Source: a virus (lineage: Duplodnaviria > Heunggongvirae > Uroviricota > Caudoviricetes). Taken from it: a stretch of 64,000 nucleotides of DNA. The notes under the pieces were generated by a model, which had not been told where the DNA came from, made no database searches, and saw only the letters and a list, made by a program, of their open reading frames with translations. The translations under genes were made by a program, and so were the position numbers. Within the stretch, counting starts at the first letter, position 1, and every line of letters begins with the position of its first letter. The stretch is taken from the IMG/VR virus record IMGVR_UViG_2737471844_000002, positions 10,565-74,564 of that record. One strand, given 5' to 3'. Shown here one piece after another: positions 1 to 64,000 of the stretch.

Positions 1-124
1 TACATGATGTTATCAAGGAAGCACTGAGAAATGACTACAACGGCGTGAATATTTTTTCTGAAAACGTTGCGCCTCGCGCACATAACACAAATTAATCTGT
101 AAATATCACTGAGGTAATTTAATT

Positions 125-769
125 ATGACGACTGAAAATAAAGTTAAGCAATACACGAAAACTCAAGCGCCTGAAGGTTACTGGGTGGATGCCCGTGGCG
201 TAATGACACCTGAAAGCCTTATCAAAGATATTGACCGCGACCGCGAGCAGCTGGTCGGTGAGCTTGTGGAGATGGTGATTGCTGCCTCCGCCTCACTGCG
301 TGAACTGAAACTGCGTGCGTTTGGTGATATTCAGGCGTTTATTGACCTGTCGGCGGAGAAATACGGCGCTGTGAAAGGCGGCAAAAAAGGCAATATCACG
401 CTTTACAGCTTTGACGGGCGTTACAAGATTCAGCGCGCCATGCAGGACCGTATCGCGCTTGATGAACGCATTCAGACCGCGAAGGCACTGATTGATGACT
501 GCCTGGCTGACTGGACGGAAGGAGCGCGCCCTGAAATTAAAGCCATCATCAGTGAGGCATTCAGCACGGACAAGGAAGGCAACATTAACACCGGGCGCGT
601 TCTGGCTCTGCGTCGTCTCGATATTACGGAGGAACGCTGGGATAACGCCATGAAACTGATTGGTGAAGCCGTCCAGGTGGTTGGCAGCAGAAGCTATATC
701 CGCGTGTATGAGCGCGTCGGTGATTCCGACGAATACCGCGCAATCCCGCTTGATATTGCAGGGGTTTAA
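125..769 (+). CDS. Mu-like phage early-region protein (DUF3164-like)
   Basis: 214-aa ORF; sequence character matches the conserved DUF3164-type proteins of Mu-like early regions (family recalled from memory, no search run). Confidence 0.5.
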   Translation: MTTENKVKQYTKTQAPEGYWVDARGVMTPESLIKDIDRDREQLVGELVEMVIAASASLRELKLRAFGDIQAFIDLSAEKYGAVKGGKKGNITLYSFDGRYKIQRAMQDRIALDERIQTAKALIDDCLADWTEGARPEIKAIISEAFSTDKEGNINTGRVLALRRLDITEERWDNAMKLIGEAVQVVGSRSYIRVYERVGDSDEYRAIPLDIAGV

Positions 770-770
770 C

Positions 771-1004
771 ATGCATCAGGATATCAAAGAGTACAGAGCC
801 GGAAATAGTTGCGCGGCGTATTCGCTGGGCGCGTCCAGAGCAGAACAACGCGGCGATTATGACGAGGCAGAAAAACTGTGGCGCAAGGCAGCGCAAAGCC
901 CGTGTAGCACCCTGCGCCGCATCTGGGCTGAACATCGTGCGGAGTTCTGCGCTAACGCTCACCTGAAAGGATGGAAGCCGCCTCATGAACGCGAAGAACT
1001 TTAA
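771..1004 (+). CDS. hypothetical protein
   Basis: 78-aa ORF from ATG 771 immediately after the previous stop; no recognisable domain. Confidence 0.3.
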   Translation: MHQDIKEYRAGNSCAAYSLGASRAEQRGDYDEAEKLWRKAAQSPCSTLRRIWAEHRAEFCANAHLKGWKPPHEREEL

Positions 1005-1176
1005 TAAGCAGTATCCGGTAGGGGCTCGCTTCATGCACACTGCACATCCTGCGTTGCGTGGTGGTCGTGTAGTGAAAACCGTTTCACCTGCCAGAGATTT
1101 TAAATGTGGTTGTGTGGTTGAAATTAATGTCGAGCCTTATTTCGTAAAAGTCGAAACACTGAAAGCACCGCATTAA
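985..1176 (+). CDS. hypothetical protein
   Basis: 63-aa ORF overlapping the previous stop by 20 nt; no recognisable domain. Confidence 0.25.
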   Translation: MNAKNFNKQYPVGARFMHTAHPALRGGRVVKTVSPARDFKCGCVVEINVEPYFVKVETLKAPH

Positions 1177-1454
1177 TTTAATTTGTTTTTAATTGTTATT
1201 TAAAACAGGCGTAAACCCGCCAGGGCTGGCTTACGCCTGAATCTGAGGAAGTTTATTTATGAATATTGCTAAGCAAAAAAAATTCGCCCACGAAATTAAT
1301 CTGACAATCGTTTGTTTTAATCGTCTTGCGACCAGTTCTCAATCGACAGCAGATGTTCATCCAGCGCCGCAGCCAGAACGAACTCCCCACGTTCCTGAAG
1401 GCCGTGCCGGAAGTTGCGTAATTCAGAATTCAGGATGCTGAGGTTCAGACGACC

Positions 1455-2165
1455 ATGAAAGATAAATACATTGCCAAAATCAAAAAACTGTTACGCCTTG
1501 CCAGAGGAACATCAAGCCCGGAAGAAGCCGCTAACGCTATTGCAAAAGCCCAGGCTTATATGCGCCAGCATGGCATCAGCGAAAACGACGCGGAATTGTT
1601 CGATATTCAGGAGGCTGCCAGCGCGGGTGCCCCCAGTAATGCTGTGATTTCGCCGCGCTATATGCATGTTCTGTGTAGTCTGGTCAGCAATGCCTTCGGG
1701 GTTGAATGTTATATCTCCTTTAAATATCTGGAATCTGGTTCACTCAAACGTTACGTGCGTTTTTATGGTCCTGACAGCCGCCCGGAAATTGCGGCCTACG
1801 CGTTTGATGTGCTTTCCCGTCAGATGATGGCAGAGCGCAAGAAATATCAGGATAAACACTGCAAACGTTGTGGTCCGTCCACGCGGGTGGCCCGTGGCGA
1901 CCAGTTCTGCGAAGGCTGGGTCTTTGGTGCCCGTGATGTCATTGCGGTGTATGACGTCTCCCCGGAAGAAAAAATCCGCCTTGAGCTTTACAGAAAGAAC
2001 CTGTACAGCACTAAGGGGCTGCGTGACGGGGATATGCGCACAGCTAAAGCGTGCCGGGGTGCAGAGTTTGCCGCTACTGCCGGTTTTATCGCCGGGAAAA
2101 ACGCCAGACTGCATCAGGGGGTTAATGGTCAGAGCAACAGACCGCTGGCACTGGGGAGGGGATAA
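1455..2165 (+). CDS. phage protein with DUF2786-like N-terminus
   Basis: 236-aa ORF; N-terminal KKLLRLARGTSSPEEAANAIAKAQ motif typical of DUF2786-family phage proteins; CKRCG cysteine pair suggests metal binding. Confidence 0.4.
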   Translation: MKDKYIAKIKKLLRLARGTSSPEEAANAIAKAQAYMRQHGISENDAELFDIQEAASAGAPSNAVISPRYMHVLCSLVSNAFGVECYISFKYLESGSLKRYVRFYGPDSRPEIAAYAFDVLSRQMMAERKKYQDKHCKRCGPSTRVARGDQFCEGWVFGARDVIAVYDVSPEEKIRLELYRKNLYSTKGLRDGDMRTAKACRGAEFAATAGFIAGKNARLHQGVNGQSNRPLALGRG

Positions 2166-2167
2166 CG

Positions 2168-2395
2168 ATGGCTTTTAAACTTCTCAGTGTTACCGAAGCA
2201 ATATACCAGCCGCCCGGAGAACGCCACGAATACAGGATGAATGACGGCAGCGCGGCGGTTGAGTTTCCCAAATATCCGGGGGCTTCCCGGTGGCGGTTCT
2301 ATGACAGTGTGGGACGCCGGATTATTAAAAGAACTGTGCACAACGCCATGAAAGCCGCCGTAGAGCGTCATAAAAGGAGGTTTAACTGTAAATGA
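2168..2395 (+). CDS. hypothetical protein
   Basis: 75-aa ORF tightly packed after upstream gene. Confidence 0.3.
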   Translation: MAFKLLSVTEAIYQPPGERHEYRMNDGSAAVEFPKYPGASRWRFYDSVGRRIIKRTVHNAMKAAVERHKRRFNCK

Positions 2396-2622
2396 ATATT
2401 GAGTTTTATGAACGCAATGGTACCGCAGTTATCACTATCTCCTGCTGGTTCTGGGAATTTCGCCGTTACTGGCGGGTTGTGGATGCGGCTTTGTTTGTGG
2501 CTCCTGACGCGATACACGAAAGCAGTGGCGGCATTTTAATGATAACCGTCATCACCGGTAAAACGGTCCCGATGTTACGGGCGTTTAAAGTGGCAAAACA
2601 GGAGGCTGGCAATGGTCATTGA
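2392..2622 (+). CDS. hypothetical protein
   Basis: 76-aa ORF, start overlaps upstream stop (translational coupling). Confidence 0.3.
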   Translation: MNIEFYERNGTAVITISCWFWEFRRYWRVVDAALFVAPDAIHESSGGILMITVITGKTVPMLRAFKVAKQEAGNGH

Positions 2623-2902
2623 TAAAACGATAACGATAGATATAGCCATGAATGCAGGCATCGCTCTTCTCGGTTGGTGTTACATCATGCTCCGCGCCGG
2701 GATGTGGCTGTCCCTTGTATTCCTGAAAACATGGAATAAGCACCGTAAACAGACGCAGCAGCAGAAGGCAATGAATGCGTTTTTTGAGGCCTTCGATATC
2801 GACAGCATAGAGCCAGGAGAACCAACCCGCGTTATCCCCGTAGGTGATGTCGTGATTTTGGTATACCGAAGTGAAAAAAATAAACAGGAGGCGGCGCAGT
2901 GA
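2612..2902 (+). CDS. hypothetical membrane protein
   Basis: 96-aa ORF with a hydrophobic N-terminal segment (GIALLGWCYIMLRAGMWLSLVFL). Confidence 0.3.
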   Translation: MVIDKTITIDIAMNAGIALLGWCYIMLRAGMWLSLVFLKTWNKHRKQTQQQKAMNAFFEAFDIDSIEPGEPTRVIPVGDVVILVYRSEKNKQEAAQ

Positions 2903-3060
2903 ACCAGCAAACCAGAATAAGCGATAAGAGCCTGACCAGACTGATTGCCGATGCGGACAAGGTGCTGGAGCGAAACACCCCCGTTGCCGATGAGGAATGG
3001 TGGCAGGATTTCCGGGCCGCAATGCTGGAACTTCAGGAACGTCGTCGGGAGGAGTTGAAG

Positions 3061-3323
3061 TGAGTGAATTAAAGTGTCGAATTAATGGCAATCAGATAGA
3101 ACCGTGTGCGGTACTGGCAAAAGCACTCGAATATGGAAATCCAGCCTTTAAGAGTAAAGGCATATTTATCCCGGAACGCGTGAATATAAACACCGGCGAG
3201 CCAGGCTTAGACATTGCTCAAATTCACTCCGGCCAATATGTCGGTCGTGGTGTTGCCATGTGTTTTTGCCCGTTCTGTGGTGAAAGTCTGAAAACATGGA
3301 AAAAGGAGGCAACCAGTGAGTGA
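3061..3323 (+). CDS. hypothetical zinc-ribbon-like protein
   Basis: In-frame GTG at 3061 within track ORF 2997-3323; CPFCG motif near C-terminus; start uncertain. Confidence 0.3.
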
Positions 3324-3942
3324 AGTTAACTATCAGGCACTGCGTGAGGTGGCAGAGGCCGCGAAGGGGGATACGACGTGGCAGAACCTACAGGCTTTTC
3401 ATGCTGCGGCTACGCCGGAGGTTGTGCAGGCGTTGCTGGATGAAAACGAAAGACTGTGTCGAGATCTGATAGCTCGTAATGGTGAGATTGAAGGGCTTCG
3501 GGAGTGGGCAGAAGAACTGGAGGCACGGGAGGTGGCTTTGCCAGTAGCGTCATGCATTGTTGAAGATGGATGCATGTGTGTTGATGGGTTCAGTGAGTAT
3601 GTAGGTCACTCGCTGCCTGATGGAATGCATGAGCTTTATGCTGCCCCGCCAGCGCCCGTAGTGCCTGCATCACTGGAATCAGAGCCGGTGGCGTGGACTG
3701 ATGAAGAGGAACTGCGCGATGTCAAGCAGTATGGTCTCGGTGAGATATTTCAGTACCCGCCAGATAAATACGCAGACTCGCGTCGTGTAATCCCGCTGTA
3801 TCGCGAGCTGCCAGTGCCGGTAGTGCCGGATGAAATGTATTGGCAGGATGCGCCAGTTGAAGGCAGCAGCAAAGCTGCTGCATACGCTACAGGTTGGAAC
3901 GCTTGCCGCGCTGCCATGTTTAAAGGAAAAGGAGGTGCGTAA
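3316..3942 (+). CDS. hypothetical phage protein
   Basis: 208-aa ORF overlapping upstream stop; no recognisable domain. Confidence 0.4.
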   Translation: MSEVNYQALREVAEAAKGDTTWQNLQAFHAAATPEVVQALLDENERLCRDLIARNGEIEGLREWAEELEAREVALPVASCIVEDGCMCVDGFSEYVGHSLPDGMHELYAAPPAPVVPASLESEPVAWTDEEELRDVKQYGLGEIFQYPPDKYADSRRVIPLYRELPVPVVPDEMYWQDAPVEGSSKAAAYATGWNACRAAMFKGKGGA

Positions 3943-4312
3943 TGCGTGTCGCGTTTATCGGTTTATTACCATACCCGACTCGTTTTTGGGCTTCTGCGTT
4001 AATGACAAAGCCGCATGTCCTGATGGCTGACAGCATCATCCCTGCACCGAAACGCCGTACAGGCATTGCGGCGGCGAGACGAGCAGCAAAGAAACGCAGG
4101 AGAACAAAACGATGAAAAACCGTAAGGCAAAAATTCTGTTAGCTCGCAGAAACGGTGTTGGGGTCTGGCGATGGTTGAGGATTAGTAACAGACGAGTGAG
4201 GTTGACGGGGTGTTGCGGGGTGATGTTGTACAGCTGTTGCAAAAAGCCCAGCGCGGCGCAAAACCGCTGGAAGAATCACACTAACGCAAAGTAATTAAAT
4301 AATAACCAATAA

Positions 4313-4359
4313 CAGACCAAAACATATGTTTTGGTCTGCCAAAAGTGATGTTTTGGTCA
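4313..4359. promoter_or_regulatory. palindrome cluster (candidate operator)
   Basis: 26-bp perfect palindrome cagaccaaaacatatgttttggtctg at 4313-4338, followed by a further ccaaaag...ttttggtc inverted pair; four TTTTGGTC-like half sites in alternating orientation. Confidence 0.35.
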
Positions 4360-4361
4360 TT

Positions 4362-4640
4362 ATGAAGATTGAACAAATCGGAATGGCAGCTTTCAGGCAA
4401 CAGGCTGAAAGCGGTGGCGTGGATGAGTTCGTCGTGCAGCGGTTCAGTGGTGTGTATCACCTCTTCGCTGTGAATCGCCGCGCCGGGGTGTCCTATTTTC
4501 TACAGGAACGCCGTGGCGATTACAAGACGTGGCTGTCTCTTGACCGTGCCGCCGCGTTCCTGTCAGGGATTGGCGTTTCACGTTTTACCGTGCGTTTTGA
4601 GGATAATAAACATGCTGAAAAAGATGATCGGGGCCATTAA
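4362..4640 (+). CDS. hypothetical protein
   Basis: Internal ATG 4362 (MKIEQIG...) of track ORF 4326-4640; lies directly downstream of the palindrome cluster. Confidence 0.3.
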   Translation: MKIEQIGMAAFRQQAESGGVDEFVVQRFSGVYHLFAVNRRAGVSYFLQERRGDYKTWLSLDRAAAFLSGIGVSRFTVRFEDNKHAEKDDRGH

Positions 4641-5010
4641 AGCCGGTCAGGCGTATCTGGGGTGGGATGATGCCCTTTATCGCCAGACGCTGGCCCGCCT
4701 GACAGGTAAAACAAGCACCACACGCTGCAACCTCGATGAACTGCGCATCATCCGGGAATACATGCACGAACAGGGATTTCCGCGCAAAGCGCCCGCCGGT
4801 AAAGGTCGCCGCCCCCGTGTTGCAATGAGCAGAAAATCAGTATTATCCAAAATTGAAGCGTTGCTGGCTGATGCCGGTCGTTCCTGGGTGTATGCGGAAG
4901 GACTGGCATCTCACATGTATAAGCAACATGTGATCGAATGGCTGACAGATGATCAGCTGTTTGGGGTGATGGTGGCGCTGGTAAAAGATTCAAGAAGGAG
5001 AAATCAATGA
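4612..5010 (+). CDS. GemA-like (Mu gp16-like) regulatory protein
   Basis: ATG 4612 with gagga SD-like sequence upstream; 132-aa product resembles the Mu GemA/DUF1018 family (from memory). Confidence 0.5.
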   Translation: MLKKMIGAIKAGQAYLGWDDALYRQTLARLTGKTSTTRCNLDELRIIREYMHEQGFPRKAPAGKGRRPRVAMSRKSVLSKIEALLADAGRSWVYAEGLASHMYKQHVIEWLTDDQLFGVMVALVKDSRRRNQ

Positions 5011-5510
5011 TGAAAAAATGGTTGTTTTGTTTAGTAGGGGTTATTTTATCTTTTCCTGCAGCGGCTGAATGGTACGCAGGTGTACAGGAAGATGCATTCA
5101 ACGAACAAAAAACAGCTATGCTGGTTGAGTTAGATAATGGTCGCTTTGGTGTTGTTTTTGATTGCAACAGTGATGGTTTATTCGTATCAGTTGTAGAAAA
5201 ATCAAAGAAAACTGAAAGTGTAACCAAAGAGCTTCCCGTTGATCTAATTTTCAGGATAGATAACCACCCAGCAGTGAAAATGACTGGGGTATTTACACGA
5301 CGAAATGAAAATTTGTACGGGTATAGATCGGATGATGCCAGTAGCATCAAGGAATTGTTATCTTACTTACGTAAAGCAAATGATCGTATTTTAGCCGGTG
5401 CTAAATTTTCTGATGAAAAAAGAGGGATATCGTTTGATATCACGCCAATCGGCTCCACATCAGGTGTTAATAAATTCATCAAAGCCTGTAACATCACGAT
5501 TCCAGAGTAA
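5007..5510 (+). CDS. secreted protein of unknown function (moron)
   Basis: 167-aa ORF with a signal-peptide-like N-terminus (MMKKWLFCLVGVILSFPAAAEW); visibly AT-rich relative to flanking genes; followed by its own terminator. Confidence 0.55.
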   Translation: MMKKWLFCLVGVILSFPAAAEWYAGVQEDAFNEQKTAMLVELDNGRFGVVFDCNSDGLFVSVVEKSKKTESVTKELPVDLIFRIDNHPAVKMTGVFTRRNENLYGYRSDDASSIKELLSYLRKANDRILAGAKFSDEKRGISFDITPIGSTSGVNKFIKACNITIPE

Positions 5511-5520
5511 CCTAATAGCC

Positions 5521-5547
5521 GCCCCTGCCATGCAGGGGCTTTTTTTG
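5521..5547 (+). terminator. rho-independent terminator
   Basis: gcccctgcc atg caggggc hairpin followed by a run of seven T. Confidence 0.6.
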
Positions 5548-5552
5548 TGGTC

Positions 5553-5580
5553 TGTACAGGCGATCATGTATGGCTATAAT
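5553..5580 (+). promoter_or_regulatory. candidate sigma-70 promoter upstream of mor-like gene
   Basis: tgtaca (5553-5558), 16-nt spacer, tataat (5575-5580); about 30 nt upstream of ATG 5610. Confidence 0.3.
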
Positions 5581-5609
5581 AACAGTAAGTTACTACCGGA
5601 GACGCCATC

Positions 5610-6077
5610 ATGCAGACCTTCAGTGAAACAGATCTTCGCGATGCACAGGCACTGCTACCCGATTCCGTGCAGCAACTGATTAGCGTGATTGGCTTCCCCG
5701 CCCTGACCCGGTTAATCCGTTCTTTTGGTGGCGTGACGTTAAGCGGTAAAACCGGCGCACACGCCGAACGCACCGGCGGTGTCCATGCCCTGTTACATGA
5801 CGTGCTGACCGAAGACGAAATCAACAAACTGATCCGCTTTCTTGGCGGTGCGCCGTTTTATATTCCCCGTTGCGATCATGCGTTACGTGCCCTGCGTAAC
5901 TCCCGTTTTATGGCTGATTTACAGCAACATATAAAAGGCGGATGCTCACACCGGCAGGCGCTGGCACTGCTTTGTCCACGTTACGGAATTTCAGACCGGT
6001 ACGCATGGCAACTGATACACCGACGACAAAAACAGACTTCGCTGAAAAGCCCCACCCAGGTGGGGCTTTTTGATTAA
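5610..6077 (+). CDS. Mor/C-family transcriptional activator
   Basis: 155-aa ORF; product resembles the Mu Mor / C late-activator family with a C-terminal HTH-like region (from memory). Confidence 0.55.
   Translation: MQTFSETDLRDAQALLPDSVQQLISVIGFPALTRLIRSFGGVTLSGKTGAHAERTGGVHALLHDVLTEDEINKLIRFLGGAPFYIPRCDHALRALRNSRFMADLQQHIKGGCSHRQALALLCPRYGISDRYAWQLIHRRQKQTSLKSPTQVGLFD
6048..6072 (+). terminator. rho-independent terminator overlapping the mor-like stop
   Basis: agccccacc cagg tggggct hairpin followed by ttttt; overlaps the last codons of the ORF. Confidence 0.45.
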
Positions 6078-6102
6078 TGGGCCTCAGAAAAAGGAGACAC
6101 TT

Positions 6103-6381
6103 ATGACCAACTATACGGCCCTTGCCGAGTATACGGCCTACTCAGAGCAGGCCCGGGATGCTGCCGGACGCCGCTTCGCTTATATGAAAAATCTGTCCAG
6201 CCAGCTAAACCGAATGGCCGAACAACCGGATATGATTGTTCATGAAGAAGCGTTGCAGTGTGCCATTGCTGATATTATCGCCAGTGAAAACGAGATGCGA
6301 GCCGCTCTGGAAAAAGCAAACGCCTCTGCTCCGCTTTGCAATAAACCTCTTATTACGCCGGATTCCCTTTCCCGCTTCTGA
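6103..6381 (+). CDS. hypothetical protein
   Basis: ATG 6103 (MTNYTALAEY...) within track ORF 6070-6381; no recognisable domain. Confidence 0.3.
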   Translation: MTNYTALAEYTAYSEQARDAAGRRFAYMKNLSSQLNRMAEQPDMIVHEEALQCAIADIIASENEMRAALEKANASAPLCNKPLITPDSLSRF

Positions 6382-6403
6382 TTTATCACCCCGCCACGGT
6401 GGG

Positions 6404-6427
6404 GTGCTGAACTCCCCCAGCAGTACC
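6404..6427 (+). promoter_or_regulatory. conserved late-operon element, copy 1 (upstream of lysis genes)
   Basis: gtgctgaactcccccagcagtacc; shares the GTGCTGAACWCCCYC core with copies at 14500 and 26443; preceded by the dyad ccccgccacggtgggg. Confidence 0.45.
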
Positions 6428-6500
6428 TGCCACTCCATACCGCCTATCCTGTCCACTCAGTCTGTAAAACACGCAGGGATAACACTCACAGGAGAATTTC

Positions 6501-6893
6501 ATGTCTGAACCCATTTCAGGCAGCGGCGCGGTGGCACTGACCATTGGCGGTGCCGGTGTGTACGGCCTTATCACCAATACCGATTTCGGTGTGGTCGTGG
6601 GCGCATTTGCCGGGGCGCTGTTTGTGGTCACCCAGCAAAAAGAAATCCCGGTCTGGCGCATGATTATCCACCTGATTATCGCGTTTGTGGTCGGCGTTCT
6701 GGGGGCCGGTGTGGCGGCGTCACTGATGCAGTGGCTGACCCACTACAACGACAAACCCCTCGACGCGTTATGTGCGGTCGGTGTCTCGGCGCTCTCAATC
6801 AAGATTCTGACGTTTATTTATAAACAGGATATTTCATCGCTGTTTGGCCTGTTTTCACGGCTGCGCGGCGGAGGGGGTGAAAATGGTAAGTAG
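6501..6893 (+). CDS. holin-like membrane protein
   Basis: 130-aa ORF with several hydrophobic helices, immediately upstream of the endolysin. Confidence 0.4.
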   Translation: MSEPISGSGAVALTIGGAGVYGLITNTDFGVVVGAFAGALFVVTQQKEIPVWRMIIHLIIAFVVGVLGAGVAASLMQWLTHYNDKPLDALCAVGVSALSIKILTFIYKQDISSLFGLFSRLRGGGGENGK

Positions 6894-7179
6894 CGTTGCC
6901 GGCATTGTTAACGTCTGGCTGTGTGTCGCCATTGTGTTCGGGTTGTTCGTGTACCGCCGTAAAGGGGCTGTTCATAAACCTGCGGTCACCTGGGCGGCGT
7001 ACTGGCTGATGCTCTGGTACGCCATCATCCCGTTCCGCTGGTTGTTTGGTACGTACACCCACTCCAGCTGGCTGGTTGTGGCGCTTAATCTGGTGTTCTG
7101 TGCGCTCATCGTGTGGGCGCACGGGAATTTGTCGAAAATCCTTTCGTTACTGAGGCATCCACATGAAATCAAAAGATGA
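6883..7179 (+). CDS. membrane protein (holin/antiholin candidate)
   Basis: ATG 6883 preceded by ggagggggtga SD; about three predicted TM segments; overlaps the endolysin start. Confidence 0.35.
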   Translation: MVSSVAGIVNVWLCVAIVFGLFVYRRKGAVHKPAVTWAAYWLMLWYAIIPFRWLFGTYTHSSWLVVALNLVFCALIVWAHGNLSKILSLLRHPHEIKR

Positions 7180-7708
7180 CATTTTTGATGAAGTCCTGGG
7201 CAAAGAAGGCGGTTACGTCAATCACCCGGATGATAAGGGCGGCCCGACCAAATGGGGCATTACGGAAAAAGTCGCCCGCGCCCACGGATACCGTGGCGAT
7301 ATGCGTGAGTTAACCCGCGAACAGGCGCTGGATATCCTTGAAGCCGATTACTGGTATGGCCCGCGATTTGACCAGGTCGCCGCATTATCCCCTGATATTG
7401 CCGCAGAGCTGTGTGATACCGGTGTGAATATGGGGCCAACCGTGGCGTCCAGAATGCTTCAGCGCTGGCTGAACGTTTTCAACCTGCGCGGCAGGCTGTA
7501 CCCGGATATGGATACAGACGGACGCATCGGACCTCGCACCATCAGTGCATTGCGCGCCTTCCTGAATAATCGCGGTCAGGACGGTGAGCGGGTGATGCTG
7601 ACGGCCCTGAACTGCACGCAGGGTGACCGCTATCTGGAACTGGCAGAGAAACGCGAGGCTAACGAATCGTTTGTTTATGGCTGGCTGAAGGAGCGCGTGG
7701 CGGTATGA
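7163..7708 (+). CDS. endolysin, GH108-like muramidase with peptidoglycan-binding domain
   Basis: N-terminal FDEVLGKEGGYVNHPDDKGGPTKWGIT matches the GH108 signature (EGGY..P.D.GG.T..GIT); C-terminal half resembles a PG-binding domain. Confidence 0.7.
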   Translation: MKSKDDIFDEVLGKEGGYVNHPDDKGGPTKWGITEKVARAHGYRGDMRELTREQALDILEADYWYGPRFDQVAALSPDIAAELCDTGVNMGPTVASRMLQRWLNVFNLRGRLYPDMDTDGRIGPRTISALRAFLNNRGQDGERVMLTALNCTQGDRYLELAEKREANESFVYGWLKERVAV

Positions 7709-7887
7709 CGCGTCAGCACTGGACACACAGAACGCCACGTAAAGCCGCGCGCTGTGTTCTGGCCCTGTTTCTGGTGATGTTGCTTCCGGTGGGATGCACA
7801 GACATTAACAGGGCGGGCCAGCTGTTTGACGCGGCGGCGCAGGTCTGCCGGATTGTTGATGGCATCCGGCAGTGTTCGCAGAACTGA
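7705..7887 (+). CDS. putative lipoprotein (spanin candidate)
   Basis: 60-aa ORF with signal-like N-terminus and LLPVGC near-lipobox; position directly after the endolysin. Confidence 0.3.
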   Translation: MTRQHWTHRTPRKAARCVLALFLVMLLPVGCTDINRAGQLFDAAAQVCRIVDGIRQCSQN

Positions 7888-7908
7888 TTTTTTTGAAGGT
7901 CTGACACA

Positions 7909-8115
7909 GTGAGCATTATCAGATTTACAGAATGCGCAGGTTCAGGGAGCACCAGCGCTGTCATGGTAGTCGCTGAACGCATCACCCATTTTTACCGTCA
8001 GTGTGGTGCATATGGTGGCACGATCATTGAGCTGGATACCGGGAAAAACGTGTATGTTCTTGAAAATCCCGACAAAGTTAAATGCCTGATTGAACAGGCT
8101 CAGAAGGTCACTTAA
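7909..8115 (+). CDS. hypothetical protein
   Basis: 68-aa ORF. Confidence 0.3.
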   Translation: MSIIRFTECAGSGSTSAVMVVAERITHFYRQCGAYGGTIIELDTGKNVYVLENPDKVKCLIEQAQKVT

Positions 8116-8615
8116 TGGCGTGGTCACAGGATATCAGGGACAAAGTCCGTAACGGGTACATCTTTGACCAGCTTCCGCTGGATATCGTCGCCATGAAGTA
8201 CGCCGTGCCGCACGACACCGCGCGGCGCTGGAAAACGCAGGCGATGAAGAACGGCGATGACTGGGACAAGCTGCGGGCCGCGCACGCGCTCGCCGGTGAC
8301 GGGCTGGAAAGTGTCGCCCGCACCGTGCTTATCAGTCTGGTGGTGAAGTGTCAGACGACGCTTGAACGGCTGAACCAGAACCCGGACATCCCGCCGCAGG
8401 AGTCCGTCGAACTGCTGGCGAGTCTGTCTGACAGCCTCAGTAAGGCGGTGGCCAGCAGTAAAAAAATCCTGCCGGAAACCGACCGGCTCGCCACGGCACT
8501 GGAAGTGGTGCAGCGGCTCGGCGCGTTCATCAGGGACCGTCACCCGGCGCAGTATGCCCCGTTTCTTGAGGTGCTCGAAAGCTTCGCTAAAGAGCTTGAG
8601 GATAATTTCAGTTAA
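8115..8615 (+). CDS. Mu gp27-like small terminase subunit (DUF1804-like)
   Basis: 166-aa ORF just upstream of the large terminase; N-terminal region resembles Mu-like gp27 proteins (from memory). Confidence 0.5.
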   Translation: MAWSQDIRDKVRNGYIFDQLPLDIVAMKYAVPHDTARRWKTQAMKNGDDWDKLRAAHALAGDGLESVARTVLISLVVKCQTTLERLNQNPDIPPQESVELLASLSDSLSKAVASSKKILPETDRLATALEVVQRLGAFIRDRHPAQYAPFLEVLESFAKELEDNFS

Positions 8616-8661
8616 CCACAGCGGCCCGGTTTTCCGGGCCGTCTGATATTCGGGATTTGTA

Positions 8662-9402
8662 ATGCAAAAACAGATTATTGGTAACGCAACGTTGTATTGC
8701 GGTGATGTTCTTGATGTGCTGCCGGCGTTATCTGAACGTTTTGATGCCGTCATTACCGACCCGCCTTACAGCAGTGGTGGCACACACAAATCAGACCGCA
8801 GTATGGCCCCTTCGGACAAGTATGTCGGTCACACCCACTATGCCGAGTTCAGCGGGGATAACCGCGACCAGCGCAGCTGGGCATACTGGAGCACCCTGTG
8901 GATGTCCGGGGCTGCCCGCCTTGTGCGCCCCGGTGGTTATTTCATGGTGTTCAGTGACTGGCGACAGCTTCCCACCATGACCGACGTTTTTCAGGCCGGT
9001 GGTGTGCTGTGGCGTGGTCTGGTTGTCTGGGATAAAACGCAGGCTTCCCGTGCGCCACACACTGGCTATTTCCGGCATCAGGCCGAGTATGTGGTCTGGG
9101 GCAGCAACGGAAAACTCGACAAATGCCCGCACGGTGGCCCGTTCCCGGGTGTGATTACGCAGCGTGTTGTCCCGTCCGCAAAACTGCACATGACCGCAAA
9201 GCCGGTTCAGCTGATGGCCGAGCTGGTTAAACCGCTGGCACCGGATGCGCACGTTCTCGATCCGTTTATGGGAAGTGGCACCACCGCCATCCCTGTACTT
9301 GCCCGTGGCGGACGGTTTACCGGCATTGAAATGACTAACCAGTATTTTGATATCGCCTGCGCACGTATCGAAAAAGCGCAGGCAGAAGCAGCGCAGGTGT
9401 GA
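8662..9402 (+). CDS. DNA methyltransferase (amino-MTase, DPPY motif)
   Basis: 246-aa ORF with catalytic DPPYS motif preceding the AdoMet-binding DPFMGSGTT motif (beta-class order); sits between the small and large terminase genes. Confidence 0.75.
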   Translation: MQKQIIGNATLYCGDVLDVLPALSERFDAVITDPPYSSGGTHKSDRSMAPSDKYVGHTHYAEFSGDNRDQRSWAYWSTLWMSGAARLVRPGGYFMVFSDWRQLPTMTDVFQAGGVLWRGLVVWDKTQASRAPHTGYFRHQAEYVVWGSNGKLDKCPHGGPFPGVITQRVVPSAKLHMTAKPVQLMAELVKPLAPDAHVLDPFMGSGTTAIPVLARGGRFTGIEMTNQYFDIACARIEKAQAEAAQV

Positions 9403-9403
9403 C

Positions 9404-11044
9404 GTGGCAAAACGTAAACTTTCCATTAAAGAGTTTCAGAGAAGCCTGCAGGAGTACATCGCCAACCTCCGCCAGACCATCGAGGCTGAATGTCTGGGGT
9501 TCGATGTTAACCCGCAGGCCACACAGGCCCGCCGGGCGGCAGTCTGCGACCCGGTGACGGGCTACGATTATTTTGTCGAAAACTATTTTCCGCACTATGT
9601 CCGCAACCCGGCAAAAAGTGAGCTGCATAAATACCTGTTCAGCCGTCTGCCACAGGTTGTGGCAAGCCCGGACCCGGAGAACGACGCCATCGCCGCGCCC
9701 CGTGGTGAAGCAAAATCCACGCTGGTGACGCAGCTGTTTACCCTGTGGAACATTATCCGGGCCATTAAGCATTACCCGGTCATCATTATGGACAGTATCG
9801 ACCAGGCTTATCCGATGCTGGAAGCCATTAAGGCTGAACTGGAATTTAACCCCCGTTTAAAAAACGATTTCCCGGAAGTGTGCGGACAGGGCCGTGTCTG
9901 GCGTATGGGGACCATCGTCACGGCCAACAATATCAAGGTAACCGTTGCCGGTAGTGGTAAAAAACTGCGTGGTCTGCGCCACGGCCCGTACCGTCCTGAC
10001 CTGGTCATCCTCGACGACATCGAGAACGACGAGATGGTGCGTAACCCGGAGCAGCGCGACAAGCTGCATGACTGGCTCACCAGAACCGTGATGCCGCTGG
10101 GCGAGGCTGGCGGTAAAACCGATATTATTTATATCGGAACCATCCTGCATTACGACTCCGTGCTGTCGCGCACACTCAATAACCCGATGTGGAAAACGGC
10201 CCGCTTTAAGGCGGTCATTCAGTGGCCTGCCAACATGAAGCTGTGGGACGAGTGGGAAGAACTCATCCGCAACAAACAGCCAGAAGCGGCGGAGGCACTT
10301 TATCAGCAGAACGAAGCCGACATGCTCGCCGGGTCGGTGGTGTCATGGGCGGCGCGCCCACTGCTGGCGCTGATGAAAATCCGTGTCCGTGACGGTCACG
10401 ACACCTTTGATTCTGAATACCAGAACGACCCGGTCAGCGGTGAAGATGCGCTGTTTGCGGGCTGCATTAAGTTCTGGGTTAACCGTCTTGATGAATGGGT
10501 GTTTTATGGTGCTGTTGACCCCAGTCTCGGGAAGAAGAATAAAAACCGCGACCCGTCGGCCATTCTCGTGGGGGGCTTTAACCGTTTTACCGGCATTCTG
10601 GATGTGGTTGAAGCCGATATCCGCCGACGTCTGCCAAACAAACTTATCGAAGACGTGATTAAGTATCAGCGGGAATACCACTGTCTGTGCTGGTCGTTTG
10701 AGTCCGTCCAGTTTCAGGAGTTTCTGCGTACCGTGCTGGTTGAGCGTTCGGCGGCGCTGGGCGTGCCGGTTCCGGCGCTGCCGGTCATCCCGCTGGAGGA
10801 TAAGGCGCTGCGCATTGAGTCCCTTCAGCCGCATATGGCCAACGGCCTGATTCGTATCAGCCACACACATCAGACGCTGATTGACCAGCTGCGCCACTAC
10901 CCCAAAGCCGACCACGATGATGGCCCGGACTGTCTGCACATGCTGTGGACGCTGGCGGTATCGCGCAGCGCAAAATTTCAGATTCACACCCCACGCAGCA
11001 CCGGGCGTGACCGTGGCGGGCGTTTTGGTTCAGGAGGATGGTAA
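9404..11044 (+). CDS. terminase large subunit (Mu gp28-like)
   Basis: Large ORF; GTG 9404 chosen because it follows the MTase stop (the track ATG at 9347 overlaps the MTase); Mu-type terminase sequence character. Confidence 0.8.
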   Translation: MAKRKLSIKEFQRSLQEYIANLRQTIEAECLGFDVNPQATQARRAAVCDPVTGYDYFVENYFPHYVRNPAKSELHKYLFSRLPQVVASPDPENDAIAAPRGEAKSTLVTQLFTLWNIIRAIKHYPVIIMDSIDQAYPMLEAIKAELEFNPRLKNDFPEVCGQGRVWRMGTIVTANNIKVTVAGSGKKLRGLRHGPYRPDLVILDDIENDEMVRNPEQRDKLHDWLTRTVMPLGEAGGKTDIIYIGTILHYDSVLSRTLNNPMWKTARFKAVIQWPANMKLWDEWEELIRNKQPEAAEALYQQNEADMLAGSVVSWAARPLLALMKIRVRDGHDTFDSEYQNDPVSGEDALFAGCIKFWVNRLDEWVFYGAVDPSLGKKNKNRDPSAILVGGFNRFTGILDVVEADIRRRLPNKLIEDVIKYQREYHCLCWSFESVQFQEFLRTVLVERSAALGVPVPALPVIPLEDKALRIESLQPHMANGLIRISHTHQTLIDQLRHYPKADHDDGPDCLHMLWTLAVSRSAKFQIHTPRSTGRDRGGRFGSGGW

Positions 11045-11047
11045 TTA

Positions 11048-12643
11048 ATGGCACAGCTTGTTGATATTTACGGACGCCCGCTGAAACGTGAGGCACTCAA
11101 AACCACGCAGACGGTCAGAGTGGCGGAACGGCTGCGCATTTATCCAGACCACCCGTCGCGTGGTCTGAACATCAGAAAACTGCCGCGCATTCTGGAAGCC
11201 GCCGAGCGTGGTTATCTTCCTGCGCAGGCGATGCTGTTTGCGGATATGGAAGAGCGTGACGGGCACCTGTTCGCCGAGATGGAAAAGCGCAAAAAAGCGT
11301 TGCTGACGCTGGACTGGTCGGTGGAGCCGCCCCGCAATACCTCGAAGGCAGAAAAGGAGCTGGCCGCCGCCGTGGATGAATGGCTGCACGGCATCCCGGA
11401 CATGGAGGACATCATCCTCAACGGGATGACCAGTGTCGGTTACGGCTTCAGCTGTCAGGAAATCAGCTGGGCGTTCGTGGATAAAACGTGGTTACCGGAT
11501 GCGGTGACGCTGCGCCCGCATAACTGGTTCATTACCCTGCCGGAACACAATGACGAACTCCGGCTGGATGACGGCGGTCGCGGGGAAGACGGTAAGGACG
11601 GTTCCGCGCTGTGGCCGTTCGGCTGGCTGGTTCACCGTTACAACGCCCGGTCGGGATTTCTGGGTTCATCCGGTCTGTTCCGCGTACTGGTCTGGCCGTA
11701 TCTGTTCAAAAACTTTGCGCTGCGTGATATGGCGGAATTCCTGGAGATTTACGGCCTTCCGGCGCGTATTGCGTACTATGCACAGGGCACCAGTGACGAA
11801 GACCGGGACAACATTCTCGAAGCCCTGGTCAATCTGGGCCATGAAGCGGTGGCAGCCCTGCCGCAGGGTAACGAGATTGAGTTCAAGGAGGCCGCGTCCG
11901 GCGGACCGGAGGCGTTCATGTCGATGGTGGAATGGGCAGAGCGCACCACCTCAAAAGCAATTCTGGGCAGTACGCTGACCAGCCAGGCTGACGGTAAAAC
12001 CTCCACCAACGCGCTGGGTAATGTGCATAACGAGGTCCGGCACGACATTCTGGCCGCCGATGCGCGCCAGCTGTCCGGCATGTTCAGCAGCCTGATACAG
12101 ATGATGGCCAGCCTGAACGGCTGGCAGGATATCCCGCCACGCCGTCTGCCGCGTCTGGTGTTTGATGTGCAGCAGGAAGCCGACATTAAGGGCGTGGCGG
12201 AAGCCGTCAGTGTGCTGGTCAACAGTGTGGGGATGAAGGATATCCCGGCGTCGTGGGTGCGCAAAAAAACCGGTATCCCCACCCCGAAAGACGGCGAAGA
12301 GGTGCTGGTGCCGGTGGCACAGCGTCTCCCTGTGCAGGCGGGCCTCAGCCAGCTGCGTGAGCGGATGAATGTTGCCGCACTCAGTCAGCAGGACAACGGG
12401 GAGGACGACCTGGCACAGAACGCCATCGACCGGGCAGAGCTTCCGGCAGAGGCCATCGCGCAGGGGATGAACGAACTGGTGGCCCCACTGGTGCAGGCCA
12501 TACAGGAAGGCCGGGATGCAGACGAGGCCATGAACATACTGGCGGAAGCCTGGCCGGAACTGCCGGATGACACGCTGCGGCAGTTGCTGACGCAGGCATT
12601 CTTTGTGGCGGATATCTGGGGGCGACTGAATGCCGACAGCTGA
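11048..12643 (+). CDS. portal protein (Mu gp29-like, DUF935)
   Basis: 531-aa ORF immediately after the terminase; Mu-type portal sequence character. Confidence 0.8.
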   Translation: MAQLVDIYGRPLKREALKTTQTVRVAERLRIYPDHPSRGLNIRKLPRILEAAERGYLPAQAMLFADMEERDGHLFAEMEKRKKALLTLDWSVEPPRNTSKAEKELAAAVDEWLHGIPDMEDIILNGMTSVGYGFSCQEISWAFVDKTWLPDAVTLRPHNWFITLPEHNDELRLDDGGRGEDGKDGSALWPFGWLVHRYNARSGFLGSSGLFRVLVWPYLFKNFALRDMAEFLEIYGLPARIAYYAQGTSDEDRDNILEALVNLGHEAVAALPQGNEIEFKEAASGGPEAFMSMVEWAERTTSKAILGSTLTSQADGKTSTNALGNVHNEVRHDILAADARQLSGMFSSLIQMMASLNGWQDIPPRRLPRLVFDVQQEADIKGVAEAVSVLVNSVGMKDIPASWVRKKTGIPTPKDGEEVLVPVAQRLPVQAGLSQLRERMNVAALSQQDNGEDDLAQNAIDRAELPAEAIAQGMNELVAPLVQAIQEGRDADEAMNILAEAWPELPDDTLRQLLTQAFFVADIWGRLNADS

Positions 12644-13796
12644 CGATGTTGACCTGGGTTATGCGTATACCCTGAAACCGGAAGAAGCGATTACGTATTT
12701 CGAAAGCAAGGGATACGTTATCGGCTTCCGCTGGCACGATGTGAGGGACATCGCCAGTGCCCGGGCGTTCACGGTGGCAGGCGTGCTGAAACTGGATGTT
12801 CTGAAGGATATCCGTGATGGCCTGACGACGACACTGGCTGATGGCGGGACGTTCCGGGAGTTTGCAGCACAACTGGAACCACTGCTGGAATCAAAAGGCT
12901 GGCTGGGTAAAAAGCTGATTGTGGACGAGGACACCGGCGAACTGCACGGCAGACAGCTGACGCCGCGCCGGTTGCGCACGATATTTGATACCAACATTCA
13001 GTCCGCCTATAACGCCGGGCGTTATCAGCAACAGATGGCGAACGTGGCTGACCGGCCTTATTTTGAGCGCGTGGCGGTGATGGACCTTCACACCCGCCCG
13101 AAACACGCCGCCCTGAACGGTTTTACCGCCCGGGCGGATGACCCGGTCTGGGAGTATTTCTACGCGCCGGACGGATACGGATGCCGCTGCCGTATCCGGG
13201 CGCGTTCAGCGTCTGATGTGGAGAAATACGGCCTGACGGTGCAGAGCAGCGAGGGGCGGCTGGTTGAGGTTGAACAGGAATATGGTCAGCCGGGCCAGAC
13301 CATCAGAACGATGGGGCTGAAGATGCCGGACGGCTCCGTGTATACCGCCGACCCGGGCTTCGGATTTAATCCCGGTCGGGTGGCATGGCAGCCGGAACCG
13401 GAAAAATACGATTACCGCAGCGCCCGCCAGTATGTCACCGGCACTCTGACCGGGCCGGATTTTGCCCGGGGACTGGCGAACGTCAGCGAACTGGATGCGC
13501 GCCAGCGATATCCGCTGGCCATCCGTTCACCGGAACAGGTCGCCGCCACGGGCGCTGCACGGCAGACGGTAAACCTTACGGCTGATGTCATGAAGCGCCT
13601 CAGTGCAGCAGACACGCCCCCGACCGCCGCCGACTATGTGCTGATGCAGCAGACCATCGAACGGGCGGAGCATGTCACACAGGACGGCAACGCGTGGCGG
13701 TATGCGTTACAGTCGGGCGACCGCTGGTCGGTGGTGACGGTGGAGGATGACGCGCTGACAGACTGGGTTATGCAGGATACCCCGGAGGCATCATGA
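12630..13796 (+). CDS. head morphogenesis protein (Mu F-like)
   Basis: 388-aa ORF overlapping the portal stop; resembles the Mu F / minor head family. Confidence 0.7.
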   Translation: MPTADDVDLGYAYTLKPEEAITYFESKGYVIGFRWHDVRDIASARAFTVAGVLKLDVLKDIRDGLTTTLADGGTFREFAAQLEPLLESKGWLGKKLIVDEDTGELHGRQLTPRRLRTIFDTNIQSAYNAGRYQQQMANVADRPYFERVAVMDLHTRPKHAALNGFTARADDPVWEYFYAPDGYGCRCRIRARSASDVEKYGLTVQSSEGRLVEVEQEYGQPGQTIRTMGLKMPDGSVYTADPGFGFNPGRVAWQPEPEKYDYRSARQYVTGTLTGPDFARGLANVSELDARQRYPLAIRSPEQVAATGAARQTVNLTADVMKRLSAADTPPTAADYVLMQQTIERAEHVTQDGNAWRYALQSGDRWSVVTVEDDALTDWVMQDTPEAS

Positions 13797-14344
13797 GCAA
13801 CGGTAAACTGGATATTAAGATTGATTTAAGCGCGTATAACACCACGCTGGGGAAACTGATTCGTTCCGTGAAGGACCGGCGCGACCTGATGACTGCGCTT
13901 GCGGGTTCCATGCTGGATGCGGTTGAGACTAACCTGGAACAACAGGGTCGCCCGAAATGGATGGGCTGGAGTCCGGCTTATGCGAAGCGGCGCGGCCCCG
14001 GGCAAATCCTTCAGAAGTCCGGGCGACTGGCCGCCAGTATCCGCTCTGCGGTTAACAATAACGAGGCCACGGTCGGGACAAACGTCCGTTATGCCCGTAT
14101 CCACAACGAAGGCGGCGAAATCCGCCATCAGGCACGGACGCAGAACCTGTATTTTAAGCAGTATAAAAACGGCAGCGTCAGCACCCGCTTTGTGAAAAAG
14201 CGCAACAGTAATTTTGTACAGAGCGCAACGGTCGGAGCGTATACGGTCAACATGCCCGCGCGCCCCTTTCTTCAGCTTGTACAGGACGACATCGACGAGC
14301 TGGAGAACACCGCAAACCGCTATTTTGCGCGTGTGATTGACTGA
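13793..14344 (+). CDS. virion morphogenesis protein (Mu G-like)
   Basis: 183-aa ORF, ATGA overlap with upstream gene. Confidence 0.65.
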   Translation: MSNGKLDIKIDLSAYNTTLGKLIRSVKDRRDLMTALAGSMLDAVETNLEQQGRPKWMGWSPAYAKRRGPGQILQKSGRLAASIRSAVNNNEATVGTNVRYARIHNEGGEIRHQARTQNLYFKQYKNGSVSTRFVKKRNSNFVQSATVGAYTVNMPARPFLQLVQDDIDELENTANRYFARVID

Positions 14345-14499
14345 ATGGCCAGAAACGCGCTGTAATCGCCTTTGACGACATAAACGCCTCACGGATGAGG
14401 CATTACAGCACCGCACCCCATAAATGCCGTCAGAATCGTTTTTAAAAGGGTTTTAAAAACGGTTTTATTTCCCCTTTTATCCTTTCGCGTTATGGCAGG

Positions 14500-14523
14500 G
14501 TGCTGAACACCCTCCACAGTACC
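14500..14523 (+). promoter_or_regulatory. conserved late-operon element, copy 2 (upstream of head protease gene)
   Basis: gtgctgaacaccctccacagtacc in the 200-bp intergenic region after G. Confidence 0.45.
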
Positions 14524-14544
14524 CCGTGTTCCCCTTCCGTCATC

Positions 14545-15669
14545 ATGTCGCGTATGAAGATGAACATTGCGGCGTTAAGCCTCGAAATTACTAAAGCAAC
14601 CCACAGCGAAATCCAGCTGTTTCCGGCGGGCGAGTTCAGCGCGGTGGATGGTCGCCCGTATACCGATGAAATCGAAAGCGGTAAATGGGTGCTGACTGCT
14701 GAACTGGCCGCGCAGCTTGTCGCGCAGGTGGCCGCCCGTACCACGCCTTTTGTCATTGATTACGAACATCAGACGCTGCGCGCCGTAAACAACGGCAAGC
14801 CCGCCCCGGCGGCGGGCTGGTTCAGCCAGGTGGAATGGCGAGAAGGTGCGGGCCTGTATGCCATCGGTGTGGAGTGGACGGATAACGCGGCGGCCATGAT
14901 TGCCGCCGGTGAGTACAAGTTTATTTCCCCTGTTTTTGCCTACAACAAGCGCGGCGAAGTGCTGGAGCTGTTACACGCTGCGCTGACCAATACCCCTGCG
15001 CTCGACGGTATGGACGCGGTCATGCTGGCTGCGGCCAGCCGTCTGGCGAGTCTGTCAACTGAAACGGAGACCACAACGGTGGATGAAGAACTGTTAAACG
15101 ATTTGCTGTCCAGTCTGCGCTGGATGCTTAACCTCCCGGTTACCTCAACGGCGGAAGATATTAAAAGCGAGCTGCAAAAGGTCGTTGACATGATTTCGAA
15201 CGGTCAGGGAACGGCGGCGGCATCCGTCAGCCTGCTGACCCTGCTGAATCAGAAAGACGAGCAAATCGCCAGTCTGTCAGCAAATGCCTATGACCCGACG
15301 AAGCATATCCCTCTGACGGCATATGAAGAACTTCAGGGACGTTATGCCGTACTGGCGCAACAGTCCGGTGAGGCCGAAGCCGGGGCACTGATTCAGGCGG
15401 CGCTGTCTGACGGGCGACTGCTTCCGGCCCAGGAAGACTGGGCAAAAGATTACGCCAGCCGCGATATCAACGGCTTTAAGTCCTGGCTGGATAACGCACC
15501 GAAACTTGTTGCGCTCAGTCAGACCCAGACCGGCGGCAAACCACCCAAAACGCCGTCACCGGCCCCGGCGCAGATTAAAACCGGCGATGACGTCGATGTC
15601 GATATCGCCATTTGTTCCATGATGGGCGTTGATCCAGAGGATGTCGCCCGTTACGCAGGAGATGAGTAA
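14545..15669 (+). CDS. head protease / scaffold (Mu I-like)
   Basis: ATG 14545 within track ORF 14500-15669; resembles Mu I protease-scaffold; start may be 14554 or 14560. Confidence 0.7.
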   Translation: MSRMKMNIAALSLEITKATHSEIQLFPAGEFSAVDGRPYTDEIESGKWVLTAELAAQLVAQVAARTTPFVIDYEHQTLRAVNNGKPAPAAGWFSQVEWREGAGLYAIGVEWTDNAAAMIAAGEYKFISPVFAYNKRGEVLELLHAALTNTPALDGMDAVMLAAASRLASLSTETETTTVDEELLNDLLSSLRWMLNLPVTSTAEDIKSELQKVVDMISNGQGTAAASVSLLTLLNQKDEQIASLSANAYDPTKHIPLTAYEELQGRYAVLAQQSGEAEAGALIQAALSDGRLLPAQEDWAKDYASRDINGFKSWLDNAPKLVALSQTQTGGKPPKTPSPAPAQIKTGDDVDVDIAICSMMGVDPEDVARYAGDE

Positions 15670-16065
15670 ATGGATCGCAATACCCCCTACCGTGACGGCG
15701 AACTGAACCCGGTGCCGGTTGCCGCTGCGACCGAAATTTTTGGCGGTCATATGGTGGCCGTTAACGCCTCCGGTTATGCCGTTCCGGCCAGTGCCACGGC
15801 CTCACAGATTACGCTGGGCGTGTCTGATGGCTGGGTGGATAACAGCAAGGGCAGCGATGGCGACGCCACCGTTCTGGTGCGTTGCGGCAAAGCCTTTCTG
15901 ATGGCGAACAGCACCTCAGATCCGGTCACGCAATCGCAGGTCGGCAAGCTGTGCTACGTGGAAGACAGCGTGACCGTGGCAAAAACCGACAACAGCAGCG
16001 CCCGTCCTGTCGCCGGGAAAGTGATCGGCATCGGTGACGATGGCGTCTGGGTTCATTTCAGTTAA
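15670..16065 (+). CDS. hypothetical head-associated protein
   Basis: 131-aa ORF between protease and major head genes. Confidence 0.35.
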   Translation: MDRNTPYRDGELNPVPVAAATEIFGGHMVAVNASGYAVPASATASQITLGVSDGWVDNSKGSDGDATVLVRCGKAFLMANSTSDPVTQSQVGKLCYVEDSVTVAKTDNSSARPVAGKVIGIGDDGVWVHFS

Positions 16066-16075
16066 GGAGCGAAAC

Positions 16076-16984
16076 GTGATAGTCAACGTTAAAAACGTCA
16101 AACAGATTTTTATCAATCTGAAGGCCACCTTCCAGAAAGCCTTCGACCAGTCGCCAACTGACTGGCAGAAGGTGGCAATGGAAGTGCCATCAAACGGCAA
16201 GGAAAACGACTACAGCTGGTTAAGTCGTTTCCCGAAAATGCGCGAGTGGATTGGTGACAAGGTCGTCAAATCACTGGCGGCATTTAACTACACCATCCGT
16301 AACAAGGACTGGGAAGCCACGGTTGAAGTCGATCGTAACGACATCGAGGACGACCAGATTATGGGCTATGCCCTTCAGGCGAAAGGGGCCGGACAGTCGG
16401 CAGCAGAGCTACCGGCAGATATTGTGGCGTCCCTTATCAGTAACGGTTTTACCAATCCCTGTTACGACGGTCAGATGTTCTTTGATACCGACCACCTGGT
16501 CGCCGGTAAATCGGTGTCCAACAAAGGCACCAGAAAACTCAAAGTTGGCTCGCTTGCCGAGGCGAAAGCCTCCTACGGTACCGCCCGTACGGCCATGCGT
16601 AGTCTGAAAGATGACGAAGGCGCATCCCTCAAAATTCGCCCGAATCTGCTGGTTGTGCCACCGGCGCTGGAGGATGACGCGAACTACCTGATGACCGCCG
16701 AGAAGTTCCCGGACGGCACGCCGAACCCGTACCGCAATACCGCCGAAGTGCTGGTGATGCCGGAGCTGGCGTCGGATTCTGCGTGGTTCCTGTTTGACAC
16801 CACCAAACCGGTGAAACCGCTGATTTATCAGCTGCGTAAAAAGCCTGTTTTTGTGGAGCAGACGGACTACAACAGCGACAACGTGTTCAAGCGTAAGAAG
16901 TTCCTGTTTGGTGCCGAAGCGCGCTGTAACGGCGGTTACGGCTTCTGGCAGATGGCATTTGGTTCTGATGGTACGACGGAGTAA
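16076..16984 (+). CDS. major head subunit (Mu T-like)
   Basis: GTG 16076 preceded by aaggagcg SD; 302-aa product resembles Mu gpT. Confidence 0.75.
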   Translation: MIVNVKNVKQIFINLKATFQKAFDQSPTDWQKVAMEVPSNGKENDYSWLSRFPKMREWIGDKVVKSLAAFNYTIRNKDWEATVEVDRNDIEDDQIMGYALQAKGAGQSAAELPADIVASLISNGFTNPCYDGQMFFDTDHLVAGKSVSNKGTRKLKVGSLAEAKASYGTARTAMRSLKDDEGASLKIRPNLLVVPPALEDDANYLMTAEKFPDGTPNPYRNTAEVLVMPELASDSAWFLFDTTKPVKPLIYQLRKKPVFVEQTDYNSDNVFKRKKFLFGAEARCNGGYGFWQMAFGSDGTTE

Positions 16985-16987
16985 TGC

Positions 16988-17329
16988 ATGGAAAAGGTGA
17001 TTGAAATTACCGCCCGCCGTGAGGGTTTTCGCCGCTGCGGTGTGGCACACAGTGCAACCACGAAGGCATGGCCTGTGGATGCGTTCACCCCGGAACAGCT
17101 GGCGGTGCTGAAGGCTGACCCCATGCTGATTGTGGTGGAGCGCGATAAAGCGTCCGGCCAGAACGACGCGGCCCAAAGTGATGAACTGGCCGCACAGCTG
17201 GATGCCGAGCGTCAGAAAGTCAGCGAACTGACGGCGCAACTGGAAGAAGAACGCCAGAAAGTCAGTGAACTGACCGCACAGCTGAACGCCGCACAGAAAA
17301 CACAAAAAGCGGACAAAAAGGAGAAGTAA
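16988..17329 (+). CDS. hypothetical protein with tandem coiled-coil repeat
   Basis: 113-aa ORF; ERQKVSELTAQL is encoded twice in tandem. Confidence 0.35.
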   Translation: MEKVIEITARREGFRRCGVAHSATTKAWPVDAFTPEQLAVLKADPMLIVVERDKASGQNDAAQSDELAAQLDAERQKVSELTAQLEEERQKVSELTAQLNAAQKTQKADKKEK

Positions 17330-17332
17330 CCC

Positions 17333-17764
17333 ATGTCTTACGCCACACCGGAACAGTTCATCAGGGCGTTCAGTGAACGCGAGGCGCGCACACTGACAGA
17401 TGAAGACATGACGGGATTCATCGACGAAGAAAAGCTGGCCTCCGCGCTTGCGCGTGCCAGTGCCCAGATTGATGGCTATCTGGTGGGGCGTTACCGGACC
17501 CCGTGGCCTGACAGCCCGGGGATTCTGGTGGGTTACTGCTGCGATATCGCCCGCTATCACCTGGCGACCGATTACCGTATCAGCTCAGAAGAAATTCAGA
17601 TGCGCTACCGGGACGCCATCCGCTTTCTGGAGAAAGTCGCGGCAGGACAAATCAACCTCGGGCGGGATACGTCCGGCAGTGTGATCCAGTCATCGTCACA
17701 GGTGCGTATCCGCTCCGGCTCCCGTCAGTTCGGGCGTGAGTCCACGCGGGGAGGTGCATTCTGA
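17333..17764 (+). CDS. Mu gp36-like protein (DUF1320-like)
   Basis: 143-aa ORF in the conserved position after the major head gene. Confidence 0.55.
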   Translation: MSYATPEQFIRAFSEREARTLTDEDMTGFIDEEKLASALARASAQIDGYLVGRYRTPWPDSPGILVGYCCDIARYHLATDYRISSEEIQMRYRDAIRFLEKVAAGQINLGRDTSGSVIQSSSQVRIRSGSRQFGRESTRGGAF

Positions 17765-17817
17765 TTACTGAAATTGAACGGGCGCTGGTTGAGCGTCTGC
17801 GTTGTGGTCTGGGGCAT

Positions 17818-18399
17818 ATGGTGCGGGAAGTCCGCACCTATGCCGGTGAACTGGATGAAGACCCGGGCCGGATTGTTCGCAGCCTTCCGGCAGCCTGGGT
17901 GACGTTCGGTGGTATCGTGAAAACCGAACGCTATTCCACGTCACGCCGGAAATACATTGCCACCGGACGCTTTGTGGTTGTGGTGGGTGATTACAACACC
18001 CGCAGCGAACAGAGCGCCAGACAGGGAGGCACCGTCCGGGATGAGGTCGGGACAAACCAGCTGGTTGAATCCGTCCGTCGCCTGCTGACCGGTCAGGATT
18101 TGGGACTGGAGATTGATTATTTCGAACCCGGGCGGGTCAGGACGCTGTTTAACACCGGCGTGGCAGAGCGGGCAATGTCCGTGTTTGCCTGTGAGTTCGA
18201 TACCCGCTGGGTGGAGCACGCGCTGGAGAACGGCAAATGGCCGGAGCGTGGCGCAGAAGCGGACCGCCTCTTCAACCGCTACTACGGCAGGCTGTCAGAC
18301 CCTGCCCCGGATTTACTGCGAATTGGTACGCAATACGGTGCAGATATCTGTGGTCTGGATGAATTAAGAGAGCAACAGCATGAACAAAATGAAGGTTAA
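17818..18399 (+). CDS. Mu gp37-like protein (DUF1834-like)
   Basis: 193-aa ORF; the reading frame is open upstream to 17740 with no canonical start, so the N-terminus is uncertain. Confidence 0.5.
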   Translation: MVREVRTYAGELDEDPGRIVRSLPAAWVTFGGIVKTERYSTSRRKYIATGRFVVVVGDYNTRSEQSARQGGTVRDEVGTNQLVESVRRLLTGQDLGLEIDYFEPGRVRTLFNTGVAERAMSVFACEFDTRWVEHALENGKWPERGAEADRLFNRYYGRLSDPAPDLLRIGTQYGADICGLDELREQQHEQNEG

Positions 18400-18622
18400 G
18401 GCGGCTCCCGGGGTGAAGTTCCCGATGGAGGATAACGCCCGGAAATACATCACCACGGAAGCGGTGACCGTTGAGAACACCGCTTATTACCGGCGCGCCG
18501 TTCAGGACGGTGACCTGATTCTGGTGAAAGATGAGCCTGAAATCACCGTGACGGCTGAACAGGACGCCGTGCAGGTAAAAGCGAAGGCGAAGAGAGAGAA
18601 ACAGGTGGATTCCGATGAGTGA
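18380..18622 (+). CDS. Mu gp38-like protein (DUF2635-like)
   Basis: 80-aa ORF immediately before the sheath gene. Confidence 0.45.
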   Translation: MNKMKVKAAPGVKFPMEDNARKYITTEAVTVENTAYYRRAVQDGDLILVKDEPEITVTAEQDAVQVKAKAKREKQVDSDE

Positions 18623-20036
18623 AATTCAGTTTGACACCATTTCGGGCGGTATCCGTAAGCCCGGTGTGCATTTTGAGTTTAATACCCGGCTGGCCGTTAA
18701 CACGCTGCCGGGTAATGAACAGCGTGTTCTGGTGATTGGCCCGATGCTGTCAGGCGGCACCGCCACGCCCCTGAATGCCGTTTCCGTGTATTCCGAAGAC
18801 GAAGCGGATTTGTATTTCGGGGCCGGTTCGCTGGCCGCTGCAATGGCGCGCGCGGCCATTAATGCCAACAGCTATCTGCAACTGGATGTTATCGGTATTG
18901 CAGACAGTGGCGCAGGAAAGGCAGCAACCGGCGCGGTTACCGTCAACGGTACGGCAATCAGCAGCGGAACACTGTCGGTATGGGTTGCCGGTGAGCAGGT
19001 TTCGGTGGATGTGGAAACCGGTGATGGACCGTCGAAAATCATTCCGGCACTGGTGGAAGCAATGACGCATACGCCCTCGCTTCTGGTGACGGGGGAATAC
19101 AAATCGGAAGCCTCTCAGCTGACGGTGACCACCCGGACCAAAGGAGCCTGGGGGAATGACATCACCCTGTCAGCATCCACCACGGCAGGTGGTCTGACCG
19201 TGAGCGCCACGCCGATGGCGAACGGTGAAATGGACCCGGATATTCAGCCCGCACTGGATGCGGTCTTTGCCGCCGGTCACAACATTCTGATTTGTCCGTT
19301 CAGTACCACGCCAGCCCTTGCCGCCCTGAAGCAGCATCTGGAGAAAACCGGGAACGCGATGGAACAGCGCGGCGCGATTGGCTGTGTGGGCTGGACGGGC
19401 AGTCTCGGAAACGGGATCACCCTGGCAGCAGGTGTGAACAGCGGGCGCGTGTCCGTCCCCTGGTATCGCGGCTCCGTGAAGCTGCCAGCGGTGCTGGCCG
19501 CCATCTACGGCGCTGTGATGGCGGGCGAGGAAGACCCGGCGCGTCCGCTGAACTCGCTGGCACTGTCCGGACTGGATGTGGTCGCCATGTCACAGCGTGA
19601 AAGCCGTAACGAGCAGGAAAACGCCCTGCATAACGGCCTGACGCCGGTTGAGGTTGGCCCGGGTAACACGGTGCAGATTGTGCGTGCGGTCAGTACATAC
19701 ACGGTTAACGCACAGGGCGTGACTGACGTCTCGTTACTGGATATCACGTCCATCAGAACGCTGGACTACACCCGCAAGGCGTGTCGCGAGCGCATCAGCC
19801 TTCGCTTCCCGCGCGAAAAACTCAGCACCCGCACTATCGCCAAAGTGGAAAGCGAACTGTATGACGTGCTGATCAAGCTGGAGGAAGCGGAGATTCTGGA
19901 GAACGTGGAAGCGAACAAGGCAAAGCTGCGCGTTCAGCGAAACGGGAAAGATGCAAACCGTCTCGACTGCGTGGTTCCGGCGGATGTGGTTAACGGCCTG
20001 CATGTGTTTGCCGGCCGCATCGACATGATTTTGTAA
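18615..20036 (+). CDS. tail sheath protein (Mu L-like)
   Basis: 473-aa ORF; contractile-tail sheath sequence character. Confidence 0.8.
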   Translation: MSEIQFDTISGGIRKPGVHFEFNTRLAVNTLPGNEQRVLVIGPMLSGGTATPLNAVSVYSEDEADLYFGAGSLAAAMARAAINANSYLQLDVIGIADSGAGKAATGAVTVNGTAISSGTLSVWVAGEQVSVDVETGDGPSKIIPALVEAMTHTPSLLVTGEYKSEASQLTVTTRTKGAWGNDITLSASTTAGGLTVSATPMANGEMDPDIQPALDAVFAAGHNILICPFSTTPALAALKQHLEKTGNAMEQRGAIGCVGWTGSLGNGITLAAGVNSGRVSVPWYRGSVKLPAVLAAIYGAVMAGEEDPARPLNSLALSGLDVVAMSQRESRNEQENALHNGLTPVEVGPGNTVQIVRAVSTYTVNAQGVTDVSLLDITSIRTLDYTRKACRERISLRFPREKLSTRTIAKVESELYDVLIKLEEAEILENVEANKAKLRVQRNGKDANRLDCVVPADVVNGLHVFAGRIDMIL

Positions 20037-20048
20037 GGAGCGCGGTAA

Positions 20049-20423
20049 ATGTCCATTAAAGAATATGTCGGCTCGATTGTGCTGGAGGTGGACAGCCAGG
20101 AAATCGAGATCACCGACTTTGATGTTCAGATCAACACCGGGCGAAAGCTGGTCAAGACCATGAACAAAACCGGCAGGGCCAAAGGCTTTGCCCGTGGCAT
20201 TGCCACTTACGATATTTCTGTTTCGGCGGTTATCCCTGATACCAACGAGCCGGACTGGGAAAATCTGGAAGGTGTGAAAATCTCAATTTATCCGCTCAGT
20301 AACAGCGGTAAGCGCACCTCCTATCTGGACTGCTTTACTGTTGAAGTGGGTGAGAAATACACCGTCGACAGTGAAGCGAAAATTGATATCAAAATGGCTG
20401 CACTCAGGAAGGTGACGGGATGA
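20049..20423 (+). CDS. tail tube protein (Mu M-like)
   Basis: 124-aa ORF after the sheath gene. Confidence 0.7.
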   Translation: MSIKEYVGSIVLEVDSQEIEITDFDVQINTGRKLVKTMNKTGRAKGFARGIATYDISVSAVIPDTNEPDWENLEGVKISIYPLSNSGKRTSYLDCFTVEVGEKYTVDSEAKIDIKMAALRKVTG

Positions 20424-20803
20424 CTTTGATTAATACACAGACCGGCGAGCTGTCTGATGGCGTGGTGTTTAACGGCACCGTTCATAAAAACTTTGAGCTG
20501 CGTCTGCCGGTCATGCGTGATAACGGGCAGGCACTGGAAGAAACTGAAGAACGCTTTCAGACGGTGGATGGCTTCGCGGCGGATTATTACTACCGCTGTG
20601 CGGTGATGGCGGCAACGCTGGTCCGTCTGGGGGATATTCCGCAGGAAGAACTGACGGCGGAGCTGTTACACGACAACATGACGCCGGACGATTTTAATAT
20701 TCTGCTGGCATCACGCAACGTCCTGAAGGTAAAGCGGAACGGCGGGAATCCCGGCTCGCCGGACTCCGGCTCGCAGTCCTCATCCTCGGGCGCTACGGAA
20801 TAA
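20420..20803 (+). CDS. tail assembly chaperone (Mu gp41-like)
   Basis: 127-aa ORF between tube and tape measure; acidic, Ser-rich C-terminus. Confidence 0.5.
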   Translation: MTLINTQTGELSDGVVFNGTVHKNFELRLPVMRDNGQALEETEERFQTVDGFAADYYYRCAVMAATLVRLGDIPQEELTAELLHDNMTPDDFNILLASRNVLKVKRNGGNPGSPDSGSQSSSSGATE

Positions 20804-20817
20804 CCGAAGAGCAAATC

Positions 20818-20976
20818 ATGACCATGAGCCGTCCCGAGTTGGACGGCTGGCTTGCCGCCGTTGACAGGCTGAACGGCGGCGGCTCAGGAAGGAAGGACAC
20901 CTCACAGACCACCCGCCAGTCATTTAAATCCCTCAGAAAGAAACGCAGAAAAGGTAAGCAGAAAAATGGCCGGTAA
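20818..20976 (+). CDS. small basic ORF before tape measure (possible chaperone frameshift extension)
   Basis: 52-aa ORF; its frame is open back to 20698, overlapping the 3-prime end of the chaperone gene in the -1 frame; no canonical slippery heptamer found. Confidence 0.25.
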   Translation: MTMSRPELDGWLAAVDRLNGGGSGRKDTSQTTRQSFKSLRKKRRKGKQKNGR

Positions 20977-23248
20977 TTTCAAAGTTGGCATGACCCTGAC
21001 TGCGAAGGACGAAGCCTCGCAGGTTCTGGAAAAGGGACAAAAACAGGTTATCAAAGCCACCGAAGGTGTAACAAAGGCAACCCGGAAGGCAGGCGCAGAG
21101 CAGAAGCGTACCGAGCAGGAAAGCATTAACAGCACGAAAAAGGCCGCAAAAGAGATACAGCGTGCCGCCCGTGCCCGGGAAACGCTCGGTATTCGTGCAG
21201 AGCGTGAGATCCGGCGTGAAATTTATCTGACGGTTGCCAGTTATAACCGTCTGGCCCGCGCCGGTTTTGAATCTGCGCAGGAGCAGGAGCGCGCCATGCA
21301 GGCCACCCGGGAAAAAGCCCGGGCACTCAAGCGCGAACTGGATGGCGTTACTCAGGCTCAGATGAAGATGGCGAAAACGCCTGTTATCCCTGAACAGGGA
21401 CGTTTTGCCCGTGCGGCTGCATTTGGCGGGAATGCCGTGACAATAGGCGGAGGTATCGCGGCAGGTGCTGCCATTATGGCGCAGCCAGTCAAAAAGCAGA
21501 TGAGCTACGAACGCCAGCTGGCAATGATGGCCAATACCGCCTTCAGTGATGGCGGTCTGGAGGGGCGCAGGGCTGGTCTTGAGCAGATGAAAAGCAGCAT
21601 CCGTAACGCAGTGACCTATGGTGGCGGCACGAAAGAGGATGCGGCCGAAACGCTGGATGCCCTGCTGAAAGATGGCGGTATTTCATTTGAAACAGCCAGT
21701 AAGTGGCTGCCTGAACTGATGAAATACGCCACGGCTTCTGGTGCATCAGCGACAGACCTGGCTAATGTGATGCTTAAGGGCAAAAAGACGTTTGGATTCA
21801 GGGATGAAGATATTTCCACCGTTCTGAATATGGCAATTGCAGCGGGCAAAGAAGGCAGCTTTGAGCTGAGCGACATGGCCCGATGGTTATCTTCGCAGCT
21901 GGGGTCAGCGTCAGCTGCGGGGATGAGAGGCAAGGATGATTTTGTCAAGATTCTGGCACTGAATGAAGCTGCCGCCATCACGGCGGGAAGCAGTGATGAG
22001 GCCGGAAATAACGTGTTTAACCTGCTGGCTAAACTGACCAGCCACGATATTGAAACAGCGGCAAAGAGCATTGATTACAACGGTAAAGGAATTGATTTTT
22101 CCGGCACGCTGGTTCAGGCGCGTGAACATGGACTTGATCCGATAGATGCGCTGTCCAGCCTGATAGACAAAATCGTTGCCAGCGATAAACGCTTTCAGGA
22201 GTTGCAAAAGAAACTGGCCTCCGCCCGGGATAAGGGCGAGCAGACAGCTGTTTATGATTCGATGGCAAAACTCCTTGAAGGCTTTGGTGTCGGGAAACTG
22301 GTTGCAGACCAACAGGCGTTAAAAGCGTTGCTGGCTTACCGTAACAACCCGGAATACCGGAAAAAGGTTGAAGACGCGATTAATCAGCAGCGCACCCTGC
22401 CGGAAGGCCAGCGCGCGGGTGATGTGGATTTTAACTTCATATCCGGCCTCAATGACTTTAAAACCGAACAAGCTAAAAACACGTTTGAATTTTCACAAAT
22501 GGACAGCGTGAAAAAGCTGGCTGATGCGTCCGGTACTGTGGCCGATGCCATAAGCTGGGCGGGTGAAAAATTTCCGGGGCTGACCACAGCAGTGGTGGGT
22601 GCCACGACCGCCATTGAAGCGATGACCGCAGCGGCTCTGACATGGGCCGGGATCAAAATCCTGACCGGGGGTAAACCTGGTGGCAAGGCTGGCGAGGTTG
22701 TCGGTGATGTCATTGAAAACACGGTCAAAAAAGGCAAAGGATTTAAAATCCCCGGCATTGCCGGTAGCCTGCTTTCTTTCGGTGGCACCGTTACGGCACT
22801 GGCCACCGCAACCAGCCCGGAAGAAGACGCCGCCGTCGAAGGAAGCGAGGAGCGCTGGAAAAATATACGGGCTAAATATCCTCAGTGGCTGATTGATGCT
22901 GCCCGTGAAAAATATCAGCCGTGGTGGCAGTTTGGCGAAGGTTACTCAACAGAAAACGAGAAATGGATCCAGCAGTATCTTGACGAACTGAAAAAAACCG
23001 GGGTTATCGCCGGTGATTCTCTGCCGACACCAGAACAAGTCCGACAGCAAGCCGGAATGGCAGCGTCTGAAACGGCATCAAAGCAACCCAGACGCATCAC
23101 CCAGCCGGAATACCTCACGCACTGGGGACCACCTGCCAGCCCCATTAATTTCACCACACAACTGGTGCTCGATGGTCAGGTCATAGCGGAGGCAGTGAAC
23201 AAATACAACCTTCAGGACGGCAACAGAGGCACGGGAGGAACTTACTGA
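20966..23248 (+). CDS. tail tape measure protein
   Basis: 760-aa Ala/Gly-rich ORF in tape-measure position. Confidence 0.75.
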   Translation: MAGNFKVGMTLTAKDEASQVLEKGQKQVIKATEGVTKATRKAGAEQKRTEQESINSTKKAAKEIQRAARARETLGIRAEREIRREIYLTVASYNRLARAGFESAQEQERAMQATREKARALKRELDGVTQAQMKMAKTPVIPEQGRFARAAAFGGNAVTIGGGIAAGAAIMAQPVKKQMSYERQLAMMANTAFSDGGLEGRRAGLEQMKSSIRNAVTYGGGTKEDAAETLDALLKDGGISFETASKWLPELMKYATASGASATDLANVMLKGKKTFGFRDEDISTVLNMAIAAGKEGSFELSDMARWLSSQLGSASAAGMRGKDDFVKILALNEAAAITAGSSDEAGNNVFNLLAKLTSHDIETAAKSIDYNGKGIDFSGTLVQAREHGLDPIDALSSLIDKIVASDKRFQELQKKLASARDKGEQTAVYDSMAKLLEGFGVGKLVADQQALKALLAYRNNPEYRKKVEDAINQQRTLPEGQRAGDVDFNFISGLNDFKTEQAKNTFEFSQMDSVKKLADASGTVADAISWAGEKFPGLTTAVVGATTAIEAMTAAALTWAGIKILTGGKPGGKAGEVVGDVIENTVKKGKGFKIPGIAGSLLSFGGTVTALATATSPEEDAAVEGSEERWKNIRAKYPQWLIDAAREKYQPWWQFGEGYSTENEKWIQQYLDELKKTGVIAGDSLPTPEQVRQQAGMAASETASKQPRRITQPEYLTHWGPPASPINFTTQLVLDGQVIAEAVNKYNLQDGNRGTGGTY

Positions 23249-24597
23249 TGGGCTGGGCTGAAAACCTGCAAAACGCCTCCTTTCGTGGCGTGCAGTTTGA
23301 TGTGCTGAACACGGATGAACAAATCAGCCGCGACCATGCGGTCTATGAATACCCGTTTGTTGACGGGGCGGATTTGCACGACCTCGGACGCAAGGCGCGA
23401 CCGTTCCGCATGACGGCGTTCCTGTGGGGAGAGTATTACGAATATAAACTTGAAAAGCTGATCGCCGCCCTGGACGAAGGCGGTGCTGGTGAGCTGATTC
23501 ACCCGGTTTATGGCTCCGTACCATCGGTGATTGTGACCGGCTACAGTATTCGCCATGACGCAGAAAGCCCGGACAGCTGCACCATCGACATGAGTTTTCT
23601 GGAGAACCGCACCGGCAGCGCGTTGTTCAGCACCCCGTTACCGGAGCTGTTTGCACAGCAGTTATTTGAAGAACTGGATAAGTTACTGGCACAGTTAAGC
23701 GAATTATTTGACGCTGTTACGGCCCCATTAAAGACCATTAACAGCGTGATTAAAAAAATCCAGACGGTACGCGCCACGCTGGTGAATACCCTGCTGACGT
23801 TCAAAAGCGATTTTCTCTCATCCATCGACAATATGATGTCGCTGGCCAGCGAACCAGGAAAGTTCATCGGCGGGCTGGCAGAGGTGCTGGAAATCCACAC
23901 GTCAGATGTCGGGCACGCGGTGCCGGTGCTGGAGCGTACTGATTCCGCCACCACGACCGGACTGACCGGGGAAGACAGCGTCGCCAGTTCTGCGACAGTG
24001 ATGACCTGCTGGAATGAGGTGATGGCAGATATGGATGAGCTGGTCGCGCTGCCGGTCGCACTGGTCAGCGGTGATAAAACGCCGTCTGTGGCACTTCCGC
24101 CGGATGCGTCCGTGGAAGACGTGCAGGACGTGAAAGCGGCTTATGCGGTTTTGGCAGCCTCAGAGCTGGCCAGCGTGGCGACGGCGATACTGTCAGATGA
24201 GGCCCAGTCAGAGCCGCTTATACCGGCGGATATCGGGCGACTGGTCGGGGATGTGCGCACCCGCTTACAAGCAGCCATCACGCTGTTCCGTGAACGCTAT
24301 GAAGGCGAACGCGAACGGATAACCGAAACCGCATCACCGCTGGGGCTGATGTACCCGGAAATCATTCAGAGCATGAAGAACGTGGCGGCATCCGTGCAGG
24401 ATGTCGGCCTGCTGGTTCTGTCTCGCCGCCCACCACTGACGCAGAAACAGGTGCAGGCGGACAGTTGCCTGCTGTTGCTGGCGTGGCAGTGGTACGGTGA
24501 TTACAGCCGTGCGGCAGAGCTGCAACGTCTGAACCCGCAGCTGCGTGACCCGAACAACATAACTGCCGGGATGGTGATTAATGCCTATGCAAAATAA
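23248..24597 (+). CDS. DNA circularization protein (Mu N-like)
   Basis: 449-aa ORF; resembles Mu gpN. Confidence 0.7.
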   Translation: MGWAENLQNASFRGVQFDVLNTDEQISRDHAVYEYPFVDGADLHDLGRKARPFRMTAFLWGEYYEYKLEKLIAALDEGGAGELIHPVYGSVPSVIVTGYSIRHDAESPDSCTIDMSFLENRTGSALFSTPLPELFAQQLFEELDKLLAQLSELFDAVTAPLKTINSVIKKIQTVRATLVNTLLTFKSDFLSSIDNMMSLASEPGKFIGGLAEVLEIHTSDVGHAVPVLERTDSATTTGLTGEDSVASSATVMTCWNEVMADMDELVALPVALVSGDKTPSVALPPDASVEDVQDVKAAYAVLAASELASVATAILSDEAQSEPLIPADIGRLVGDVRTRLQAAITLFRERYEGERERITETASPLGLMYPEIIQSMKNVAASVQDVGLLVLSRRPPLTQKQVQADSCLLLLAWQWYGDYSRAAELQRLNPQLRDPNNITAGMVINAYAK

Positions 24598-25792
24598 CGA
24601 TGACAAAATCAGCCTGGTCATTGCCGGAAGGTCGCATTCTGACTGGAGCAGTTATCGTATTGACAGCGATTTCCTGAAAGCCGCCGACGGCTGGCAGCTT
24701 CAGCTGGGACTGCCTGAAAAGGTGTTCCCGGCGGATATCGTCCGGGGTGCGCCGGTCCGTTTGCAGGTGGGAGACGAGACGGTCCTCAGTGGTCGCGTGG
24801 ACAGCGTGCGCCGCAGTGTATCCCGTCAGAGCTGCACGCTGACCCTGTCCGGGCGTGATGATGCCGCCATCCTGGTGGACTGTGCCGCACCGGTGTTCAG
24901 CGCCAATCAGCTGACGCTGGACGAGGTCATCGACAGGATTGTCAGACCGCTGGGGATACAGCGCATCCGTATTCAGGCGTCCGGTGTGTCACGTAATGAC
25001 AAGGTCGTTATAGAGCCGGGGATGCGTGCGTGGGATGCACTGGCTAAAGCTGCCGCCGGTCGCGGCTTATGGCCGTGGTTTGAGCCTGACGGTACGCTGG
25101 TTGTGGGTGGCCCTGACTACACCACCACGCCGGTGGATACACTGATTATGAAGCTGGACGGCACCGGGAACAACTTGATGGAGCTGGACGATACCCGGTC
25201 CATTAACGGCTGTTTCTCCGAGCTGACGGTGCTGGCCCAGAGCCACGCCCGCCGCGCAGACAGCAAGAAACAGGTGGCCGTGGTGCCGCTGGATATCTGG
25301 AACGAGGACGGCAGCGTGCGCACATTATCCGGGCAGGACAGCGGTAATACAGGCAGTGGTCAGACAGGCATTCATAACATGAAAGCCGTGGCCACCGACC
25401 CCACCGTGGATTATTACCGCCCGCAGATAATCACCCAGGGCGACACCAGTAACATGGAGCAGGTGAACTGGCGCGCAAAAAAAATGATGAGTGATGCCCG
25501 CCTGTCGGGGCTGGATATCGTCGCACTGGTTGCAGGCCATCGCACGGCGGATGGTGTCCTGTGGCAGCCCGGCCAGCGTGTGCGGATTGTCAGCGAACCC
25601 CACGGCATCGATGCCATTTTTTTTCTGATGGGCCGCGAGTTCAGCGGAGGCCGGAGCGGGCAGACAACCCGGCTCCGCTTTAAGGAGGATGGCGTGTGGA
25701 TACCTGATGCCTTCCCGCGCGAGAAGAAACGCCATCACCGCAGGGGCAAAAAGAAAAAAGAGGTCGCCATTGTTAAGGTCTGGGAGAAATGA
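24581..25792 (+). CDS. tail protein (Mu P-like)
   Basis: 403-aa ORF overlapping the N stop. Confidence 0.7.
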   Translation: MPMQNNDDKISLVIAGRSHSDWSSYRIDSDFLKAADGWQLQLGLPEKVFPADIVRGAPVRLQVGDETVLSGRVDSVRRSVSRQSCTLTLSGRDDAAILVDCAAPVFSANQLTLDEVIDRIVRPLGIQRIRIQASGVSRNDKVVIEPGMRAWDALAKAAAGRGLWPWFEPDGTLVVGGPDYTTTPVDTLIMKLDGTGNNLMELDDTRSINGCFSELTVLAQSHARRADSKKQVAVVPLDIWNEDGSVRTLSGQDSGNTGSGQTGIHNMKAVATDPTVDYYRPQIITQGDTSNMEQVNWRAKKMMSDARLSGLDIVALVAGHRTADGVLWQPGQRVRIVSEPHGIDAIFFLMGREFSGGRSGQTTRLRFKEDGVWIPDAFPREKKRHHRRGKKKKEVAIVKVWEK

Positions 25793-26442
25793 TGTGGGAC
25801 AAGGTTAATCAGCGCATACAGCAGGCACTGGCCGCCGTTCGCCAGGCATTCAGGGTGGTGACCGGTACGGTGGACAGTTCGACCAAAGTACAGCTACTTC
25901 AGCTGAACGGGCTGGCAGGCGAACAGCTGGACGGTGCGGAGTATTTTCAGCATTACGGCCTCACCACATCCCCGCCGCCCGGCTCGATGGGTATTGCCGT
26001 TCCGCTGAATGGTAATACCTCCCATACCGTCGTCGTGGCCACAGAGCACGGCGCATATCGCCTGACGGAACTGAAACCCGGCGAGGTGGCGCTGTATACC
26101 GACGAAGGCGCGAAAATCGTACTGAAGCGCGGGCGGGTTATTGAGCATGAATGTGATGTTTATCGCGTGAAATGCAAACGCTATGAGGTTGAGGCAGAGG
26201 AGAACGCCGCATTCACGACACCGTTACTGACAGTCAGCGATAAGCTGACTGTGGAAGGTAAAATCACCGGCAACGGTGGCATGGCCATCCGTGGAGGCAA
26301 GAAATACGCTGCCACCTTTGAAGGCAATATCAACCATGTGGGCGGTGTGATTACCTCCGTTGACGTCACCATTAATGGCGTTAAAATCGGAACACACAAA
26401 CACGATACCCCTCACGGCATATCCGGCCTGCCGCATAATTAA
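25789..26442 (+). CDS. baseplate hub/spike protein (Mu gp45-like, gpV family)
   Basis: 217-aa ORF with ATGA coupling to upstream gene. Confidence 0.6.
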   Translation: MMWDKVNQRIQQALAAVRQAFRVVTGTVDSSTKVQLLQLNGLAGEQLDGAEYFQHYGLTTSPPPGSMGIAVPLNGNTSHTVVVATEHGAYRLTELKPGEVALYTDEGAKIVLKRGRVIEHECDVYRVKCKRYEVEAEENAAFTTPLLTVSDKLTVEGKITGNGGMAIRGGKKYAATFEGNINHVGGVITSVDVTINGVKIGTHKHDTPHGISGLPHN

Positions 26443-26466
26443 GTGCTGAACACCCTCACCTGATTC
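26443..26466 (+). promoter_or_regulatory. conserved late-operon element, copy 3 (upstream of baseplate genes)
   Basis: gtgctgaacaccctcacctgattc starting immediately after the gp45-like stop. Confidence 0.4.
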
Positions 26467-26495
26467 TGACCTGTCCATGCTGCCAGACTGGCGGC

Positions 26496-26846
26496 ATGGA
26501 CCAGACGATTTCACCTGCAACCGGCGACTACGAACGCCGCCGGATTTACACACTCCATAACGCGGTTTATCTGCGACTGGCGACACCGCTTGGCAGTTAC
26601 TGGGCGGATGCGTCGCTGGGGTCACGCCTGCACGAGCTGAAGCGGGAAAAAGACGTTCCCCGTGTTCACAGACTGGCGGCGCAGTATGCCAGCCAGGCAC
26701 TTCAGCCACTGCTCGATGACGGGCGGGCAAAATCCATTACCGTTGACACGAAAGCGGGCCAGCGCGGCTGGCTGTTGCTGTTAATCACCGTCACGGATAA
26801 CGCGGGCACACCGCAGACGTTTGAACACCCTGTGAGGATTATGTAA
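26496..26846 (+). CDS. baseplate protein (Mu gp46-like, gpW/gp25 family)
   Basis: 116-aa ORF. Confidence 0.55.
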   Translation: MDQTISPATGDYERRRIYTLHNAVYLRLATPLGSYWADASLGSRLHELKREKDVPRVHRLAAQYASQALQPLLDDGRAKSITVDTKAGQRGWLLLLITVTDNAGTPQTFEHPVRIM

Positions 26847-27925
26847 TGCCGTTTCCTGTTCCGGGCGTTGCTGAAAACACAGAACGCCAGCTACGTGATA
26901 TCGCTAACGCCCTGCCGGGAGAAACCATAGACACCGGCGCTGACAGCGATTACCGCATTCGTGCAAATGCTGTATCCGGCGTGGCGGAGGGGCTTTTTAT
27001 GCATCAGGGATGGATCCTCCGTCAGGTGTTTCCTGACACGGCAGACCCTGAATATCTGGAGCTGCACTGTCGCACGCGCAATGTTTTTCGTAAAAAAGCA
27101 ACGGCCTCATCCGGTCCGGTGGTGATTACCGGCACACCCGGTAAGACGCTGCCAGCCGGTGCGGAAATTCGTGGTGAAGGTGTCAGCGTGGCCACCACAG
27201 CAGACTGCACCATCGGTGATGAAGGCAGCGCAGAGGTGACGGTAAAAAGCACCGCTACGGGGGCACAGACGAACGCATCCGCGACGCAGACGGCAACGCT
27301 GGTCAGTCCGCCGGAAGGCATCAACAGCACGGTGACGATTAAATCCCTGACCGGCGGAACGGACAGGGAAAGCGACGCTGACCTGCTGGCGCGTTATCTG
27401 GATATTCTGCGCAGGCCGCCCGCTGGCGGTAATAAATATGATTACAAACGCTGGGCGCTGGAGGTGGATGGCGTTACGTCTGCATATGTGGAGCCATTGC
27501 GCAGAGGGAAAGGTACTGTTGATGTGGCCATTACGTCAGCCAATGACATCCCCTCGCAGGAACTGATTAATGCCGTGCTGGCACATATTGAGGAAGTCCG
27601 CCCGGTGACAGCGAAGGACACGATGGTACTGGCTCCGACGAAAAAAGCCGTTGATTTCGTTGTCCGGGTAAAAACCAGCGGCCTGACCGTTGAGCAGATA
27701 AAACCGCAGATAACTGGCGTTATCACGGATTTCATGAACCGACTGGCGCCGGGGCAGGAATTAATTATTTCACAACTGGAAACCCAGATTTCACTCATTT
27801 CCGGTGTGAGTGACAGAAAAATAATCACGCCTGACGGGAATGTAAAAGCCGTGATTAATGCGTCAACGTGGGAATGGTTGCGTCCGGGGGATATTGATAT
27901 TCAGCCATTTCCCCGGGAGGGTTAA
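26846..27925 (+). CDS. baseplate protein (Mu gp47-like, gpJ family)
   Basis: 359-aa ORF. Confidence 0.7.
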   Translation: MPFPVPGVAENTERQLRDIANALPGETIDTGADSDYRIRANAVSGVAEGLFMHQGWILRQVFPDTADPEYLELHCRTRNVFRKKATASSGPVVITGTPGKTLPAGAEIRGEGVSVATTADCTIGDEGSAEVTVKSTATGAQTNASATQTATLVSPPEGINSTVTIKSLTGGTDRESDADLLARYLDILRRPPAGGNKYDYKRWALEVDGVTSAYVEPLRRGKGTVDVAITSANDIPSQELINAVLAHIEEVRPVTAKDTMVLAPTKKAVDFVVRVKTSGLTVEQIKPQITGVITDFMNRLAPGQELIISQLETQISLISGVSDRKIITPDGNVKAVINASTWEWLRPGDIDIQPFPREG

Positions 27926-27928
27926 TTC

Positions 27929-28501
27929 GTGAATACAGTCGATTTATTCCGCGCCATGCTGCCGCCGGTCAGTTATGACCTGAACGGGAAATATATTTCC
28001 GCGGAGCTGACAGCCGAGGCTAACGTCATGGAGGCCGTGAAGGCCTCAGCGGCGCGCGTTCTGGCACAAATCACCCCGTTGCAGGCATCGATGACGCTGT
28101 CCGACTGGGAGCGCGTGTACGGTGTTGTCCCCCGTGAAGGGGCAACCCAACAGGAGCGGCGGCAGAACATCCTGGTAAAAATGGCGGCAACGGGCGGGCT
28201 GTCCATTCCCTATTTTAAAAATCTGGCCGCAAGCCTGGGATACACCATAACGATAACCGAACCACGAGCCTTTCGCACCGGGGTAAATCGTTGCGGTGAC
28301 CGTCTGTTTATCCCTGAAATGCGCTGGGTATGGCAGGTCAATGTTATTGGTGCAAAAACGCCGGTATACCGTTTCAGAACGGGCGCATCTGCAACAGGTG
28401 AGCCGCTGACGGCCTTTGGTGAATCCATTTTAGAAAATACCTTTAAAGACCTTAAACCGGCTTTTACAGACTGTTATTTCACGTATGAGGATAAGCAGTA
28501 A
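27929..28501 (+). CDS. tail protein (Mu gp48-like, gpI family)
   Basis: 190-aa ORF, GTG start. Confidence 0.55.
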
Positions 28502-29430
28502 TGCAGAATTTAATTCCTCCGGTGAATACGCCGGATCAATTGTTTCACGATGGTGACCCCACTCAGGGCATTGAGGGCACTATTGTTTATGCTGAACACA
28601 TGAATAATCAGCAGGGAGCCATTCGTGACCTGCAACAGGAAATTATTAATGTGCTCCGTGCGGCTGATATATCACCGGACCCGAAGAAACAAAATCAACT
28701 GCTTGATGCTATATCGCAATATGTCGGGAAAAAAGTTCCTGACGCATCATTAACGAAGAAGGGCATCGTTCAGCTCAGTAGCGCAACAGACAGTGATTCA
28801 GAAACGGAAGCAGCCACACCAAAGGCAGTAAAATCACTGGCGGAAAAAATAACAGAATTGCAGGGAGTGGCTTTACCGGTAGGTACCCCAATACCGTGGC
28901 CGTCTGATTCAGTGCCACCCGGCTATGCCTTAATGCAGGGGCAGAGCTTTGATAAAGGCTCTTACCCTAAACTTGCAGCTGCCTACCCATCCGGGATTAT
29001 CCCGGATATGCGGGGCTGGACAATTAAGGGTAAGCCTGCCAGTGGTCGTGCTGTATTGTCTCAGGAGCAGGACGGCATTAAATCACACGCCCACAGTGCC
29101 AGTGCATCCAGTACGGATTTGGGGACGAAAACCACATCGTCGTTTGACTACGGAACTAAATCAACAAATAACACAGGTGGTCATAATCACGGTGTTGGTG
29201 AAAATGTTTCTGTCAGTGCCGGCAGTGGCAAAACAGTAAATATGAGTACCGGCACCGTAAATCTTTACACCAAATCTGCTGGCGCTCATGCGCACACTGT
29301 CGGCATTGGTGCTCATGTGCACACTGTTGCTATTGGTTCACACGGACACACCGTCACTGTTAACGCTACTGGTAACGCAGAAAACACCGTCAAAAACATC
29401 GCATTTAACTATATTGTGAGGCTTGCATAA
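28501..29430 (+). CDS. tail fibre protein
   Basis: 309-aa ORF; C-terminal half is near-identical to the C-terminus of the P2-like H protein at 51456-53588, including His-x-His repeats and the [18 protein letters not shown] end. Confidence 0.7.
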
Positions 29431-30005
29431 TGACTTTTAAAATGAGCGATAAAGCACGGACCATGCGTGTATTTAATTTTCTTGAAGATACAAAAGAATT
29501 TATCGGCAGTGGTGACGCTTATATACCGCCTCATACCGGATTACCCGCAAACTGTACGGATATTGTACCGCCGGAAATTCCCGAAGGTTTTACGGCAATG
29601 TTTGATACTGCTGACAATTCATGGCGTCTGGTAGAAGACCATCGGGGGGAAACAGTTTATTCAACGGAAACCGGAAATGCAGTCCCGATATCTGAACTGG
29701 GGGAACTTCCTGAAAATGTCACATTTATTGCACCAGACGGAGAATACCAGCGCTGGGATGGCAGTCAGTGGGTGACGGATGAAGAGGCGAAGCGTGATGC
29801 GCTGATTAATCAGGCGGCAGAAAAGAAAACCAGCCTGCTGAAACAGACTGGAGAACAAATCGCAATCTTACAGGATGCTGTTGATTTTGGTGAAGCAACA
29901 CCAGAGGAACAGGAGCAACTGACAGCCCTCAGAAAATTACGAATAAAGTTAAATCGTATTCAACCGGAAAATGCACCAGATATCGACTGGTCAGACTTTG
30001 AATAA
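29430..30005 (+). CDS. tail fibre assembly protein
   Basis: 191-aa ORF; homologous to the P2-like G product at 53588-54187 (shared [14 protein letters not shown] motif). Confidence 0.7.
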   Translation: MTFKMSDKARTMRVFNFLEDTKEFIGSGDAYIPPHTGLPANCTDIVPPEIPEGFTAMFDTADNSWRLVEDHRGETVYSTETGNAVPISELGELPENVTFIAPDGEYQRWDGSQWVTDEEAKRDALINQAAEKKTSLLKQTGEQIAILQDAVDFGEATPEEQEQLTALRKLRIKLNRIQPENAPDIDWSDFE

Positions 30006-30050
30006 ATTCCACAGCCGCCAGCAGGCGGCTTTTTATCATTCAGAGGCTCT

Positions 30051-31475
30051 ATGTCTGTATTAATTTCAGGGGCGCTGATTAATGGCGCTGGCGTTCCGAT
30101 GGCGGAATGCAAAATTTATTTAGATGCACTGGTTAATACCAGTGAAGTGGTCACTGAGTCATTTGCGGTTATTGAAACCGATGCGGCGGGACAGTATGCC
30201 TTTGAAGCACAAAAAGGCAAATACACCGTACACATCAAGCAAAAGAACGGCCCCAAGTGCTGCGTGGGTGACATTTCGGTTTACGACGACTCAAAGCCCG
30301 GCACGCTGAACGACTTTCTGACTGCCCTTGATGAAAGCGATTTAAAGCCGGATGTAGTGAAACGCTTTGAGGAACTGGCGCAACAGGCACAGCAGAGCGC
30401 GGAAGCCGCCGCTGGCAGCGAACAACAGGCAGGACAACACGCCACTGATGCACAGCAGATTAAGGCCGACTGTCAGGCGCTGGCGAAAGACGTACAGCAG
30501 AACGCCGACGCGGTTGCGGAGGGTAAACAACAGGTCGAAAATCTGGTCTCACAGGTTGAGAATGCCGCCGAGGAGGTAAAAAAGGACGCTGAAGCTGCTA
30601 AACAGGCCGCATCTGATGCAGAGCATGTCAGGGAGGATATTGACACCGCGTTATCTGCGACACTGAAAACGGCGAATCGTTTATCAGAGCTGGCTGATGA
30701 AGGTGAAGAGGCTCAGCAGGAATCCCGTGATAATCTTGGACTGAAAAGCGCTGCCACAATGACGCCACAGAGCGACATTCGTGACCGGACTGAAGGTCGT
30801 CTGGCGACACCTGGCGCATTTGGTTTTGGGCATATTTTTTTGCCCGCAGAGCGGATCCGTTTTAACACAGAGGATGATTTTCTGTCCTGGGTAAGGAATG
30901 CGACGCCGGGTGAATATTTTGTTGAGGGTGGCAGTAAAATCATATCCGGAGGTGTGTTGTTTAACGGGGTGGTCAGCATCCGGTGGGTTGAGGCACGCAA
31001 TAATCCACCGGAACCGCGATATACATCAAAGGCCATTATTTTCTACGGTATCAATGGCGATGTTTATTACAGCCGCTACTGGACAACAGGTAATGGTTAT
31101 CTGACTGGCTGGGAAAATCTGAAAATTACCTCACAGGACATTATCTCTCTTCTGTCCGGTATTGCTCCCGGTACCACGGACGGCTGGTACGGTGCAGGCA
31201 GTCTTGTACTGGCGGCTTATAACGGTAAGGGAGACGCAGACACCGACCGCCGGATAAAACGCGGTTACAGCTATCCGGGGTCACGCCTGAGCGCGGTTGA
31301 ATTTATGTGTCACGGCACGACCGGTAGCGGGGTTGGATATAACGGCAGCGTTTCCGTATATGTGCGGAGTTCTGGTGGTGGTATGCCGGGGTCATATCGG
31401 GCACTGTCAGGTGATGGGCTCGGGTCTGCCGGGTCAGCCAGTGTCATGATTGGTTTGTTCATACGTATTGCGTAG
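30051..31475 (+). CDS. side tail fibre protein (Phage_fiber_N / Stf-like)
   Basis: 474-aa ORF; N-terminus resembles lambdoid side-tail-fibre N domains, followed by an Ala/Gln-rich coiled segment. Confidence 0.65.
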   Translation: MSVLISGALINGAGVPMAECKIYLDALVNTSEVVTESFAVIETDAAGQYAFEAQKGKYTVHIKQKNGPKCCVGDISVYDDSKPGTLNDFLTALDESDLKPDVVKRFEELAQQAQQSAEAAAGSEQQAGQHATDAQQIKADCQALAKDVQQNADAVAEGKQQVENLVSQVENAAEEVKKDAEAAKQAASDAEHVREDIDTALSATLKTANRLSELADEGEEAQQESRDNLGLKSAATMTPQSDIRDRTEGRLATPGAFGFGHIFLPAERIRFNTEDDFLSWVRNATPGEYFVEGGSKIISGGVLFNGVVSIRWVEARNNPPEPRYTSKAIIFYGINGDVYYSRYWTTGNGYLTGWENLKITSQDIISLLSGIAPGTTDGWYGAGSLVLAAYNGKGDADTDRRIKRGYSYPGSRLSAVEFMCHGTTGSGVGYNGSVSVYVRSSGGGMPGSYRALSGDGLGSAGSASVMIGLFIRIA

Positions 31476-31482
31476 GTGTTTT

Positions 31483-32049
31483 ATGGAAATAAAACGCATC
31501 GAAAATGCGCGTTATCTTGAAAATGGCGCGATTGACTGCGGGGTGTTGTTTGATGGCATGGATGAACCGGTTCCGTATACGGCAACTGCCACGGATACAG
31601 CAGAGACAGGGCAGCGAGTCTGGCAGGAGCTGCAAAGTGGGAGATGGGGAGAAATAACGCCGTTCACCGTCACGCCAGAGATGCTGGAAGCAGCAAAAGC
31701 AGCCAAACGCCGGGAAATTGAAGCATGGCGCACAGAACAGGAGGCGCAGCCATTCATTTTTGAATGGAACGGCCATAGCTGGAACGGGGGACCGGATTCT
31801 ATGGCCCGTCTTTACCCGGTGGTGATGTCAGCAAAATCAGTCACGGCACGGAAATCTATGGTATGGGGTGATGCGGAAAATCAGCAGGTAAAGTTGTCAA
31901 TGCAACAACTGGATGAACTGCTTACTGCAATGGTTCAGGCGCAGGTCGATCGCAATGACGAGATTTATCGCCGTCAGCGGGAGATGAAGGAAACACTGGC
32001 GGGGCTGGATGACCTGAACACCATCAGAAGTCTGCCCATCAGTGAATAA
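31483..32049 (+). CDS. tail fibre assembly protein (Tfa-like)
   Basis: ATG 31483 within track ORF 31450-32049; Tfa-like sequence character. Confidence 0.6.
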   Translation: MEIKRIENARYLENGAIDCGVLFDGMDEPVPYTATATDTAETGQRVWQELQSGRWGEITPFTVTPEMLEAAKAAKRREIEAWRTEQEAQPFIFEWNGHSWNGGPDSMARLYPVVMSAKSVTARKSMVWGDAENQQVKLSMQQLDELLTAMVQAQVDRNDEIYRRQREMKETLAGLDDLNTIRSLPISE

Positions 32050-32062
32050 AAACGTAAGTGGT

Positions 32063-32142
32063 CAAATAAAGTGCTGTATCACCTTATTTTGCGCTTTATT
32101 CTGGATTTTTTTTATTATGTCAACCGTTCAAAATAAAGCGCT
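32063..32142. repeat. three AAATAAAGYGC motifs in alternating orientation at the Mu-like / P2-like junction
   Basis: caaataaagtgc (32063), gcgctttatt on the complementary strand (about 32091), caaaataaagcgc (32128); AT-rich 130-bp intergenic region. Confidence 0.3.
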
Positions 32143-32183
32143 AAATAGTCCAGAAAAAATCGCGAAGTTACACACGCGGCGCG

Positions 32184-34727
32184 GTGGATGAAGCCATGGC
32201 CTCGCTGCGCCTGCTGCCGTCCTATCTGCGCGATCCGCTTATTCGCCACCTCTCCTTCCTTCGCAAAAAACAGGAAGCCGATCGCCGGAAAGGCAAAAAG
32301 AGCTGGCAGGCGGAACGCTATGCACGCGGAACCCTGCGCAAAATATTCGAACGTCTGGATCGCACTGACGGACGCTGGCTGACACCGGGTTATCGCTCCC
32401 TTGCCGGACGCGAACGCCTGGACGATTTGCTTTACCTGCCGCAGCTCAACAAACACCAGATACAGACGTTGGCCACCATGACGGCGGCGATGTTCAGCAG
32501 CACCTTCGAAAAGCTCTGCGATGGCTTTGGCGCCAGAGATGGCGAGCTGACCATGGATGTAATGTTGAAGGCTTACCGGATGCTGGCTCGTATCGCATTA
32601 CGCCTGCACATCATGCCGCCACATTACGAAGCCCTGAACAAGAGCGAACCGGATACGGAACTGCTGCCGGGCGCAATCCTTCGCCTGACCTGTGCGGACT
32701 GGTGGAAACGCAAACTGTGGCTGTTACGTTGCGAGTGGAGAGAAGAACAACTCCGCGCCGCCTGTCTGGTTTCCAGAAAAACATCGCCTTATCTGAGCCA
32801 GGACGCGTTAAGCGAGTTTCGCGCACAGCGCGAGAAAACACGCGATTTCCTGAAAAGTTTCATGCTGGAAAACGAAGACGGGTTCACGATTGATCTCGAG
32901 ACAGTGTATTACGCGGGAGTAAGTAACCCGGTTCACCGTAAGGCAGAAATGATGGCCACCATGAAGGGGCTGGAACTTCTGGCCGAAGCCCGTGGTGACA
33001 AAGCGGTGTTTCTGACTGTCACCTGCCCGTCAAAATACCACGCAACAACGGAGAACGGTCATCCGAATCCCAAATGGAACGGGGCCACCATGCGCGACTC
33101 CAGCGATTACCTGGTTAACACGTTTTTTGCGGCGGTCCGCAAGAAACTGAACCGCGACGGCCTGCGCTGGTATGGCATCCGCACGGTGGAGCCTCACCAT
33201 GACGGCACCGTGCACTGGCATATGATGGTCTTTGCCCATCCGGAAGAAATCGACACCATTGTGTCCCACACCCGCGATATTGCCATTCAGGAAGATCGTC
33301 ACGAGCTGGGCGATGATATTACTCCGCGCTTTAAGGCGGAGTATGTCGACGGCTCAAAAGGCACGCCAACCAGCTACATCGCCACCTACATCGGAAAAAA
33401 CCTGGACAGCCGCGCCGTGGATGGCATCGCCCCGAAAACAGGCAAACCACGCGTTGACCACGAAACCGGAAAATCAATGGCCGAGAGCGTGGAGCGCGCC
33501 ATCGGCTGGGCGCGCCTTCACCGGGTCCGCCAGTTCCAGTTCTTTGGCATCCCCTCCCGTCAGGTGTGGCGTGAACTGCGCCGCCTTGCCAGCCAGATGG
33601 CACGCAACCCGGAAGGCCCGCAACGGCTGAAGGACGACGCAATGGATGCGGTACTCGCTGCCGCTGATGCCGGGTGTTTTGCCTCCTACATTGAAAAACA
33701 GGGTGGCGTACTTGTTCCACGCAAGGACTACCTGATTCGCACCGCCTACGACCTCGCAGATGAGCTGAACGATTACGGCGAACAGAGCGTACAGATTTAC
33801 GGGATCTGGTCACCACTCATCGGGGAATCCTCCCGTGTGTGCACGCACCCGGATAACTGGAAGCTGGTAAGACGTAAACCGGAAGCGGAAGACAGCGCCC
33901 GCGAAAATTGTTTTGACCTTCAGGGCGGCCCTGCCGCCCCTTGGACTCGTGGCAATAACTGTCCCCGTGTACAGGAAACGGACAACAACGGGACAGAACA
34001 GCCGGAAGAACGGCCAGCACCGTGGCCGCAGCTTCCTGACGGCGTTGATGTGGATGAATGGATGCGCTCACTGAAACGGCACGAACGCCGGGCGCTGATG
34101 CGTTCGCTGCGTGACAAACAGGCCAAAAACAGCAGTGATGAAATGCAGAACTGGACACAGAGCCGCAAACAGCCACAGCCTTTGCCTGATAAACACGAAT
34201 TACTCGCTAAAGAATGGCGGGAGTCTGCCGAATCTCTCGGCCTGCATATCGGTGAACAGCAGATGCAGCACCTGTTACGGGGCGGCAGCCTGTACGTTGA
34301 CGGCAGCATCATTGCACCGCAGGGATTTGAAATTGTACGCAAACCGGATACCCGCCCGGACAGCCGAATCACGCAGCTCTGGCAGCGCCTGAGCCGTAAT
34401 CACGGCGTAAGCAGCACGGAGATCCGCCATAACCCGGTCGCCAGCTATCTGGCACAGCTCGGGGCATCAGACCCCGAAGCCGCCGCACGCCTGGCATCCA
34501 CACTTCAGCAGGACCAGAACACCATGAAAACACCCGTTACCGTGCTTTCTGACATGCTGCGCGCCATTCGTGACGCAGAGCACGCACAGAGAATCAGTGA
34601 AACCACTGAACACGCCCGCCGCAAAGCAGACCTGCTGCGGGGTAGCCTGACCAGTGGCAACAAAAAACAGACAGAAACGGGATTCACAAATCCCGCAAAT
34701 GAGCAAAAAACGCGCCGCGATATATGA
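32184..34727 (+). CDS. A: P2-type replication initiation endonuclease gpA
   Basis: 847-aa ORF (GTG 32184 or ATG 32196); contains the rolling-circle initiator signatures VEPHHDGTVHWHMM and YIATYIGKNLD (paired Tyr). Confidence 0.8.
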   Translation: MDEAMASLRLLPSYLRDPLIRHLSFLRKKQEADRRKGKKSWQAERYARGTLRKIFERLDRTDGRWLTPGYRSLAGRERLDDLLYLPQLNKHQIQTLATMTAAMFSSTFEKLCDGFGARDGELTMDVMLKAYRMLARIALRLHIMPPHYEALNKSEPDTELLPGAILRLTCADWWKRKLWLLRCEWREEQLRAACLVSRKTSPYLSQDALSEFRAQREKTRDFLKSFMLENEDGFTIDLETVYYAGVSNPVHRKAEMMATMKGLELLAEARGDKAVFLTVTCPSKYHATTENGHPNPKWNGATMRDSSDYLVNTFFAAVRKKLNRDGLRWYGIRTVEPHHDGTVHWHMMVFAHPEEIDTIVSHTRDIAIQEDRHELGDDITPRFKAEYVDGSKGTPTSYIATYIGKNLDSRAVDGIAPKTGKPRVDHETGKSMAESVERAIGWARLHRVRQFQFFGIPSRQVWRELRRLASQMARNPEGPQRLKDDAMDAVLAAADAGCFASYIEKQGGVLVPRKDYLIRTAYDLADELNDYGEQSVQIYGIWSPLIGESSRVCTHPDNWKLVRRKPEAEDSARENCFDLQGGPAAPWTRGNNCPRVQETDNNGTEQPEERPAPWPQLPDGVDVDEWMRSLKRHERRALMRSLRDKQAKNSSDEMQNWTQSRKQPQPLPDKHELLAKEWRESAESLGLHIGEQQMQHLLRGGSLYVDGSIIAPQGFEIVRKPDTRPDSRITQLWQRLSRNHGVSSTEIRHNPVASYLAQLGASDPEAAARLASTLQQDQNTMKTPVTVLSDMLRAIRDAEHAQRISETTEHARRKADLLRGSLTSGNKKQTETGFTNPANEQKTRRDI

Positions 34728-34768
34728 AGCGCGCACAAAACAGGCGAAAGCGGGATTTAAAAATCCCG
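34677..34768. promoter_or_regulatory. two CGGGATT-N4-AATCCCG palindromes (candidate ParR centromere/operator)
   Basis: cgggattcacaaatcccg at 34677-34694 and cgggatttaaaaatcccg at 34751-34768, just upstream of parM. Confidence 0.35.
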
Positions 34769-34803
34769 TAAACGGTTAATTAACCAACATAAGGAAAATC
34801 GAC

Positions 34804-35763
34804 ATGAAAATTTGTATCGACGACGGCTCCACCAACATCAAGCTGGCATGGACTGAAAACGGCGAACGCCGCAACGCCATCAGCCCGAACAGCTTCAAGT
34901 CGGAATGGTCTGCGCCGTTCGGTGGCTCGCAGCCTGCGAACTACATGCTTGATGGCGTGCGCTATGGTTTTGATCCGGTCAGCGATCGCTTTGTCCAGAC
35001 GACCGACACGCAATACCAGTACAGCGATGTGAATGTCATTGCCATTCATCACGCGCTGGTCAAATCAGGCATCACGCCACAGGAAGTGGATGTTGTTGTC
35101 ACCCTGCCACTGAGCGAATATTTCGACACTAACGCCCAGCCGGACATGGCCAACATCAACCGCAAAAAAGCGAACGTTATGCGCCCGGTGGAGTACCAGA
35201 ACGGTGAGGCATTCACTATCCGTAACGTGCGGGTTATGCCTGAATCCATTCCGGCTGGCTTTAAGGCACTGGCTGACATGAGTCCGTTTGAATCCCTGCT
35301 GATTGTGGATTTGGGCGGAACCACGCTGGATGTGGCAAAGGTTCAGGGGCAACTGGCAGGTATCAGCCAGGTGTTTTGCGATCCACACGTAGGCGTTTCT
35401 CTGATGGCCGATGCCGTACTGTCGGTGATGGCCACTAACGGTATGCGCACCAGTCACCACATAGCCAATACCATTATCGAACATCGCCATGATGAAGCCT
35501 GGCTGCGCCAGCACATCCACAATGACGCGCATTACGCCAGCCTGATGGCGGTTATTCGTGAAAAGGAAGAAACACTGAAACAACGTGTTATCCGCGCGCT
35601 GGCGGTTTTTTCGGGTTACGGGCGGGTGATGGTTGTCGGTGGAGGGGCGGAGATTGTGGCACCCGCTATCCGCGAAGCCTGCGGAGTTAATGCGACTTTC
35701 ATCGCGGACGGGGTGCCACAGTTTGCTCTGGTTAATGGGCTGTACGCAATGGACAAGGAGTAA
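34804..35763 (+). CDS. parM: ParM/StbA actin-like segregation ATPase
   Basis: 319-aa ORF; strong resemblance to plasmid R1 ParM (MKICIDDGSTNIKL, YSDVNVIAIHHAL, LLIVDLGGTTLD). Confidence 0.8.
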   Translation: MKICIDDGSTNIKLAWTENGERRNAISPNSFKSEWSAPFGGSQPANYMLDGVRYGFDPVSDRFVQTTDTQYQYSDVNVIAIHHALVKSGITPQEVDVVVTLPLSEYFDTNAQPDMANINRKKANVMRPVEYQNGEAFTIRNVRVMPESIPAGFKALADMSPFESLLIVDLGGTTLDVAKVQGQLAGISQVFCDPHVGVSLMADAVLSVMATNGMRTSHHIANTIIEHRHDEAWLRQHIHNDAHYASLMAVIREKEETLKQRVIRALAVFSGYGRVMVVGGGAEIVAPAIREACGVNATFIADGVPQFALVNGLYAMDKE

Positions 35764-35767
35764 ACCA

Positions 35768-36079
35768 ATGACGACTCCAACCAGACGGATAAGTTTCTAT
35801 CTGAAGCCCACCGCCGTCAAGAACGAAGGAGAAGCATGCGCCTGGCTGGACAGCCTTACACCAGAAGCCCGCAAAAGCGGCCAACGCGTGGCTTTTCTGG
35901 CCGGGCTGGCACTTCTGAAAATGAATCCGGCAGAGGCTTACCGACTGGCTGCATGGGCTGATGATGAGGTGTTATCAGTGACACAAACCAAGACAGAACG
36001 CCCCGCGTCACAGCCAGTATCAACCGCACAGATAACCAGTCAGATGGCCGGAAATATCCGGGCGTTATTTCCTGAATAA
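35768..36079 (+). CDS. parR: ParR/StbB-like partition adaptor
   Basis: ATG 35768 five nt after the parM stop; 103-aa product with N-terminal RISFYLKP...LDSLTPEARKSGQ pattern resembling R1 ParR. Confidence 0.5.
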   Translation: MTTPTRRISFYLKPTAVKNEGEACAWLDSLTPEARKSGQRVAFLAGLALLKMNPAEAYRLAAWADDEVLSVTQTKTERPASQPVSTAQITSQMAGNIRALFPE

Positions 36080-36122
36080 CATCAGGGCGTATTCGCCCTG
36101 CCACCAATCCCATAACATAAAG

Positions 36123-36152
36123 AACGGGGTGCAAATCACTATGCACCCCGTT
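36123..36152. promoter_or_regulatory. 11-bp perfect inverted repeat
   Basis: aacggggtgca, 8-nt loop, tgcaccccgtt; in the AT-rich gap between parR and the ATPase gene; no T-run follows on the plus strand. Confidence 0.3.
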
Positions 36153-36457
36153 CCAATACAAACCATCAGAAGATCTACACATCTTTCTCAAATGGCCAAG
36201 TAATCGAGCTGGTTCAGGAATAAGCAGGCTGCCAACACAAGTGAAGGAGATAAAACTGTAGAACTGATCAATCGTTGGAAACAAGTATTGACAGTATGTT
36301 CGAGTAACCCAACTGGATAGATTTTATGCTGATTATCCATACAGTAAAAAAGTGAGGATACTCTTTGAATTACGCCAGCAAGAGTGGTAACATTAGTCAA
36401 TGATTTTCATTAATGTAGTTACCAGCTTACACAAGCTGATGTTTTATTGGGGGTTTT

Positions 36458-37540
36458 ATGGTAAACGTGAGGGAGGATGAACTTTTCAAACTCATCGAGC
36501 AAGGCATCAAAGGCAACGCAAATGCATTTACACTCCTATGCAGAAAGATGATTAACAACATCCGTAAAAATGATGAGGCTTTAGCTTCTAAGCTGGCTTC
36601 GTTAGTTGCTGAGGGAACAGTATTACGTGGGGCATCTAGTAAGGCTCCTATGCCTGTGGATGGAGACTCCAGACGAAACCTTTTGCAGGAAACATCTGTC
36701 AACGCAATTGTTGAAGAACCTGTATGGAATACGGATATCTCAAAGAAGCTGGAGTCAATTGTTAACGAAAGAGAGAATGCGGTTTCTTTGTTCAAAGCTG
36801 GTCTTGAACCTGTGAAGACGGTTTTACTTTCTGGCCCGCCAGGCGTAGGCAAAACAATGTCCGCACATTGGCTTGCTGCAAAGTTAAATTTACCTCTTTT
36901 AACATTGGATCTCTCATCTGTAATGAGTTCTCTTTTGGGAAAAACAGGTAATAATATTAAATCCGTTATGGATTATGCCAAAGAGAAACCATGTGTCCTT
37001 TTGCTTGATGAATTTGATGCTGTTGCAAAAAGACGTGATGATGACAGGGACGTTGGAGAATTAAAACGTTTAGTTACTGTACTCCTACAGACCATAGATG
37101 AGTGGCCAGCGACCTCGCTTCTTGTTGCTGCGACTAATCACCCTGATATCTTAGATCCGGCTGTTTGGCGTCGATTTGAGCACATCCTTAAATTTAATAT
37201 GCCATCAGTAGAACTGATAGATAGATATTTAGTCAATCATAATATTGAACCTGAACTATCTAAAAAACTTGCACCATTATTAGATGGCATGTCCTTTGCC
37301 ATCATTAACCGTATTTTGAATTTCTCCAAAAAGAATGAGGTACTTAGAAATATTCCATTTGAAAGCTCATTAATAGAAGCCGTAATTACGGAGAGGGTTT
37401 CATTGGATGAGTTTAGCGATAATGATCTCAATATAATTAAATATCATTTTGACGGTTTTTCAAATAGGAAGATAGCTGAATTAGTTGGTGTTTCACATCC
37501 AACAATCGCGAATAAATTACAAAAGTGGGGGATTAAATGA
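36458..37540 (+). CDS. AAA+ ATPase with C-terminal HTH domain
   Basis: 360-aa ORF; Walker A GPPGVGKT, Walker B LLLDEFD, sensor/Arg-finger region ATNHPDILDPAVWRRFE; C-terminal GFSNRKIAELVGVSHPTIANKLQKWG helix-turn-helix; AT-rich. Confidence 0.8.
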   Translation: MVNVREDELFKLIEQGIKGNANAFTLLCRKMINNIRKNDEALASKLASLVAEGTVLRGASSKAPMPVDGDSRRNLLQETSVNAIVEEPVWNTDISKKLESIVNERENAVSLFKAGLEPVKTVLLSGPPGVGKTMSAHWLAAKLNLPLLTLDLSSVMSSLLGKTGNNIKSVMDYAKEKPCVLLLDEFDAVAKRRDDDRDVGELKRLVTVLLQTIDEWPATSLLVAATNHPDILDPAVWRRFEHILKFNMPSVELIDRYLVNHNIEPELSKKLAPLLDGMSFAIINRILNFSKKNEVLRNIPFESSLIEAVITERVSLDEFSDNDLNIIKYHFDGFSNRKIAELVGVSHPTIANKLQKWGIK

Positions 37541-39741
37541 TGGAAAGGAACTTACTTTTAGGTAACGGTCATGTTCTGACAAAAAAGGAACCTTTGCCTA
37601 AAGGAAGGGATGGTAAGCGCTATCCCTATACTCTTGAAGAAGTAAGGGAGCATTTAAACCCAGAGATTGATACTTTACTCTCACGCTTTCGCAGTTTGGA
37701 TGATGCGGCTAAGCCAAGGGGGGAGAGTGTATTCAATTTAACTTTACACCCAGCGTTTTTGGGTAAAAGCTACTTTCCGGAAGGATTGCTTAGAGCGACA
37801 GGTTTACGGGATGTCGGTAGCCGTCAGGTAATCATTCGCCCACGGAAAGCGGCACGTCAGTGCGATCAGAATAAGGACTTAGTAACGGCGCAACTGTTTG
37901 TTAGCGGTGATGATGATGCCGTTATAAGATTTAAGGAAATTTTAAATTCCCCTACAGCTCCGAAGGGCGTACAAAAGGATTTGATCGAAATTGAAAGTGT
38001 TAGCTTTTTTGAAGGAAAAGAGAGAGCACGCAATTTTGAGCATGCGAAAAGTGATTTGATAAAATTTGAAGTGGTTCTTCATGCTGGGGTTGAAGACGAT
38101 GATATCGTTAAAGCCTATATTAGCTATGCGGCACAATATGATGTCTCTGTTGATTACAAAAGTAGAATCCAAGTTGGTGGGCTGACTTTCATCGTTGCAC
38201 ACGCGCGACCTGAAGATATGAAAAAAACACTCGATTTTTCATTAATCCGCGTTGTGCGGCCGATGCCGTCTCTCAGGTGTACTCAGCCGAACATTGTCAG
38301 AAAGTTATCTAATATAGTTACACCGGAGCTCCCTAATTCTAAAGCTGTTCTTGAATCCGAACGTATTGCCATTTTTGATGGTGGCTTGGGGACAGCTGAC
38401 TTGAGTAATTGGGTTACGGAATACGTGTATCCAGACACCAAAGAAACAAGCGGATTATTATTGCAGCACGGTAATGAAGTGACATCCACTTTCTTATTCG
38501 GACGTGTCGAGGAAAATGCACCTTCTTTTAAAAGACCGTTTATGAATGTAGATCATTATAGAGTTCTTTCACCGACATCAGGTGACAATGGCAATTGGGA
38601 TTTATTTGATGTCCTTAAGAAAATACAGTCCGTTCTTGATAGTGGTGACTATAAGTTCGCTAATCTAAGTATTGGTCCTCATCTTCCAATTGGTGATGAT
38701 GAGGTTCATGTATGGACTGCTGTTTTAGACCAAATCTGTGCTAAGCATGGGATATTACTTACTGTTGCTGTTGGGAATGATGGCAATGAGGACGGTGATG
38801 CAGCGAGAATACAACCTCCTTCCGATATGGTAAACGCGCTAGCGATTGGTGCTGCTGATCGTAGCGGTGAAAAATGGGGGCGGGCACCATATAGCTGTAT
38901 TGGGCCAGGCAGAAGCCCCGGATTCGTTAAACCTGATGGTGTTATTTTTGGTGGAAGCGACGACGAGCCTTTTTACACTTACAACCCTCTGCTTGGTTCT
39001 ATAGTTGGAGTTCAAGGAACCAGTTATGCCTCTCCATTAGCATTGAGAACGGCCGCTGGAGTTGCGGCTCTATCAGGAACTCCATTGAACACCATTGCAT
39101 TGAAAGCGTTGCTTGTTCATCATGCTGAAACATCAAGAAAATATTCGCGTGAACATATCGGTTGGGGACGGTTTAGTGAGGATCCTAACGTTTTAATCGA
39201 TTGTCCAAATGATACTGCTACAGTAATTTACTATGGTTCATTAGCAAAAAATAAATATTTAAGGGCACCGATCCCATTCCCTGATGTTCCCTTTGACGAA
39301 GCATTTGAGCTTACCGCTACTTTATGCATTCAAACCCCAGTAGATCCTGAACATTCAGTAAACTATACAAGGGCCGGTATGCAGGTAACTTTCCGCCCAA
39401 GATTCGGCCTTGACGATACCGATACAGATGATTTCTTTGGTCAAAAAAGCCAGTATAAGACTGAAAGGGAGTGTAGGAGTGAAGGTCATAAATGGGAAAC
39501 TTGTTTGCACAGAAGCAAAAAGTTCAGTGCTGATACATTATTAAGCGATCCAGTTTTTGATATACGGTATCATGCCCGAGATTCTTCGCGCCATGTTAAG
39601 GGAGTTTCAGCCCCTGATATGCAATATGCGATGGTAATAAGCGTAAGGGTAAAAGACTTTGATTTATATAATGTTATTCGCCAGCGATATACAATTCTGA
39701 ATCCTATTCAACTGCGCACACAAATTTCTCTCGACACGTAA
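37537..39741 (+). CDS. S8 subtilisin-like serine protease with N- and C-terminal extensions
   Basis: 734-aa ORF with ATGA overlap to the ATPase gene; catalytic triad motifs IAIFDGGLG (Asp codon 38377-38379), LQHGNEV (His codon 38467-38469), GTSYASP (Ser codon 39022-39024) in canonical D-H-S order and spacing. Confidence 0.8.
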   Translation: MMERNLLLGNGHVLTKKEPLPKGRDGKRYPYTLEEVREHLNPEIDTLLSRFRSLDDAAKPRGESVFNLTLHPAFLGKSYFPEGLLRATGLRDVGSRQVIIRPRKAARQCDQNKDLVTAQLFVSGDDDAVIRFKEILNSPTAPKGVQKDLIEIESVSFFEGKERARNFEHAKSDLIKFEVVLHAGVEDDDIVKAYISYAAQYDVSVDYKSRIQVGGLTFIVAHARPEDMKKTLDFSLIRVVRPMPSLRCTQPNIVRKLSNIVTPELPNSKAVLESERIAIFDGGLGTADLSNWVTEYVYPDTKETSGLLLQHGNEVTSTFLFGRVEENAPSFKRPFMNVDHYRVLSPTSGDNGNWDLFDVLKKIQSVLDSGDYKFANLSIGPHLPIGDDEVHVWTAVLDQICAKHGILLTVAVGNDGNEDGDAARIQPPSDMVNALAIGAADRSGEKWGRAPYSCIGPGRSPGFVKPDGVIFGGSDDEPFYTYNPLLGSIVGVQGTSYASPLALRTAAGVAALSGTPLNTIALKALLVHHAETSRKYSREHIGWGRFSEDPNVLIDCPNDTATVIYYGSLAKNKYLRAPIPFPDVPFDEAFELTATLCIQTPVDPEHSVNYTRAGMQVTFRPRFGLDDTDTDDFFGQKSQYKTERECRSEGHKWETCLHRSKKFSADTLLSDPVFDIRYHARDSSRHVKGVSAPDMQYAMVISVRVKDFDLYNVIRQRYTILNPIQLRTQISLDT

Positions 39742-39748
39742 TTTTTAT

Positions 39749-39771
39749 GGCCGCGAAAGCGGCCTTTTTTC
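39749..39771 (+). terminator. rho-independent terminator
   Basis: ggccgc gaaa gcggcc hairpin followed by tttttt, 8 nt after the protease stop. Confidence 0.6.
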
Positions 39772-40077
39772 TGTAATTTTTTTATGAATTTACATGCACG
39801 ATAGTGCACAAATTTGCACAATTTTTTTGAACGAATTTTTGCCCTTCTGGCCCGCGTGGCGGCTGGATCCGTCAGGGATCCGTGCGTGCACAAAAAAACG
39901 CGCTTTTTCTGCGCGCAGGTGACGGGGGAACAGCCCGCGTTTCAGGGGGTAAATAGCATTCCCTGAACGATGTCGCAGCGACACAACAGAATGGCTGTAT
40001 TTCTCACGCTGAACGTGAAAAAGGCGTGAGGGATTCTGATTTGATGGGGTGAAAGGTAAGGCCGTCAAAATCGCACT

Positions 40078-40096
40078 GAGGCGGCGAAGAACATGC
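40078..40096. other. candidate P2-type cos site
   Basis: gaggcggcgaagaacatgc resembles the recalled P2 cohesive-end sequence and lies in the expected position upstream of Q. Confidence 0.3.
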
Positions 40097-40193
40097 AGTC
40101 AACGCGGTGGGATTGCGTAAAAGTCTGACCGCCGATGATGGCAATAAGCAGAAAAGCGTCGTGAAATTATCTGATTGATACAGGAGCTGGAGA

Positions 40194-40222
40194 GCCGGGG
40201 CATAAATTTTTTATGCCCCGGC
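40194..40222 (-). terminator. hairpin downstream of Q (possible terminator)
   Basis: gccggggcata aatttttt atgccccggc inverted repeat about 25 nt beyond the Q stop. Confidence 0.35.
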
Positions 40223-40246
40223 GAAGCAGCAGACAAGCGAAGCGCG

Positions 40247-41293
40247 TCAGGATGTGGGCTGGGTATCTAACAGTGCGTAAGGGTTAAAGCGGATCACCTC
40301 TTCGCCAAGCCAGTCATTGATGTGCTTCATGGCCTCCATGACGGGCATCAGCTCGTTAATTGCGTAAACCCGCGCGGCCTTCTCCACATCACCAAACGCA
40401 CTTTTTTCACCCGGCATCGCCCCCATCAGTTGCGGCGGAACGCGGTGCGCAGCCAGCACATCATCACGGGATGCCGCCTTAACATTCATGAACTCATCCT
40501 TTGCGGTGATCTGCTGGAACGGCAAAATTTGCACACCTTCTTTGCCACCGTTGGGCGCATGAATGAGCACGTTTTTAAATGCACCACCACCACGCGCACC
40601 CTGTAACGTTTCTTTCAGGGAGTCCATGCTTTCGCGGTTTACCTGCGCTGCACCGATGTAGATGATGCACCCGGCGTGGGATCCGTTGTCGTAATACAGT
40701 TTTCTGAACATGTCCGCCGAATGAGACAGGCTGGCCGAGAGTAATGCGCCGAGATATTCCGGCATGCCGTAGATTTCCTGGTTAATGTCAGGATTCATCA
40801 GGTGGCACACTTTGCCAGGGCGAAACTGAAACGCATCCTTGCCATCCTGCACATACCACCATGATTCAAGATCGCTTCCGCGTCGCATGTATTTCGCCAG
40901 GGCGTGCCGTAATTTAAGCGGTTCGCCGAGCATATTGCTTCGAAGCTCAAGGAATGCGTTACCGAACACAAACCAGTCCAGCGCCAGCGCCGAGAAATCC
41001 TGCCGGGAAAGCAGCGGGTGCGGAATATAGCAGCCGAGCAATACATTGCGCTTAAAGTAAAGCGCAGACTGATGCCAGGACGTTTGCCGGGCAGCTCTTG
41101 CCAGACCGTACCAGTCCACCGGGGTTTCATACCACCGCCCGTTATCAGCACAGTACATATTGTCCAGCAGGTCATGCCCGGTCAGGCGATAAGGACCATC
41201 AAATGTGAATGCACTGAGCGATGATTCTTTCCTGAGCGCATCAGCGAGATCAATGCGTGAACTCATGCGCACTTTTTTATTTTTTCTGCTCAT
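40247..41293 (-). CDS. Q: P2-type portal protein gpQ
   Basis: 348-aa ORF; start codon overlaps the P stop (ATGA); P2 Q-like sequence and position. Confidence 0.8.
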   Translation of the reverse strand: MSRKNKKVRMSSRIDLADALRKESSLSAFTFDGPYRLTGHDLLDNMYCADNGRWYETPVDWYGLARAARQTSWHQSALYFKRNVLLGCYIPHPLLSRQDFSALALDWFVFGNAFLELRSNMLGEPLKLRHALAKYMRRGSDLESWWYVQDGKDAFQFRPGKVCHLMNPDINQEIYGMPEYLGALLSASLSHSADMFRKLYYDNGSHAGCIIYIGAAQVNRESMDSLKETLQGARGGGAFKNVLIHAPNGGKEGVQILPFQQITAKDEFMNVKAASRDDVLAAHRVPPQLMGAMPGEKSAFGDVEKAARVYAINELMPVMEAMKHINDWLGEEVIRFNPYALLDTQPTS

Positions 41294-43044
41294 CAGAACT
41301 CCATAACCGTGAAACGCTCGTTTTCTCCTTCGCCGCCAATCGGTTCGTTAATGACAGCAAGCATGGTTGCCCACGCAAGGTCGCCGTGGCTGATCCCCCT
41401 CGCGCGGTCCGTTTCGTAAGTGATAAAGCCGCCCGGTGTTTTCACCTTACGCACGGCGTTAAAGGCCGCGACCAGCTCGCGTTCGGCGCGATCGTATTCC
41501 CAGCGCCCGGCACGCATTATTTGCAGCATTTTCAGTACCAGCGACCGTTTTGATGACAGCGTGAAGGTGTACGGAATAGCAGCAGGGAAAAACCGTTTCA
41601 CTATCTGATAAACAGCCTCCCCGTTCCCGCCCGTCACATCAATGCCGATGTGTTCCACGTTGTAGCGACACGTGAACTCTTCAATGACTCTGGCCTGTTC
41701 TTCAAACTCCAGCCCCTGAACGCGTCGCGTCTCCACCGTTCGAAAACGGCCACCAGGAACAGCCGGAGGAACCACCACGGACAAAGCGCCGCTGTCGCCG
41801 TTGCCACTGCTGCCGTTTGCGTCATACCCAATCCATACCGGACGATTCCCCATCGGGCGGGGAGCAAAAGGTTTCCAGTCTTTCCAGTCGTCGTATCCGT
41901 CAACACCGCAGCCAATCAGGATATTCAGGTTAAATGCCGATTCCCCTTCGCGGACAAACTCACACATATAGAGATTGAGGAACTCGTCTTCGGTGTTTTC
42001 ATCACGAATTTCGTCGATATCGGTGTGTTTCCAGCCGTGATTAACCACATCTTCCAGCGTGACAATTTGCCGCCATGTCCGGTCAGGGCAGATAAGCCCG
42101 TTATGCAGCGTTTTCCAGTCCACAAAAAAACGCTGGCGTTTATGCGAGGCCTTTTTCTCGTTCCAGCGGTCGCCATTCCAGTAGGCGTATGCCTCGTGCG
42201 TTTCGGTGGATGGCGTGGAGAAGTAGGTGCGCCGCAGTCCGCTGAGGGTTGCCATAGCGCCAGCCACCTTGCGCAGTTCAGCAAAGCGACTGACCCAGAA
42301 AAATTCATCAAAATAAAAATTGCCCGTATAGGACTGTGCCGACGCAGCAGAAGTGCCGAGAAAATGCAGCTCTGCGCCGTTGGAGAGGATGATTTTATCG
42401 CCCCCTTTCAGCTCCACATCAACTTCAGCCGCGGCCTTCTGAATAATGCTTTTAAACTGGAACGCCTGACGACGCGACGCAGACAAAAAAATCTGGTTAC
42501 GCTGGTAAGGTTGCGCCACATCGTCACGCAGCGCCATCAGCAGCGCTTCCTGTGCAAAATACCAGGTCGCCCCAATCTGTCGGGATTTCAGGATCATCCT
42601 GTTACGTATCCCGGCTTCCCTGCAAAGGGTCAGGGAGTCAAACCAGCCCCGCTGATGCCACTCCAGCCTGCTGATGATTTTTTCCCGCAGTGCGGCAATC
42701 TGTTCCGGCGTGAAATGATTTTTGAGTTTTTTCGCCCGGCCTTTCTTTCCTGCGGCCATCACATCCGGCTGGCCATCATGCAGCTTTTTAAGCTGCCGGG
42801 TCAGCAGGTCTATTTCCTTAAAGTCACCGCCTGTTTTATTCTGTTTTTCAGTAAGCTGGATGAGGCGCGCATCGATGGACTGCGTGACACGCTGCACGGG
42901 TGGCGTTTCATCCCACTGGTCGCGTTTTTTCCACGCATAAATCGTGTTCGGGTTTATTCCCATCAGACGTGATATTTCTGCGGGCGGATAACCCTGCCAG
43001 TAAAGTTGCCGCGCACGCTGGCGCACAAAAGCGTCCTGAATCAT
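41293..43044 (-). CDS. P: P2-type terminase ATPase subunit gpP
   Basis: 583-aa ORF; divergent from O as in P2. Confidence 0.85.
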   Translation of the reverse strand: MIQDAFVRQRARQLYWQGYPPAEISRLMGINPNTIYAWKKRDQWDETPPVQRVTQSIDARLIQLTEKQNKTGGDFKEIDLLTRQLKKLHDGQPDVMAAGKKGRAKKLKNHFTPEQIAALREKIISRLEWHQRGWFDSLTLCREAGIRNRMILKSRQIGATWYFAQEALLMALRDDVAQPYQRNQIFLSASRRQAFQFKSIIQKAAAEVDVELKGGDKIILSNGAELHFLGTSAASAQSYTGNFYFDEFFWVSRFAELRKVAGAMATLSGLRRTYFSTPSTETHEAYAYWNGDRWNEKKASHKRQRFFVDWKTLHNGLICPDRTWRQIVTLEDVVNHGWKHTDIDEIRDENTEDEFLNLYMCEFVREGESAFNLNILIGCGVDGYDDWKDWKPFAPRPMGNRPVWIGYDANGSSGNGDSGALSVVVPPAVPGGRFRTVETRRVQGLEFEEQARVIEEFTCRYNVEHIGIDVTGGNGEAVYQIVKRFFPAAIPYTFTLSSKRSLVLKMLQIMRAGRWEYDRAERELVAAFNAVRKVKTPGGFITYETDRARGISHGDLAWATMLAVINEPIGGEGENERFTVMEF

Positions 43045-43198
43045 TGCTCCCCCTGAGTCATTACAGGAAGATTACCCGCGCGCGAAACCGTTCTCCTTAA
43101 CCCCCTGTTCTGGCCGTTTTCTTACAACAAAAGCCCTTTGTATCAGCCTGTTACGCTTTGCCATCATGACTGAAGAACCAGTCAGAGGGGCAAAAACT

Positions 43199-44035
43199 AT
43201 GGCTAATGAAAAAAAGACATCCCGCAAAAAGTTTCGCGTGGCTGTCTCCGGATCAACTGTTGATGGCCGCGAAATCAGCCCGGTACATCTGCGTGAAGCC
43301 GCCGAGAACTTCAACCCGGATGTTTACGCTGCCCGCGTGAACGTTGAGCACTATCTCTCGCCATGCCCGTCAAGCGAATTTTCCGCAATGGGCGATGTCA
43401 CCGCGCTGAGTACGGAAGATATTACGGAAGGCCCGCTGGCCGGACGTACTGCGCTGTATGCAGAAATCGAACCGACCGAGCGCATGAAGCAGCTTGTCGC
43501 TGACGGCAAGAAAATCTATTCCAGTATCGAACTGCACCCGCAGTTCTCCGTTAACGGGCGCGCCTATCTGGTCGGGCTGGCGATGACCGACACCCCGGCA
43601 AGCCTGGGCACTGAGCGCCTGAAATTTACGGCACAGCAACGTCAGGCGGTGATGACGTTCAACAGTGTCCAGGGTGAAGCACCGCTTATCTCCGAAGCCA
43701 TCGAGTCTGAAATCATCGAAATGGCAGAACAACGCCAGGAAGAAGGCACCCAGTGGTTTAACCGCGTAATGGGGATTATTGGTCGTGGCCGCAAAGCGGA
43801 TGGCGCCAGTTTCTCCCGTATTCAGGAAGCGGTGGAAGGTGTCGCAACGTCACAGGCCGACATTATCGACCGTTTTAATGTGCTGGAAACCCGCCATCAG
43901 CAGGACAGCCAGAAAATCACTTTACTGACCACAGAGCTGGCAGCACTGAAGGAAAAACTGCGCACGCAGGACGGCGATCCGCAGAACCGGTTCACCGCAA
44001 CAGGTGCAGCCTCCGACCAGCTGGCTGACTTCTGA
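43199..44035 (+). CDS. O: capsid scaffolding protein gpO
   Basis: ATG 43199 with gagggg SD upstream (track ATG 43166 is an alternative); 278-aa product close to P2 gpO length. Confidence 0.75.
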   Translation: MANEKKTSRKKFRVAVSGSTVDGREISPVHLREAAENFNPDVYAARVNVEHYLSPCPSSEFSAMGDVTALSTEDITEGPLAGRTALYAEIEPTERMKQLVADGKKIYSSIELHPQFSVNGRAYLVGLAMTDTPASLGTERLKFTAQQRQAVMTFNSVQGEAPLISEAIESEIIEMAEQRQEEGTQWFNRVMGIIGRGRKADGASFSRIQEAVEGVATSQADIIDRFNVLETRHQQDSQKITLLTTELAALKEKLRTQDGDPQNRFTATGAASDQLADF

Positions 44036-44058
44036 TAAGACAAAGGAGCAAATTTTTT

Positions 44059-45111
44059 ATGAATCTGGTGATGTCAGATATTACCCGCAACAAGCTGGGT
44101 TGCTATATGGCGCAGCAGGCGTCGCTTAATAATATCCCGGTTTCCGCACTGGTATCGCGATTTACCGTAGAACCCTCGGTGCAGCAGCGTTTTGAAAACG
44201 CCTCAAAGGAAAGTACCGAATTTACGAAAAGAATTAACGTGATCGGCGTGACCGACCAGAAAGGCGAAAAAATCCTCCCGGATACCACAGGACCGATTGC
44301 GCGCACGAATACCAGTTATGACGGCACAAAACGCCGTAACCCGAATAACGTGGTTGATCTGAAAAACCGCAAATACCAGTGCGAACAGGTGAACTACGAC
44401 ACGTTTATTTCGTATCCGCAGCTTGATGCCTGGTCGGCACACCCTGATTTTCAGTCCCGCATCAGCGCACAGATTGCCCGACAGGTGGCACTTGACCGCA
44501 TCATGATCGGTTTCAACGGCACGTCTCACGCGGATGAGTCCAACTTCAGCACCAACAAGTTGCTTCAGGACGTTAACGTGGGGTGGCTGGAGCACATCAG
44601 AACCGACGCCAGCGAACGCGTTATGAATGACGTGACGCTGACCTCCCGTAACATGGACAACACCGTGGCGCACGCGGGTAAGTATGCGAACGCTGATGCA
44701 CTGGTACAGGACGCGCGCTCATCCCTGCTGGATGAATGGCACAAGGAAGCTGACGACCTCGTGGTGATTATGGGGCGCAACCTGTTTAACTCGCTGCGTC
44801 TGCCCGTGCTGAACAGCATCAGCGGCCAGAATCCCAATGCGGAATTACTTGCCGGGCAGCTCATTCTGTCATCGCGCACCATTGGCGGTCTGGGCGTGTT
44901 CCTTGCGCCGTTCTTCCCGGATTCAACGATGCTGATCACCTCGTTCAACAACCTGTCGATTTACTGGCAGAAAGGTTCAATGCGTCGTCTGATGAAAGAT
45001 GAACCGGAATACAACCGCATCGCCACCTACCAGTCCATCAATGACGCTTATGTCGTTGAAGACTATGGCAAGTGCGCGATGGTCACTGGCCTGAAGTTCG
45101 CCGACAGCTAA
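44059..45111 (+). CDS. N: major capsid protein gpN
   Basis: 350-aa ORF with aaaggag SD; strong resemblance to P2 gpN (FTVEPS..., FNGT..., LQDV.VGWL...). Confidence 0.8.
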   Translation: MNLVMSDITRNKLGCYMAQQASLNNIPVSALVSRFTVEPSVQQRFENASKESTEFTKRINVIGVTDQKGEKILPDTTGPIARTNTSYDGTKRRNPNNVVDLKNRKYQCEQVNYDTFISYPQLDAWSAHPDFQSRISAQIARQVALDRIMIGFNGTSHADESNFSTNKLLQDVNVGWLEHIRTDASERVMNDVTLTSRNMDNTVAHAGKYANADALVQDARSSLLDEWHKEADDLVVIMGRNLFNSLRLPVLNSISGQNPNAELLAGQLILSSRTIGGLGVFLAPFFPDSTMLITSFNNLSIYWQKGSMRRLMKDEPEYNRIATYQSINDAYVVEDYGKCAMVTGLKFADS

Positions 45112-45156
45112 TCAACTCACGGCGGGCATCATGCCCGCCTGTAACGGAGAGAAAAA

Positions 45157-45957
45157 ATGATTACTCCTGCACAGCAACACTGGCAGAACGTGATGGCACA
45201 GCGCGCAGGCCGGGCGAATGAAGGCGTGGACCACGCCGCGCGTACCGCGCATGAAGAGGTGCTGTATCGTCTGCGTCTGGCACAGGCCCGGCTTAAGGGC
45301 GTACAGGCCAGAAGCGCCAAAGCCGCCATCAAAAAAGAGTTGTTGCCGGACTTTTCCGGCTGGATTGAGGGAACACTGGAGGCTGACGGCGGGCAGCAGG
45401 ATGAAGTGATTGCCACGCTGATGGTGTGGGCGATTGACTGCGGCGATCTTCCGCTGGCGCTGCGTATTGGTGCATATGTGGTCCGTCACAACCTCATCAT
45501 GCCGGATAACTTTGGACGTACTGCTGCTACGGTACTGACCGAAGAAATCTGCAACCCGGTACTGACGCAGGCCGGGACGGATGCCGACGCGGATTTGTCC
45601 GCCTTTATCGAACCACTGGATACCCTCCGGGAGATTGTCGCCGACCAGGACATGCCGGACGAAGTGCGCGCCAAATTATGCAAGGCGTGCGCCTTTGCCC
45701 GCCGTGGCCTGACCGATGCGGACAGCATGGCCTCATCACTGAAGCTGCTGCGCGAAGCGATGCACCTGAACCCGAACGCAGGTGTGAAACGCGAGATTGC
45801 AACCCTTTCCCGCGCTCTGAAAAAAGCCGATTCCGCAGCCGCACCAGAAGATGCCAGCACACCGCAGGCGCAGGACGAAAGCAGCAAAAGTAAAAAGACA
45901 ACGCGGAAGCCTGCAACACGAAAAACCACCGCGACGCAGAAGGCGAAGCGCGGTTAA
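45157..45957 (+). CDS. M: terminase endonuclease (small) subunit gpM
   Basis: 266-aa ORF; shares MPDEVRAKL... and AGVK.EI... blocks with P2 gpM. Confidence 0.75.
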   Translation: MITPAQQHWQNVMAQRAGRANEGVDHAARTAHEEVLYRLRLAQARLKGVQARSAKAAIKKELLPDFSGWIEGTLEADGGQQDEVIATLMVWAIDCGDLPLALRIGAYVVRHNLIMPDNFGRTAATVLTEEICNPVLTQAGTDADADLSAFIEPLDTLREIVADQDMPDEVRAKLCKACAFARRGLTDADSMASSLKLLREAMHLNPNAGVKREIATLSRALKKADSAAAPEDASTPQAQDESSKSKKTTRKPATRKTTATQKAKRG

Positions 45958-46049
45958 CGACTGACCCCGTCAGCGGGCGGCGTGCGCGGTGTTCCGGTTT
46001 GACTCCGTGACCGTTTACACCGCGCACCCACCGCCCGATTTTTTCAGGA

Positions 46050-46553
46050 GTGAACCCCATGAGTATGGTTGCCAGAACCAACCCCGGACCCGCAGAGGAC
46101 GACATCACCGATACCGATGATGGTGATACCAGTATTTCAGCGGGTGCATTCTGGCCGGATATTGTGCTGCGTGAGCTGCGTCTGGCGGTACGACTGCCGG
46201 GGCGCGTGACCACCTCCCGCCTGCTGCATACCGCCACCGGAGCTGTGGCACACGTTACCCGCGAGCTGGAAGCATGGCAGCAGGAACAGCAGGCGGCTGG
46301 CCATCAGACGCTGGCCGATGTTCCGGCACCCGTAATTAACGGAGAAAGCGTCAATCTCTGGCACTGGCGCAATGCTGTTTATACCGCCACGCGCGCCCTG
46401 ATTCTGGAGCGTTATCGTGATGCAGACACAACGGACAAGGGCGACCGCCGGGCGGACGCACTGGATATACAGACATCGGATTTGTGGCGTGATGTGAGCT
46501 GGGCCATCTCTGACATTCTGTGCCGCCCGCGAATCTTTGCGGAGTTGTGCTGA
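46050..46553 (+). CDS. L: head completion/stabilization protein gpL
   Basis: 167-aa ORF; P2 gpL-like size and position. Confidence 0.75.
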   Translation: MNPMSMVARTNPGPAEDDITDTDDGDTSISAGAFWPDIVLRELRLAVRLPGRVTTSRLLHTATGAVAHVTRELEAWQQEQQAAGHQTLADVPAPVINGESVNLWHWRNAVYTATRALILERYRDADTTDKGDRRADALDIQTSDLWRDVSWAISDILCRPRIFAELC

Positions 46554-46753
46554 TGAAAGTGAAGGCACTGGAAGGCGACACCGTGGATTCGCTCTGTTTC
46601 CGGTACTACGGCACGACGCAGGGCGTCACCGAAAAGGTGCTGGATGCTAACCCCGGACTCTGTCAGCAGGTATTTCTGGACGCCGGGCAGGACGTGGAGA
46701 TGCCGGAGCCGGAGAAGAAGAAACGAGAAATGATTCAGTTGTGGGGGGAGTAG
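46553..46753 (+). CDS. X: tail protein gpX
   Basis: ATG 46553 overlapping the L stop (tgATGa); 66-aa product. Confidence 0.65.
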   Translation: MKVKALEGDTVDSLCFRYYGTTQGVTEKVLDANPGLCQQVFLDAGQDVEMPEPEKKKREMIQLWGE

Positions 46754-47079
46754 CAGTGAGCACCATTCAAACAGGGATCACAGAGCAGGTTATTGCGTGG
46801 CTCTTTGACCACCTGCCAACGGTGTATGCAGTAGGCGCGGCAGTCAGCATTTCCGCGCTGATGAGTCTTTATGACGGACGAACACTGGTTCAGACCGTAA
46901 CGGGATCGCTGGCGTGCGGCGTTCTTGCCATGGCCGTGGCCGGGTCGTTGCGCTTCTTCGGGTTTCCTGAAGATGCTGTGACGTTTATCGGCGCATCAAT
47001 CGGTTTTATGGGGGCAGAGAAAGCACGCGACAAGGTTATTGCGGCCTTTAATCGCAGGGTGAAGGAGAAGGACGAATGA
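46741..47079 (+). CDS. Y: holin (gpY-like)
   Basis: GTG 46741 or 46756; product has two hydrophobic helices and a charged C-terminus; directly upstream of the endolysin. Confidence 0.6.
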   Translation: MGGVAVSTIQTGITEQVIAWLFDHLPTVYAVGAAVSISALMSLYDGRTLVQTVTGSLACGVLAMAVAGSLRFFGFPEDAVTFIGASIGFMGAEKARDKVIAAFNRRVKEKDE

Positions 47080-47468
47080 GCAACACATTTAAATTCAGCA
47101 GCCGGAGCGAAAATAATTTGCAGGGCGTAAATCCTGATCTGGTGAAAGTGACCCGGCGGGCACTGGAAATCTCGGAAGTGGATTTTGGTATCACCGAAGG
47201 GTTGCGCAGCCGTTACCGCCAGAAGCAACTGGTGGCCACGGGTAAGAGCCAGACCATGAACAGCCGCCACCTTACGGGTCATGCCGTGGATGTTGTGGCT
47301 TATATCGGCAGCCAGGTGTCATGGGAATGGCCGCTGTACGAAAAAATCGCAACCGCATTCAGACAGGCCAGCCGGGAACTGAATATTCCGGTGGAATGGG
47401 GCGGCGACTGGAAGACCCTGAAAGACGGACCGCATTTTCAGTTACCACACGGAGCCTATCCGGCATGA
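47076..47468 (+). CDS. endolysin, M15-family peptidoglycan peptidase
   Basis: 130-aa ORF; zinc-peptidase motifs SRHLTGHAVD and EWGGDW...DGPHFQ typical of M15 L-alanyl-D-glutamate peptidases (not the P2 lysozyme type). Confidence 0.6.
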   Translation: MSNTFKFSSRSENNLQGVNPDLVKVTRRALEISEVDFGITEGLRSRYRQKQLVATGKSQTMNSRHLTGHAVDVVAYIGSQVSWEWPLYEKIATAFRQASRELNIPVEWGGDWKTLKDGPHFQLPHGAYPA

Positions 47469-47872
47469 AGCTCTGGCCCACGCTTGGCGTCGCTTTCCTT
47501 CTGATTGCCGCATGGGGAACATCCATGCGTCTGTCGTGGTCGCTGGGCCGGGAGAACGCCAGAAACGAAGCGCAGGCCAGCACCCTGAAAAGTACCGTCG
47601 ACACCCTGAATATCATCAGCACCGGGGTACAGGATATGCAGCAGGTGCTGGCGCAACTCCGCGTGGAAAATCAGCAACGCAATCAGGACGGAGAAGCCAG
47701 ACGTGAACAGCTACGCAACGATATTGCAAAAGATGAATGCGCCCACGCTTTGCCTGACGCTCGTTTTACTGACAGGTTGCGCAGGCACGCAGAACGCGCC
47801 ACGGCCAGCGCCGTCAGTCCGGCTTATACCGCAGACGCTGACCATACCGGTAACGCCTCCCCCCTTCCCTGA
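47465..47872 (+). CDS. lysB: i-spanin (Rz / LysB-like)
   Basis: ATG 47465 overlapping the endolysin stop; N-terminal TM helix then coiled-coil periplasmic domain. Confidence 0.55.
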   Translation: MKLWPTLGVAFLLIAAWGTSMRLSWSLGRENARNEAQASTLKSTVDTLNIISTGVQDMQQVLAQLRVENQQRNQDGEARREQLRNDIAKDECAHALPDARFTDRLRRHAERATASAVSPAYTADADHTGNASPLP

Positions 47873-48023
47873 TACTCCCACATGGGGAAATCTCGGTATA
47901 TGGGGCGACCGCCTTCTGGATGCACTGGAAACCTGTAACGCGGATAAACGGGCCATTGAATTACTGGAACAGCGCAGGCTGCAACGACTGAACAACGAGG
48001 ATAACAACCATGCTGAAAACTGA
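47733..48023 (+). CDS. lysC: o-spanin lipoprotein (Rz1 / LysC-like)
   Basis: Begins inside lysB in the +1 frame; canonical lipobox LLTGC followed by a Pro-rich mature region. Confidence 0.5.
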   Translation: MNAPTLCLTLVLLTGCAGTQNAPRPAPSVRLIPQTLTIPVTPPPFPDTPTWGNLGIWGDRLLDALETCNADKRAIELLEQRRLQRLNNEDNNHAEN

Positions 48024-48477
48024 TTCCCTGCGTGAAGCCATGACCCGTTCATGCCGATGGTGTCAGGCCAACCCGGAAAAATTCACCATTTTCGTGGAGA
48101 GCGGCAATATTGAAACGACCGGAGAAACTCCCTCGTTTGTTTACCACTATCAGATGGTGATGTTTGTCATGGATTACGCCGGAGAGCTGGACGACCTCAC
48201 GCTGCCGCTGCTGGCGTGGTTATCCGAAAATCAGCCACAGTTGTTGCTCAATCCGGAGCGTAATCAGGACATCAAATTTTCTGCCGTTATCAATGACGAT
48301 GACAGCGCCGATCTCCTGTTTACGCTCCCCCTGCGGGAACGCGTTCGCATCACGCGCAGCAGTCAGGGTACACCGCAGGCAGAACACCTGCCGGAGCCAG
48401 AACCCCGCCTGCCCTCTTCCGCAGGCGACTGGTCGTATGTATTCCAGGATGTGACGTGGGGTGAAAGCGATGGATAA
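48010..48477 (+). CDS. R: tail completion protein gpR
   Basis: 155-aa ORF, identical length to P2 gpR, conserved position. Confidence 0.7.
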   Translation: MLKTDSLREAMTRSCRWCQANPEKFTIFVESGNIETTGETPSFVYHYQMVMFVMDYAGELDDLTLPLLAWLSENQPQLLLNPERNQDIKFSAVINDDDSADLLFTLPLRERVRITRSSQGTPQAEHLPEPEPRLPSSAGDWSYVFQDVTWGESDG

Positions 48478-49105
48478 GGCATTCATCCGCGTGGATGAAA
48501 CCTTTGAGGCCATCCGCGACAGCCTGAATCAGCAGGCCATCAATAACATCGCCAGAAAGCTGGCACAGGATTTACGCCGCGCCCAGCAGGCGCGCATCCG
48601 GTCACAGAAAGCGCCGGACGGGACCGCATGGACACCACGCAGACGCCGCGTAACCCGGATACAGGAGCGCATTCGCTTTATCTGGAATAACGAAGCACGC
48701 ACGCTGAAAAACTGGCATTACGACACGGGGAAATACGGGCGAACCATCACCGGGTGGGATGAGGATAAAAACAGCATCCGCACGTTTTACCGGGATGACA
48801 TCGACCGCTTTCTGAAAATACGCACCCGGCGCATCAACCAGGACAGCACAAAGCGCGTTCCCATGTTCGTAAAACTGCGCACCGCCCGCTACCTGAAAGC
48901 CCGTGCAGATGCTTCCGGTGTGACGGTGGGTTACAGCGGCGTGGCCGCACGTATTGCACGCGTTCATCAGTTCGGTGAGCGCGATCAGGTTGCGCCGGGC
49001 ATTTTCACCGATTACCCGGTACGTGAGCTGCTGGGTATCAGCCAGGCAGATGAGCGCCTGATTTATAACACGGTGCTGGGCCGGATTGCGGAGGCTGTAC
49101 GGTGA
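48461..49105 (+). CDS. S: tail completion / virion morphogenesis protein gpS
   Basis: ORF overlapping the R stop; start may be ATG 48470. Confidence 0.65.
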   Translation: MKAMDKAFIRVDETFEAIRDSLNQQAINNIARKLAQDLRRAQQARIRSQKAPDGTAWTPRRRRVTRIQERIRFIWNNEARTLKNWHYDTGKYGRTITGWDEDKNSIRTFYRDDIDRFLKIRTRRINQDSTKRVPMFVKLRTARYLKARADASGVTVGYSGVAARIARVHQFGERDQVAPGIFTDYPVRELLGISQADERLIYNTVLGRIAEAVR

Positions 49106-49683
49106 GCGCAGAACTCATGCGACTGCTGAGCAACATCATCCGCACCGGGATCATCTCTGAAGTTGATGAGAAGTCCTGGCGCGTGCGCGTTCGCAGCGGC
49201 GAACTGGAAACAGGCTGGTTGCGCTGGAATACCACGCGCGCGGGAGCCTTCAATGTGTGGCTGCCGCCATCACCCGGCGAACAGGTGGTAATTGCCTGCA
49301 TTGGCGGCAACCCGGAAACCGCCATGATAATTGGCAGCCTATGGAGTGATGCCAGTCCGGCACCCGGCAAAAGCCTGAAAGAAATCGTGGTCAGCGCGCC
49401 GGATGGCGCGGTGTTCCGCTACGACGCGGACGCAGGCGCACTGAGTGCCAGCGGCATGAAAACGGCCACTTTGCAGGCATCCGTCAGCGTGAAACTGGAT
49501 ACGCCCGTCGTGGAATGCACAAACCTTCTGAGAACAGCGACGCTTGACGTCACAAAAGGAGGAAAGATGAGCGGCAATATCACGCACAGCGGCGGCAACT
49601 TCACCTCAAACGGCATTACCGTGCATACGCATAAACACGGTGGCGTGAAAGGCGGCAGCGATTCGACAGGAGGCCCGCAGTGA
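49102..49683 (+). CDS. V: baseplate spike protein gpV
   Basis: 193-aa ORF; P2 gpV-like. Confidence 0.75.
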   Translation: MSAELMRLLSNIIRTGIISEVDEKSWRVRVRSGELETGWLRWNTTRAGAFNVWLPPSPGEQVVIACIGGNPETAMIIGSLWSDASPAPGKSLKEIVVSAPDGAVFRYDADAGALSASGMKTATLQASVSVKLDTPVVECTNLLRTATLDVTKGGKMSGNITHSGGNFTSNGITVHTHKHGGVKGGSDSTGGPQ

Positions 49684-50030
49684 CAACCCGCTACACAGGA
49701 ATGAATCCGGACGGGACGGGAAACCTGAACGATACGGAGCACCTGAAACAGTCAGTCAGGGACATCCTGACCACCCCGCTGGCAAGCCGGGTTATGCGAC
49801 GGGAATATGGCAGCCTTGTGCCTGATTTGATTGACGAACCCATGAATAACACCACGCGTCTGCAATGCATGAGTGCTGCCGTGATTGCGCTGACACGATG
49901 GGAACCCCGCATTGCCCTGGACGCCATCGACGTTGTCTGGAAAGCGGGAGGCCGCGCCGGGGTGACGCTGTCGGGCACTGTCATGCAGACCATGCAGAAT
50001 GTTGAATTAACCATCACGCTGAGGGAGTAA
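49680..50030 (+). CDS. W: baseplate wedge protein gpW
   Basis: 116-aa ORF, ATGA coupling; P2 gpW-like size. Confidence 0.75.
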   Translation: MTTRYTGMNPDGTGNLNDTEHLKQSVRDILTTPLASRVMRREYGSLVPDLIDEPMNNTTRLQCMSAAVIALTRWEPRIALDAIDVVWKAGGRAGVTLSGTVMQTMQNVELTITLRE

Positions 50031-50033
50031 ATC

Positions 50034-50930
50034 ATGCCCGCCGTTGACCTTTCCCAGTTACCGGAACCCGCCATCATCGCGGAGCCTGACTTTGAAGCAA
50101 TTCTGGCTGACACAAAGGCCATGATGATTGCGGCTTATCCCGCCGAACAGCGTGAAGCCGTTTCCGCCGCGCTGGAGCTGGAATCGGAACCCCTTAACGT
50201 TATCGCTCAAACCATGTCGTTTCGTGAAATGCTGTTACGCCAGCGGGTTAACGAGGGTGCACGCGCCTGCATGTTAAGCCACAGCGCCGGGACAGACCTG
50301 GACAACCTCGCGGGCAATATGAACACAAAGCGCCTGGTTATCACTCCGGCAACGGATACCACCGACGCGGTGATGGAGAGCGACACCTCGCTGAGACTGC
50401 GGGCGCAGCGGGCGTACGACGGCCTGAGTGTTGCTGGCCCGTCAGGTGCATACGAGTATTTTGCCCGCAGCGCCAGCGGTCTGGTGCGTGATGCGCGGGC
50501 TATCAGTCCGTCTCCGGCAAATGTGACGGTTTCCATCCTGTCCACTGAAGGCGACGGCACGGCAACGGAGGCGTTGCTTAATACCGTTCGCGCCGTTCTG
50601 AATGCAGAGGATACCCGCCCGGTGGCCGACCGCCTGACCGTACAGAGCGCCAGCATCGTGACATGGCGGCTGAATGCAAAACTGTACTTTTACCCCGGTC
50701 CGGAATCCGAACCTATTCTGGCCGCGGCGGAATCGTCGTTCAGGAAGTGGCTGTCTGAGCAGGGGCTTATCGGTCAGGACGTGGCGTTGTCAGCCATTGC
50801 TGCCGCACTGCATGTGCACGGTGTGCAACGCGTGGAGATAATCGAACCCACACAAAATATGGCCATCAGCGACATACAGGCGGCGCGCTGTGAGTCATTC
50901 ACCATCAGCGAAGGTGGGCGTAATGAGTAA
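50034..50930 (+). CDS. J: baseplate protein gpJ
   Basis: 298-aa ORF. Confidence 0.8.
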   Translation: MPAVDLSQLPEPAIIAEPDFEAILADTKAMMIAAYPAEQREAVSAALELESEPLNVIAQTMSFREMLLRQRVNEGARACMLSHSAGTDLDNLAGNMNTKRLVITPATDTTDAVMESDTSLRLRAQRAYDGLSVAGPSGAYEYFARSASGLVRDARAISPSPANVTVSILSTEGDGTATEALLNTVRAVLNAEDTRPVADRLTVQSASIVTWRLNAKLYFYPGPESEPILAAAESSFRKWLSEQGLIGQDVALSAIAAALHVHGVQRVEIIEPTQNMAISDIQAARCESFTISEGGRNE

Positions 50931-51453
50931 TTCACTGTTACCGCCATCAGCCAGCAATTTCATGCATTGTGCCGAAGCTGTCGGAACGCGCATTACAGAC
51001 ATTCCGGTAGACCTCAACACGCTGTGGTCGCCGGACACCTGCCCGGTGCATCTGCTGCCTTATCTCGCCTGGGCATTTTCCGTTGACCGCTGGGATCGCA
51101 ACTGGCCGGAAGAGACAAAGCGACAGGTGATTCGTGATGCATGGCTGATACACCGACACAAAGGGACCATCAGCGCACTGCGCCGGGCCATTGAGCCGCT
51201 GGGATACCTCATTCGCGTGTCTGAGTGGTGGGAGTTCGGCGGAGAACCGGGAACATTTACTGTTGAAGTCGGCACGCTGGACAGTGGCGTGACGGAGGAA
51301 ATGTATCTGGAAATGGAGCGGTTGATTGCTGATGCCCGCCCGGTCAGCCGCCACATGACAGGGCTGAATATCATTCAGGAGATTCAGGGAGATATTTTCG
51401 CGGCGGCAGCAACTTACGACGGCGAAGTCATTACCATTTATCCGGACGATTAA
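50923..51453 (+). CDS. I: baseplate protein gpI
   Basis: ATG 50923 overlapping the J stop; 176 aa, same length as P2 gpI. Confidence 0.75.
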
Positions 51454-51455
51454 GC

Positions 51456-53588
51456 ATGAGTACCACAACACGTAAATTTAAAACCGTTATCACCGATACG
51501 GGTGCCAAAAAATTAGCTCAGGCAGCCGCGCCAGATGGTAAGCCTGTCCGCCTGACTCATATGGCCGTGGGCGACGGTGGCGGTACATTGCCCACACCAG
51601 ACAGTAAGCAGACCCGTCTGGTGCATGAGGTGTGGCGACATACTGTTAATCGCGTCATCCTGGACGCAACACATCAGAACCGCATTATTGCAGAGCTGGT
51701 TATTCCTCCAGAAACGGGCGGATTCTGGATCCGGGAAATTGGTGTGTTTGATGAGCACGGCGATTTAATCGCGGTGGGCAATACTGCCGAAAGTTACAAG
51801 CCAGCCGTTGCCGAAGGGTCCGGTCGTGCACAAACATTTCGCACCATTCTGACCGTATCCAGCACTGCCACTGTGGCGCTTACCGTGGATAACACCATGG
51901 TGATGGCCACAGTGGATTACGTGGATAACAAACTGAAAGAGCATGAACAGTCACGACGTCACCCGGATGCCTCGCTGACCGCAAAAGGCTTTGTTCAACT
52001 CAGTAGCGCCACTAACAGCGATTCTGAAACGCTGGCTGCAACGCCGAAAGCGGTTAAGGTCGCGTATGATCTTGCTAACGGAAAATATACAGCGCAGGAT
52101 GCCACAACAGCGCGAAAAGGCCTTGTCCAGCTTAGTAGTGCAACCAACAGTACATCTGAAACGCTGGCGGCAACATCAAATGCAGTAAAAGCTGCCTATG
52201 ACAATGCTGAAAAACGTCTGCAGAAAGCTAAGAATGGTGAGGATATCTCTGACAAAGACACCTTTACGAAAAATATCGGTGCCTGCCGTGCATATAGTGC
52301 AGAGCTGAATATTGGTGGAGATAGTGAAGCATGGACAACTGCGCAGTTGATTTTTTGGCTAGAGAGTCAGGGGGCATTTAACCATCCTTACTGGATGTGC
52401 AAAGGCTCATGGGCTTATGCAAGTAATAAGGTCATTACAGATACAGGTTGCGGAAATATTTGTCTTGCAGGTGCTGTTGTGGAAGTTATTGGCACCCGCG
52501 GCGCAATGACCATACGCATTACCACACCGAGTACATCCAGCGGTGAAGGCATCCCTAATGCTCAATTTACTTATATTAATCATGGTGATGCTTATGCTCC
52601 TGGCTGGCGAAGGGACTATAACTCCAGGAATAAGCCAACAGCATCAGAGATCGGGGCGTTACCGTCAGATGGGACAGCAGTATCGTCAGTTAATCTGGCT
52701 TCAAAAGGTCGGCTGACCGCCCTGACAGATAATATGCAGGGGGCCACAGGTCTGGAGTTATACGAGGCGTATAACAACGGATATCCAACAGCGTATGGAA
52801 ATATCATTCACCTGAAAGGGATGACAGCCGTTGGCGAAGGCGAATTACTCATCGGCTGGAGTGGTATAAGCGGTGCTCATGCTCCGGCATTTATTCGTTC
52901 ACGACGGGATACGACCGACGCAAACTGGTCGCCGTGGGCGCAGCTTTACACCTCGGCTCATCCTCCTGAAGAGTTTTATCCAGTCGGTGCACCGATTCCG
53001 TGGCCATCAGATACCGTTCCGTCTGGTTATGCCCTGATGCAGGGGCAGACTTTTGACAAATCTGCATACCCGAAACTTGCAGTCGCTTATCCGTCAGGCG
53101 TGATCCCTGATATGCGTGGCTGGACTATCAAGGGCAAACCTGCCAGTGGTCGTGCCGTATTGTCTCAGGAACAGGACGGCATTAAATCGCACACCCACAG
53201 CGCCAGCGCATCCAGTACTGATTTGGGGACGAAAACCACATCGTCGTTTGATTACGGTACTAAAACGACCAGTTCATTTGATTACGGCACAAAAACCACA
53301 AATAGCGCAGGAGCTCATTCACACAATATACCTGTTGGTCACACTGGCGCGGGGAATGGTGTATCAGCCGGTTATAACGCTGCGTTAGGTACTGGTACCA
53401 CGTCGAGCGCAGGAGGGCATGCTCACAATGTATATATCGGTGCCCATAACCACACTATCGGCATTGGTGCTCATGCCCATTCTGTCATTATTGGTCCCCA
53501 CGGACACACCATCACCGTTAATGCTACGGGGAACGCAGAAAACACCGTAAAAAACATCGCATTTAACTATATTGTGAGGCTTGCATAA
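51456..53588 (+). CDS. H: tail fibre protein gpH
   Basis: 710-aa ORF; P2 gpH-like N-terminus ([21 protein letters not shown]...); internal tandem repeats; C-terminal tip shared with the Mu-like fibre at 28501-29430. Confidence 0.85.
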
Positions 53589-54187
53589 TGACATTCAGAA
53601 TGAGTGAACAATCACGGACCATAAAAATTTATAATCTGCTGGTCGGAACCAATGAATTTATTGGTGAAGGTGATGCATACATTCCACCTCATACAGGTCT
53701 GCCTGCAAATAGTACTGATATTGCTCCGCCAGATATTCCAGCTGGCTTCGTGGCTGTTTTCAACAGTGATGGGGCGTCCTGGCATCTCGTTGAAGATCAT
53801 CGTGGTAAAACGGTTTATGACGTGGCTTCCGGCGACGCGTTATTTATTTCTGAACTCGGTCCGTTACCGGAAAATGTCACCTGGTTGTCGCCGGAAGGGG
53901 AATATCAGAAGTGGAACGGCATAGCCTGGGTGAAGGATACGGAAGCAGAAAAAGTGTTCCGGATACGGGAGGCGGAAGAAACAAAAAACAGCCTCATGCA
54001 GGTAGCCAGTGAGCATATTTCGCCACTTCAAGATGCCGTAGATTTGAATATTGCAACAGAGGAAGAAACATCGTTACTGGTGGCATGGAAGAAGTATCGA
54101 GTGCTGCTGAACCGTGTTGATACATCAAGAGCACCGGATATTGAGTGGCCAGCTTCCCCAGTGGAATCAAGGAGTAAACAAGCATAA
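53588..54187 (+). CDS. G: tail fibre assembly protein gpG
   Basis: 199-aa ORF; ATGA coupling to H. Confidence 0.8.
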
Positions 54188-54251
54188 AGGCTTTCATTTC
54201 AAACCATTGTAGTCCAGTTTTTTGTATAGTACCCTGCTCATTACGGATGAC

Positions 54252-55460
54252 ATGTGTGATTTGGAATTTCAGGGTACCATTATGAATGTTATTTCATCGT
54301 TAAAACAGCTTAACAGACAGCGAAATATTAAAACAAAAAAGATAAAGACGAAGGCCAGACTGGCATTTCTAAAAATGCGATACAGAAGGAAAACATCATT
54401 ACAGCCGGATAGTTATAAAACAGTGTGCATTTTCATGCACATGCAAGCCATTGGTGACGGCATCGTTACCTCAGGGTTTATTAAACAACTTCAAAAATCC
54501 GGTATGGTGGTATATGTGATAGCACCTTCAAGAGTATCATTCCTCTTTACTGACATTGTTGGCGTGGATGCCTTTATATCTTACGAGAAAAATAAATTTA
54601 ACGAACTAAAAGCAAAGATAAAAAAACTGAATGTAGATCTTGTTGTTGACTTCTCAAATTTTGATAACACAGCGATAACCAGATTGCAAACACTACATTT
54701 ACTTAGACCTAAACACTCTATCTGTTTTAATCATCCTGCCGTAACTATTTTTGATACAAATATAATCGATAATCGTTCCATTCACACATCTGAAAGAATG
54801 AAAAAAGTTTTATCTTTACTAAAGATAAAAAATAATAATTATGCTGCAGCGCTTAATTTTGACAACAAAATATATGAACCAGCAAATATTGTTGCAAATG
54901 AATTCAGGAAAAAAAACAAAAAATTAGTTATATTTAACCCTTATGGCTCTCAGAATAGCAGAACCTTATCTGATGAACAGATAAAAAAAGTACTAGCTTA
55001 CCTTAATAACCTTAAGGGATATCACACAATAGTTTTTAATATGGGAAAACAGATTAATCACAATGGATTGGATAATGTGTCTCTATCTCCATTTTCTGAT
55101 GCCGGATGTTCATTTGCATTGGTTCGCCATGCTGATTTTGTTATAACTGTAGATACTGCCATTGTACATTTAGCCAGTGCATTAAACATTAGACAATACT
55201 GTATATATAATAACAGAATGCATGAAGGAAAATTCGAAAATAATATTGTGTGGGGGCCAAACAGCAAATTAGCGACTCAACTCACCACATCCGAACATCT
55301 AAGGTCTGAAGGGGGCGACGATATGCATAAATTCGACATAATGATCTTAATTAATGCTATCAAACAAGATTTGACAAACGATATACCGAATTACCACTCG
55401 GATTTAGGTTGTAAAAATAGTTCCAGAAACCCAGAATTAGAAAGTAGCAATTCTTTATAA
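54252..55460 (+). CDS. GT9-like glycosyltransferase (heptosyltransferase fold), moron
   Basis: Track ORF begins at TTG 54222; ATG 54252 or 54282 more likely; strongly AT-rich; C-terminal VDTAIVHLASALN and central FNPYGSQNSRTL motifs resemble WaaC/WaaF-type LPS heptosyltransferases. Confidence 0.55.
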   Translation: MCDLEFQGTIMNVISSLKQLNRQRNIKTKKIKTKARLAFLKMRYRRKTSLQPDSYKTVCIFMHMQAIGDGIVTSGFIKQLQKSGMVVYVIAPSRVSFLFTDIVGVDAFISYEKNKFNELKAKIKKLNVDLVVDFSNFDNTAITRLQTLHLLRPKHSICFNHPAVTIFDTNIIDNRSIHTSERMKKVLSLLKIKNNNYAAALNFDNKIYEPANIVANEFRKKNKKLVIFNPYGSQNSRTLSDEQIKKVLAYLNNLKGYHTIVFNMGKQINHNGLDNVSLSPFSDAGCSFALVRHADFVITVDTAIVHLASALNIRQYCIYNNRMHEGKFENNIVWGPNSKLATQLTTSEHLRSEGGDDMHKFDIMILINAIKQDLTNDIPNYHSDLGCKNSSRNPELESSNSL

Positions 55461-55556
55461 AGTAGAAACCTCAACAGTTTTATCAGGACCTACGATATAT
55501 TATATAACAACAAGCCGCCCATTACCCAATATGAAGGTATTGGCGGCAATGTAAAA

Positions 55557-56051
55557 TCAGAACAGTCCTTTAACTGAACTGGCCGCGCTGTTAAGAGATG
55601 ATGTCACCTTATCTTTGAAGCCGGACAGCATATCGCTGAACGATGAGGATTGCAGGCGCTCCCGCAAATCCTCATCACAGCGTTCAAGGGTCAGTGAAAA
55701 TTCTATCTTTTTCGCCTTACCGTAGCGATCAAACTCGGAACGGGTCGTATTCGTTCCGGTCAGGACATACATGCCGTAAATCAGCCCGACACCATCAATC
55801 AAAGGCCAGGGTCGTCCTGTATACGCCTGCGTGGTCAGCAGCGACAGCGACACTTCGCCACCTGTAATTTCAGGATAAAGCACACCAGAAAGCACGATGC
55901 GATCATCACCTGCACCGATATACTGCCAGCTTGCTGAACGGTTAACGCGTTCATTTTTCACATGCCGCCAGCTTTTGTTTTGCTGTAACTGCTGATGCGG
56001 CAGCGTGCGCAGCTCAAAAACAAACATGCCGTAGATCATCATCATGGCCAT
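55557..56051 (-). CDS. U: tail protein gpU
   Basis: 164-aa ORF on the minus strand; P2 gpU-like size. Confidence 0.75.
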   Translation of the reverse strand: MAMMMIYGMFVFELRTLPHQQLQQNKSWRHVKNERVNRSASWQYIGAGDDRIVLSGVLYPEITGGEVSLSLLTTQAYTGRPWPLIDGVGLIYGMYVLTGTNTTRSEFDRYGKAKKIEFSLTLERCDEDLRERLQSSSFSDMLSGFKDKVTSSLNSAASSVKGLF

Positions 56052-56057
56052 GACTCC

Positions 56058-58901
56058 TCAATCTTTATCGTAAAAACTTCCACGCCCGGCACGGGCGCGC
56101 CGTTCCATTTCTGCCCTGACCATTTCACCGACCAGTTTCGCCAGTTCGCGGGGATTCTGCGTAACAACGTTATGCAGATGAACATGAATTTCACCGCCAA
56201 ATCCGGAGGCAACAGGCTCCCGGTTACGGGAAGTTGCAGGAACTGATGCCACTGGCGATCGTATGGCCTCTGCCACCGGGCGGGAGCTGGCCGCAACAAC
56301 AGGGACCAGCGCCGGAGGCAGCGGAGCCGGAACCACAGGTGTGATATTAATTGCGGGGGCAGGCTTACTGACCTGCGCAATCTTCCGCTCCTGCCACTCC
56401 CCACGAACAGCAAGTGCTCGGGGCAGGTTCTTAAAGACAATATCGCCGGGGCCAATGCGTTTTTTCGTCTCATCAACCAGCTTACCTGTGTTATCAGCAA
56501 TTTTGCTGAGTCTGCGTAGCGTCCCGGTATTGCTGTCTGTGAGCGGTTTGTTGTCTTTGGGTTTATCACCTCCGGTGCCATTGCCATTTTCCACAGGCTT
56601 CGGCGGATTGATTTTCGCCAGGTCCCCCTGAAGCAAGGCAACCTTGTCCTGAAGAATGGCCGCACGCTGTGCGTCTTCGATTTTCTTGCGCGCCCTTTCC
56701 GCTTCATCCGGAAGGACGCCAAGTTTTTCAAGTATCCACGCCAGCGTATCCAGTAGCATTTTTGCAGGTGTCAGAACAAGTTGTAACGCACCGCCAAGAA
56801 CGTTACCGAATATCTCGCCAGCACTGGTACATTTATCCAGCGTTTCCTTGCTGGACTCCATCGGTGACAGCAGCGATTTAAACCAGTTAAACACCTGGCT
56901 GATCCCGCTTCCGATTGCGTCAAAAACAGGACCAAACCGTTCAAAGGTTTCGCGCAACGGGGTCAGCCTTTCCATAATCCCGCTGAACACCCCGGCAAAA
57001 AATGCCCTGATGGGATCCCAGTATTTCCAGATAAGAACGGCAGCTCCGGCAAGCGCAGCCACGATAAGACCAACCGGACTGAACAACGCCCCGATAGCGC
57101 CTCCCAGTAAAGAAACGGAACCCGTCACCATTCCCCATAGTGCTGGCAGGACCCTGACAGCATTCATTGATCCGGTCAGGAGAGAAAAACCAAGACGCAG
57201 TTTTGCCAGCGGGCCAGCAAGCACACCAATAGCCAGCGACAACGAGCCAACCGTTGCAGTCATTGCCAGCAGCGCACCGCCTGCTATCAGTAGCTGGCGC
57301 GTCAGTGCCGGATGGGCCTGCGCCAGCGCCGTCACCCTTGATACCACCCGCGTGAGCCACTGCGTGACAGAACGCAGCGGACCGTCAATCAGATCTGCAA
57401 TGCGGATGCGCAACCCTTCCCATGCACTGCCGAGTGATTTCAGATCGCCGTCAAGGTTGTTGGCCATAACCTTTGCTGTGCGTTCAGCCTCACCGCGCGC
57501 GCCTTCAAGTTCTTTTCTCAGTTTGGGTAAGGAACCGTCACCCGCTGCATCAACGAGCGCCATAAACGATGTGAAAGCCTCTTCTCCGGCAATGTCCTTA
57601 AAGAACGATACCCGGTCAACTTCCCCGTATTTGCGGGTGGCTTTATAAAGGTCGGCCAGCACATCTTCCATCGGGCGCATTTTGCCGTTCGCGTCAGAGA
57701 CTGCCACACCGAGCTCTTTCAGCGCCTCTGCTGCTGCCTTTGGCGGTGATGCCAGACGAGCCAGGCTGGCACGCATTGCCGTCCCGGCATCACTCCCTCT
57801 GATACCCATATTCGCCAGCACGCCCGCCATCGCTGCGGCCTGCTCCAGCGATATTCCCAGCTTACCCGCCGCCGGACCTGCATATTTCATGGTTTCGCCC
57901 AGTGCGCGAAGGTCAGTGTTGGTACGGGTAAACGCTGCGGTGAGCGTGTCGCCAACCCGGTCCATCTGGTCAGCAGAAAGGCCGAACTGCGTCAGGATAT
58001 TTGAGCCAATATCCGCCGTCTCGCCGAGATCCATGCCGCCAGCCGTTGCCATGCTCAGCACGCCCGGAAGCGCAGCCTGAATGGCCTGCGGTGTGAAGCC
58101 CGCCATTGCAAGAAATGCCTGCCCACTGGCGGCATCGCCTGCGGTGAACTGCGTTTCAGAGCCAAGTTTTAACGTCTGCTCACGCAGCGCCTTAAACTGC
58201 GGGCTGTTTTTGTCGATTCGCGTCAGAGCCTGAACGCGGGACATCTCTTTCCCGAACCCAATCGCGGGCTGCAAAAAACGCCCGGCAGCATAGCCGCCCG
58301 CCGCTGCCGCACCTGTTGCCAGTGCACCACCTGTTTTCAGTTTTCCCGCGGTTTCCTGCGCGCGCGAATACCGCTCACGCGCCCGCGTTACACGCGCAAG
58401 CGCCTGCCGTTCGCGTTCAAGCTGGTTGTTGTACTGTTCGGTGCGTCTGATGGCCTGCTGGATGGTGTTATCGCTGCCTGTCAGGGAAATGCCGTGGCGT
58501 TTCAGCTCTCCGCCAAGCTCCCGCATTTTCTGAATTTCCCGTGTGCGCGATTCATTCAGGCGTTCAAGCCGGGTGCTTAACTGCTGCATCAGCTTTTGTT
58601 GTTTTTCGCTGAGCACTGTACCCGTGCGTTGTAACTGATTAAGGGCGTTAAGCTGGCGTCGTGCTTTCACGATACCCGCATCCGCTTTACTGACAGCGTC
58701 GCGGGCGCGCTCAAATGATCGCGCCTGACGCTCGAGATTTTTGATCGCCCCCTGCGTTCGCTGGATGGAGTCACCAAACTGCCCCATCAGGCGGCGTGCG
58801 TTTTCGGCAGGTCGGGTCAGCCTGTCAACGGCGCTGAAAGCGACCCGGATATCAAGAGTCTTCATTGTCTGCATTCCCGCTGCGAAGTGCCGCCCGCTCA
58901 C
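56058..58901 (-). CDS. T: tail tape measure protein gpT
   Basis: 947-aa ORF on the minus strand; Ala-rich, coiled-coil N-terminus. Confidence 0.8.
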   Translation of the reverse strand: MSGRHFAAGMQTMKTLDIRVAFSAVDRLTRPAENARRLMGQFGDSIQRTQGAIKNLERQARSFERARDAVSKADAGIVKARRQLNALNQLQRTGTVLSEKQQKLMQQLSTRLERLNESRTREIQKMRELGGELKRHGISLTGSDNTIQQAIRRTEQYNNQLERERQALARVTRARERYSRAQETAGKLKTGGALATGAAAAGGYAAGRFLQPAIGFGKEMSRVQALTRIDKNSPQFKALREQTLKLGSETQFTAGDAASGQAFLAMAGFTPQAIQAALPGVLSMATAGGMDLGETADIGSNILTQFGLSADQMDRVGDTLTAAFTRTNTDLRALGETMKYAGPAAGKLGISLEQAAAMAGVLANMGIRGSDAGTAMRASLARLASPPKAAAEALKELGVAVSDANGKMRPMEDVLADLYKATRKYGEVDRVSFFKDIAGEEAFTSFMALVDAAGDGSLPKLRKELEGARGEAERTAKVMANNLDGDLKSLGSAWEGLRIRIADLIDGPLRSVTQWLTRVVSRVTALAQAHPALTRQLLIAGGALLAMTATVGSLSLAIGVLAGPLAKLRLGFSLLTGSMNAVRVLPALWGMVTGSVSLLGGAIGALFSPVGLIVAALAGAAVLIWKYWDPIRAFFAGVFSGIMERLTPLRETFERFGPVFDAIGSGISQVFNWFKSLLSPMESSKETLDKCTSAGEIFGNVLGGALQLVLTPAKMLLDTLAWILEKLGVLPDEAERARKKIEDAQRAAILQDKVALLQGDLAKINPPKPVENGNGTGGDKPKDNKPLTDSNTGTLRRLSKIADNTGKLVDETKKRIGPGDIVFKNLPRALAVRGEWQERKIAQVSKPAPAINITPVVPAPLPPALVPVVAASSRPVAEAIRSPVASVPATSRNREPVASGFGGEIHVHLHNVVTQNPRELAKLVGEMVRAEMERRARAGRGSFYDKD

Positions 58902-59088
58902 GCCAGCTAACCACTTCGCCGGGCGTCATCATGAAGATTTCGGCGGGCGACCAGTTAAAAATAACGGCAATATCTGCCACAAAGTCTTCTATGTGCTCAA
59001 AGCACACAACCGTGATCAGGCTTCCGTCGCCTGTTCGTTCTTCCCGCCAGAGTCCGCACCGCTCAAAAAATTTACGGCAACCACACAT
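58852..59088 (-). CDS. E-prime frame of tail chaperone (expressed as E+E-prime by -1 frameshift)
   Basis: ORF in the -1 frame relative to E, overlapping the E 3-prime end and the T start; a slippery heptamer lies in the overlap. Confidence 0.55.
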   Translation of the reverse strand: MCGCRKFFERCGLWREERTGDGSLITVVCFEHIEDFVADIAVIFNWSPAEIFMMTPGEVVSWRERAALRSGNADNEDS

Positions 59089-59381
59089 AACTGAATAAAG
59101 TCACTGGATGCCATTTTTTTGATCGTCACTTCATCCAGTCGCGGTGATGTCACGCGTGACAGCAGAGTAAACATGGATTCCGCTTTCAGATTCAGCACAT
59201 CAGACAGCGACAAATCTCGCAGAGATCCAGCCTGCTCAATAGCCCCGGTAATCTCCACATACGTGATTTTTTCGCCGCCTCGCTCAATTGGTTGGGTAAG
59301 TTTTACACCACGTTCACTGGTTTCTTTCACAGTGTCAGCAACTACCGTGTTTTCGGTATCGATGTTTTTCGTCTCTTTCAT
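59016..59381 (-). CDS. E: tail assembly chaperone gpE
   Basis: 121-aa ORF between FII and T on the minus strand. Confidence 0.6.
   Translation of the reverse strand: MKETKNIDTENTVVADTVKETSERGVKLTQPIERGGEKITYVEITGAIEQAGSLRDLSLSDVLNLKAESMFTLLSRVTSPRLDEVTIKKMASSDFIQLCVVAVNFLSGADSGGKNEQATEA
59034..59040 (-). other. programmed -1 frameshift slippery heptamer T_TTT_TTG
   Basis: On the coding (minus) strand the E frame reads aaT TTT TTG agc (N F L S); shifting -1 gives TTT TTT GAG (F F E), which matches the KFFE start of the E-prime frame. Confidence 0.55.
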
Positions 59382-59435
59382 CAGGAAATTCCTTTCAGTC
59401 AGAGGCGACGCACTGCGCCGCCTGCATATTACTTA

Positions 59436-59948
59436 TCAGCCAAGCCCGAGCGCGGAACGGATGCGATCGGGCACAATGTCCTTGCCGTCCTTCCGGTAAA
59501 TGAAGTTCAGCAGGTCAATCTCCCACAACGGGCGATCGTTAACACTCAGCTTGTAGTAGGTGTTTTTAATGGCGTAAGTGTGTGATGTGGCTTCGCCCTG
59601 TTTGGCTTCCCCCATATCAATTTCCGTCACACGTCCGCGCATTTCGACTTCATACAGGTCGCTTTCTGCATCGGTGTAGTATTCACCCGCAAAACGCAGC
59701 AGCGTGCCGTCAATCGTGCCGCCATACTTAAGGAACAGCTCACGAACTGCGCCCCCCATGACAAAGCTCGCATCAAGCGCGGAGTCGTCCAGACCGAGAT
59801 CAATACTTACCGCACCCATCATGCCACCACCCCGGTAGCTGTCGGTTTTGCGCGTCAGCTTAGGCAGAGTGACGGACGTCACCTTACCCACTTCGTTTTC
59901 ACCATCCACAAACAGCGTAAAAAAGCGAAGATGTTTTGGTACAGCCAT
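59436..59948 (-). CDS. FII: tail tube protein gpFII
   Basis: 170-aa ORF; P2 FII-like. Confidence 0.8.
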   Translation of the reverse strand: MAVPKHLRFFTLFVDGENEVGKVTSVTLPKLTRKTDSYRGGGMMGAVSIDLGLDDSALDASFVMGGAVRELFLKYGGTIDGTLLRFAGEYYTDAESDLYEVEMRGRVTEIDMGEAKQGEATSHTYAIKNTYYKLSVNDRPLWEIDLLNFIYRKDGKDIVPDRIRSALGLG

Positions 59949-61132
59949 CAGGCACCTCCCAGCACCGCAAATGCGGGACCAAAGAATTCATCAGTAAACG
60001 ACTGGTAAAGCTCCATGTCTTCCAGCGGGGGAACAGGCGTATATTTGTAGCGAATACGCACGCGCCCCTGACGTAAATTCGTGGTGCCGTTATCCACCAC
60101 GTCATACCAGCACGACGCCCCAATCAGTTTCCCGGCAGTAACCAGTGAATCCAGTTTTGCCCTGATGGCACTGATAACATCTTTCACGTTCGCAGGCGTC
60201 AGTGGACTGTCGATGGTTTCAAACTGCGCTTCCGCAATTGAATCAGCCAGCACCTGTGCGGTTCGGGTATACACCTCAAAGATGTAGGCGTTCGTTTCCG
60301 GTGTGCGGTTGCCCCAGAAGCGGAACCCGTTGCGACGAATAATGGTCGTGATTTCTTTGTTGTTGAGGCTGTTGGCATCACTGTCTTCGGCCTGCAACGA
60401 CCAGAACACATGCCTGGACATCCCCAGCACATTTTTAACCGGAACGTTGGACAGCGATTTGTGCCAGCCCTGCTCATGGTCAATGTACGCACGAAGGCCG
60501 CACGCATAGGCAGGCGCGGGGAACGTTTCGTTTTTGCCACTTTTCGGGTTGTAGGCGATGAAGTCCGGCCATAAGAGCATCACCTCACGTTCGTTGAATT
60601 TCTGGCGGTAGGTAATCGCCTCAGCCATCGTGTTACAGCCGTGACATGAGGCATACACAAACGCGCGCAGTTTACCCGCAATCACGCACAGGGATTTTGT
60701 TACCGCCTCCGTGTCCAGCTCCGGCGCGGCCAGAATACGCGGACGGTATCCGATGCTTTCATCCTGCTCTGCAACAAGCAGCGCATACATCCCCGTATAG
60801 CTGCCGTCAGATTCAGAACCACCGATAACCAGTTGATCCTGCGTTTTTCCGTCTTCTTCTTTGTGTTCAGCCACGCGAACGACGATCACCTTTGTGCTCA
60901 CCTGGTCTGCGATGGCCTTAAGCGCACGATAAAGCGTCCCCGTTGTTCCGCATTTTCCCAGCACGTCATTGACGCGGGTCAGCAGTGTGGGCTTGTTCAG
61001 CGGGAACAGCTCCGCATCCGCATCATCCGCCGTTGCCACGATACCGATAACACTGGAATCAACATCATTAATCGCTGTTACCAGGTCGGTACTTTCCGTA
61101 ACACGGGCACCATGAAAACGAGTTTCACTCAT
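59948..61132 (-). CDS. FI: tail sheath protein gpFI
   Basis: 394-aa ORF; strong resemblance to P2 FI (KLRAF.Y.S..GC.T..E...YRQ.F..RE.M..WPDF, GWHK.LSNV, LIRR.GFRFWGNRT). Confidence 0.85.
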   Translation of the reverse strand: MSETRFHGARVTESTDLVTAINDVDSSVIGIVATADDADAELFPLNKPTLLTRVNDVLGKCGTTGTLYRALKAIADQVSTKVIVVRVAEHKEEDGKTQDQLVIGGSESDGSYTGMYALLVAEQDESIGYRPRILAAPELDTEAVTKSLCVIAGKLRAFVYASCHGCNTMAEAITYRQKFNEREVMLLWPDFIAYNPKSGKNETFPAPAYACGLRAYIDHEQGWHKSLSNVPVKNVLGMSRHVFWSLQAEDSDANSLNNKEITTIIRRNGFRFWGNRTPETNAYIFEVYTRTAQVLADSIAEAQFETIDSPLTPANVKDVISAIRAKLDSLVTAGKLIGASCWYDVVDNGTTNLRQGRVRIRYKYTPVPPLEDMELYQSFTDEFFGPAFAVLGGA

Positions 61133-61289
61133 AGCTTCAGCCCCTTGTATCCGTTAAATGATTCGGCAACAATCATCACCCACCACGCGCGTAATCTCAC
61201 CCCTGCGCCATTCTCCCGCCACGGCGACAACAAAAAGCAGTAACCCCCTCCGCACGCACATGCGACCATGCCGCACAGGGAGGGAACAG

Positions 61290-62399
61290 ATGACCGACAC
61301 CACCATGCAATTGCTCAGTCAGGGCACAGACCCCGTGAAAATGCCGGATTTTGATATTCTCGCGGAGGGTAAAACGCTGTCAGGCGTGGCAGAGCGCCTG
61401 ATGAGCCTGTCACTGACCGACAACCGGGGATTTGAGGCGGACCAGCTCACCATCACGCTGGATGATGCGGATGGTCAGTTGCAGCTACCGCCACGGGGCG
61501 CGCGCCTGACGGTTCTCATTGGCTGGAAGGGAGAACCGCTGACAGAAAAAGGCACTTACATTGTTGATGAAATCGCTCACGAAGGACCGCCGGACAGGCT
61601 GACTGTTTCAGCCAGAAGCGCAGATTTTCGGGATGAATTTAACGTTAAACGTGAGGTGTCCTGGCATGATGTGACCGTTGAGAGTGTGGTATCCGCCATC
61701 GCTCATCGGTATGGTCTGAAACCGCAAATCAGCGAAATGCTGATGGATATCGAAATCGACCACGCCGACCAGACCGAAGAAAGCGACATGTCCTTTCTTA
61801 CGCGCATGGCGGAAATGCTGGGCGCAATCACCACCGTAAAAAGCGGCAATCTGTTATTCATCATGCCAGGTGGTGGCGTGAACGCACAGGGCCAGCCGTT
61901 GCCCTCGTTCGCCATTACACGCAGCAGCGGCGATCGCCATCAGTTCCGTATTGCTGACCGCGAGGCGTATACGGGGGTACGCGCCTACTGGCTTGATCTT
62001 AATTACGGGAAAAAGAAAAAAGTCAGCGTGAAACGCCGCAAACCGCCAAAACCCAAAAAGGAGAAAAGCAGCAGCCGTGAAGGTGATTATATGGAAGGCG
62101 CGGAAGGCAATGTGTTTGTGTTACGCAAGACTTATCAGAACGAGCAGGCAGCAAGACGCGCAGCGGCGGCAAAGTGGCAGCAACTACAACGCGGAGCCGC
62201 ATCATTCTCCATCACGCTGGCACGTGGACGAGCAGAACTCTACCCCGAAATGCATGGCACGGTAACAGGATTTAAAAGCGAGATTGATAATCAGGACTGG
62301 ATTATTGCAAAAGCCGAGCACACCATTGATAACAGTGGCTTTACCACGCAGCTTGAGCTTGAAGCCAAAATCCCGGAATGGATAGCAGAAACAGAGTAA
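61290..62399 (+). CDS. D: tail protein gpD
   Basis: ATG 61290 preceded by cagggaggg SD (track start 61158 is probably too far upstream); P2 gpD-like; on the opposite strand to FI-U. Confidence 0.75.
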   Translation: MTDTTMQLLSQGTDPVKMPDFDILAEGKTLSGVAERLMSLSLTDNRGFEADQLTITLDDADGQLQLPPRGARLTVLIGWKGEPLTEKGTYIVDEIAHEGPPDRLTVSARSADFRDEFNVKREVSWHDVTVESVVSAIAHRYGLKPQISEMLMDIEIDHADQTEESDMSFLTRMAEMLGAITTVKSGNLLFIMPGGGVNAQGQPLPSFAITRSSGDRHQFRIADREAYTGVRAYWLDLNYGKKKKVSVKRRKPPKPKKEKSSSREGDYMEGAEGNVFVLRKTYQNEQAARRAAAAKWQQLQRGAASFSITLARGRAELYPEMHGTVTGFKSEIDNQDWIIAKAEHTIDNSGFTTQLELEAKIPEWIAETE

Positions 62400-62513
62400 A
62401 CAACTTAGATGCATTAGCCCTGACATTTGCTAACGCGCTTACAGCAAGAATCATAACCAATCTGACAGCCTACCCGGTGTCAAAATCAGAAGAGCCTTAC
62501 ATTAGAATATGTT

Positions 62514-62532
62514 AATTTGTAGCAAACAAATT
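62514..62532. promoter_or_regulatory. inverted repeat (candidate operator) upstream of moron gene
   Basis: aatttgt agcaa acaaatt, 7-bp arms, within an AT-rich promoter-like region. Confidence 0.3.
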
Positions 62533-62593
62533 TACACACAAATGATTACTGCTGAAATAGCCCCCATAAATACCATGTCAAAGGATCCATGTT

Positions 62594-63259
62594 ATGAATA
62601 TGCAAATTTTTATCGCACCAGCAGCCACAGTTGCTGCAGTCTGCCTTGCTGCATATTTTGCTTTACGAAATGAACGTAAAAAGAAAGCACTTGAGATTAG
62701 AACAACTCAACTAGATCGAATATCAGAGCTAGTAAACCGAGCATCTACCAATTTGATGCAATATACAGGTACTCTTGCCTCTATACTGGAAGCGCACGCC
62801 AAAGATAATTATCTACCGAACAAAAAATTTGACATTAATGTAATTAGCAAATGGAAAGATTGCCTCGATGAGAGTGAGGTCTGGGCGATTGATAGACAGC
62901 AACTAAGAACATGTCAGCACAGTCTGGAGTTTCATCGTGAAAAAGAATGGGCTGAATGGAAAAAAATAATTCCACCATTACTTGATAAAATTGACCAATT
63001 TTTTCTCATATCTAAGCCAGGGCAACCTGTTACGTTTATAAATGGCCAAAACAAAACAGCTGATGAACTACTTGTTTTCTCAAGATATTTGAGAAAACAA
63101 ACAGCAGAAATTGAATCAGTACGTCAGCTGTTACTTTCTCAAATGAGAGAGGAATTCATCGAGTTAACTAGCTTTGAACCTGTCACAATGTTTAGCTTAT
63201 TTAAATCAATAAAGAAAAATGTCATGCAATTTTTCTGTATCAGTGCTCTTAAAAATTGA
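62594..63259 (+). CDS. membrane-anchored protein of unknown function (moron between D and ogr)
   Basis: 221-aa ORF; single N-terminal TM helix (IFIAPAATVAAVCLAAYFAL); strongly AT-rich; own terminator downstream. Confidence 0.5.
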   Translation: MNMQIFIAPAATVAAVCLAAYFALRNERKKKALEIRTTQLDRISELVNRASTNLMQYTGTLASILEAHAKDNYLPNKKFDINVISKWKDCLDESEVWAIDRQQLRTCQHSLEFHREKEWAEWKKIIPPLLDKIDQFFLISKPGQPVTFINGQNKTADELLVFSRYLRKQTAEIESVRQLLLSQMREEFIELTSFEPVTMFSLFKSIKKNVMQFFCISALKN

Positions 63260-63274
63260 CGCTCTGTTGCAAGC

Positions 63275-63297
63275 AACCCCAGTGTTAAACTGGGGTT
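63275..63297 (+). terminator. terminator-like hairpin
   Basis: aaccccagt gttaa actggggtt (9-bp stem) followed by attcttgc; flanked by an extra gcaag/cttgc pair. Confidence 0.5.
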
Positions 63298-63408
63298 ATT
63301 CTTGCTAAGAGACCTTTCTACGGCATCAGTAAACAAAACGAACTATCAGTTGGAGTCTGAGCAAGTTCAGCCTAAACTAGCGACAGCACTACGTTAAGGG
63401 AGGTCGCT

Positions 63409-63669
63409 ATGTTCCGTTGTCCGCTTTGTGGCGCATCTGCCCGTATCCGCACCAGTCGTCCGGAAAATGATTCAAACACCGTGCGGCAAAAGTATTACCA
63501 GTGTAACAACCTGGAATGCGGCGTATGCTTCTCAACACTGGAAGCTTTCCATAAATTCACATCGAAACACGCCTCCGGCATCCACTCTTCAGAAGATATC
63601 CCGTGGCATGAGCTGCCAGCTTCACACAGGGGAAACAATCAGATGAGCTTGCCTTTACCTCAGAATTAA
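63409..63669 (+). CDS. ogr: Ogr/Delta-family zinc-finger late transcription activator
   Basis: 86-aa ORF starting MFRCPLCG...RTSR...YYQCNNLECG; matches the Ogr C-x2-C ... C-x4-C zinc finger. Confidence 0.75.
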   Translation: MFRCPLCGASARIRTSRPENDSNTVRQKYYQCNNLECGVCFSTLEAFHKFTSKHASGIHSSEDIPWHELPASHRGNNQMSLPLPQN

Positions 63670-63859
63670 CAGGCAGAATTGCCGGAGTAACAAAAAAGCG
63701 ATAGATTACGCGCGGGTGCCTTTCGGCTGATGGTCGGAGGGAATACCCGAAGGCCAGATGTGGAAAGGCCCCGGAAAACATCTCTGTTTAACCGAGGCCC
63801 TAACCGCATTACCTTGACAAGTGAAAGGTTAGCGCCTCTCCGGAAAAGGAGCAAGTGCT

Positions 63860-64000
63860 ATGTCGCAAAAATCGCTTACGGCCATCACGTTCTGCGTGAC
63901 GGCAATCCTCATCATCTGGATGTTGCACGGTTCGCTGTGTGAAATACGGATGAGCTTCTGGGGAGCGGAGTTTGCGGCGTTCTTACAGTGTAAGCAGTAA
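63860..64000 (+). CDS. Hok/Gef-family type I toxin-like small membrane protein
   Basis: 46-codon ORF (below the ORF-track cutoff) with aaaaggag SD; hydrophobic helix then SLCEIR...EFAAFLQCKQ, resembling the Hok family (cf. HokA SLCELH...ELAAFLACK); overlapped by track ORF 63730-63942 in another frame (mok-like). Confidence 0.5.
   Translation: MSQKSLTAITFCVTAILIIWMLHGSLCEIRMSFWGAEFAAFLQCKQ

Follow-up and report, generated by a model that had tools for sequence, protein, structure and literature searches.

Genes and sites at the locus

The stretch of DNA analysed here (the window, 64 kb) carries a P88-like (Xuanwuvirus) prophage. The initial annotation had described a parMR partition cassette directly after a P2-type gene A, and all of the features that it listed are present, with small corrections (Table 1). 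The protein encoded by gene A, an HUH enzyme, matches the Pfam family Phage_GPA (E=6e-131) and is 96% identical to residues 89-940 of the GpA protein of P88 (940 aa). Gene A is truncated at its 5' end: the right end of a Mu-like prophage is located at 32172 and has removed the first 88 codons together with all upstream sequence, and DNA homology to all related prophages begins at 32173 or 32223. It should be noted that the parMR genes of the window are intact in sequence, but the Mu-like insertion leaves them with no link to the early promoter or to a functional gene A.

Table 1. Features of the locus, in window positions.
Feature	Position	Strand	Description
gene A (3' 90%)	32173-34727	+	P88-type, P2-family rolling-circle replication endonuclease; stop at 34727
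direct repeat, copy 1	34661-34699		39 nt; encloses box 1; in the last codons of gene A
box 1	34678-34695		CGGGATTCACAAATCCCG, CGGGATT-CACA-AATCCCG, form GGG-N10-CCC; candidate ParR site, left half of a putative two-part centromere/operator
direct repeat, copy 2	34734-34772		39 nt; encloses box 2; in the A-parM intergenic space
box 2	34751-34768		CGGGATTTAAAAATCCCG, CGGGATT-TAAA-AATCCCG; candidate ParR-binding site
AT-rich palindrome	34774-34785		12 bp, GGTTAATTAACC (most relatives: GATTAATTAATC); follows box 2 and precedes the ribosome-binding site
parM	34804-35763	+	actin-like ATPase, 319 aa, intact; ATG at 34804, stop ending at 35763
parR	35768-36079	+	ribbon-helix-helix-type adaptor, 103 aa, intact; PF10784
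hairpin 1	36083-36100		G+C-rich; closes the conserved module
hairpin 2	36122-36153		G+C-rich, perfect 12-bp arms; the variable cargo slot starts beyond it
Hok/Gef-like toxin	63860-64000		HOK_GEF, 29.9 bits (cut-off 22)

The larger gene had been called a ParM/StbA actin-like ATPase, and this assignment holds. Its product matches the structure of R1 ParM (1mwk) over the full length (E=6.3e-93, residues 2-316 on 2-318), with Pfam scores far above the cut-offs for both StbA_N (PF06406, E=2e-82, 275 bits) and the ParM C-terminal domain (PF21523, E=6e-69, 231 bits). It is 47% identical to R100 ParM, again over the full length. The motifs of nucleotide binding and hydrolysis, DDGSTNIK, PESIPAG, DLGGTTLD and GGGAE, are the same as those of R1 in pairwise alignments, and the nucleotide-binding motifs are invariant among the phage-context ParMs compared. 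Truncation of ParM, which had been named beforehand as a refuting observation, was not seen; the gene in the window is full-length.

The small ParR-like protein predicted after parM was likewise recovered, its ATG being 4 nt (not 5 nt, as first given) past the parM stop. It belongs to Plasmid_stab_B (PF10784, E=6.7e-24; score 84 bits, cut-off 25). Used by itself, the window ParR sequence gave no PDB match; a profile of the family, R100 ParR included, matches the structure of pB171 ParR (2jd3, residues 7-96, E=2e-13). The N-terminal 56 aa are 34% identical to R100 ParR, and the C-terminal N-x-x-x-L(F/I) tail (...GNIRALFPE in the window) aligns with the R100 tail KKNAMKLIN; the N and L are invariant in an alignment of 6 sequences. 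In ParR proteins of the R1/pB171 type the C-terminal tail binds ParM, and the tail seen here is a candidate for this contact. The comparison with R1 suggested at the outset thus identifies the pair as R1-type ParM/ParR, and at the level of sequence the two genes are a genuine, intact plasmid-type DNA-segregation pair.

Both genes are under strong purifying selection. The parM gene is intact in 90 of 91 related loci with dN/dS of 0.065, compared to 0.13 for gene A of the same elements, and parR is intact in all 57 loci (dN/dS 0.24). Even decayed prophages, in which gene A is truncated or IS elements have inserted, retain an intact pair.

Two CGGGATT-N4-AATCCCG palindromes had been reported upstream of parM. 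Both are present, and the position of the second, 34751, is right, while the first starts at 34678 and not at 34677. From the start of box 1 to that of box 2 the distance is 73 bp, or about 7 helical turns, and box 2 starts 53 nt ahead of the parM ATG. The boxes are the sole matches in the window, even when 2 mismatches are allowed (expectation in shuffled sequence, 0.28), and a repeat search places them in two direct repeat copies with 79% identity and a spacing of 73 nt. Among 63 unique P88-like sequences the GGGA/TCCC cores hardly vary, with polymorphism in the centre; overall, the boxes are no better conserved than their flanks. In the AT-rich palindrome, which is possibly a weak -10 region or an operator, positions 34775 and 34784 are polymorphic in P88-like sequences with the symmetry mostly retained, and the ATTAAT core is kept in loci L012 and L013.

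Paired GGG-N10-CCC boxes 72-73 bp apart were found in three lineages with unalignable flanks, at 52-59 and 125-131 nt from the parM ATG. Box 1 has an equivalent 125-131 nt before parM in the Plesiomonas and Hafnia elements, and L012 and L013 have a box at 52-59 nt from the ATG with the same 72-73 bp spacing. The chance expectation of such a pair is about 1e-5 per lineage for a pattern that was defined after the data had been seen. In the Serratia/Enterobacter lineage a different paired element, with 20-nt inverted arms, occupies the same place. Where other ORFs intervene, the boxes go with parM rather than with gene A. Since comparable paired elements occur upstream of parM in diverged relatives, we consider the box pair, in line with the earlier suggestion, a good candidate for ParR binding.

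The A-parM interval of the window, P88, Plesiomonas and Hafnia contains neither a consensus sigma-70 promoter nor a plus-strand terminator. In Enterobacter, the single promoter-like match overlaps the parM ATG, and the plus-strand terminator-like match falls within an upstream ORF. Because these signals are missing between A and parM in the scanned lineages, parMR is probably transcribed along with cox...A, starting at the early lytic promoter. A weak non-consensus promoter over box 2 is another possibility, and in that case parMR could be expressed in lysogens.

Distribution of the module among phages and prophages

All 14 phage records with a match to this part of the window carry the A-parM-parR block, as do 1307 of the 5426 complete E. 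coli genomes, where 1453 copies are chromosomal and 2 are on plasmids. The type II partition system had been described as foreign to the canonical P2 genome. P2 itself indeed has no such cassette: a tblastn search detected this type of ParM in 16 of 50,697 phage records, all of them P88-like phages except for the phage-plasmid D6. The latter is a true plasmid prophage, as P1-like phages are, whereas the P88-like phages integrate; its StbA-type protein is 48% identical to the ParM studied here.

In P88-like phages parMR is constant: it always follows gene A, on the same strand, before a variable cargo slot. Homology to the other P88-like phages stops at about 36080-36200, and the genes past parR vary from phage to phage (in the window, an IetAS defence system). 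The G+C content of parMR, 0.55-0.56, is close to that of the phage backbone and differs from that of the cargo (0.40-0.43). Diverged prophages of the P2-like kind in Plesiomonas, Hafnia, Serratia and Enterobacter have parMR in the same slot. Between these lineages ParM is 52-63% identical, compared to 29-50% for the portal protein, ranges that leave out the closely related Serratia-Enterobacter pair, for which both values are higher. In a neighbour-joining tree the phage-context ParMs group into a single clade, distinct from R100 ParM and other ParMs of plasmid or unexamined context.

These observations do not agree with the proposal that a hotspot had captured plasmid stability genes. We considered parMR as variable cargo of the region between gene A and cos/portal, and rejected this because the module lies upstream of the variable slot, is present in 14/14 records and in 90/91 loci, and has a backbone-like G+C content. 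The pair is a fixed part of a very common, chromosomally integrated P2-like (P88-like) prophage family, in which it has already been annotated. We assign a probability of about 0.55 to the overall reading that these genes and sites make up a functional-looking type II (ParMRC-type) module, part of the backbone conserved in P88-like (Xuanwuvirus) phages and in several further P2-like temperate lineages. No experiments on a P88-like parMR cassette were found in the literature searched.

Proposed role and related systems

In P2-type phages, replication yields monomeric circles, and these are the substrate of packaging. As part of the reading given above, we propose that the module is a phage-adapted type II partition system with a small two-part ParR site. 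According to this proposal, ParR dimers would bind the two GGG-N10-CCC boxes. Within each box there would be two half-sites in inverted orientation, separated by one helical turn, and the two boxes, 73 bp apart, would together be a compact counterpart of R1 parC, where 2 x 5 iterons flank a central spacer. ParM filaments capped by ParR-box complexes would then drive copies of the phage DNA apart. Given the probable transcription from the early lytic promoter, the likely substrate would be the extrachromosomal circular phage genome following infection or excision, so that the module would distribute or position phage circles rather than maintain a plasmid prophage. A wider suggestion, in which we have distinctly less confidence, is that such a ParMRC, its centromere reduced to two parts of two half-sites each, is a core early-operon function throughout a broad clade of P2-like temperate phages and acts on the monomeric circular replication products or on the newly circularised genome. 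It could spread the copies to daughter cells, with a higher yield of lysogens or virions, or it could work together with endonuclease A of rolling-circle replication, much as ParM and ParR of R1 bind and stimulate the HUH relaxase TraI (PMC4949242). What counts against a partition explanation is that the benefit is not obvious for a phage that integrates and kills its host within one cycle. If the wider suggestion is true, prophages present in roughly a quarter of the E. coli genomes sequenced would use an actin-like cytoskeleton as a regular element of their life cycle.

The closest known system is ParMRC (parA/stb) of R1/R100, which has the same order of cis site, parM and parR. ParR here shares the N-terminal DNA-binding region with its R1/R100 counterpart and resembles it in the C-terminal tail, although it is shorter (103 aa compared to 116 aa for R100 ParR). 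The R1/R100 cis region is also two-part, with clusters of sites around a central spacer and half-sites one helical turn (11 bp) apart. However, R1 parC consists of ten iterons (PMC2241845), which are direct 11-bp repeats with a 39-bp promoter spacer, compared to two palindromic boxes with four half-sites and a 55-bp spacer in the phage. R1 parC overlaps the promoter of the operon, while there is no consensus promoter between the boxes, and, unlike the R1/R100 arrangement, box 1 lies within the coding end of gene A. The carriers differ as well, a low-copy plasmid in one case and an integrating P2-like phage in the other. The number of half-sites, four, is well below the ten iterons of R1; perhaps no ParR-DNA complex capable of filament capture is formed, and the boxes may serve just as an operator. 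In pB171, whose solved ribbon-helix-helix ParR is matched by the phage family profile, the layout of the centromere differs from that found here.

A type II partition locus in a normally chromosomal element is also known from SXT/R391 ICEs, where SrpMRC, with a centromere of four 13-bp repeats, stabilises the excised form; it is expressed only on activation of the element and is needed for stability of the excised circle (PMC4489591). SrpM represents another branch of ParM, related to that of IncA/C plasmids, SrpR has no recognisable ParR domain, whereas the ParR studied here has Plasmid_stab_B, and the carrier is a conjugative element and not a phage. An integrated prophage with an actin-like protein and an adaptor is likewise represented by CGP3 of Corynebacterium glutamicum. 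Its AlpAC system is required for efficient replication of circular phage DNA, the adaptor binds upstream sites and the genes are induced early (PMC4446434). AlpC and AlpA are distant in sequence, falling into neither the StbA/ParM subfamily nor Plasmid_stab_B; in addition, the adaptor gene comes first, the host is an actinobacterium and the phage is of an unrelated type.

Alternative explanations

It is unlikely, in our estimate, that the module is directed at the host or at competitors, i.e., that ParR and ParM of a lysogen disturb the partition of incoming plasmids or phage-plasmids with related centromeres, causing incompatibility or exclusion, or assist a DNA-processing enzyme. Such a role would fit the strong selection that persists even in decayed prophages, as well as the action of R1 ParM/ParR on a relaxase, considering that parMR adjoins the gene of a rolling-circle endonuclease. 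ParR specificity is reported to determine plasmid incompatibility in other systems (PMC9426499). On the other hand, the module matches no PADLOC defence model, the scanned lineages have no promoter consensus for lysogenic expression, and the iterons of R100 parC differ. The boxes are lineage-specific and adjoin the genes, as expected for a self-directed centromere.

Still less probable is the episomal phage-plasmid state that had been suggested initially, with P88-like elements persisting as low-copy circles, parMR serving for partition and hok for post-segregational killing. The Hok-like toxin noted at the end of the window is indeed there, and a partition module with a Hok/Gef toxin, both conserved in P88, is a combination of classic plasmid-stability functions; moreover, D6, the sole other phage with such a ParM, is a phage-plasmid. 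A complete P88-like genome is recorded as a 34,461-bp circular "plasmid" in PLSDB (NZ_CP148288.1, the sole phage-sized circular record found), and a Plesiomonas relative is on a phage-sized contig of 32,167 bp; these two leave some room for an episomal state. However, a sister strain has the identical phage as an integrated prophage, and the "plasmid" record may therefore be just excised or induced DNA. The chromosomal location of 1453 of the 1455 copies in complete E. coli genomes argues against this state, and so does the presence of genes for an integrase, the C repressor and Cox in P88-like genomes. The replication genes annotated in P88 and its relatives comprise the P2-type rolling-circle endonuclease, which is part of the lytic early operon, and no plasmid-type module. 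Thus, the presence of parMR is no sign of a plasmid lifestyle for the element.

The explanation that we rate lowest, marginally below the episomal one, is that the cassette is an inert relic of old plasmid recombination and the palindromes are a leftover tandem duplication of the gene A 3' end, RNA hairpins or minus-strand terminators: the direct repeat enclosing the boxes does resemble a duplication, the hairpins of the window boxes are stable as RNA (-9.2 and -11.6 kcal/mol) and, read on the minus strand, both precede a T-rich run and score as terminator-like, but parM has a lower dN/dS than the essential gene A, is almost always intact and keeps the same slot across phages with 29-50% portal identity. 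Hairpin potential is not kept in the Plesiomonas and Hafnia boxes (stems of 3-4 bp, 10-nt loops, z-scores of -0.1 to -2.8), whereas the GGG...CCC frame and the 72-73 bp phasing are.

Identity and position of the parMR genes

The window ParM matches the R1 ParM structure (1mwk) from end to end (E=6.3e-93), contains both Pfam ParM domains at scores far above the cut-offs, shares 47% identity with R100 ParM, and has its nucleotide-binding motifs (DDGSTNIK, PESIPAG, DLGGTTLD and GGGAE) unaltered. The window ParR is a match to Pfam Plasmid_stab_B (ParR/StbB; E=6.7e-24) and is 34% identical to R100 ParR across the N-terminal 56 residues. The C-terminal tail of the window ParR also aligns with that of R100 ParR, the part of the latter that contacts ParM. 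A PDB search with the single window ParR sequence gave no match; only a profile, built from the window protein, four phage relatives and R100 ParR, reached the pB171 ParR structure 2jd3 (E=2e-13). These matches bear out the gene identities proposed in the initial annotation.

The block containing the cassette matches 14 phage records at 93-96% identity; these are all assigned to Xuanwuvirus (P88-like Peduoviridae) or are unclassified relatives, and the order replication endonuclease, ParM, partition protein is found in 14/14. The P88 map reads int, C, cox, ..., A, parM, parR, a few variable genes, portal, terminase, ..., hok. Among complete E. coli genomes, 1307 of 5426 (24%) have the block, at 1453 chromosomal places and 2 on plasmids. 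The genes after parR vary among phages, and the cargo that follows it in the window (the IetA/IetS anti-phage defence pair) has a G+C of 0.40-0.43 vs 0.55-0.56 for parMR; therefore, parMR is part of the backbone, and the variable slot begins after the hairpins downstream of parR. The IetA/IetS cargo is common to many E. coli P88-like prophages, including that of strain E2348/69. We also considered ParM/ParR as a defence system and rejected this, as neither protein gave a PADLOC match. The AAA ATPase and the S8 peptidase encoded next to them correspond to IetA and IetS.

RefSeq, GenBank and PHROGs already name these genes ParM and "partition protein". No functional work on the cassette was found in the literature searched, where the matches to ParM plus prophage were only name collisions (e.g., Parma, Parmley). 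The cassette adds a new and uncharacterised member to a well-known class of systems, in a carrier that is unusual, though not without precedent. For annotation, this means that a "plasmid segregation protein ParM" beside a P2-type gene A is to be read as a prophage backbone gene, not as an integrated plasmid or phage-plasmid.

Features of the window discussed in the text
Feature	Position	Strand	Remarks
Mu-like transposable prophage	1-32172		inserted at codon 88/89 of P88-like gene A; left end beyond window
DUF3164	125-769	+	Mu-like prophage
GemA	4513-5010	+	Mu-like prophage
Mor	5610-6077	+	Mu-like prophage
Mu F	12630-13796	+	Mu-like prophage
Tail fibre	30051-31475	+	Mu-like prophage
Mu-type portal, tail module		+	Mu-like prophage
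Gene A	32173-34727	+	without first 88 codons
41-aa ORF	34654-34779		spans both boxes
Box 1	34678-34695		CGGGATTCACAAATCCCG; 125 nt before parM ATG
Box 2	34751-34768		CGGGATTTAAAAATCCCG; 52 nt before parM ATG
AT-rich palindrome	34774-34785		core ATTAAT
parM	34804-35763	+	319 aa, complete ParM
parR	35768-36079	+	103 aa; ATG four bases past parM stop
Hairpins	36083-36153		variable slot begins after these
IetA + IetS	36458-39741		AAA ATPase (360 aa) and S8 peptidase (734 aa); variable slot right after parR
412-aa ORF	54222-55460		G+C 0.35 region
Tail-gene end	61158-62399
221-aa ORF	62594-63259		G+C 0.43; no Pfam or PHROG family
Ogr/Delta-like zinc-finger gene	63409-63669
Hok/Gef ORF	63860-64000		46 aa

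Selection and evolutionary depth

Using P88-like loci from IMG/VR, the phage collection and genomes, we found parM intact in 90 of 91 cases, with a dN/dS of 0.065, and parR intact in 57 of 57, with a dN/dS of 0.24; the dN/dS of gene A was 0.13, and its intact count is not comparable. Both partition genes are intact even in prophages with partial loss of gene A or with IS elements. The presence of parMR in about a quarter of complete E. coli genomes, together with purifying selection stronger than that on the phage's own replication gene, suggests a role for the phage. Two decayed loci can be mentioned here: both genes are still intact ORFs in O157:H7 MB9-1, which has an IS3 insertion and tail-gene frameshifts (L006), and in SD134209, in which gene A is truncated (L008). 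The O157:H7 parR allele has a different 3' end (315 nt).

Protein searches revealed a gap in ParM identity between the P88-like cluster (92-99%) and the next relatives (54-62%). We looked at four of these (from Plesiomonas, Hafnia, Serratia and Enterobacter), and each is a P2-like prophage whose parM and parR occupy the corresponding slot, downstream of Phage_GPA and ahead of the variable genes, portal and terminase. Identity among lineages is 52-63% for ParM, 29-50% for portal, 39-55% for terminase and 32-61% for GpA; the Serratia-Enterobacter pair is closer (ParM 74.5%, portal 86%, terminase 80%). Neighbour-joining places the phage-context ParMs in a single clade, apart from R100 and from other homologues, the context of which is plasmid-like or unexamined. 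The use of the same slot across lineages and the separate ParM clade indicate that the cassette is old and phage-adapted, rather than a recent capture. The initial suggestion that a hotspot had captured plasmid stability genes is thus rejected: variation among phages affects the genes after parR and not the cassette, the G+C of the latter is that of the phage backbone (about 0.55), and the phage ParMs group in a clade of their own.

Chromosomal ParM homologues of ~50% identity (Mangrovibacter, Dickeya) were considered as further phage copies and discarded, since their surroundings are those of integrated plasmids or conjugative elements. A genome-contig scan for diverged phage copies with a single protein returned only near-identical copies, and two IMG/VR scans, dominated by P88-like contigs, added only three Enterobacter/Serratia-type loci.

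Paired boxes upstream of parM

The two palindromes initially suggested as possible parC-like sites or an operator are real, and are the sole such sites in 64 kb, with an expectation of 0.28 even at two mismatches. Each lies within one copy of a 39-nt direct repeat, the copies being spaced 73 nt apart, and box 1 falls inside the final codons of gene A. In P88-like sequences, it is the centre of each box that carries the common polymorphisms, with hardly any variation in the GGGA and TCCC cores; given identities of 93-100%, this is of little weight. BLAST cannot align the regions upstream of parM in the Plesiomonas (L012) and Hafnia (L013) loci to the window; each of these lineages, like the window, has exactly two GGG-N10-CCC boxes. 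They are located 131 and 59 nt before the ATG in Plesiomonas (spacing 72 bp) and 128 and 55 nt before it in Hafnia (73 bp), compared to a spacing of 73 bp in the window. The chance expectation for such a pair is ~1e-5 per lineage, for a pattern that was defined after inspection of the data. In Hafnia and Enterobacter, ORFs intervene between gene A and parM, and the repeats still adjoin parM. In the same place, the Serratia/Enterobacter lineage carries a paired element of another type, with 20-nt inverted arms GGGAAC(A/G)A(T/A)ATAGAAAAAT, 26-28 bp apart.

An RNA hairpin or attenuator was rejected as the conserved feature, because, on folding, no lineage but the P88-like one formed stable hairpins. 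Since hairpin stability is not conserved, what is conserved is two triplets separated by one helical turn, with a second such pair some seven turns further on; this layout fits binding by dimers of a ribbon-helix-helix protein better than it fits an RNA structure. In the rest of the prophage, no enrichment of CGGGATT/AATCCCG or GGGATT half-sites was found outside the two boxes. The comparative data give a small, concrete target: two 18-bp boxes, 73 bp apart.

The conserved AT-rich palindrome lies between box 2 and the ribosome-binding site. The 41-aa ORF and gene A read the second and the first 39-nt repeat, respectively, in equivalent frames (KQAKAGFKNPVNG vs KKQTETGFTNPANE); this ORF is probably a side effect of the repeated DNA, not a gene.

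In the window, P88, Plesiomonas and Hafnia, the A-parM interval contains neither a consensus sigma-70 promoter nor a plus-strand terminator. In Enterobacter, a single promoter-like match overlaps the parM ATG, and a plus-strand terminator-like match lies inside an ORF upstream of the repeats. The simplest reading is that parMR is co-transcribed with the early operon.

Proposed role, episomal forms and the interrupted prophage

ParMRC is a textbook plasmid segregation machine. P2-type phages produce and package monomeric circles, which makes a plasmid-style machine physically plausible in this setting. The observations that underlie the proposed role are that the ParM and ParR homologues are intact and under strong purifying selection, that their place in the phage early region is fixed, and that paired, lineage-specific repeats adjoin parM. 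We propose that ParR would bind the boxes, and that ParM filaments would act on the ParR-box complexes; parMR would be expressed along with the early operon, and the likely substrate would be extrachromosomal circular phage DNA following infection or excision. If the cassette belongs to the normal life cycle of a very common prophage family, its interest would be greater. P88 and phiSM were both obtained as active phages from lysogens.

R1 parC consists of two sets of five 11-bp iterons flanking a 39-bp promoter spacer (PMC2241845), and the phage layout can be likened to this on a smaller scale (2 x 2, with a spacer of 55 bp). There are precedents in integrated elements. SrpMRC of SXT/R391, the centromere of which comprises four short repeats, is expressed only on activation and stabilises the excised circle (PMC4489591); in prophage CGP3, efficient replication of the circular phage DNA requires AlpAC, which is induced early (PMC4446434). 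Both fit the reading of parMR as acting on extrachromosomal circles. [quoted passage not shown]

Maintenance as a phage-plasmid, also suggested initially, is unsupported as the normal state, given the integrases, the chromosomal locations and the lack of a plasmid replicon. Two episomal leads remain. The first is a 34,461-bp circular "plasmid" in PLSDB (NZ_CP148288.1), from the cat E. coli isolate Z1323PEC0009, which is a complete P88-like genome with int, C, cox, A, parM and parR among its genes. Its twin, 100% identical in a comparison spanning 24 kb, is integrated in the chromosome of a sister strain, the human isolate Z1323HEC0067 (NZ_CP148378.1). The second is the Plesiomonas relative from assembly GCA_009183595.1, found on a phage-sized contig of 32,167 bp.

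In the window, 32173 is the limit of homology to every comparator, and to the left of it lies a Mu-like prophage, which encodes homologues of GemA, Mor and Mu F, has repeated terminal motifs and ends ...GTTACA at 32172. Consequently, the P88-like prophage is disrupted here, which separates parMR from its early promoter. The right end of the Mu-like prophage reads ...GAAGTTACA, with three AAATAAAG(C/T)GC motifs in the last 110 bp. In INPHARED, no phage covers >4% of the 24-kb Mu-like stretch searched, with 77-81% identity there.

Toward the other end of the window, the 412-aa ORF adjoins the P88-like tail-fibre genes, and the region of the 221-aa ORF, between the tail-gene end and the Ogr/Delta-like gene, looks like a second cargo slot. 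The Hok-like toxin noted at the window end is confirmed as Hok/Gef (Pfam, 29.9 bits vs a cut-off of 22); its ORF stops exactly at the window end, and its P88 equivalent is gp52.

Follow-up and report, generated by a model that had tools for sequence, protein, structure and literature searches.

An IetAS-family AAA+ ATPase/subtilase cassette in the tin/old-equivalent slot of a P88-like prophage, a probable abortive-infection module

The founding members of the IetAS family were described as stabilizers of plasmids and islands, not as defense systems, a history that weighs against a defense reading of the locus reported here. The ietAS genes of the Ti plasmid pTiC58, in particular, are said to have been characterized by Yamamoto and colleagues in 2009 as a toxin-antitoxin system for plasmid stability and incompatibility. 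For the SgiAT pair (S026/S025) of Salmonella Genomic Island 1, which PADLOC surveys label ietAS, it has been found that SgiT is lethal to E. coli within 30 minutes and that SgiA rescues the cells (PMC5006074). Other members act against phages. The ietAS system of B. cereus m1293 mediates abortive infection, with YosG of SPbeta as the trigger (bioRxiv 10.1101/2022.08.27.505566), and ietAS defense needs the protease active site, an ietA mutant being not clonable (PMC13069673). The ietAS of ECOR52, by itself, affords limited protection only. According to PMC13069673 the mechanism of IetAS “remains unknown”; our literature search on IteS/IteA and recent mechanistic work found no relevant paper.

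Here we describe an ietAS cassette found in the window (i.e., the whole 64,000-nt stretch of DNA analyzed), whose carrier is a P88-like (Xuanwuvirus, P2-family) prophage. Our reading, for which we estimate a probability of about 75%, is that the cassette represents a two-gene toxin-antitoxin abortive-infection module carried as exchangeable cargo in the tin/old-equivalent slot of this prophage. An antiphage module of IetAS type, made of an ATPase and an S8 protease, was what the original prediction had put forward; homology supports that identity, and the function itself would follow from experiments on relatives. The cassette is not new, being a known system, already recognized by PADLOC, in a known hotspot. 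Its features, in positions of the window, are the following.

36130-39787, plus strand: variable-slot insert, AT-rich cargo relative to the P88-like backbone (blastn against P88 and phage 520873; GC content 0.36-0.46 versus ~0.54 in the flanks).
36197-39939, plus strand: exchanged cassette together with a conserved right-hand anchor (39788-39939), 95.8% identical to Enterobacter phage phiT5282H.
36365-36393, plus strand: candidate sigma-70 promoter of the operon, read from the sequence (-35 TTGAAT at 36365-36370, 17-nt spacer, extended -10 TGgTAACAT at 36385-36393).
36385-36464, no strand assigned: three TGGTAA/TTACCA hexamers (36385, plus; 36419, minus; 36459, plus), candidate operator for the IetA helix-turn-helix (HTH).
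36458-37540, plus strand: ietA, AAA+ ATPase (putative antitoxin), 360 aa (ORF, PADLOC, Pfam, alignment).
37537 or 37540 to 39741, plus strand: ietS, S8 subtilase (putative toxin/effector), with a length of 734 aa if the ATG at 37537 is the start and 733 aa if it is that at 37540 (ORF, PADLOC, Pfam, alignment).
39749-39771, plus strand: intrinsic operon terminator, hairpin GGCCGCGAAAGCGGCC (GGCCGC-GAAA-GCGGCC) followed by the T-run TTTTTTCT (-13.7 kcal/mol, z -3.69).

A resemblance to IetAS-type systems had been noted from the outset, with the proviso that homology was not establishable from sequence alone and with PADLOC and HMM searches proposed as a check. In these searches IetA matched PADLOC profile PDLC02196 (E 3.6e-89; residues 7-356, profile positions 5-370 of 374) and IetS matched PDLC02197 (E 6.6e-41; residues 22-707, profile positions 24-718 of 749), while the Pfam matches, AAA for IetA (9.6e-31) and Peptidase_S8 for IetS (4e-17), were beyond chance. 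Together with full-length alignment to the pair on Agrobacterium plasmid pAtG3_79a (40% identity for IetA and 37% for IetS), which stands in for pTiC58 as the homologue, the PADLOC matches establish, at the level of sequence comparison, that both proteins belong to the IetAS family as homologues over their full length. Their genes lie next to each other on the same strand, ATPase then protease, and the homologues share this order and the coupling. In NCBIfam the sole specific matches were IteA_antiphage (NF042959) and IteS_antiphage (NF042956), with bit scores far below the equivalog cutoffs (253.1 versus 510 for IteA, 115.7 versus 900 for IteS). Neither the E24377A pair nor the Agrobacterium pair reaches these cutoffs, so the equivalogs cover a narrow clade only; the shortfall of the window's pair (253/116 bits versus 510/900) places it in a deep clade different from that of Gao-type ietAS. 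A CBASS TRIP13-type regulator was considered and rejected, the TRIP13 profiles matching weakly (4e-13 versus 3.6e-89 for IetA) and the nearby genes being without HORMA or cyclase.

The 360-aa AAA+ ATPase with Walker A motif GPPGVGKT that had been predicted was confirmed by its ORF, its translation, and the Pfam match. The protein starts with a three-helix bundle (aa 6-52) and a conserved PVDGDSRR linker, which lead into an AAA core of the classical clade, with Walker A at 36833-36856, Walker B (LLLDEFD) at 36998-37018, and SRH ATNHPDILDPAVWRRF; a lid follows, and an HTH (aa 321-356, nt 37418-37525) lies at the C terminus. The Walker A, Walker B, and SRH motifs are invariant in all 33 homologues aligned (33/33), as are the individual residues K132 (Walker A Lys), D184/E185 (Walker B), and R238/R239 (arginine fingers); in the VMSSLLGKTG loop, Lys162 alone is nearly invariant. 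Since the HTH residues are likewise invariant over the 33 homologues, the HTH on the ATPase, originally thought to be possibly distinctive, is typical of the clade. By fold comparison IetA is nearest to FtsH, Rix7, PAN, spastin, VAT, and Vps4, and sequence and fold searches of the PDB returned no relative closer than generic p97/FtsH for IetA or generic subtilisins for IetS.

The complete subtilisin triad seen in canonical order in IetS was verified by translation, with Asp281 (codon 38377-38379) in AIFDGGLG, His311 (38467-38469) in QHGN, and Ser496 (39022-39024) in GTSYASP. The three residues and the oxyanion Asn414 (38776-38778) are invariant in 35 homologues. All the catalytic residues of both the ATPase and the protease are intact and clade-invariant. 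Structure prediction of the regions flanking the catalytic domain (aa 272-545, nt 38350-39171), which had been suggested as a further check, yielded two predicted beta-alpha-beta-beta-alpha-beta (propeptide/I9-like) modules at aa ~61-245, separated from the catalytic domain by an Arg-rich linker (aa 246-271), and a predicted beta-sandwich in the C-terminal part (aa 546-734). These extensions do not set the protein apart, contrary to what had been surmised: IetS has >870 homologues, and among the 120 listed nearly all the full-length ones measure ~730 aa.

The ORFs at 36458-37540 (360 aa) and 37537-39741 (734 aa) are joined by the predicted ATGA overlap of the ietA stop and the ietS start (37537-37540). 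Homologues have a 1-nt TAATG overlap or an abutting stop and start; because this arrangement corresponds to the second ATG, at 37540, the latter is probably the conserved start of ietS, giving 733 aa. Whichever ATG is used, the gene arrangement indicates that ietA and ietS are co-transcribed and translationally coupled. The terminator that had been assigned to the module was also recovered, the hairpin and the T-run both being confirmed. An Rfam scan of 35900-40400 gave no match above threshold, the sole match, a sub-threshold Histone3 on the terminator hairpin, being taken as chance. At the other end of the operon, the candidate ietA promoter does not reach the 9-of-12 threshold applied in the consensus promoter scan, for which reason we only infer it. 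Of the five upstream regions aligned, four (window, phiT5282H, Yersinia, and Limnobaculum) keep its -10 block, GTGGTAAnATT; the Chromobacterium region has TATAAT where the others have this block. A minus-strand ORF of 70 aa at 36188-36400 was treated as spurious, as it is without annotation in RefSeq and the sequence upstream of ietA in Yersinia and Limnobaculum leaves no room for it.

TGGTAA is 17-fold enriched upstream of ietA in a set of 19 loci, themselves related sequences, and in a sister P2-like clade the TGGTAA sites are phased ~21 bp apart. The hexamer region of the window also encloses a palindrome, CAGCTTacacAAGCTG (36423-36438), which phiT5282H retains by paired changes; an RNA structure at this 5′ UTR palindrome was rejected, the hairpin being not significant (z -0.32). 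The TGGTAA cluster at the ietA promoter may be an HTH operator.

The ietA-ietS insert, with ~40% GC and a promoter-like region and terminator of its own, lies between replication/partition genes on one side and the portal gene on the other. The strongly AT-rich character attributed to it is borne out by a drop in GC from ~0.52-0.58 in the flanks to 0.36-0.46 over ~36000-39750. Its placement between gene A and portal gene Q holds in that replication protein A (matched by Pfam Phage_GPA) is encoded upstream of it and the portal gene follows downstream, but parM/stbB (34804-36079), which intervene between gene A and the insert, had been missed. Because parM/stbB are backbone in P88-like phages and common in E. 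coli (24% of the genomes), we rejected them as unusual cargo. Homology to P88 and phage 520873 stops at 36129 and 36079, respectively, and restarts at 39788 and 39795 (blastn); the slot thus delimited contains four small ORFs in P88, a single one in phage 520873, and IetAS in the window. With contents that differ between otherwise collinear P88-like phages, the slot is a genuine variable hotspot. This agrees with the P2 tin/old cargo position originally proposed, as does phiT5282H, in which the cassette likewise lies between gene A and the portal gene while the backbone beside the shared segment (36197-39939) is ~70% identical or not alignable.

The cassette is patchily distributed, in that 34 of the 5426 complete E. 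coli genomes searched carry it, at 99.9% identity; none of the E. coli records carrying it is among the rows listed in Wu et al. Table S1. Besides phiT5282H, Yersinia and Limnobaculum P2-like prophages have the same cassette between gene A and the portal gene, while relatives of 41-81% identity take this position in other P2-like phages, and at 18 of the 37 IMG/VR loci that have an IetS relative the neighbors are GPA and/or portal plus terminase genes. The ietA/ietS pair is also known from plasmids and from a Tn7-like element. Overall, these comparisons indicate that the cassette moves among P2-like phages with diverged backbones and mobile elements of other kinds.

On the evidence of experiments with other family members, IetS would be a cytoplasmic subtilase, toxic when alone, which the AAA+ protein IetA would neutralize (as shown for SgiAT and implied for ietHAS). 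A phage protein would switch the system to toxicity, the infected cell dying or arresting ahead of phage release. Alternatively, the cassette could be mainly an addiction (post-segregational killing) module that stabilizes the prophage in the lysogen, any antiphage effect being incidental. The definition of the family as a Ti plasmid stability/incompatibility toxin-antitoxin system (Yamamoto 2009) and the stabilization of SGI1 by SgiAT in the presence of an IncA/C plasmid point that way, yet SgiAT expressed from its own promoter gave no post-segregational killing (PMC5006074) and relatives protect against phage via abortive infection. The host phage lineage does also have maintenance genes, parM/stbB, but these are found in 1307 E. 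coli genomes versus the 34 with the cassette, i.e., most P88-like prophages are without it, and the slot turns over between related phages, as with defense cargo. We consider the addiction role unlikely as the main one, if deserving of some weight; it would, moreover, be compatible with defense and not mutually exclusive.

Proteases and ATPases do occur in phages, and the GenBank record of phiT5282H names the ATPase “FtsH”; however, a morphogenetic or housekeeping protease-chaperone pair required in the phage's own life cycle is very improbable, as the cassette is absent in P88, 520873, and most P88-like prophages, all of which keep the usual GPO scaffold/protease, its composition is foreign, the pair is also found outside phages (on plasmids and in the Tn7-like element), and the FtsH metalloprotease domain is absent (Pfam search). 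We give hardly any credence to IetS being a secreted subtilase virulence factor (lysogenic conversion, SubA-like) with an accessory ATPase, given that its N terminus, MMERNLLLGNGHVLTKKEPLPKGRDGK, is without a signal-peptide-like hydrophobic stretch, a B subunit is absent, ietS is always paired with an AAA+ gene, and the SubA match is to the shared S8 core only.

If the cassette is an abortive-infection module, IetA would be a hexameric classical-clade AAA+ remodeler holding IetS latent in an ATP-dependent manner, and the propeptide-like N-terminal domains of IetS itself would be involved in this latency. The C-terminal HTH of IetA would bind the TGGTAA sites overlapping the operon promoter, resulting in autoregulation as with type II antitoxins. 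We also propose, tentatively and as a conjecture we regard as rather doubtful, that IetA could be a DNA-bound, probably hexameric autorepressor on TGGTAA and IetS a self-inhibited zymogen with retained propeptide-like domains, such that a phage cue acting on IetA frees the protease and de-represses the operon together.

The cassette mostly confirms known biology, namely, that P2-family prophages carry defense cargo, IetAS among it, beside the portal gene. E. coli and its phages are natural hosts of the clade, promoter, genes, and terminator together take up 3.6 kb, and P2-like phages across several genera harbor it in this one slot; compact, E. coli native, and recurrent, it is therefore a convenient model for the trigger, the protease target, and the ATPase-protease control of IetAS. 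The predicted propeptide-like domains of IetS and the candidate TGGTAA operator provide two direct, cheap hypotheses. Should the autorepressor/zymogen conjecture be true, the mechanism of IetAS could conveniently be worked out in this E. coli clade of the P2 hotspot.

Among the described systems, Agrobacterium IetAS, compared through the pAtG3_79a pair, resembles the window's pair in gene order and in domain layout over the full length, down to the HTH at the C terminus of IetA and the extensions on both sides of the IetS protease domain, but differs in its carrier, a plasmid for pTiC58 and the rhizobial homologues and a P2-family prophage hotspot here. SgiAT is similarly composed of an AAA+ antitoxin and a subtilase toxin of the IetAS family, whereas its carrier is an integrative mobilizable island, in which it was studied for island maintenance, and not a prophage. 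The antiphage ietAS of Gao et al. 2020 and that of B. cereus m1293 have the gene pair and the family in common with the window. The ietHAS system of E. coli (e.g., E24377A; PMC13069673) has homologous AAA+ and S8 proteins but, unlike the window, also includes an SNF2 helicase gene, and its IetA (326 aa) lacks the HTH while its IetS measures 795 aa; in E24377A the system adjoins a type III restriction-modification system, and its pair, the only other E. coli ietAS compared, is 31% and 22% identical to the window's IetA and IetS, respectively. Identity with the ECOR52 ietAS was rejected and the latter considered a different variant because the primers with which Wu et al. cloned ietAS have no match in the window, even when 3 mismatches are allowed. 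As to the insertion site, the position is the same as that of the P2 tin/old hotspot, from the early replication genes to portal gene Q, with content variable in related phages; the P2 slot holds Tin/Old while that of the window holds IetAS, with parM/stbB between gene A and the slot.

Two genes and a terminator, all on the plus strand, make up the cassette:

36458-37540, plus strand: ietA ORF, encoding the AAA+ ATPase IetA, 360 aa
37537-39741, plus strand: ietS ORF, encoding the S8 subtilase IetS, 734 aa from the first ATG
39749-39771, plus strand: strong terminator 3′ of ietS (-13.7 kcal/mol, z -3.7)

The original prediction of two coupled ORFs in an AT-rich region with a terminator of their own is borne out by the ORF positions, by the hairpin and by the drop in GC content, from ~0.52-0.58 in the flanks to 0.36-0.46 across about 36000-39750, as well as by the overlap of the ietA stop with the ietS start, AAATGATGG (37537-37540). 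Translation confirmed all the motifs quoted (GPPGVGKT, AIFDGGLG, QHGN, and GTSYASP). The Yersinia and Limnobaculum homologues have a TAATG overlap, and Chromobacterium has its start codon directly after the stop; since the homologue starts all match the second of the two candidate ietS ATGs, the conserved ietS start is probably 37540, giving a protein of 733 aa, as in the closest homologues. The two genes are translationally coupled whichever ATG starts ietS. Some database entries (P0121, P0122, and P0124) give IetA as 375 aa, matching all 360 aa at 100% identity. Such an extension is impossible in the window, where the ATG at 36413, upstream of ietA, is followed in frame by TAG; the longer form probably reflects different annotation in other contexts. 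An Rfam "Histone3 stem-loop" match on the terminator hairpin (39724-39769, minus strand) scored 32 bits versus a threshold of 34 and was dismissed as a chance resemblance.

Pfam searches assigned the ietA product to AAA (9.6e-31) and the ietS product to Peptidase_S8 (4e-17). The proposed IetAS-type identity is supported by the PADLOC profiles for IetA (PDLC02196, E 3.6e-89, profile positions 5-370 of 374) and IetS (PDLC02197, E 6.6e-41, positions 24-718 of 749), together with full-length alignment to the pair on the Agrobacterium plasmid pAtG3_79a. IteA_antiphage and IteS_antiphage were the sole specific NCBIfam matches, with scores well under the curated equivalog cut-offs (253 versus 510 bits and 116 versus 900 bits, respectively). 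The Agrobacterium plasmid pair and that of E. coli E24377A likewise fall under these cut-offs, so the NCBIfam equivalogs span only a single narrow clade within a deep family. In PHROG, the two proteins fall in phrog_3757 and phrog_3964, both labelled "unknown function". The cassette belongs to the known IetAS family, is recognized by PADLOC, and occupies a hotspot of a known kind. Prophage-borne ietAS in E. coli has already been reported in surveys. Identity with the tested ECOR52 ietAS was rejected, the ECOR52 system being a different variant.

The HTH (helix-turn-helix) on the ATPase and the additional protease domains, initially thought distinctive, proved to be typical of this clade. Residues G333, S335, R337, I339, A340, H347, P348, and T349 of the IetA HTH are invariant in 33 homologues, most IetA homologues have a precomputed HTH Pfam match, and residues 335-359 gave a borderline match to Pfam HTH_50. 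There are >870 IetS homologues and, among the 120 matches listed, nearly all the full-length ones are ~730 aa. The IetA model (pLDDT 77) predicts an N-terminal three-helix bundle, an AAA core plus lid, and a C-terminal three-helix HTH. The SRH motif is AVWRRF, and the loop VMSSLLGKTG, from which the usual aromatic residue is absent, is invariant in the 33 homologues except for the nearly invariant Lys162. The confident IetS model (pLDDT 83.5, pTM 0.87) places two beta-alpha-beta-beta-alpha-beta modules N-terminal, and a beta-sandwich C-terminal, of the catalytic domain. Variability is greatest in the IetS N-terminal half and the IetA lid (~40% and ~34% pairwise identity), compared to ~59% and ~72% for the IetS and IetA catalytic cores.

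The host prophage is a P88-like peduovirus of the genus Xuanwuvirus. Replication gene A is separated from the cargo slot by parM (StbA) and stbB/parR-like genes of an actin-type plasmid-partition system (34804-36079). P88 and its relatives have these genes too, as do 1307 of 5426 complete E. coli genomes, nearly always chromosomally; they were therefore rejected as odd cargo and assigned to the backbone of the P88-like lineage. The content of the stbB-portal slot varies, with four small ORFs in P88 and one in phage 520873, and P88 homology stops at 36129 to restart at 39788. The ~150 bp 3′ of the cassette terminator (39788-39939) occur in the window, in P88-like phages, and also in Enterobacter phage phiT5282H, which has otherwise diverged. 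This segment contains a terminator-like hairpin on the minus strand (39916-39898) and may serve as a conserved anchor for exchanging cargo by recombination or belong to the cos-proximal region.

The cassette is found, 99.9% identical, in 34 of the 5426 E. coli genomes, chromosomal in every case. In E. coli A1 (NZ_CP029328.1; locus L001, 12167-15920), an IS66-family element interrupts the portal gene of the same prophage, a copy that is therefore defective but still keeps IetAS. Phage phiT5282H, which has no parM/stbB, is 95.8% identical over 36197-39939, with a backbone ~70% identical or not alignable. Yersinia and Limnobaculum prophages carry relatives (81% and 78% protein identity) between the replication protein A (GPA) and portal genes. 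Among 37 IMG/VR loci with IetS relatives (37-100% identity), 18 had GPA on the upstream side, portal and terminase genes on the downstream side, or both. In two P2-like IMG/VR contigs (L018 and L023, 7196-10554), the portal gene lies ~3.4 kb past ietS, suggesting that further cargo shares the slot. The pair is also present on a Plesiomonas plasmid (85% identity) and beside Tn7-like genes in Chromobacterium (56%). Such occurrence across differing elements, often in the same slot, marks the cassette as mobile cargo long associated with the P2-type hotspot.

When aligned, the regions preceding ietA have in common an extended -10 element (GTGGTAAnATT) and, downstream of it, a TTACCAG element. The window has three TGGTAA hexamers in 80 nt:

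36385: overlapping the -10 element
36419: inverted
36459: over the start codon

The remaining ~15.8 kb of the scanned 16-kb stretch (30001-46000) holds only five more TGGTAA/TTACCA. The hexamers cluster ahead of ietA in several deep clades (window 36385-36464; loci L005-L007 and L016-L043). Across 19 non-identical upstream regions there were 27 occurrences, versus 3.1 ± 1.6 in dinucleotide shuffles (maximum 8 in 300) and 1.55 expected from the hexamer density elsewhere in these loci, statistics that overstate independence because the upstream sequences are related. A sister P2-like clade has TGGT(A/T) at about -124, -103, -51, -29, and -8, roughly 21 bp apart. A palindrome at 36423-36438 is preserved in phiT5282H via paired changes; as an RNA hairpin it was not notable. 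The hexamers are candidate operator sites for the conserved IetA HTH, in a pattern that fits autoregulation, as in type II antitoxins.

According to work cited in PMC13069673, the family was originally reported as a toxin-antitoxin pair in which the protease is the toxin and the ATPase serves as its antitoxin. SgiT, the IetS relative of Salmonella Genomic Island 1, is lethal to E. coli within 30 minutes, and SgiA rescues the cells (PMC5006074). Bacillus cereus ietAS protects by abortive infection, the SPbeta protein YosG switching the system to toxicity (bioRxiv 10.1101/2022.08.27.505566), and ietHAS (SNF2-ietA-ietS) defence needs protease activity, with an ietA mutant that could not be cloned (PMC13069673). 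Judging from these relatives and from the conservation and models described here, IetS would be a cytoplasmic, self-restrained subtilase that IetA holds latent, in an ATP-dependent manner, until a phage cue intervenes; freed IetS would then cleave essential proteins, aborting the infection. A scheme combining an IetA autorepressor with a zymogen IetS protease is, as a whole, less likely than not.

Of the known systems compared, the pAtG3_79a pair aligns with the window proteins over their full length, C-terminal HTH included (40% identity for IetA, 37% for IetS). A caspase-family protein gene borders it on one side, and a DUF3223 gene and Tn3 transposase lie on the other (L003, 523-6603), surroundings that may represent a small defence island. 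The E24377A type is much more distant (31% and 22%) and differs from the window in its additional SNF2 gene, its 326-aa IetA, which lacks the HTH, and its 795-aa IetS. Its SNF2-AAA-S8 trio lies directly 5′ of the methylase and helicase of a type III restriction-modification system (L004, 2030-12793), an arrangement that corresponds to the ietHAS of PMC13069673 and fits the reported co-localization of ietAS with RM III.

Follow-up and report, generated by a model that had tools for sequence, protein, structure and literature searches.

A WaaU-like GT9 glycosyltransferase gene in the tail-fibre cargo hotspot of a P2-like Escherichia coli prophage

Prophages that modify lipopolysaccharide (LPS) are a classic cause of serotype change and of resistance to other phages; in the classical seroconverting phages, the Gtr and Oac systems act on the O antigen. 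The gtrABC and oac genes of Shigella and Salmonella phages are AT-rich morons that lie after tail-fibre genes or beside the integrase and alter the LPS of the lysogen; the gtr clusters of SfV-type phages, for instance, sit between fibre and integrase. Gtr conversion involves three genes, takes place in the periplasm and modifies the O antigen via a bactoprenol-linked sugar. The LPS core is the receptor of many coliphages (e.g., P2, Mu, P1 and T-even types) and also carries the O-antigen attachment site. In phage P2, G is directly followed by fun(Z), a non-essential lysogenic-conversion gene of opposite orientation, and then by FI-FII-E-T-U-D. Defence genes are known to accumulate in P2-like hotspots, Z/fun among them (PMC9122126, PMC13586616, 10.1101/2024.10.15.618418).

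In our window (the whole 64,000-nucleotide stretch of DNA that was analysed, to which all positions refer), a gene for a GT9 protein occupies the equivalent hotspot of a P2-like prophage. Like the gtr and oac genes it is AT-rich and follows tail-fibre genes, but it differs from Gtr in being a single GT9 enzyme, predicted to be cytoplasmic and most likely directed at the core; a gtrA-gtrB-gtr(type) three-gene cluster was not found in the cassette. We consider it likely that this gene is a moron whose product, a predicted active GT-B enzyme, extends the LPS core by a sugar that is probably heptose. Because its GT9 relatives build the LPS outer core, the phage most likely alters the surface sugars of its host.

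Gene, cassette and transcription signals

The gene and its surroundings comprise the following features.

51456..53588, + strand: tail-fibre gene H; a widespread stf/tfa-type module comprises its tip together with gene G
53588..54187, + strand: tail-fibre assembly gene G (Tfa type), last structural gene of the V-W-J-I-H-G operon
54153..55538, no strand: replaceable cargo cassette of 1386 bp, with conserved flanks and contents swapped in L011, another E. coli P2-like prophage
54222..54281, + strand: 5' extension of the mechanical ORF, a leader that is probably untranslated
54282..55460, + strand: WaaU-like GT9 glycosyltransferase gene (392 aa, intact ORF)
55514..55547, - strand: GC-rich hairpin (GCCGCC...GGCGGC), with a U-rich run after it on the minus strand
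55557..56051, - strand: gpU tail gene, 46% identical to P2 gpU

A preliminary description of this DNA had delimited the ORF at 54222-55460 and had placed it at the Z/fun position after gene G. The ORF is present on the + strand as listed, with a TTG start, but its true start is most likely ATG 54282, because the alignment of the 34-member family begins at the Met of this codon and RefSeq annotates the same start in identical copies of the gene. The AT richness that had been noted relative to the flanking structural genes holds up well: G+C is 0.33 (GC3 0.30) vs 0.54 and 0.52 in the phage DNA on either side, with a minimum of 0.29 across the gene in sliding windows. The AT-rich gene is foreign to the P2-like prophage.

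The placement at Z/fun stands insofar as a swappable non-structural insert lies directly downstream of G, as at the P2 hotspot. The far neighbour, however, is gpU and not FI. Because the FI..U block is inverted here, the GT9 cargo is flanked by G and gpU and shares the strand of G, and the FI-FII-E-T-U operon, of which gpU is the last gene, converges on it. Fun(Z) of P2, in contrast, is encoded on the opposite strand between G and FI, and the GT9 protein has no sequence similarity to it (BLASTP best E 8.0). The flanks of the cassette are 95-97% identical to those of L011, where the site is filled by a 767-bp cassette with an LbH acetyltransferase gene on the opposite strand relative to the GT9 cargo. 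Within our cassette, the GT9 gene is the single ORF of at least 60 aa with any family match, and is accompanied by one 69-aa antisense ORF.

No terminator-like site was detected between gene G and the GT9 gene, and the promoter search returned no sigma-70 promoter on the + strand upstream of the latter. A looser scan located a -10-like TATAGT at 54225-54230, preceded by TG and with no recognisable -35; TATAAT or CATAAT boxes lie at a similar distance upstream of the relatives in L003, L005 and L094. No strong ribosome-binding site was seen for the GT9 gene, and the Ogr-type pattern TGT-N12-ACA, which is unvalidated against known late promoters, occurs only inside the gene. Given the lack of both a sigma-70 promoter and a terminator after G, it is possible that the gene is read with the late tail operon and not in the lysogen, which would suit surface conversion less well. 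On the far side of the gene, the hairpin at 55514..55547 is probably the terminator of the FI..U operon; there is no T-run after it on the plus strand.

Family membership, fold and nearest characterised enzymes

The earlier assignment to GT9 is confirmed by HMM search and by structure prediction. The protein matches Pfam PF01075 (Glyco_transf_9) with 27.4 bits against a gathering cut-off of 22 (E 2.6e-6), and 31/34 family members are hit by this model at E<0.01. Its AlphaFold2 model (pLDDT 89.7, pTM 0.85) has the GT-B fold of two Rossmann-like domains, and the nearest solved structures are GT9 enzymes. Specifically, the best ten Foldseek matches in the PDB are all GT9 structures except for a plant NDH-complex entry at rank 6, the GT9 matches being 3TOV, WaaC (6DFE, 2H1H, 2GT1, 2H1F) and WaaF (1PSW) at E 4.5e-14 to 1.8e-10, and non-GT9 GT-B classes appear only from E 7e-7. 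A sequence search of the PDB yielded marginal matches only, at the donor motif; in PHROGs, the matching family has no assigned function, and BFVD holds distant GT9 folds only, among them an RfaF-like protein at E 8e-9.

Both motifs quoted in the preliminary description were found. FNPYGSQNSRTL spans residues 218-229, and VDTAIVHLASALN (residues 290-302) aligns with the D261/H266 motif that binds the donor in E. coli WaaC. G58-D59 forms the catalytic motif of the protein and D291-T292-x-x-x-H296 its donor motif; among these residues, G58, D59, D291 and H296 are invariant in the 34 family members as well as in WaaU, WaaC, WaaF and WaaQ; D59, D291 and H296 align with D13, D261 and H266 of WaaC. 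A polybasic N-terminal helix (residues 3-33) is found family-wide, with a net charge of +14 in the first 40 residues, and the last ~24 residues are disordered and unconserved.

The closest characterised relative is WaaU of E. coli K-12, annotated as a putative ADP-heptose:LPS heptosyltransferase IV (RfaK) of GT9. In an hhalign comparison of the family with WaaU (probability 99.5%, E 3.6e-22, 306 columns), the alignment is almost full length and spans the basic N-terminal helix, and the probabilities for WaaQ and WaaC are 90% and 76%. These comparisons place the protein in a WaaU-like subfamily, of which K-12 WaaU is the only named member. Common to both proteins are the motifs G-D and D-T-x-x-x-H as well as two blocks, 'NP' and 'W(G/S)PN', and many chromosomal relatives of our gene sit at the equivalent place among outer-core genes. 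WaaU, however, belongs to the waa operon and the K-12 outer core, whereas the gene described here lies in a prophage cassette and its product is only 23% identical to WaaU (BLASTP E 7e-18).

The inner-core LPS heptosyltransferases WaaC, WaaF and WaaQ (2H1H, 6DFE, 1PSW) resemble our protein in adopting the GT-B fold, with Foldseek E-values of 1e-10 to 4e-12 and target-normalised TM-scores of up to 0.72, and have the same catalytic Asp, along with the same Asp and His for donor binding. They differ from our protein in sequence (13-18% identity) and lack its ~45-residue polybasic N-terminal extension. In NCBIfam, the heptosyltransferase I equivalog TIGR02193 was reached with only 23.2 of the 185.3 bits required, and the RfaQ equivalog NF007742 with 20.8 of 467. 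The heptosyltransferase-type character proposed earlier is thus retained as regards GT9, but the protein stands apart from heptosyltransferases I-III, in the WaaU-like subfamily. We also considered WaaK, the GlcNAc transferase of R2 and Salmonella cores, as a WaaU homologue that might serve as another model of donor choice. It is likewise an outer-core side-branch enzyme encoded beside waaL, where K-12 has waaU, but it is homologous neither to WaaU nor to the family of our protein (hhalign 0.3%, BLASTP E 0.7).

Relatives in chromosomes and prophages, and host distribution

Chromosomal relatives lie mostly within waa outer-core clusters, without phage genes nearby. A Serratia-like genome has the order waaL-waaQ-waaG-waaP-waaB-GT8-GT8-[homologue]-waaA-coaD, and other homes are a Brenneria waa cluster, outer-core clusters of Gilliamella and an LPS locus of Orbus. 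The relatives have also been captured repeatedly by unrelated prophages, beside other sugar-modifying enzymes, with independent capture of the family by at least four other phage backbones. Three different Providencia prophages carry relatives after tail-fibre genes; in E217-like and Mu-like prophages of this genus the gene directly follows either the gene of the tail fibre or that of its assembly protein. One of these copies is followed by an LbH acetyltransferase and another by a GT2 gene beside the integrase, the latter (in Providencia rettgeri) recalling the gtr position between fibre and integrase. The gene lies 94-176 bp downstream of a structural gene with the same orientation in five phage contexts; this upstream gene encodes a fibre or assembly protein in four and the portal in one.

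Among sequenced phages, a megablast search found no match to the GT9 gene, and tblastn against 50,697 phage records recovered only two Campylobacter phages at 23% identity. Our literature search found no description of a prophage GT9 or heptosyltransferase gene at the P2 G/Z-fun hotspot. Strict linkage of the gene to one tail-fibre tip allele was considered and rejected: the H-tip/G module is present in >4,000 genomes, only 2 of which have the GT9 gene, and the fibres upstream of the Providencia relatives are of different types. This variety of fibre alleles makes strict co-evolution between fibre and receptor mask less likely.

Of 5,426 complete E. coli genomes, 49 have the gene. These 49 stem from diverse sources and carry it at various chromosomal sites; 48 copies are intact, and that of one host is interrupted by IS5. 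The 90% cluster of the protein contains 536 sequences, and E. coli relatives at 96%, 89% and 76% identity retain full-length ORFs. The hosts have many O types (e.g., O104) and include several STEC strains, but nearly all of them share one core type. K-12 waaU was found in 0/49 hosts, R2 waaK in 0/49 and R3 waaD in 45/49, vs 25% R3 overall (counts in which kinship among genomes is ignored), and the waa cluster that we read in one host genome is an R3 cluster. As a control, we examined genomes with the acetyltransferase cargo in this hotspot, and they too are nearly all of R3 type. The R3 bias is therefore not specific to the GT9 gene and may stem from the prophage's lineage or host range.

Proposed function and alternative readings

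If the enzyme acts on the core, its polybasic N-terminal helix would anchor it to the inner membrane on the cytoplasmic side, and Asp59 would serve as catalytic base when a nucleotide sugar donates its sugar to a hydroxyl group of the growing lipid A-core, prior to export. The donor would most likely be ADP-L-glycero-D-manno-heptose, which every E. coli makes; we infer heptose from the GT9 family only. The product would be an outer-core side branch. With R3 in 45 of the 49 hosts and neither K-12 nor R2 in any, an R3-type core is the likely acceptor, and because no host has the K-12 core, the acceptor must differ from that of WaaU. The resulting change in the LPS core of the lysogen could mask core receptors for other phages or for the phage's own kin, alter O-antigen ligation, or alter recognition by animal hosts. 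The more specific proposal of seroconversion at the level of the core, in which a phage heptosyltransferase would give R3-core E. coli a K-12-like heptose branch that masks a phage receptor, is tentative and, in our view, doubtful.

Core modification has to be weighed against other uses of a GT9 enzyme. The acceptor need not be the core, since one relative (P0030; 46% identity) sits not in a waa cluster but in an O-antigen-like cluster with wzx, wzy-like and nucleotide-sugar genes. This relative, together with a Citrobacter relative that adjoins GT4 and GT2 genes and the fact that classical seroconversion targets the O antigen, would be consistent with a true GT9 enzyme acting on another lipid-linked glycan (an O-antigen unit on undecaprenyl pyrophosphate, enterobacterial common antigen, or capsule). 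We regard this as rather unlikely, considering that most chromosomal relatives lie in waa outer-core clusters, that WaaU, the nearest characterised protein, is a core enzyme, and that the hosts have many O types but nearly all share one core type; to our knowledge, the GT9 LPS enzymes characterised so far are all core-acting. It is unlikely, too, that the gene is a mere passenger from an AT-rich Enterobacterales donor, silenced (e.g., by H-NS) or without an acceptor, in a hotspot that tolerates insertions. Its conservation speaks against this: 48/49 copies from varied sources and chromosomal sites are intact, the catalytic residues are invariant, divergent relatives are still full-length, and at least four other phage backbones took up the family independently. 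Nonetheless, a passenger would fit the G+C of as low as 33%, the failure to find a clear promoter or a strong ribosome-binding site, the IS5 insertion in one host, and the rarity of the gene.

TibC and Aah are GT9-related autotransporter heptosyltransferases that modify adhesins. By analogy, the enzyme could heptosylate a virion protein, such as the tail fibre of the phage itself, and be made late with the fibre genes, as its co-directional position 94-176 bp after a structural gene in five phage contexts, the absence of a terminator after G and the Ser/Thr-rich repeats of the fibre might suggest. We consider this very unlikely, given that the best structural matches are LPS heptosyltransferases and that TibC and Aah are absent among the best 50 PDB matches in Foldseek, an Aah/TibC-like viral protein ranking 20th in BFVD (E 2.7e-5, vs 8e-9 for the RfaF-like protein). 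In addition, chromosomal relatives reside in LPS clusters with phage-free surroundings, the cassette can be swapped with an opposite-strand acetyltransferase, and the gene is paired with differing fibre alleles. Were this reading true, it would reveal a coliphage virion-glycosylation system that moves with tail-fibre genes between phage families. An intracellular anti-phage effector that glycosylates phage DNA or proteins appears most improbable of all. The reputation of P2-like hotspots, including Z/fun, as defence islands speaks for it, but the suggestion of an unrecognised defence effector in the preliminary description found no support (0 families at E<=1 in PADLOC-DB 2.0). The gene is also a lone one with no partner, its family resides in LPS biosynthesis clusters, and the polybasic, membrane-type N terminus is common to WaaU.

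If modification of the core is correct, the GT9 enzyme of the phage would bring the LPS core, the receptor of many coliphages, within the reach of lysogenic conversion. R3-core hosts include many STEC lineages, and the near-exclusive link to R3 provides a concrete acceptor hypothesis. Having moved between waa clusters of chromosomes and five or more phage backbones (E. coli and Providencia), the family would represent mobile core variation, which would escape in-silico core typing based solely on waa genes. The acetyltransferase that follows one of the Providencia copies has a homologue (40% identity) that fills the G|U site of further E. coli P2-like prophages.

The glycosyltransferase gene and its cargo site

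The mechanical reading frame of the preliminary description (54222-55460, +) was confirmed in the window sequence. The gene itself is best taken to start at ATG 54282 (392 aa), since this methionine is the first position of the 34-member family alignment and the start used by RefSeq in identical copies. Its reported AT-richness is clear, with a G+C of 0.33 (GC3 0.30) compared with 0.54 (left) and 0.52 (right) in the adjoining phage DNA. The gene lies in a P2-like prophage (window ~32 kb to 64 kb), whose gene order was read from a near-identical annotated prophage of E. coli VG35A2. The cargo is preceded by replication gene A, parM/parR, a gene pair for an AAA ATPase and an S8 peptidase, Q, P, O, N, M, L, X, lysis genes, R, S, V, W, J, I, H, and G. 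It is followed by U, T, E, FII, and FI on the minus strand, and then by D, a variable spot, ogr, and hok.

Features at the cargo site (window coordinates)
54153-55538: replaceable cassette, from comparison with a sister prophage of E. coli 6883
54282-55460 (+): GT9 glycosyltransferase gene
55514-55547: hairpin, then a U-rich run on the minus strand; likely the FI..U operon terminator
55557-61132 (-): FI-FII-E-T-U operon

Phage P2 (L100) has a terminator after G, then fun(Z) on the opposite strand, and then FI-FII-E-T-U-D. Compared with P2 (L100:5653-10792), the FI-FII-E-T-U operon of the window is reversed while D is still on the plus strand, so that G and U converge on the cargo site. This inverted arrangement was found in each of the related E. 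coli prophages that were examined (L001, L002, and the 6883 prophage, L011). The gene had been placed at the Z/fun position, and the cargo does sit at that hotspot, although its far neighbour is gpU (46% identity to P2 gpU) because the FI..U block is inverted. No similarity was found between Fun(Z) and the glycosyltransferase. The Z/fun locus has already been described as a hotspot of mixed purpose (10.1101/2024.10.15.618418; PMC13586616).

The 6883 counterpart is a 767-bp cassette with flanks 95–97% identical, carrying an LbH 'serine O-acetyltransferase' gene on the other strand (L011:15209-15781, -), as do many other E. coli P2-like prophages at this hotspot; 66 matches to this acetyltransferase were plasmid-borne. 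A second variable spot, between D and ogr, is occupied by a 221-aa ORF whose N terminus is hydrophobic (62594-63259, +); of the sister prophages, L002 carries a ComF-family gene and a hypothetical gene there, and L011 a PIN-domain protein. By colinearity with L002:9458-12741, window ~36500-39700 corresponds to the old/tin-type hotspot that separates gene A from the portal gene, with parM/parR and the AAA-ATPase/S8-peptidase gene pair, the latter a candidate defence module. An Rfam IS009 (RF02111) match at 53931-54129 (+; 187 bits, gathering score 117) lies wholly within gene G; homology among tfa coding sequences is its probable source, not a distinct RNA gene. Window 1 to ~31000 is another, myovirus-type prophage in tandem with the P2-like one (tape measure, DNA circularization protein, Mu-type baseplate, and a tail-fibre assembly-like stretch at 29278-29660).

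GT9 fold and likeness to WaaU

The GT9 membership suggested from two motifs, both of which were found in the protein, was borne out by Pfam Glyco_transf_9 (27.4 bits; gathering score 22), and scores against the NCBIfam equivalogs heptosyltransferase I and RfaQ were far under their cut-offs. An AlphaFold2 model built from the family alignment (pLDDT 89.7, pTM 0.85) confined disorder to the final 24 residues. Foldseek placed nine GT9 structures among the ten best PDB matches (E 4.5e-14 to 1.8e-10), including Veillonella 3TOV, E. coli WaaC (four entries), and WaaF 1PSW; the other, at rank 6, was a plant NDH-PSI complex chain (9GRX). The first non-GT9 GT-B families appeared at 7e-7.

A MAFFT alignment with WaaU, WaaC, WaaF, and WaaQ gave invariant columns that include G58-D59, D291, and H296, which are also unchanged in 34/34 family members. 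D59 corresponds to the catalytic base D13 of WaaC, and D291 and H296 to WaaC D261 and H266. The N-terminal ~45 residues are predicted to form a long helix with a net charge of +14 and no acidic residues. This basic extension is kept across the family and aligned in WaaU but missing from WaaC, WaaF, and WaaQ, and we infer that it acts as a peripheral membrane anchor.

The family profile matched K-12 WaaU with 99.5% probability (E 3.6e-22, 306 columns; 23% pairwise identity to the glycosyltransferase), as against 90% for WaaQ and 76% for WaaC. WaaU, labelled putative in RefSeq, is described as heptosyltransferase IV, by which the K-12 outer core receives its fourth heptose on the third glucose, the O-antigen attachment site (PMC13293308). 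WaaK, considered as a possible WaaU homologue, proved unrelated when compared.

Relatives and E. coli hosts

A search of 5.8 billion proteins returned only 35 clusters: one from E. coli (98% identity, 536 sequences) and others at 39–89% identity, with Providencia and Orbus as named sources. At E<=1e-30, an exhaustive profile search gave 118 clusters (50% identity level), rising to 766 at E<=1e-10, which indicates a small GT9 subfamily. None of the sequenced phage isolates searched had a close relative.

Genomic homes of the relatives
P0009 (a relative at 55% identity): chromosomal; two GT8 genes on one side and waaA-coaD on the other, within a waaL-waaQ-waaG-waaP-waaB cluster with one gene 98.5% identical to a Serratia marcescens contig
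Brenneria: chromosomal; within the waa cluster
Gilliamella: chromosomal; amid waaS-, waaO-, waaJ-, and waaU-like genes
Mangrovibacter: chromosomal; close to rfaD-waaF-waaC
Orbus: chromosomal; adjoining GT2, GT9, and two sulfatase-family genes
One further relative: chromosomal; O-antigen-like cluster
Providencia stuartii: E217-like prophage; behind a fibre and Caudo_TAP assembly gene
P. alcalifaciens: prophage end beside smpB; behind a different fibre, then an LbH acetyltransferase
P. rettgeri: Mu-like prophage; fibre, TAP, relative, GT2 (opposite strand), DinI, integrase
Phage contig: behind the portal gene

Phage and chromosomal members were intermixed in a neighbour-joining tree. The Providencia acetyltransferase (L003:11167-11733) is 40% identical to that of the E. 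coli hotspot, and a single pool of LPS-type modifying genes thus moves among the post-fibre hotspots of unrelated prophages.

The gene occurred in 49 of 5,426 complete E. coli genomes, at >99% identity in 42 and 95–99% in 7. It was chromosomal in every case, always annotated as 'glycosyltransferase family 9 protein' and always adjoined by phage tail genes. In one of the 49 (E. coli CH468; NZ_CM166354.1, 4426772-4429150), it is split by an IS5-family element (ISKpn26). A link to a single fibre allele was rejected, as the H-tip/G of the window are of the ubiquitous stf/tfa type and accompany the gene in two genomes only.

Core types were assigned with chimeric queries (glycosyltransferase gene plus core-type marker), counting matched places per record; the R3 marker waaD was taken from the directly read waa cluster of host MS6193. 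The marker was detected in 45/49 hosts as compared with 1,364 genomes (25%) overall (Fisher p 4e-23, uncorrected, the genomes not being phylogenetically independent). K-12 waaU and R2 waaK were detected in 0/49 hosts, against 1,032 and 501 genomes overall, respectively. The hosts lacking waaD (AR_0118, AR_0119, AR_0128, and ET791) should, by elimination, have an R1 or R4 core. The acetyltransferase cargo is also nearly limited to R3 genomes (acetyltransferase or waaD, 1,369 genomes; waaD, 1,364), so the R3 bias may belong to the prophage lineage or hotspot and not to the enzyme.

Proposed function and expression signals

We consider it fairly probable that the protein is an inverting, cytoplasmic, membrane-associated GT9 transferase that would modify the lysogen's LPS by attaching a side-branch sugar to the outer core while it is still nascent. 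Heptose, from ADP-heptose, would be the probable sugar, and the acceptor core would plausibly be of R3 type, with lysogenic conversion at core level as the expected outcome. Annotation pipelines had already given the protein its GT9 name, and our literature search found no description of any GT9 or core-modifying enzyme encoded by a prophage at the Z/fun locus. New here are its placement in a WaaU-like subfamily, the movement of the family among waa clusters and prophages of several families, and the association with R3-core hosts together with the absence from K-12 and R2 hosts.

Transfer to another lipid-linked glycan is an unlikely alternative, and a silent passenger gene is somewhat harder still to credit. 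Glycosylation of a protein or the virion, of the TibC/Aah kind, would fit the constant co-orientation of the gene behind structural genes and the missing terminator-like site between G and the glycosyltransferase gene. The structural ranking and the relatives in chromosomal LPS contexts argue against it, however, and make it improbable. The preliminary description had offered, besides LPS modification, a defence effector; the protein gave no PADLOC match, and an intracellular role of this type appears the least probable of all.

No sigma-70-like promoter was found on the plus strand upstream of the gene, which may be expressed either in the lysogen or late, along with the tail genes. A -10-like TATAGT preceded by TG (54225-54230) stands without a -35, and several relatives have similar boxes at comparable upstream distances, alignments of such AT-rich DNA being weak evidence. 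Within the gene, a perfect 7-bp inverted repeat (TGTGCAT-TTTC-ATGCACA, 54424-54441) spans the conserved VCIFMH motif. It matches TGT-N12-ACA, which we take to be the pattern of P2 late-gene activator sites, and was scored as terminator-like on the minus strand by the scan.

Follow-up and report, generated by a model that had tools for sequence, protein, structure and literature searches.

Inverted FI-to-U tail block in a P88-type P2-family prophage and a predicted Ogr site shared by FI and D

Tail gene order in P2 and in the window

The P2 RefSeq record gives the late gene order as H and G on the plus strand, fun(Z) on the minus strand within the G-FI gap, and then, again on the plus strand, FI, FII, E, E', T, U, D and ogr. 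U overlaps D by one base in P2, which makes D the last cistron of the F operon. The same record annotates a single 'activator binding site; pO, pP promoters', TGTGTCAGTGATAAGCCA, with the P and O start sites located 55.5 nt to either side of it, and P/O is the only gene pair of P2 for which such a shared-site architecture is annotated. A shared single site has also been proposed for pP'/pO' of Smp131 (PMC3931495). Two further P2-like phages, Escherichia phage P88 and Citrobacter phage PhiSM, were isolated as infectious, plaque-forming temperate phages (PMC5285337, PMC6456863).

The window analysed here is a 64,000-nucleotide stretch (positions 10,565 to 74,564) of the IMG/VR virus record IMGVR_UViG_2737471844_000002. 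We put at roughly 85% the probability that it holds a P88-type (Xuanwuvirus-like) P2-family prophage in which one ancestral inversion of the FI-U block has become fixed, and in which a shared Ogr site would drive both FI and D. Results of a megablast search against phage genomes show that the prophage is 95–97% identical to P88 (NC_026014; Xuanwuvirus, Peduoviridae) and to its relatives P884B11, PhiSM, 520873, 500465-2, 503458, PhiR44_2 and Chuche. Identity to P88 amounts to 95.6–97.6% over the shared segments only, with P88 nucleotides 1–6209 outside the window and a different cargo; the ICTV genus criterion is roughly 70% nucleotide identity over the full length.

Pfam and PHROG searches identify the complete contractile tail set of the P2 family (Peduoviridae), namely FI, FII, E/E' with its −1 frameshift, T, gpU and gpD. 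On the left, the ORF map and family searches place H (51456–53588) and G/tfa (53588–54187) on the plus strand, followed on the same strand by a GT9-like glycosyltransferase cargo gene (54282–55460; PF01075; phrog_36326, E=3.4e-241). This gene, whose GC content is low in the GC profile (about 33%), sits in the G/FI (Z/fun) slot and marks the left breakpoint region; homology to P88 picks up again at 55550, to the right of it. All genes of the F operon that follow are on the minus strand. The last gene of the inverted operon, U, encodes the gpU tail protein (55557–56051; PF06995, E=4.9e-38; phrog_76); its DNA is 97% identical to that of P88, and it converges on the glycosyltransferase gene over 96 bp (55461–55556). 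It is preceded by T, which encodes the gpT tape-measure protein (56058–58865; PF10145, E=4.2e-57; phrog_28); the longest ORF extends to 58901, and the ATG at 58865 fits the 2808-nt annotation of P88 gp45. The E gene for gpE (59016–59381; phrog_103) is extended by a −1 frameshift to E+E' (58852–59381), with PF06528 (Phage_P2_GpE) matched in the overlapping frame. The slippery run TTTTTTG was read in the sequence at 59070–59064, and an E/E' pair is annotated in P2 as well. Ahead of E come FII, for the gpFII tail tube (59436–59948; PF04985, E=7.5e-47), and the first gene of the operon, FI, for the gpFI tail sheath (59948–61132; PF04984, PF22671 and PF17482; phrog_23).

D, which encodes the gpD baseplate hub or late control protein D, lies on the plus strand (61290–62399; PF05954; phrog_52, E=3.8e-166), divergent from FI across 157 bp (61133–61289). 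The longest D ORF begins at 61158, and the start at 61290 is backed by homologues and by a GGGAGGG ribosome-binding site; the D protein of the window is 97–100% identical to P88 D. An ogr-type late activator gene with an Ogr/Delta zinc finger (63409–63669, plus strand; PF04606 Ogr_Delta, E=5.1e-14) lies downstream of D, its orientation and relative position matching those of P2. A colinear FI-to-D operon of the canonical kind was not found in the window, where FI to U occupy the minus strand and D the plus strand; D is detached from the F operon and by gene order forms a separate transcription unit.

The difference between the window and P2 is a simple in-place inversion of the FI-U block. The two loci share the same eight gene families, ogr included, and the same E/E' T6G frameshift. 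However, FI to U run colinear with H-G and D in P2 and are inverted in the window, and identity between the D proteins reaches only about 48–51%. The original prediction had described exactly this geometry, and the ORF map and family searches agree with it gene by gene: U, T, E/E', FII and FI oppose H, G, the glycosyltransferase gene and D, FI is divergent from D across 157 bp and U convergent with the moron gene, and the complete FI-U block is truly inverted relative to P2. The P2 order that it had given matches the RefSeq record, from which it also follows that the breakpoints relative to P2 are the G-FI cargo locus and the U/D boundary, as it had claimed. What did not survive is the use of the P2 order as the expectation: the prediction had allowed that this might be wrong for the subfamily, and it is. 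Its interpretation of the locus thus holds for the geometry and for the need of D for a promoter of its own, and fails where it treats the arrangement as an anomaly or a possible artefact.

Distribution and history of the inverted block

The annotations of P88 and PhiSM show a strand pattern exactly as in the window, and the comparison with related P2-like phages that had been proposed returns the same arrangement in P88, PhiSM, SEN4 and Kp4860-2. Given that P88 and PhiSM are infectious, the inverted arrangement is functional. What P88 and its close relatives have in common with the window is gene A, the genes for head, lysis and baseplate, and the complete U-T-E-FII-FI / D block. The slot between G and U, filled by the GT9-like gene in the window, holds an invertible tail-fibre segment with a DNA invertase in P88. 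More distant phages retain the arrangement. SEN4 (Senquatrovirus, Salmonella) and the Kp4860-2 / 3LV2017 group (Reginaelenavirus, Klebsiella) share the inverted U-T-E-FII-FI / D-ogr order, although they belong to other genera, infect other hosts and carry other cargo, and although their D proteins are only 63–70% identical to that of the window and their FI proteins 60–67% identical over the first 90 residues.

A wider survey of phage genomes was made by tblastn with a U+D fusion protein, which matched 521 phage records. U and D are adjacent and colinear in 387 of them, including distant phages of Burkholderia, Ralstonia, Xanthomonas, Halomonas and Mannheimia; since such distant phages too have colinear U-D, the canonical order is ancestral. 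The records in which the U and D halves lie apart include Xuanwuvirus, SEN4 (Senquatrovirus) and Klebsiella Reginaelenavirus phages, and inspection of SEN4 and Kp4860-2 revealed the same inversion in both.

Bacterial genomes were surveyed by a D-alignment scan of GTDB species-representative genomes, a similarity-biased sample of 80 loci, with 306 D-positive GTDB loci in all, to which the window and phage loci were added; orientation was called by tblastn, and loci with an FI match were counted. The split by D identity is perfect. All 54 loci whose D is at least 61% identical to that of the window (49 GTDB loci together with the window, P88, PhiSM, SEN4 and Kp4860-2) are inverted, whereas all 23 loci whose D is at most 53% identical are canonical. 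Hosts of the inverted loci include Salmonella, Symbiopectobacterium, Serratia, Erwinia, Pectobacterium, Brenneria, Kosakonia, Klebsiella and Raoultella, as well as Yokenella, Xenorhabdus, Photorhabdus, Providencia, Morganella, Yersinia, Hafnia, Rouxiella and Pantoea, among others. Neighbour-joining trees were built for D and for FI from this similarity-biased 80-locus sample and midpoint-rooted; in both, the inverted loci, the window included, group as an exclusive clade with no canonical locus inside it.

The exclusive clade in both trees makes one inversion in the ancestor of the lineage the simplest history, and we infer a single event: in a common ancestor, the FI-FII-E/E'-T-U block would have flipped once between the G/FI cargo slot and the U/D boundary, and the inverted arrangement would have been fixed in the lineage ever since. 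The inverted order is the standard one for a large P2-like lineage that is known, having already been sequenced and classified. The P2 gene order is not universal in Peduoviridae. Of 5426 complete E. coli genomes, 1110 contain the divergent FI/D junction as one contiguous stretch, so that the inverted FI-U clade is met in about a fifth of them and, beyond E. coli, across the Enterobacterales. For annotators and for automated scanners, this means that an inverted FI-U block is not to be flagged as a rearrangement or a misassembly.

The FI/D spacer and the expression of D

On the basis of its conservation, the divergent FI/D control region (61133–61289) is predicted to hold a bidirectional pair of late promoters, pF leftward and pD rightward. 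The spacer is conserved in P88, PhiSM, SEN4, Kp4860-2 and 48 unique inverted-lineage sequences, which are phylogenetically related and hence not independent. The P88 spacer is near-identical, with a length of 158 nt by the same measure and one substitution in the alignment. A search of this region for Ogr-dependent late promoters, as proposed at the outset, gave a divided answer. The exact motif TGT-N12-ACA does not occur in the FI/D spacer, and its 15 occurrences in the whole window, against 15.5 expected, represent no enrichment; however, a one-mismatch search finds a sole candidate in the spacer, TCTCCCGCCACGGCGACA, of the form TCT-N12-ACA (61212–61229, centre 61220.5), with the mismatch in one half-site. 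The spacer alignment shows that this site is an exact TGT-N12-ACA in most relatives, SEN4 and Kp4860-2 included, where it occupies the equivalent position. Functional activator sites of P2 also carry one mismatch, which is why an exact-motif scan of the P2 sites is empty. With the motif at chance frequency in the window, it is positional conservation, and not the motif itself, that supports the Ogr-type site. The distance between its centre and the FI ATG is 88.5 nt in the window and varies from 74.5 to 88.5 nt across the inverted lineage, similar to that of P2 pF (82.5 nt).

The 48 unique spacers, when anchored on the activator site, reveal a hexamer on either side of it. In the window, the predicted −10 element of pF, GATGAT (61177–61172, minus strand), is located 35–40 nt from one edge of the site, with a predicted start at about 61165, and the predicted −10 element of a D-specific late promoter, GACCAT (61264–61269, plus strand), is located 35–40 nt from the other edge, with a predicted start at about 61276. 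Both predicted starts are thus about 55 nt from the dyad centre. A hexamer of the form NANNAT occurs in 46 of the 48 spacers at exactly 35–40 nt from the FI-side edge of the site, and 42 of the 48 have one at the mirror-image distance (offset 35) towards D. Canonical loci, taken as a control, have it in 16 of 19 cases towards FI and in 2 of 19 on the non-FI side, which identifies the D-side hexamer as a derived trait of the inverted lineage. The D leader is predicted to be short, about 14 nt (lineage median 14 nt), and contains the GGGAGGG sequence. A GC-rich CGCGCGC stretch lies between the activator site and the D-side hexamer in the lineage spacers.

The arrangement resembles that of P2 pP/pO, where one dyad site with one mismatch lies midway between divergent late genes and the starts are about 55 nt away on each side. 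The start sites are known in P2 for pP/pO and predicted in the window for FI/D, and the use of such a site between FI and D is a predicted property of the inverted lineage only. A similar site is present in the P/O spacer of the window (43109–43126). Duplication of the pO side was considered as an origin of the D-side promoter and set aside, as by eye only 8–9 nt beside the site (ACAAAAGC) are shared.

These observations suggest how the inverted lineage could have stayed viable. Because the activator site of pF is dyad-symmetric, an inversion that placed it between FI and D need not have silenced either gene. Leftward from the site, the F operon, now reduced to FI through U, would still be driven; a second −10 element at the mirror distance on the opposite face would allow the same Ogr-bound site to drive a short-leadered D transcript rightward. 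D is accordingly placed among the genes predicted to have a late promoter of their own, at the shared Ogr-type site. The original prediction had argued that D, severed from the F operon, needs its own promoter, and a conserved candidate is indeed present. We consider it reasonably probable that promoter symmetry is what made the split of the operon tolerable: a second promoter core would have evolved or been captured, the sheath/tube operon and D would both be fired, in opposite directions, from one Ogr-bound site, and read-through to ogr would persist on D transcripts only. Ogr binding and both transcription start sites are here deduced from sequence comparison.

An alternative that accepts the inversion as real and ancestral would give D an independent promoter, constitutive or otherwise regulated, or would see in the D-side hexamer a signal of another kind, for instance in RNA or translation. 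As −10 elements, the D-side hexamers (GACCAT, AACCAT, GACGAT) match weakly, and the CGCGCGC block and the short leader could serve other functions. Against this, the hexamers are exactly mirror-symmetric about the dyad, with an offset of 35 on both sides; the D-side element is lacking on the non-FI side of most canonical loci; P2 pP/pO and the Smp131 proposal cited above provide precedents for a shared site; and a scan of 54–64 kb finds no sigma-70 consensus promoter facing D in the spacer, counts being at chance level. D is moreover an essential late tail gene and as such must be expressed late. Taken together, these points make a non-shared D promoter improbable.

Neither the P88 paper nor the C. 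rodentium PhiSM paper discusses the inversion, and literature searches by genus name and for P2-like inversion (covering P88, SEN4 and 3LV2017) retrieved no paper on the inversion or on a shared FI/D promoter. Since none of the papers found comments on it and the lineage itself is known, the shared-promoter reading is a small, testable addition and not a new kind of system. The split of D from the F operon would seem to be accommodated by the bidirectional re-use of a symmetric Ogr site, in the manner of pP/pO; if true, this is relevant to the question of how phage late operons can undergo rearrangement and still be co-regulated, and it is cheap to test.

Fixed orientation of the block, left edge and cargo

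In practice, both a misassembly and an active invertible element can be excluded. The colinear orientation was sought with a synthetic join of the U 3' end and the D 5' end, as in P2. This colinear U-to-D junction is found in none of 1414 E. coli genomes, in which both halves of the query are present but never together, and none of the 54 loci related to the window has the other orientation.

Both counts weigh against a recent or reversible inversion, that is, a DNA switch that would toggle tail gene expression, perhaps through a Gin/Cin-type invertase beside U. A DNA invertase gene does directly adjoin the U end in P88, PhiSM and P884B11, and the ancient inversion itself could conceivably have been brought about by an invertase acting at a secondary site. 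However, the window prophage has no serine invertase beside the block, the slot that holds it in P88 being taken by the GT9-like gene. A search for inverted repeats that would pair 55460–55560 with 61130–61290 found none, yielding only short chance pairs elsewhere. The fixed promoter geometry, moreover, appears to have co-evolved in the spacer and would be disrupted by a flipping segment. A switch is therefore very unlikely, and the suggestion that the inversion is an event of this genome, possibly switchable, gives way to an arrangement that is lineage-wide and spans at least three ICTV genera.

That an assembler mis-oriented the 5.6-kb block, as the departure from the P2 order and the abutment of a Mu-like prophage at 32172/32173 might suggest (this junction is unseen in other complete E. 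coli genomes, so that the region is not free of odd joins), has a negligible probability, given that both junctions of the block recur independently, FI/D contiguous in the 1110 complete genomes and G-GT9-U in 48, that independently sequenced phage genomes of three genera, among them the plaque-forming P88 and PhiSM, share the order, and that the colinear junction occurs in none of the 1414 E. coli genomes.

At its left edge, the P88-type prophage is incomplete. The Mu-like prophage fills positions 1–32172, and its CA terminus directly abuts the P88-type prophage, in which homology to P88 begins at 32173, 253 nt inside the replication gene A. Relative to P88, the copy in the window thus lacks nucleotides 1–6209 and has its gene A interrupted by the Mu-like prophage, at a junction found in 0 complete E. 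coli genomes when searched for. This P88-type copy is probably replication-defective, with its tail genes intact.

The gap between U and the GT9-like gene contains a GCCGCC...GGCGGC hairpin followed by UUGUUGUU, with an RNA fold z-score of −0.79. It was considered as a terminator and rejected, the z-score being only −0.79 and the sequence belonging to the cargo and not to the P88 backbone. Two further insertions distinguish the window from P88, which has neither: one of 968 bp lies between D and ogr, and the other is an IetA/IetS defence pair (36458–39741).

Junction of the two prophages

The left half of the window (1-32172) is occupied by a Mu-like prophage, recognized by genes for DUF3164, GemA, Mor, a GH108 lysin, DUF1804, the Mu gp45, J and gp48 baseplate proteins and tail fibres. 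Its right terminus reads ...GAAGTTACA, and homology with Escherichia phage P88 begins exactly there (32172/32173), 253 nt into the replication gene A; P88 nucleotides 1-6209, which encompass int, C, cox and early genes, are missing from the window. The junction looks like the product of a Mu-type transposition into gene A, and it occurs in none of 5426 complete E. coli genomes. The P2-like prophage is probably replication-defective following the interruption of this gene.

Accessory genes and module exchange

An IetA/IetS gene pair (36458-39741, plus strand), matching anti-phage defence proteins (E=3.6e-89 for IetA and 6.6e-41 for IetS) and with a low GC content of about 40%, is flanked by the replication/ParM genes on one side and the portal gene on the other, a site that corresponds to the old/tin cargo hotspot of P2. 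Further along, the C-terminal part of the tail fibre gene H and the assembly gene G (52209-54187) diverge from P88 and show about 89-93% identity to lambda stf/tfa and to their counterparts in vB_EcoM-Ro157c2YLVW, a typical host-range module swap. Between G and U, where P88 carries an invertible tail-fibre segment and a DNA invertase, the window contains instead a GT9-like glycosyltransferase gene (54282-55460, plus strand; 33% GC) with a weak match to PF01075 and a match to phrog_36326 (E=3.4e-241). Forty-eight complete E. coli genomes share this G-GT9-U junction, and the gene may be an LPS-modifying lysogenic-conversion gene. A low-GC insert of 968 bp (62410-63377), absent from P88, separates D from ogr; it comprises a 221-residue open reading frame (62594-63259) with no match in Pfam, PHROG or PADLOC, followed by a terminator-like hairpin (63275-63297).

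The P/O spacer and the start of gene O

In the P/O spacer (43045-43199), a site of the form TCT-N12-ACA occupies 43109-43126 and precedes ACAACAAAAGC, an arrangement common to this spacer and the FI/D spacer. Since the ATG at 43166 falls within the predicted pO -10 element (CATCAT, 43162-43167), gene O probably starts at 43199, in agreement with the P88 annotation.

Annotation and labelling of public records

This enterobacterial P88-type prophage recurs with 96-98% identity in a 226-kb contig assigned to ‘Vagococcus sp. WN89Y' (NZ_JBQPOM010000071.1), a Firmicute genus, and this assembly is probably contaminated or mislabelled. The P88 RefSeq annotation (NC_026014) lacks an ogr CDS, a homologue of which was located by tblastn downstream of D at about 15884-16140, and the record of Citrobacter rodentium phage PhiSM labels the sheath gene ‘late control gene D protein' and the D gene ‘ogr'; both are annotation errors. 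The ‘hypothetical protein' calls made in the FI/D spacer (P88 gp50 and PGAP predictions; 61112-61243, plus strand, in the window, and equivalents) extend across the beginning of FI as well as the predicted promoter, and are probably spurious.
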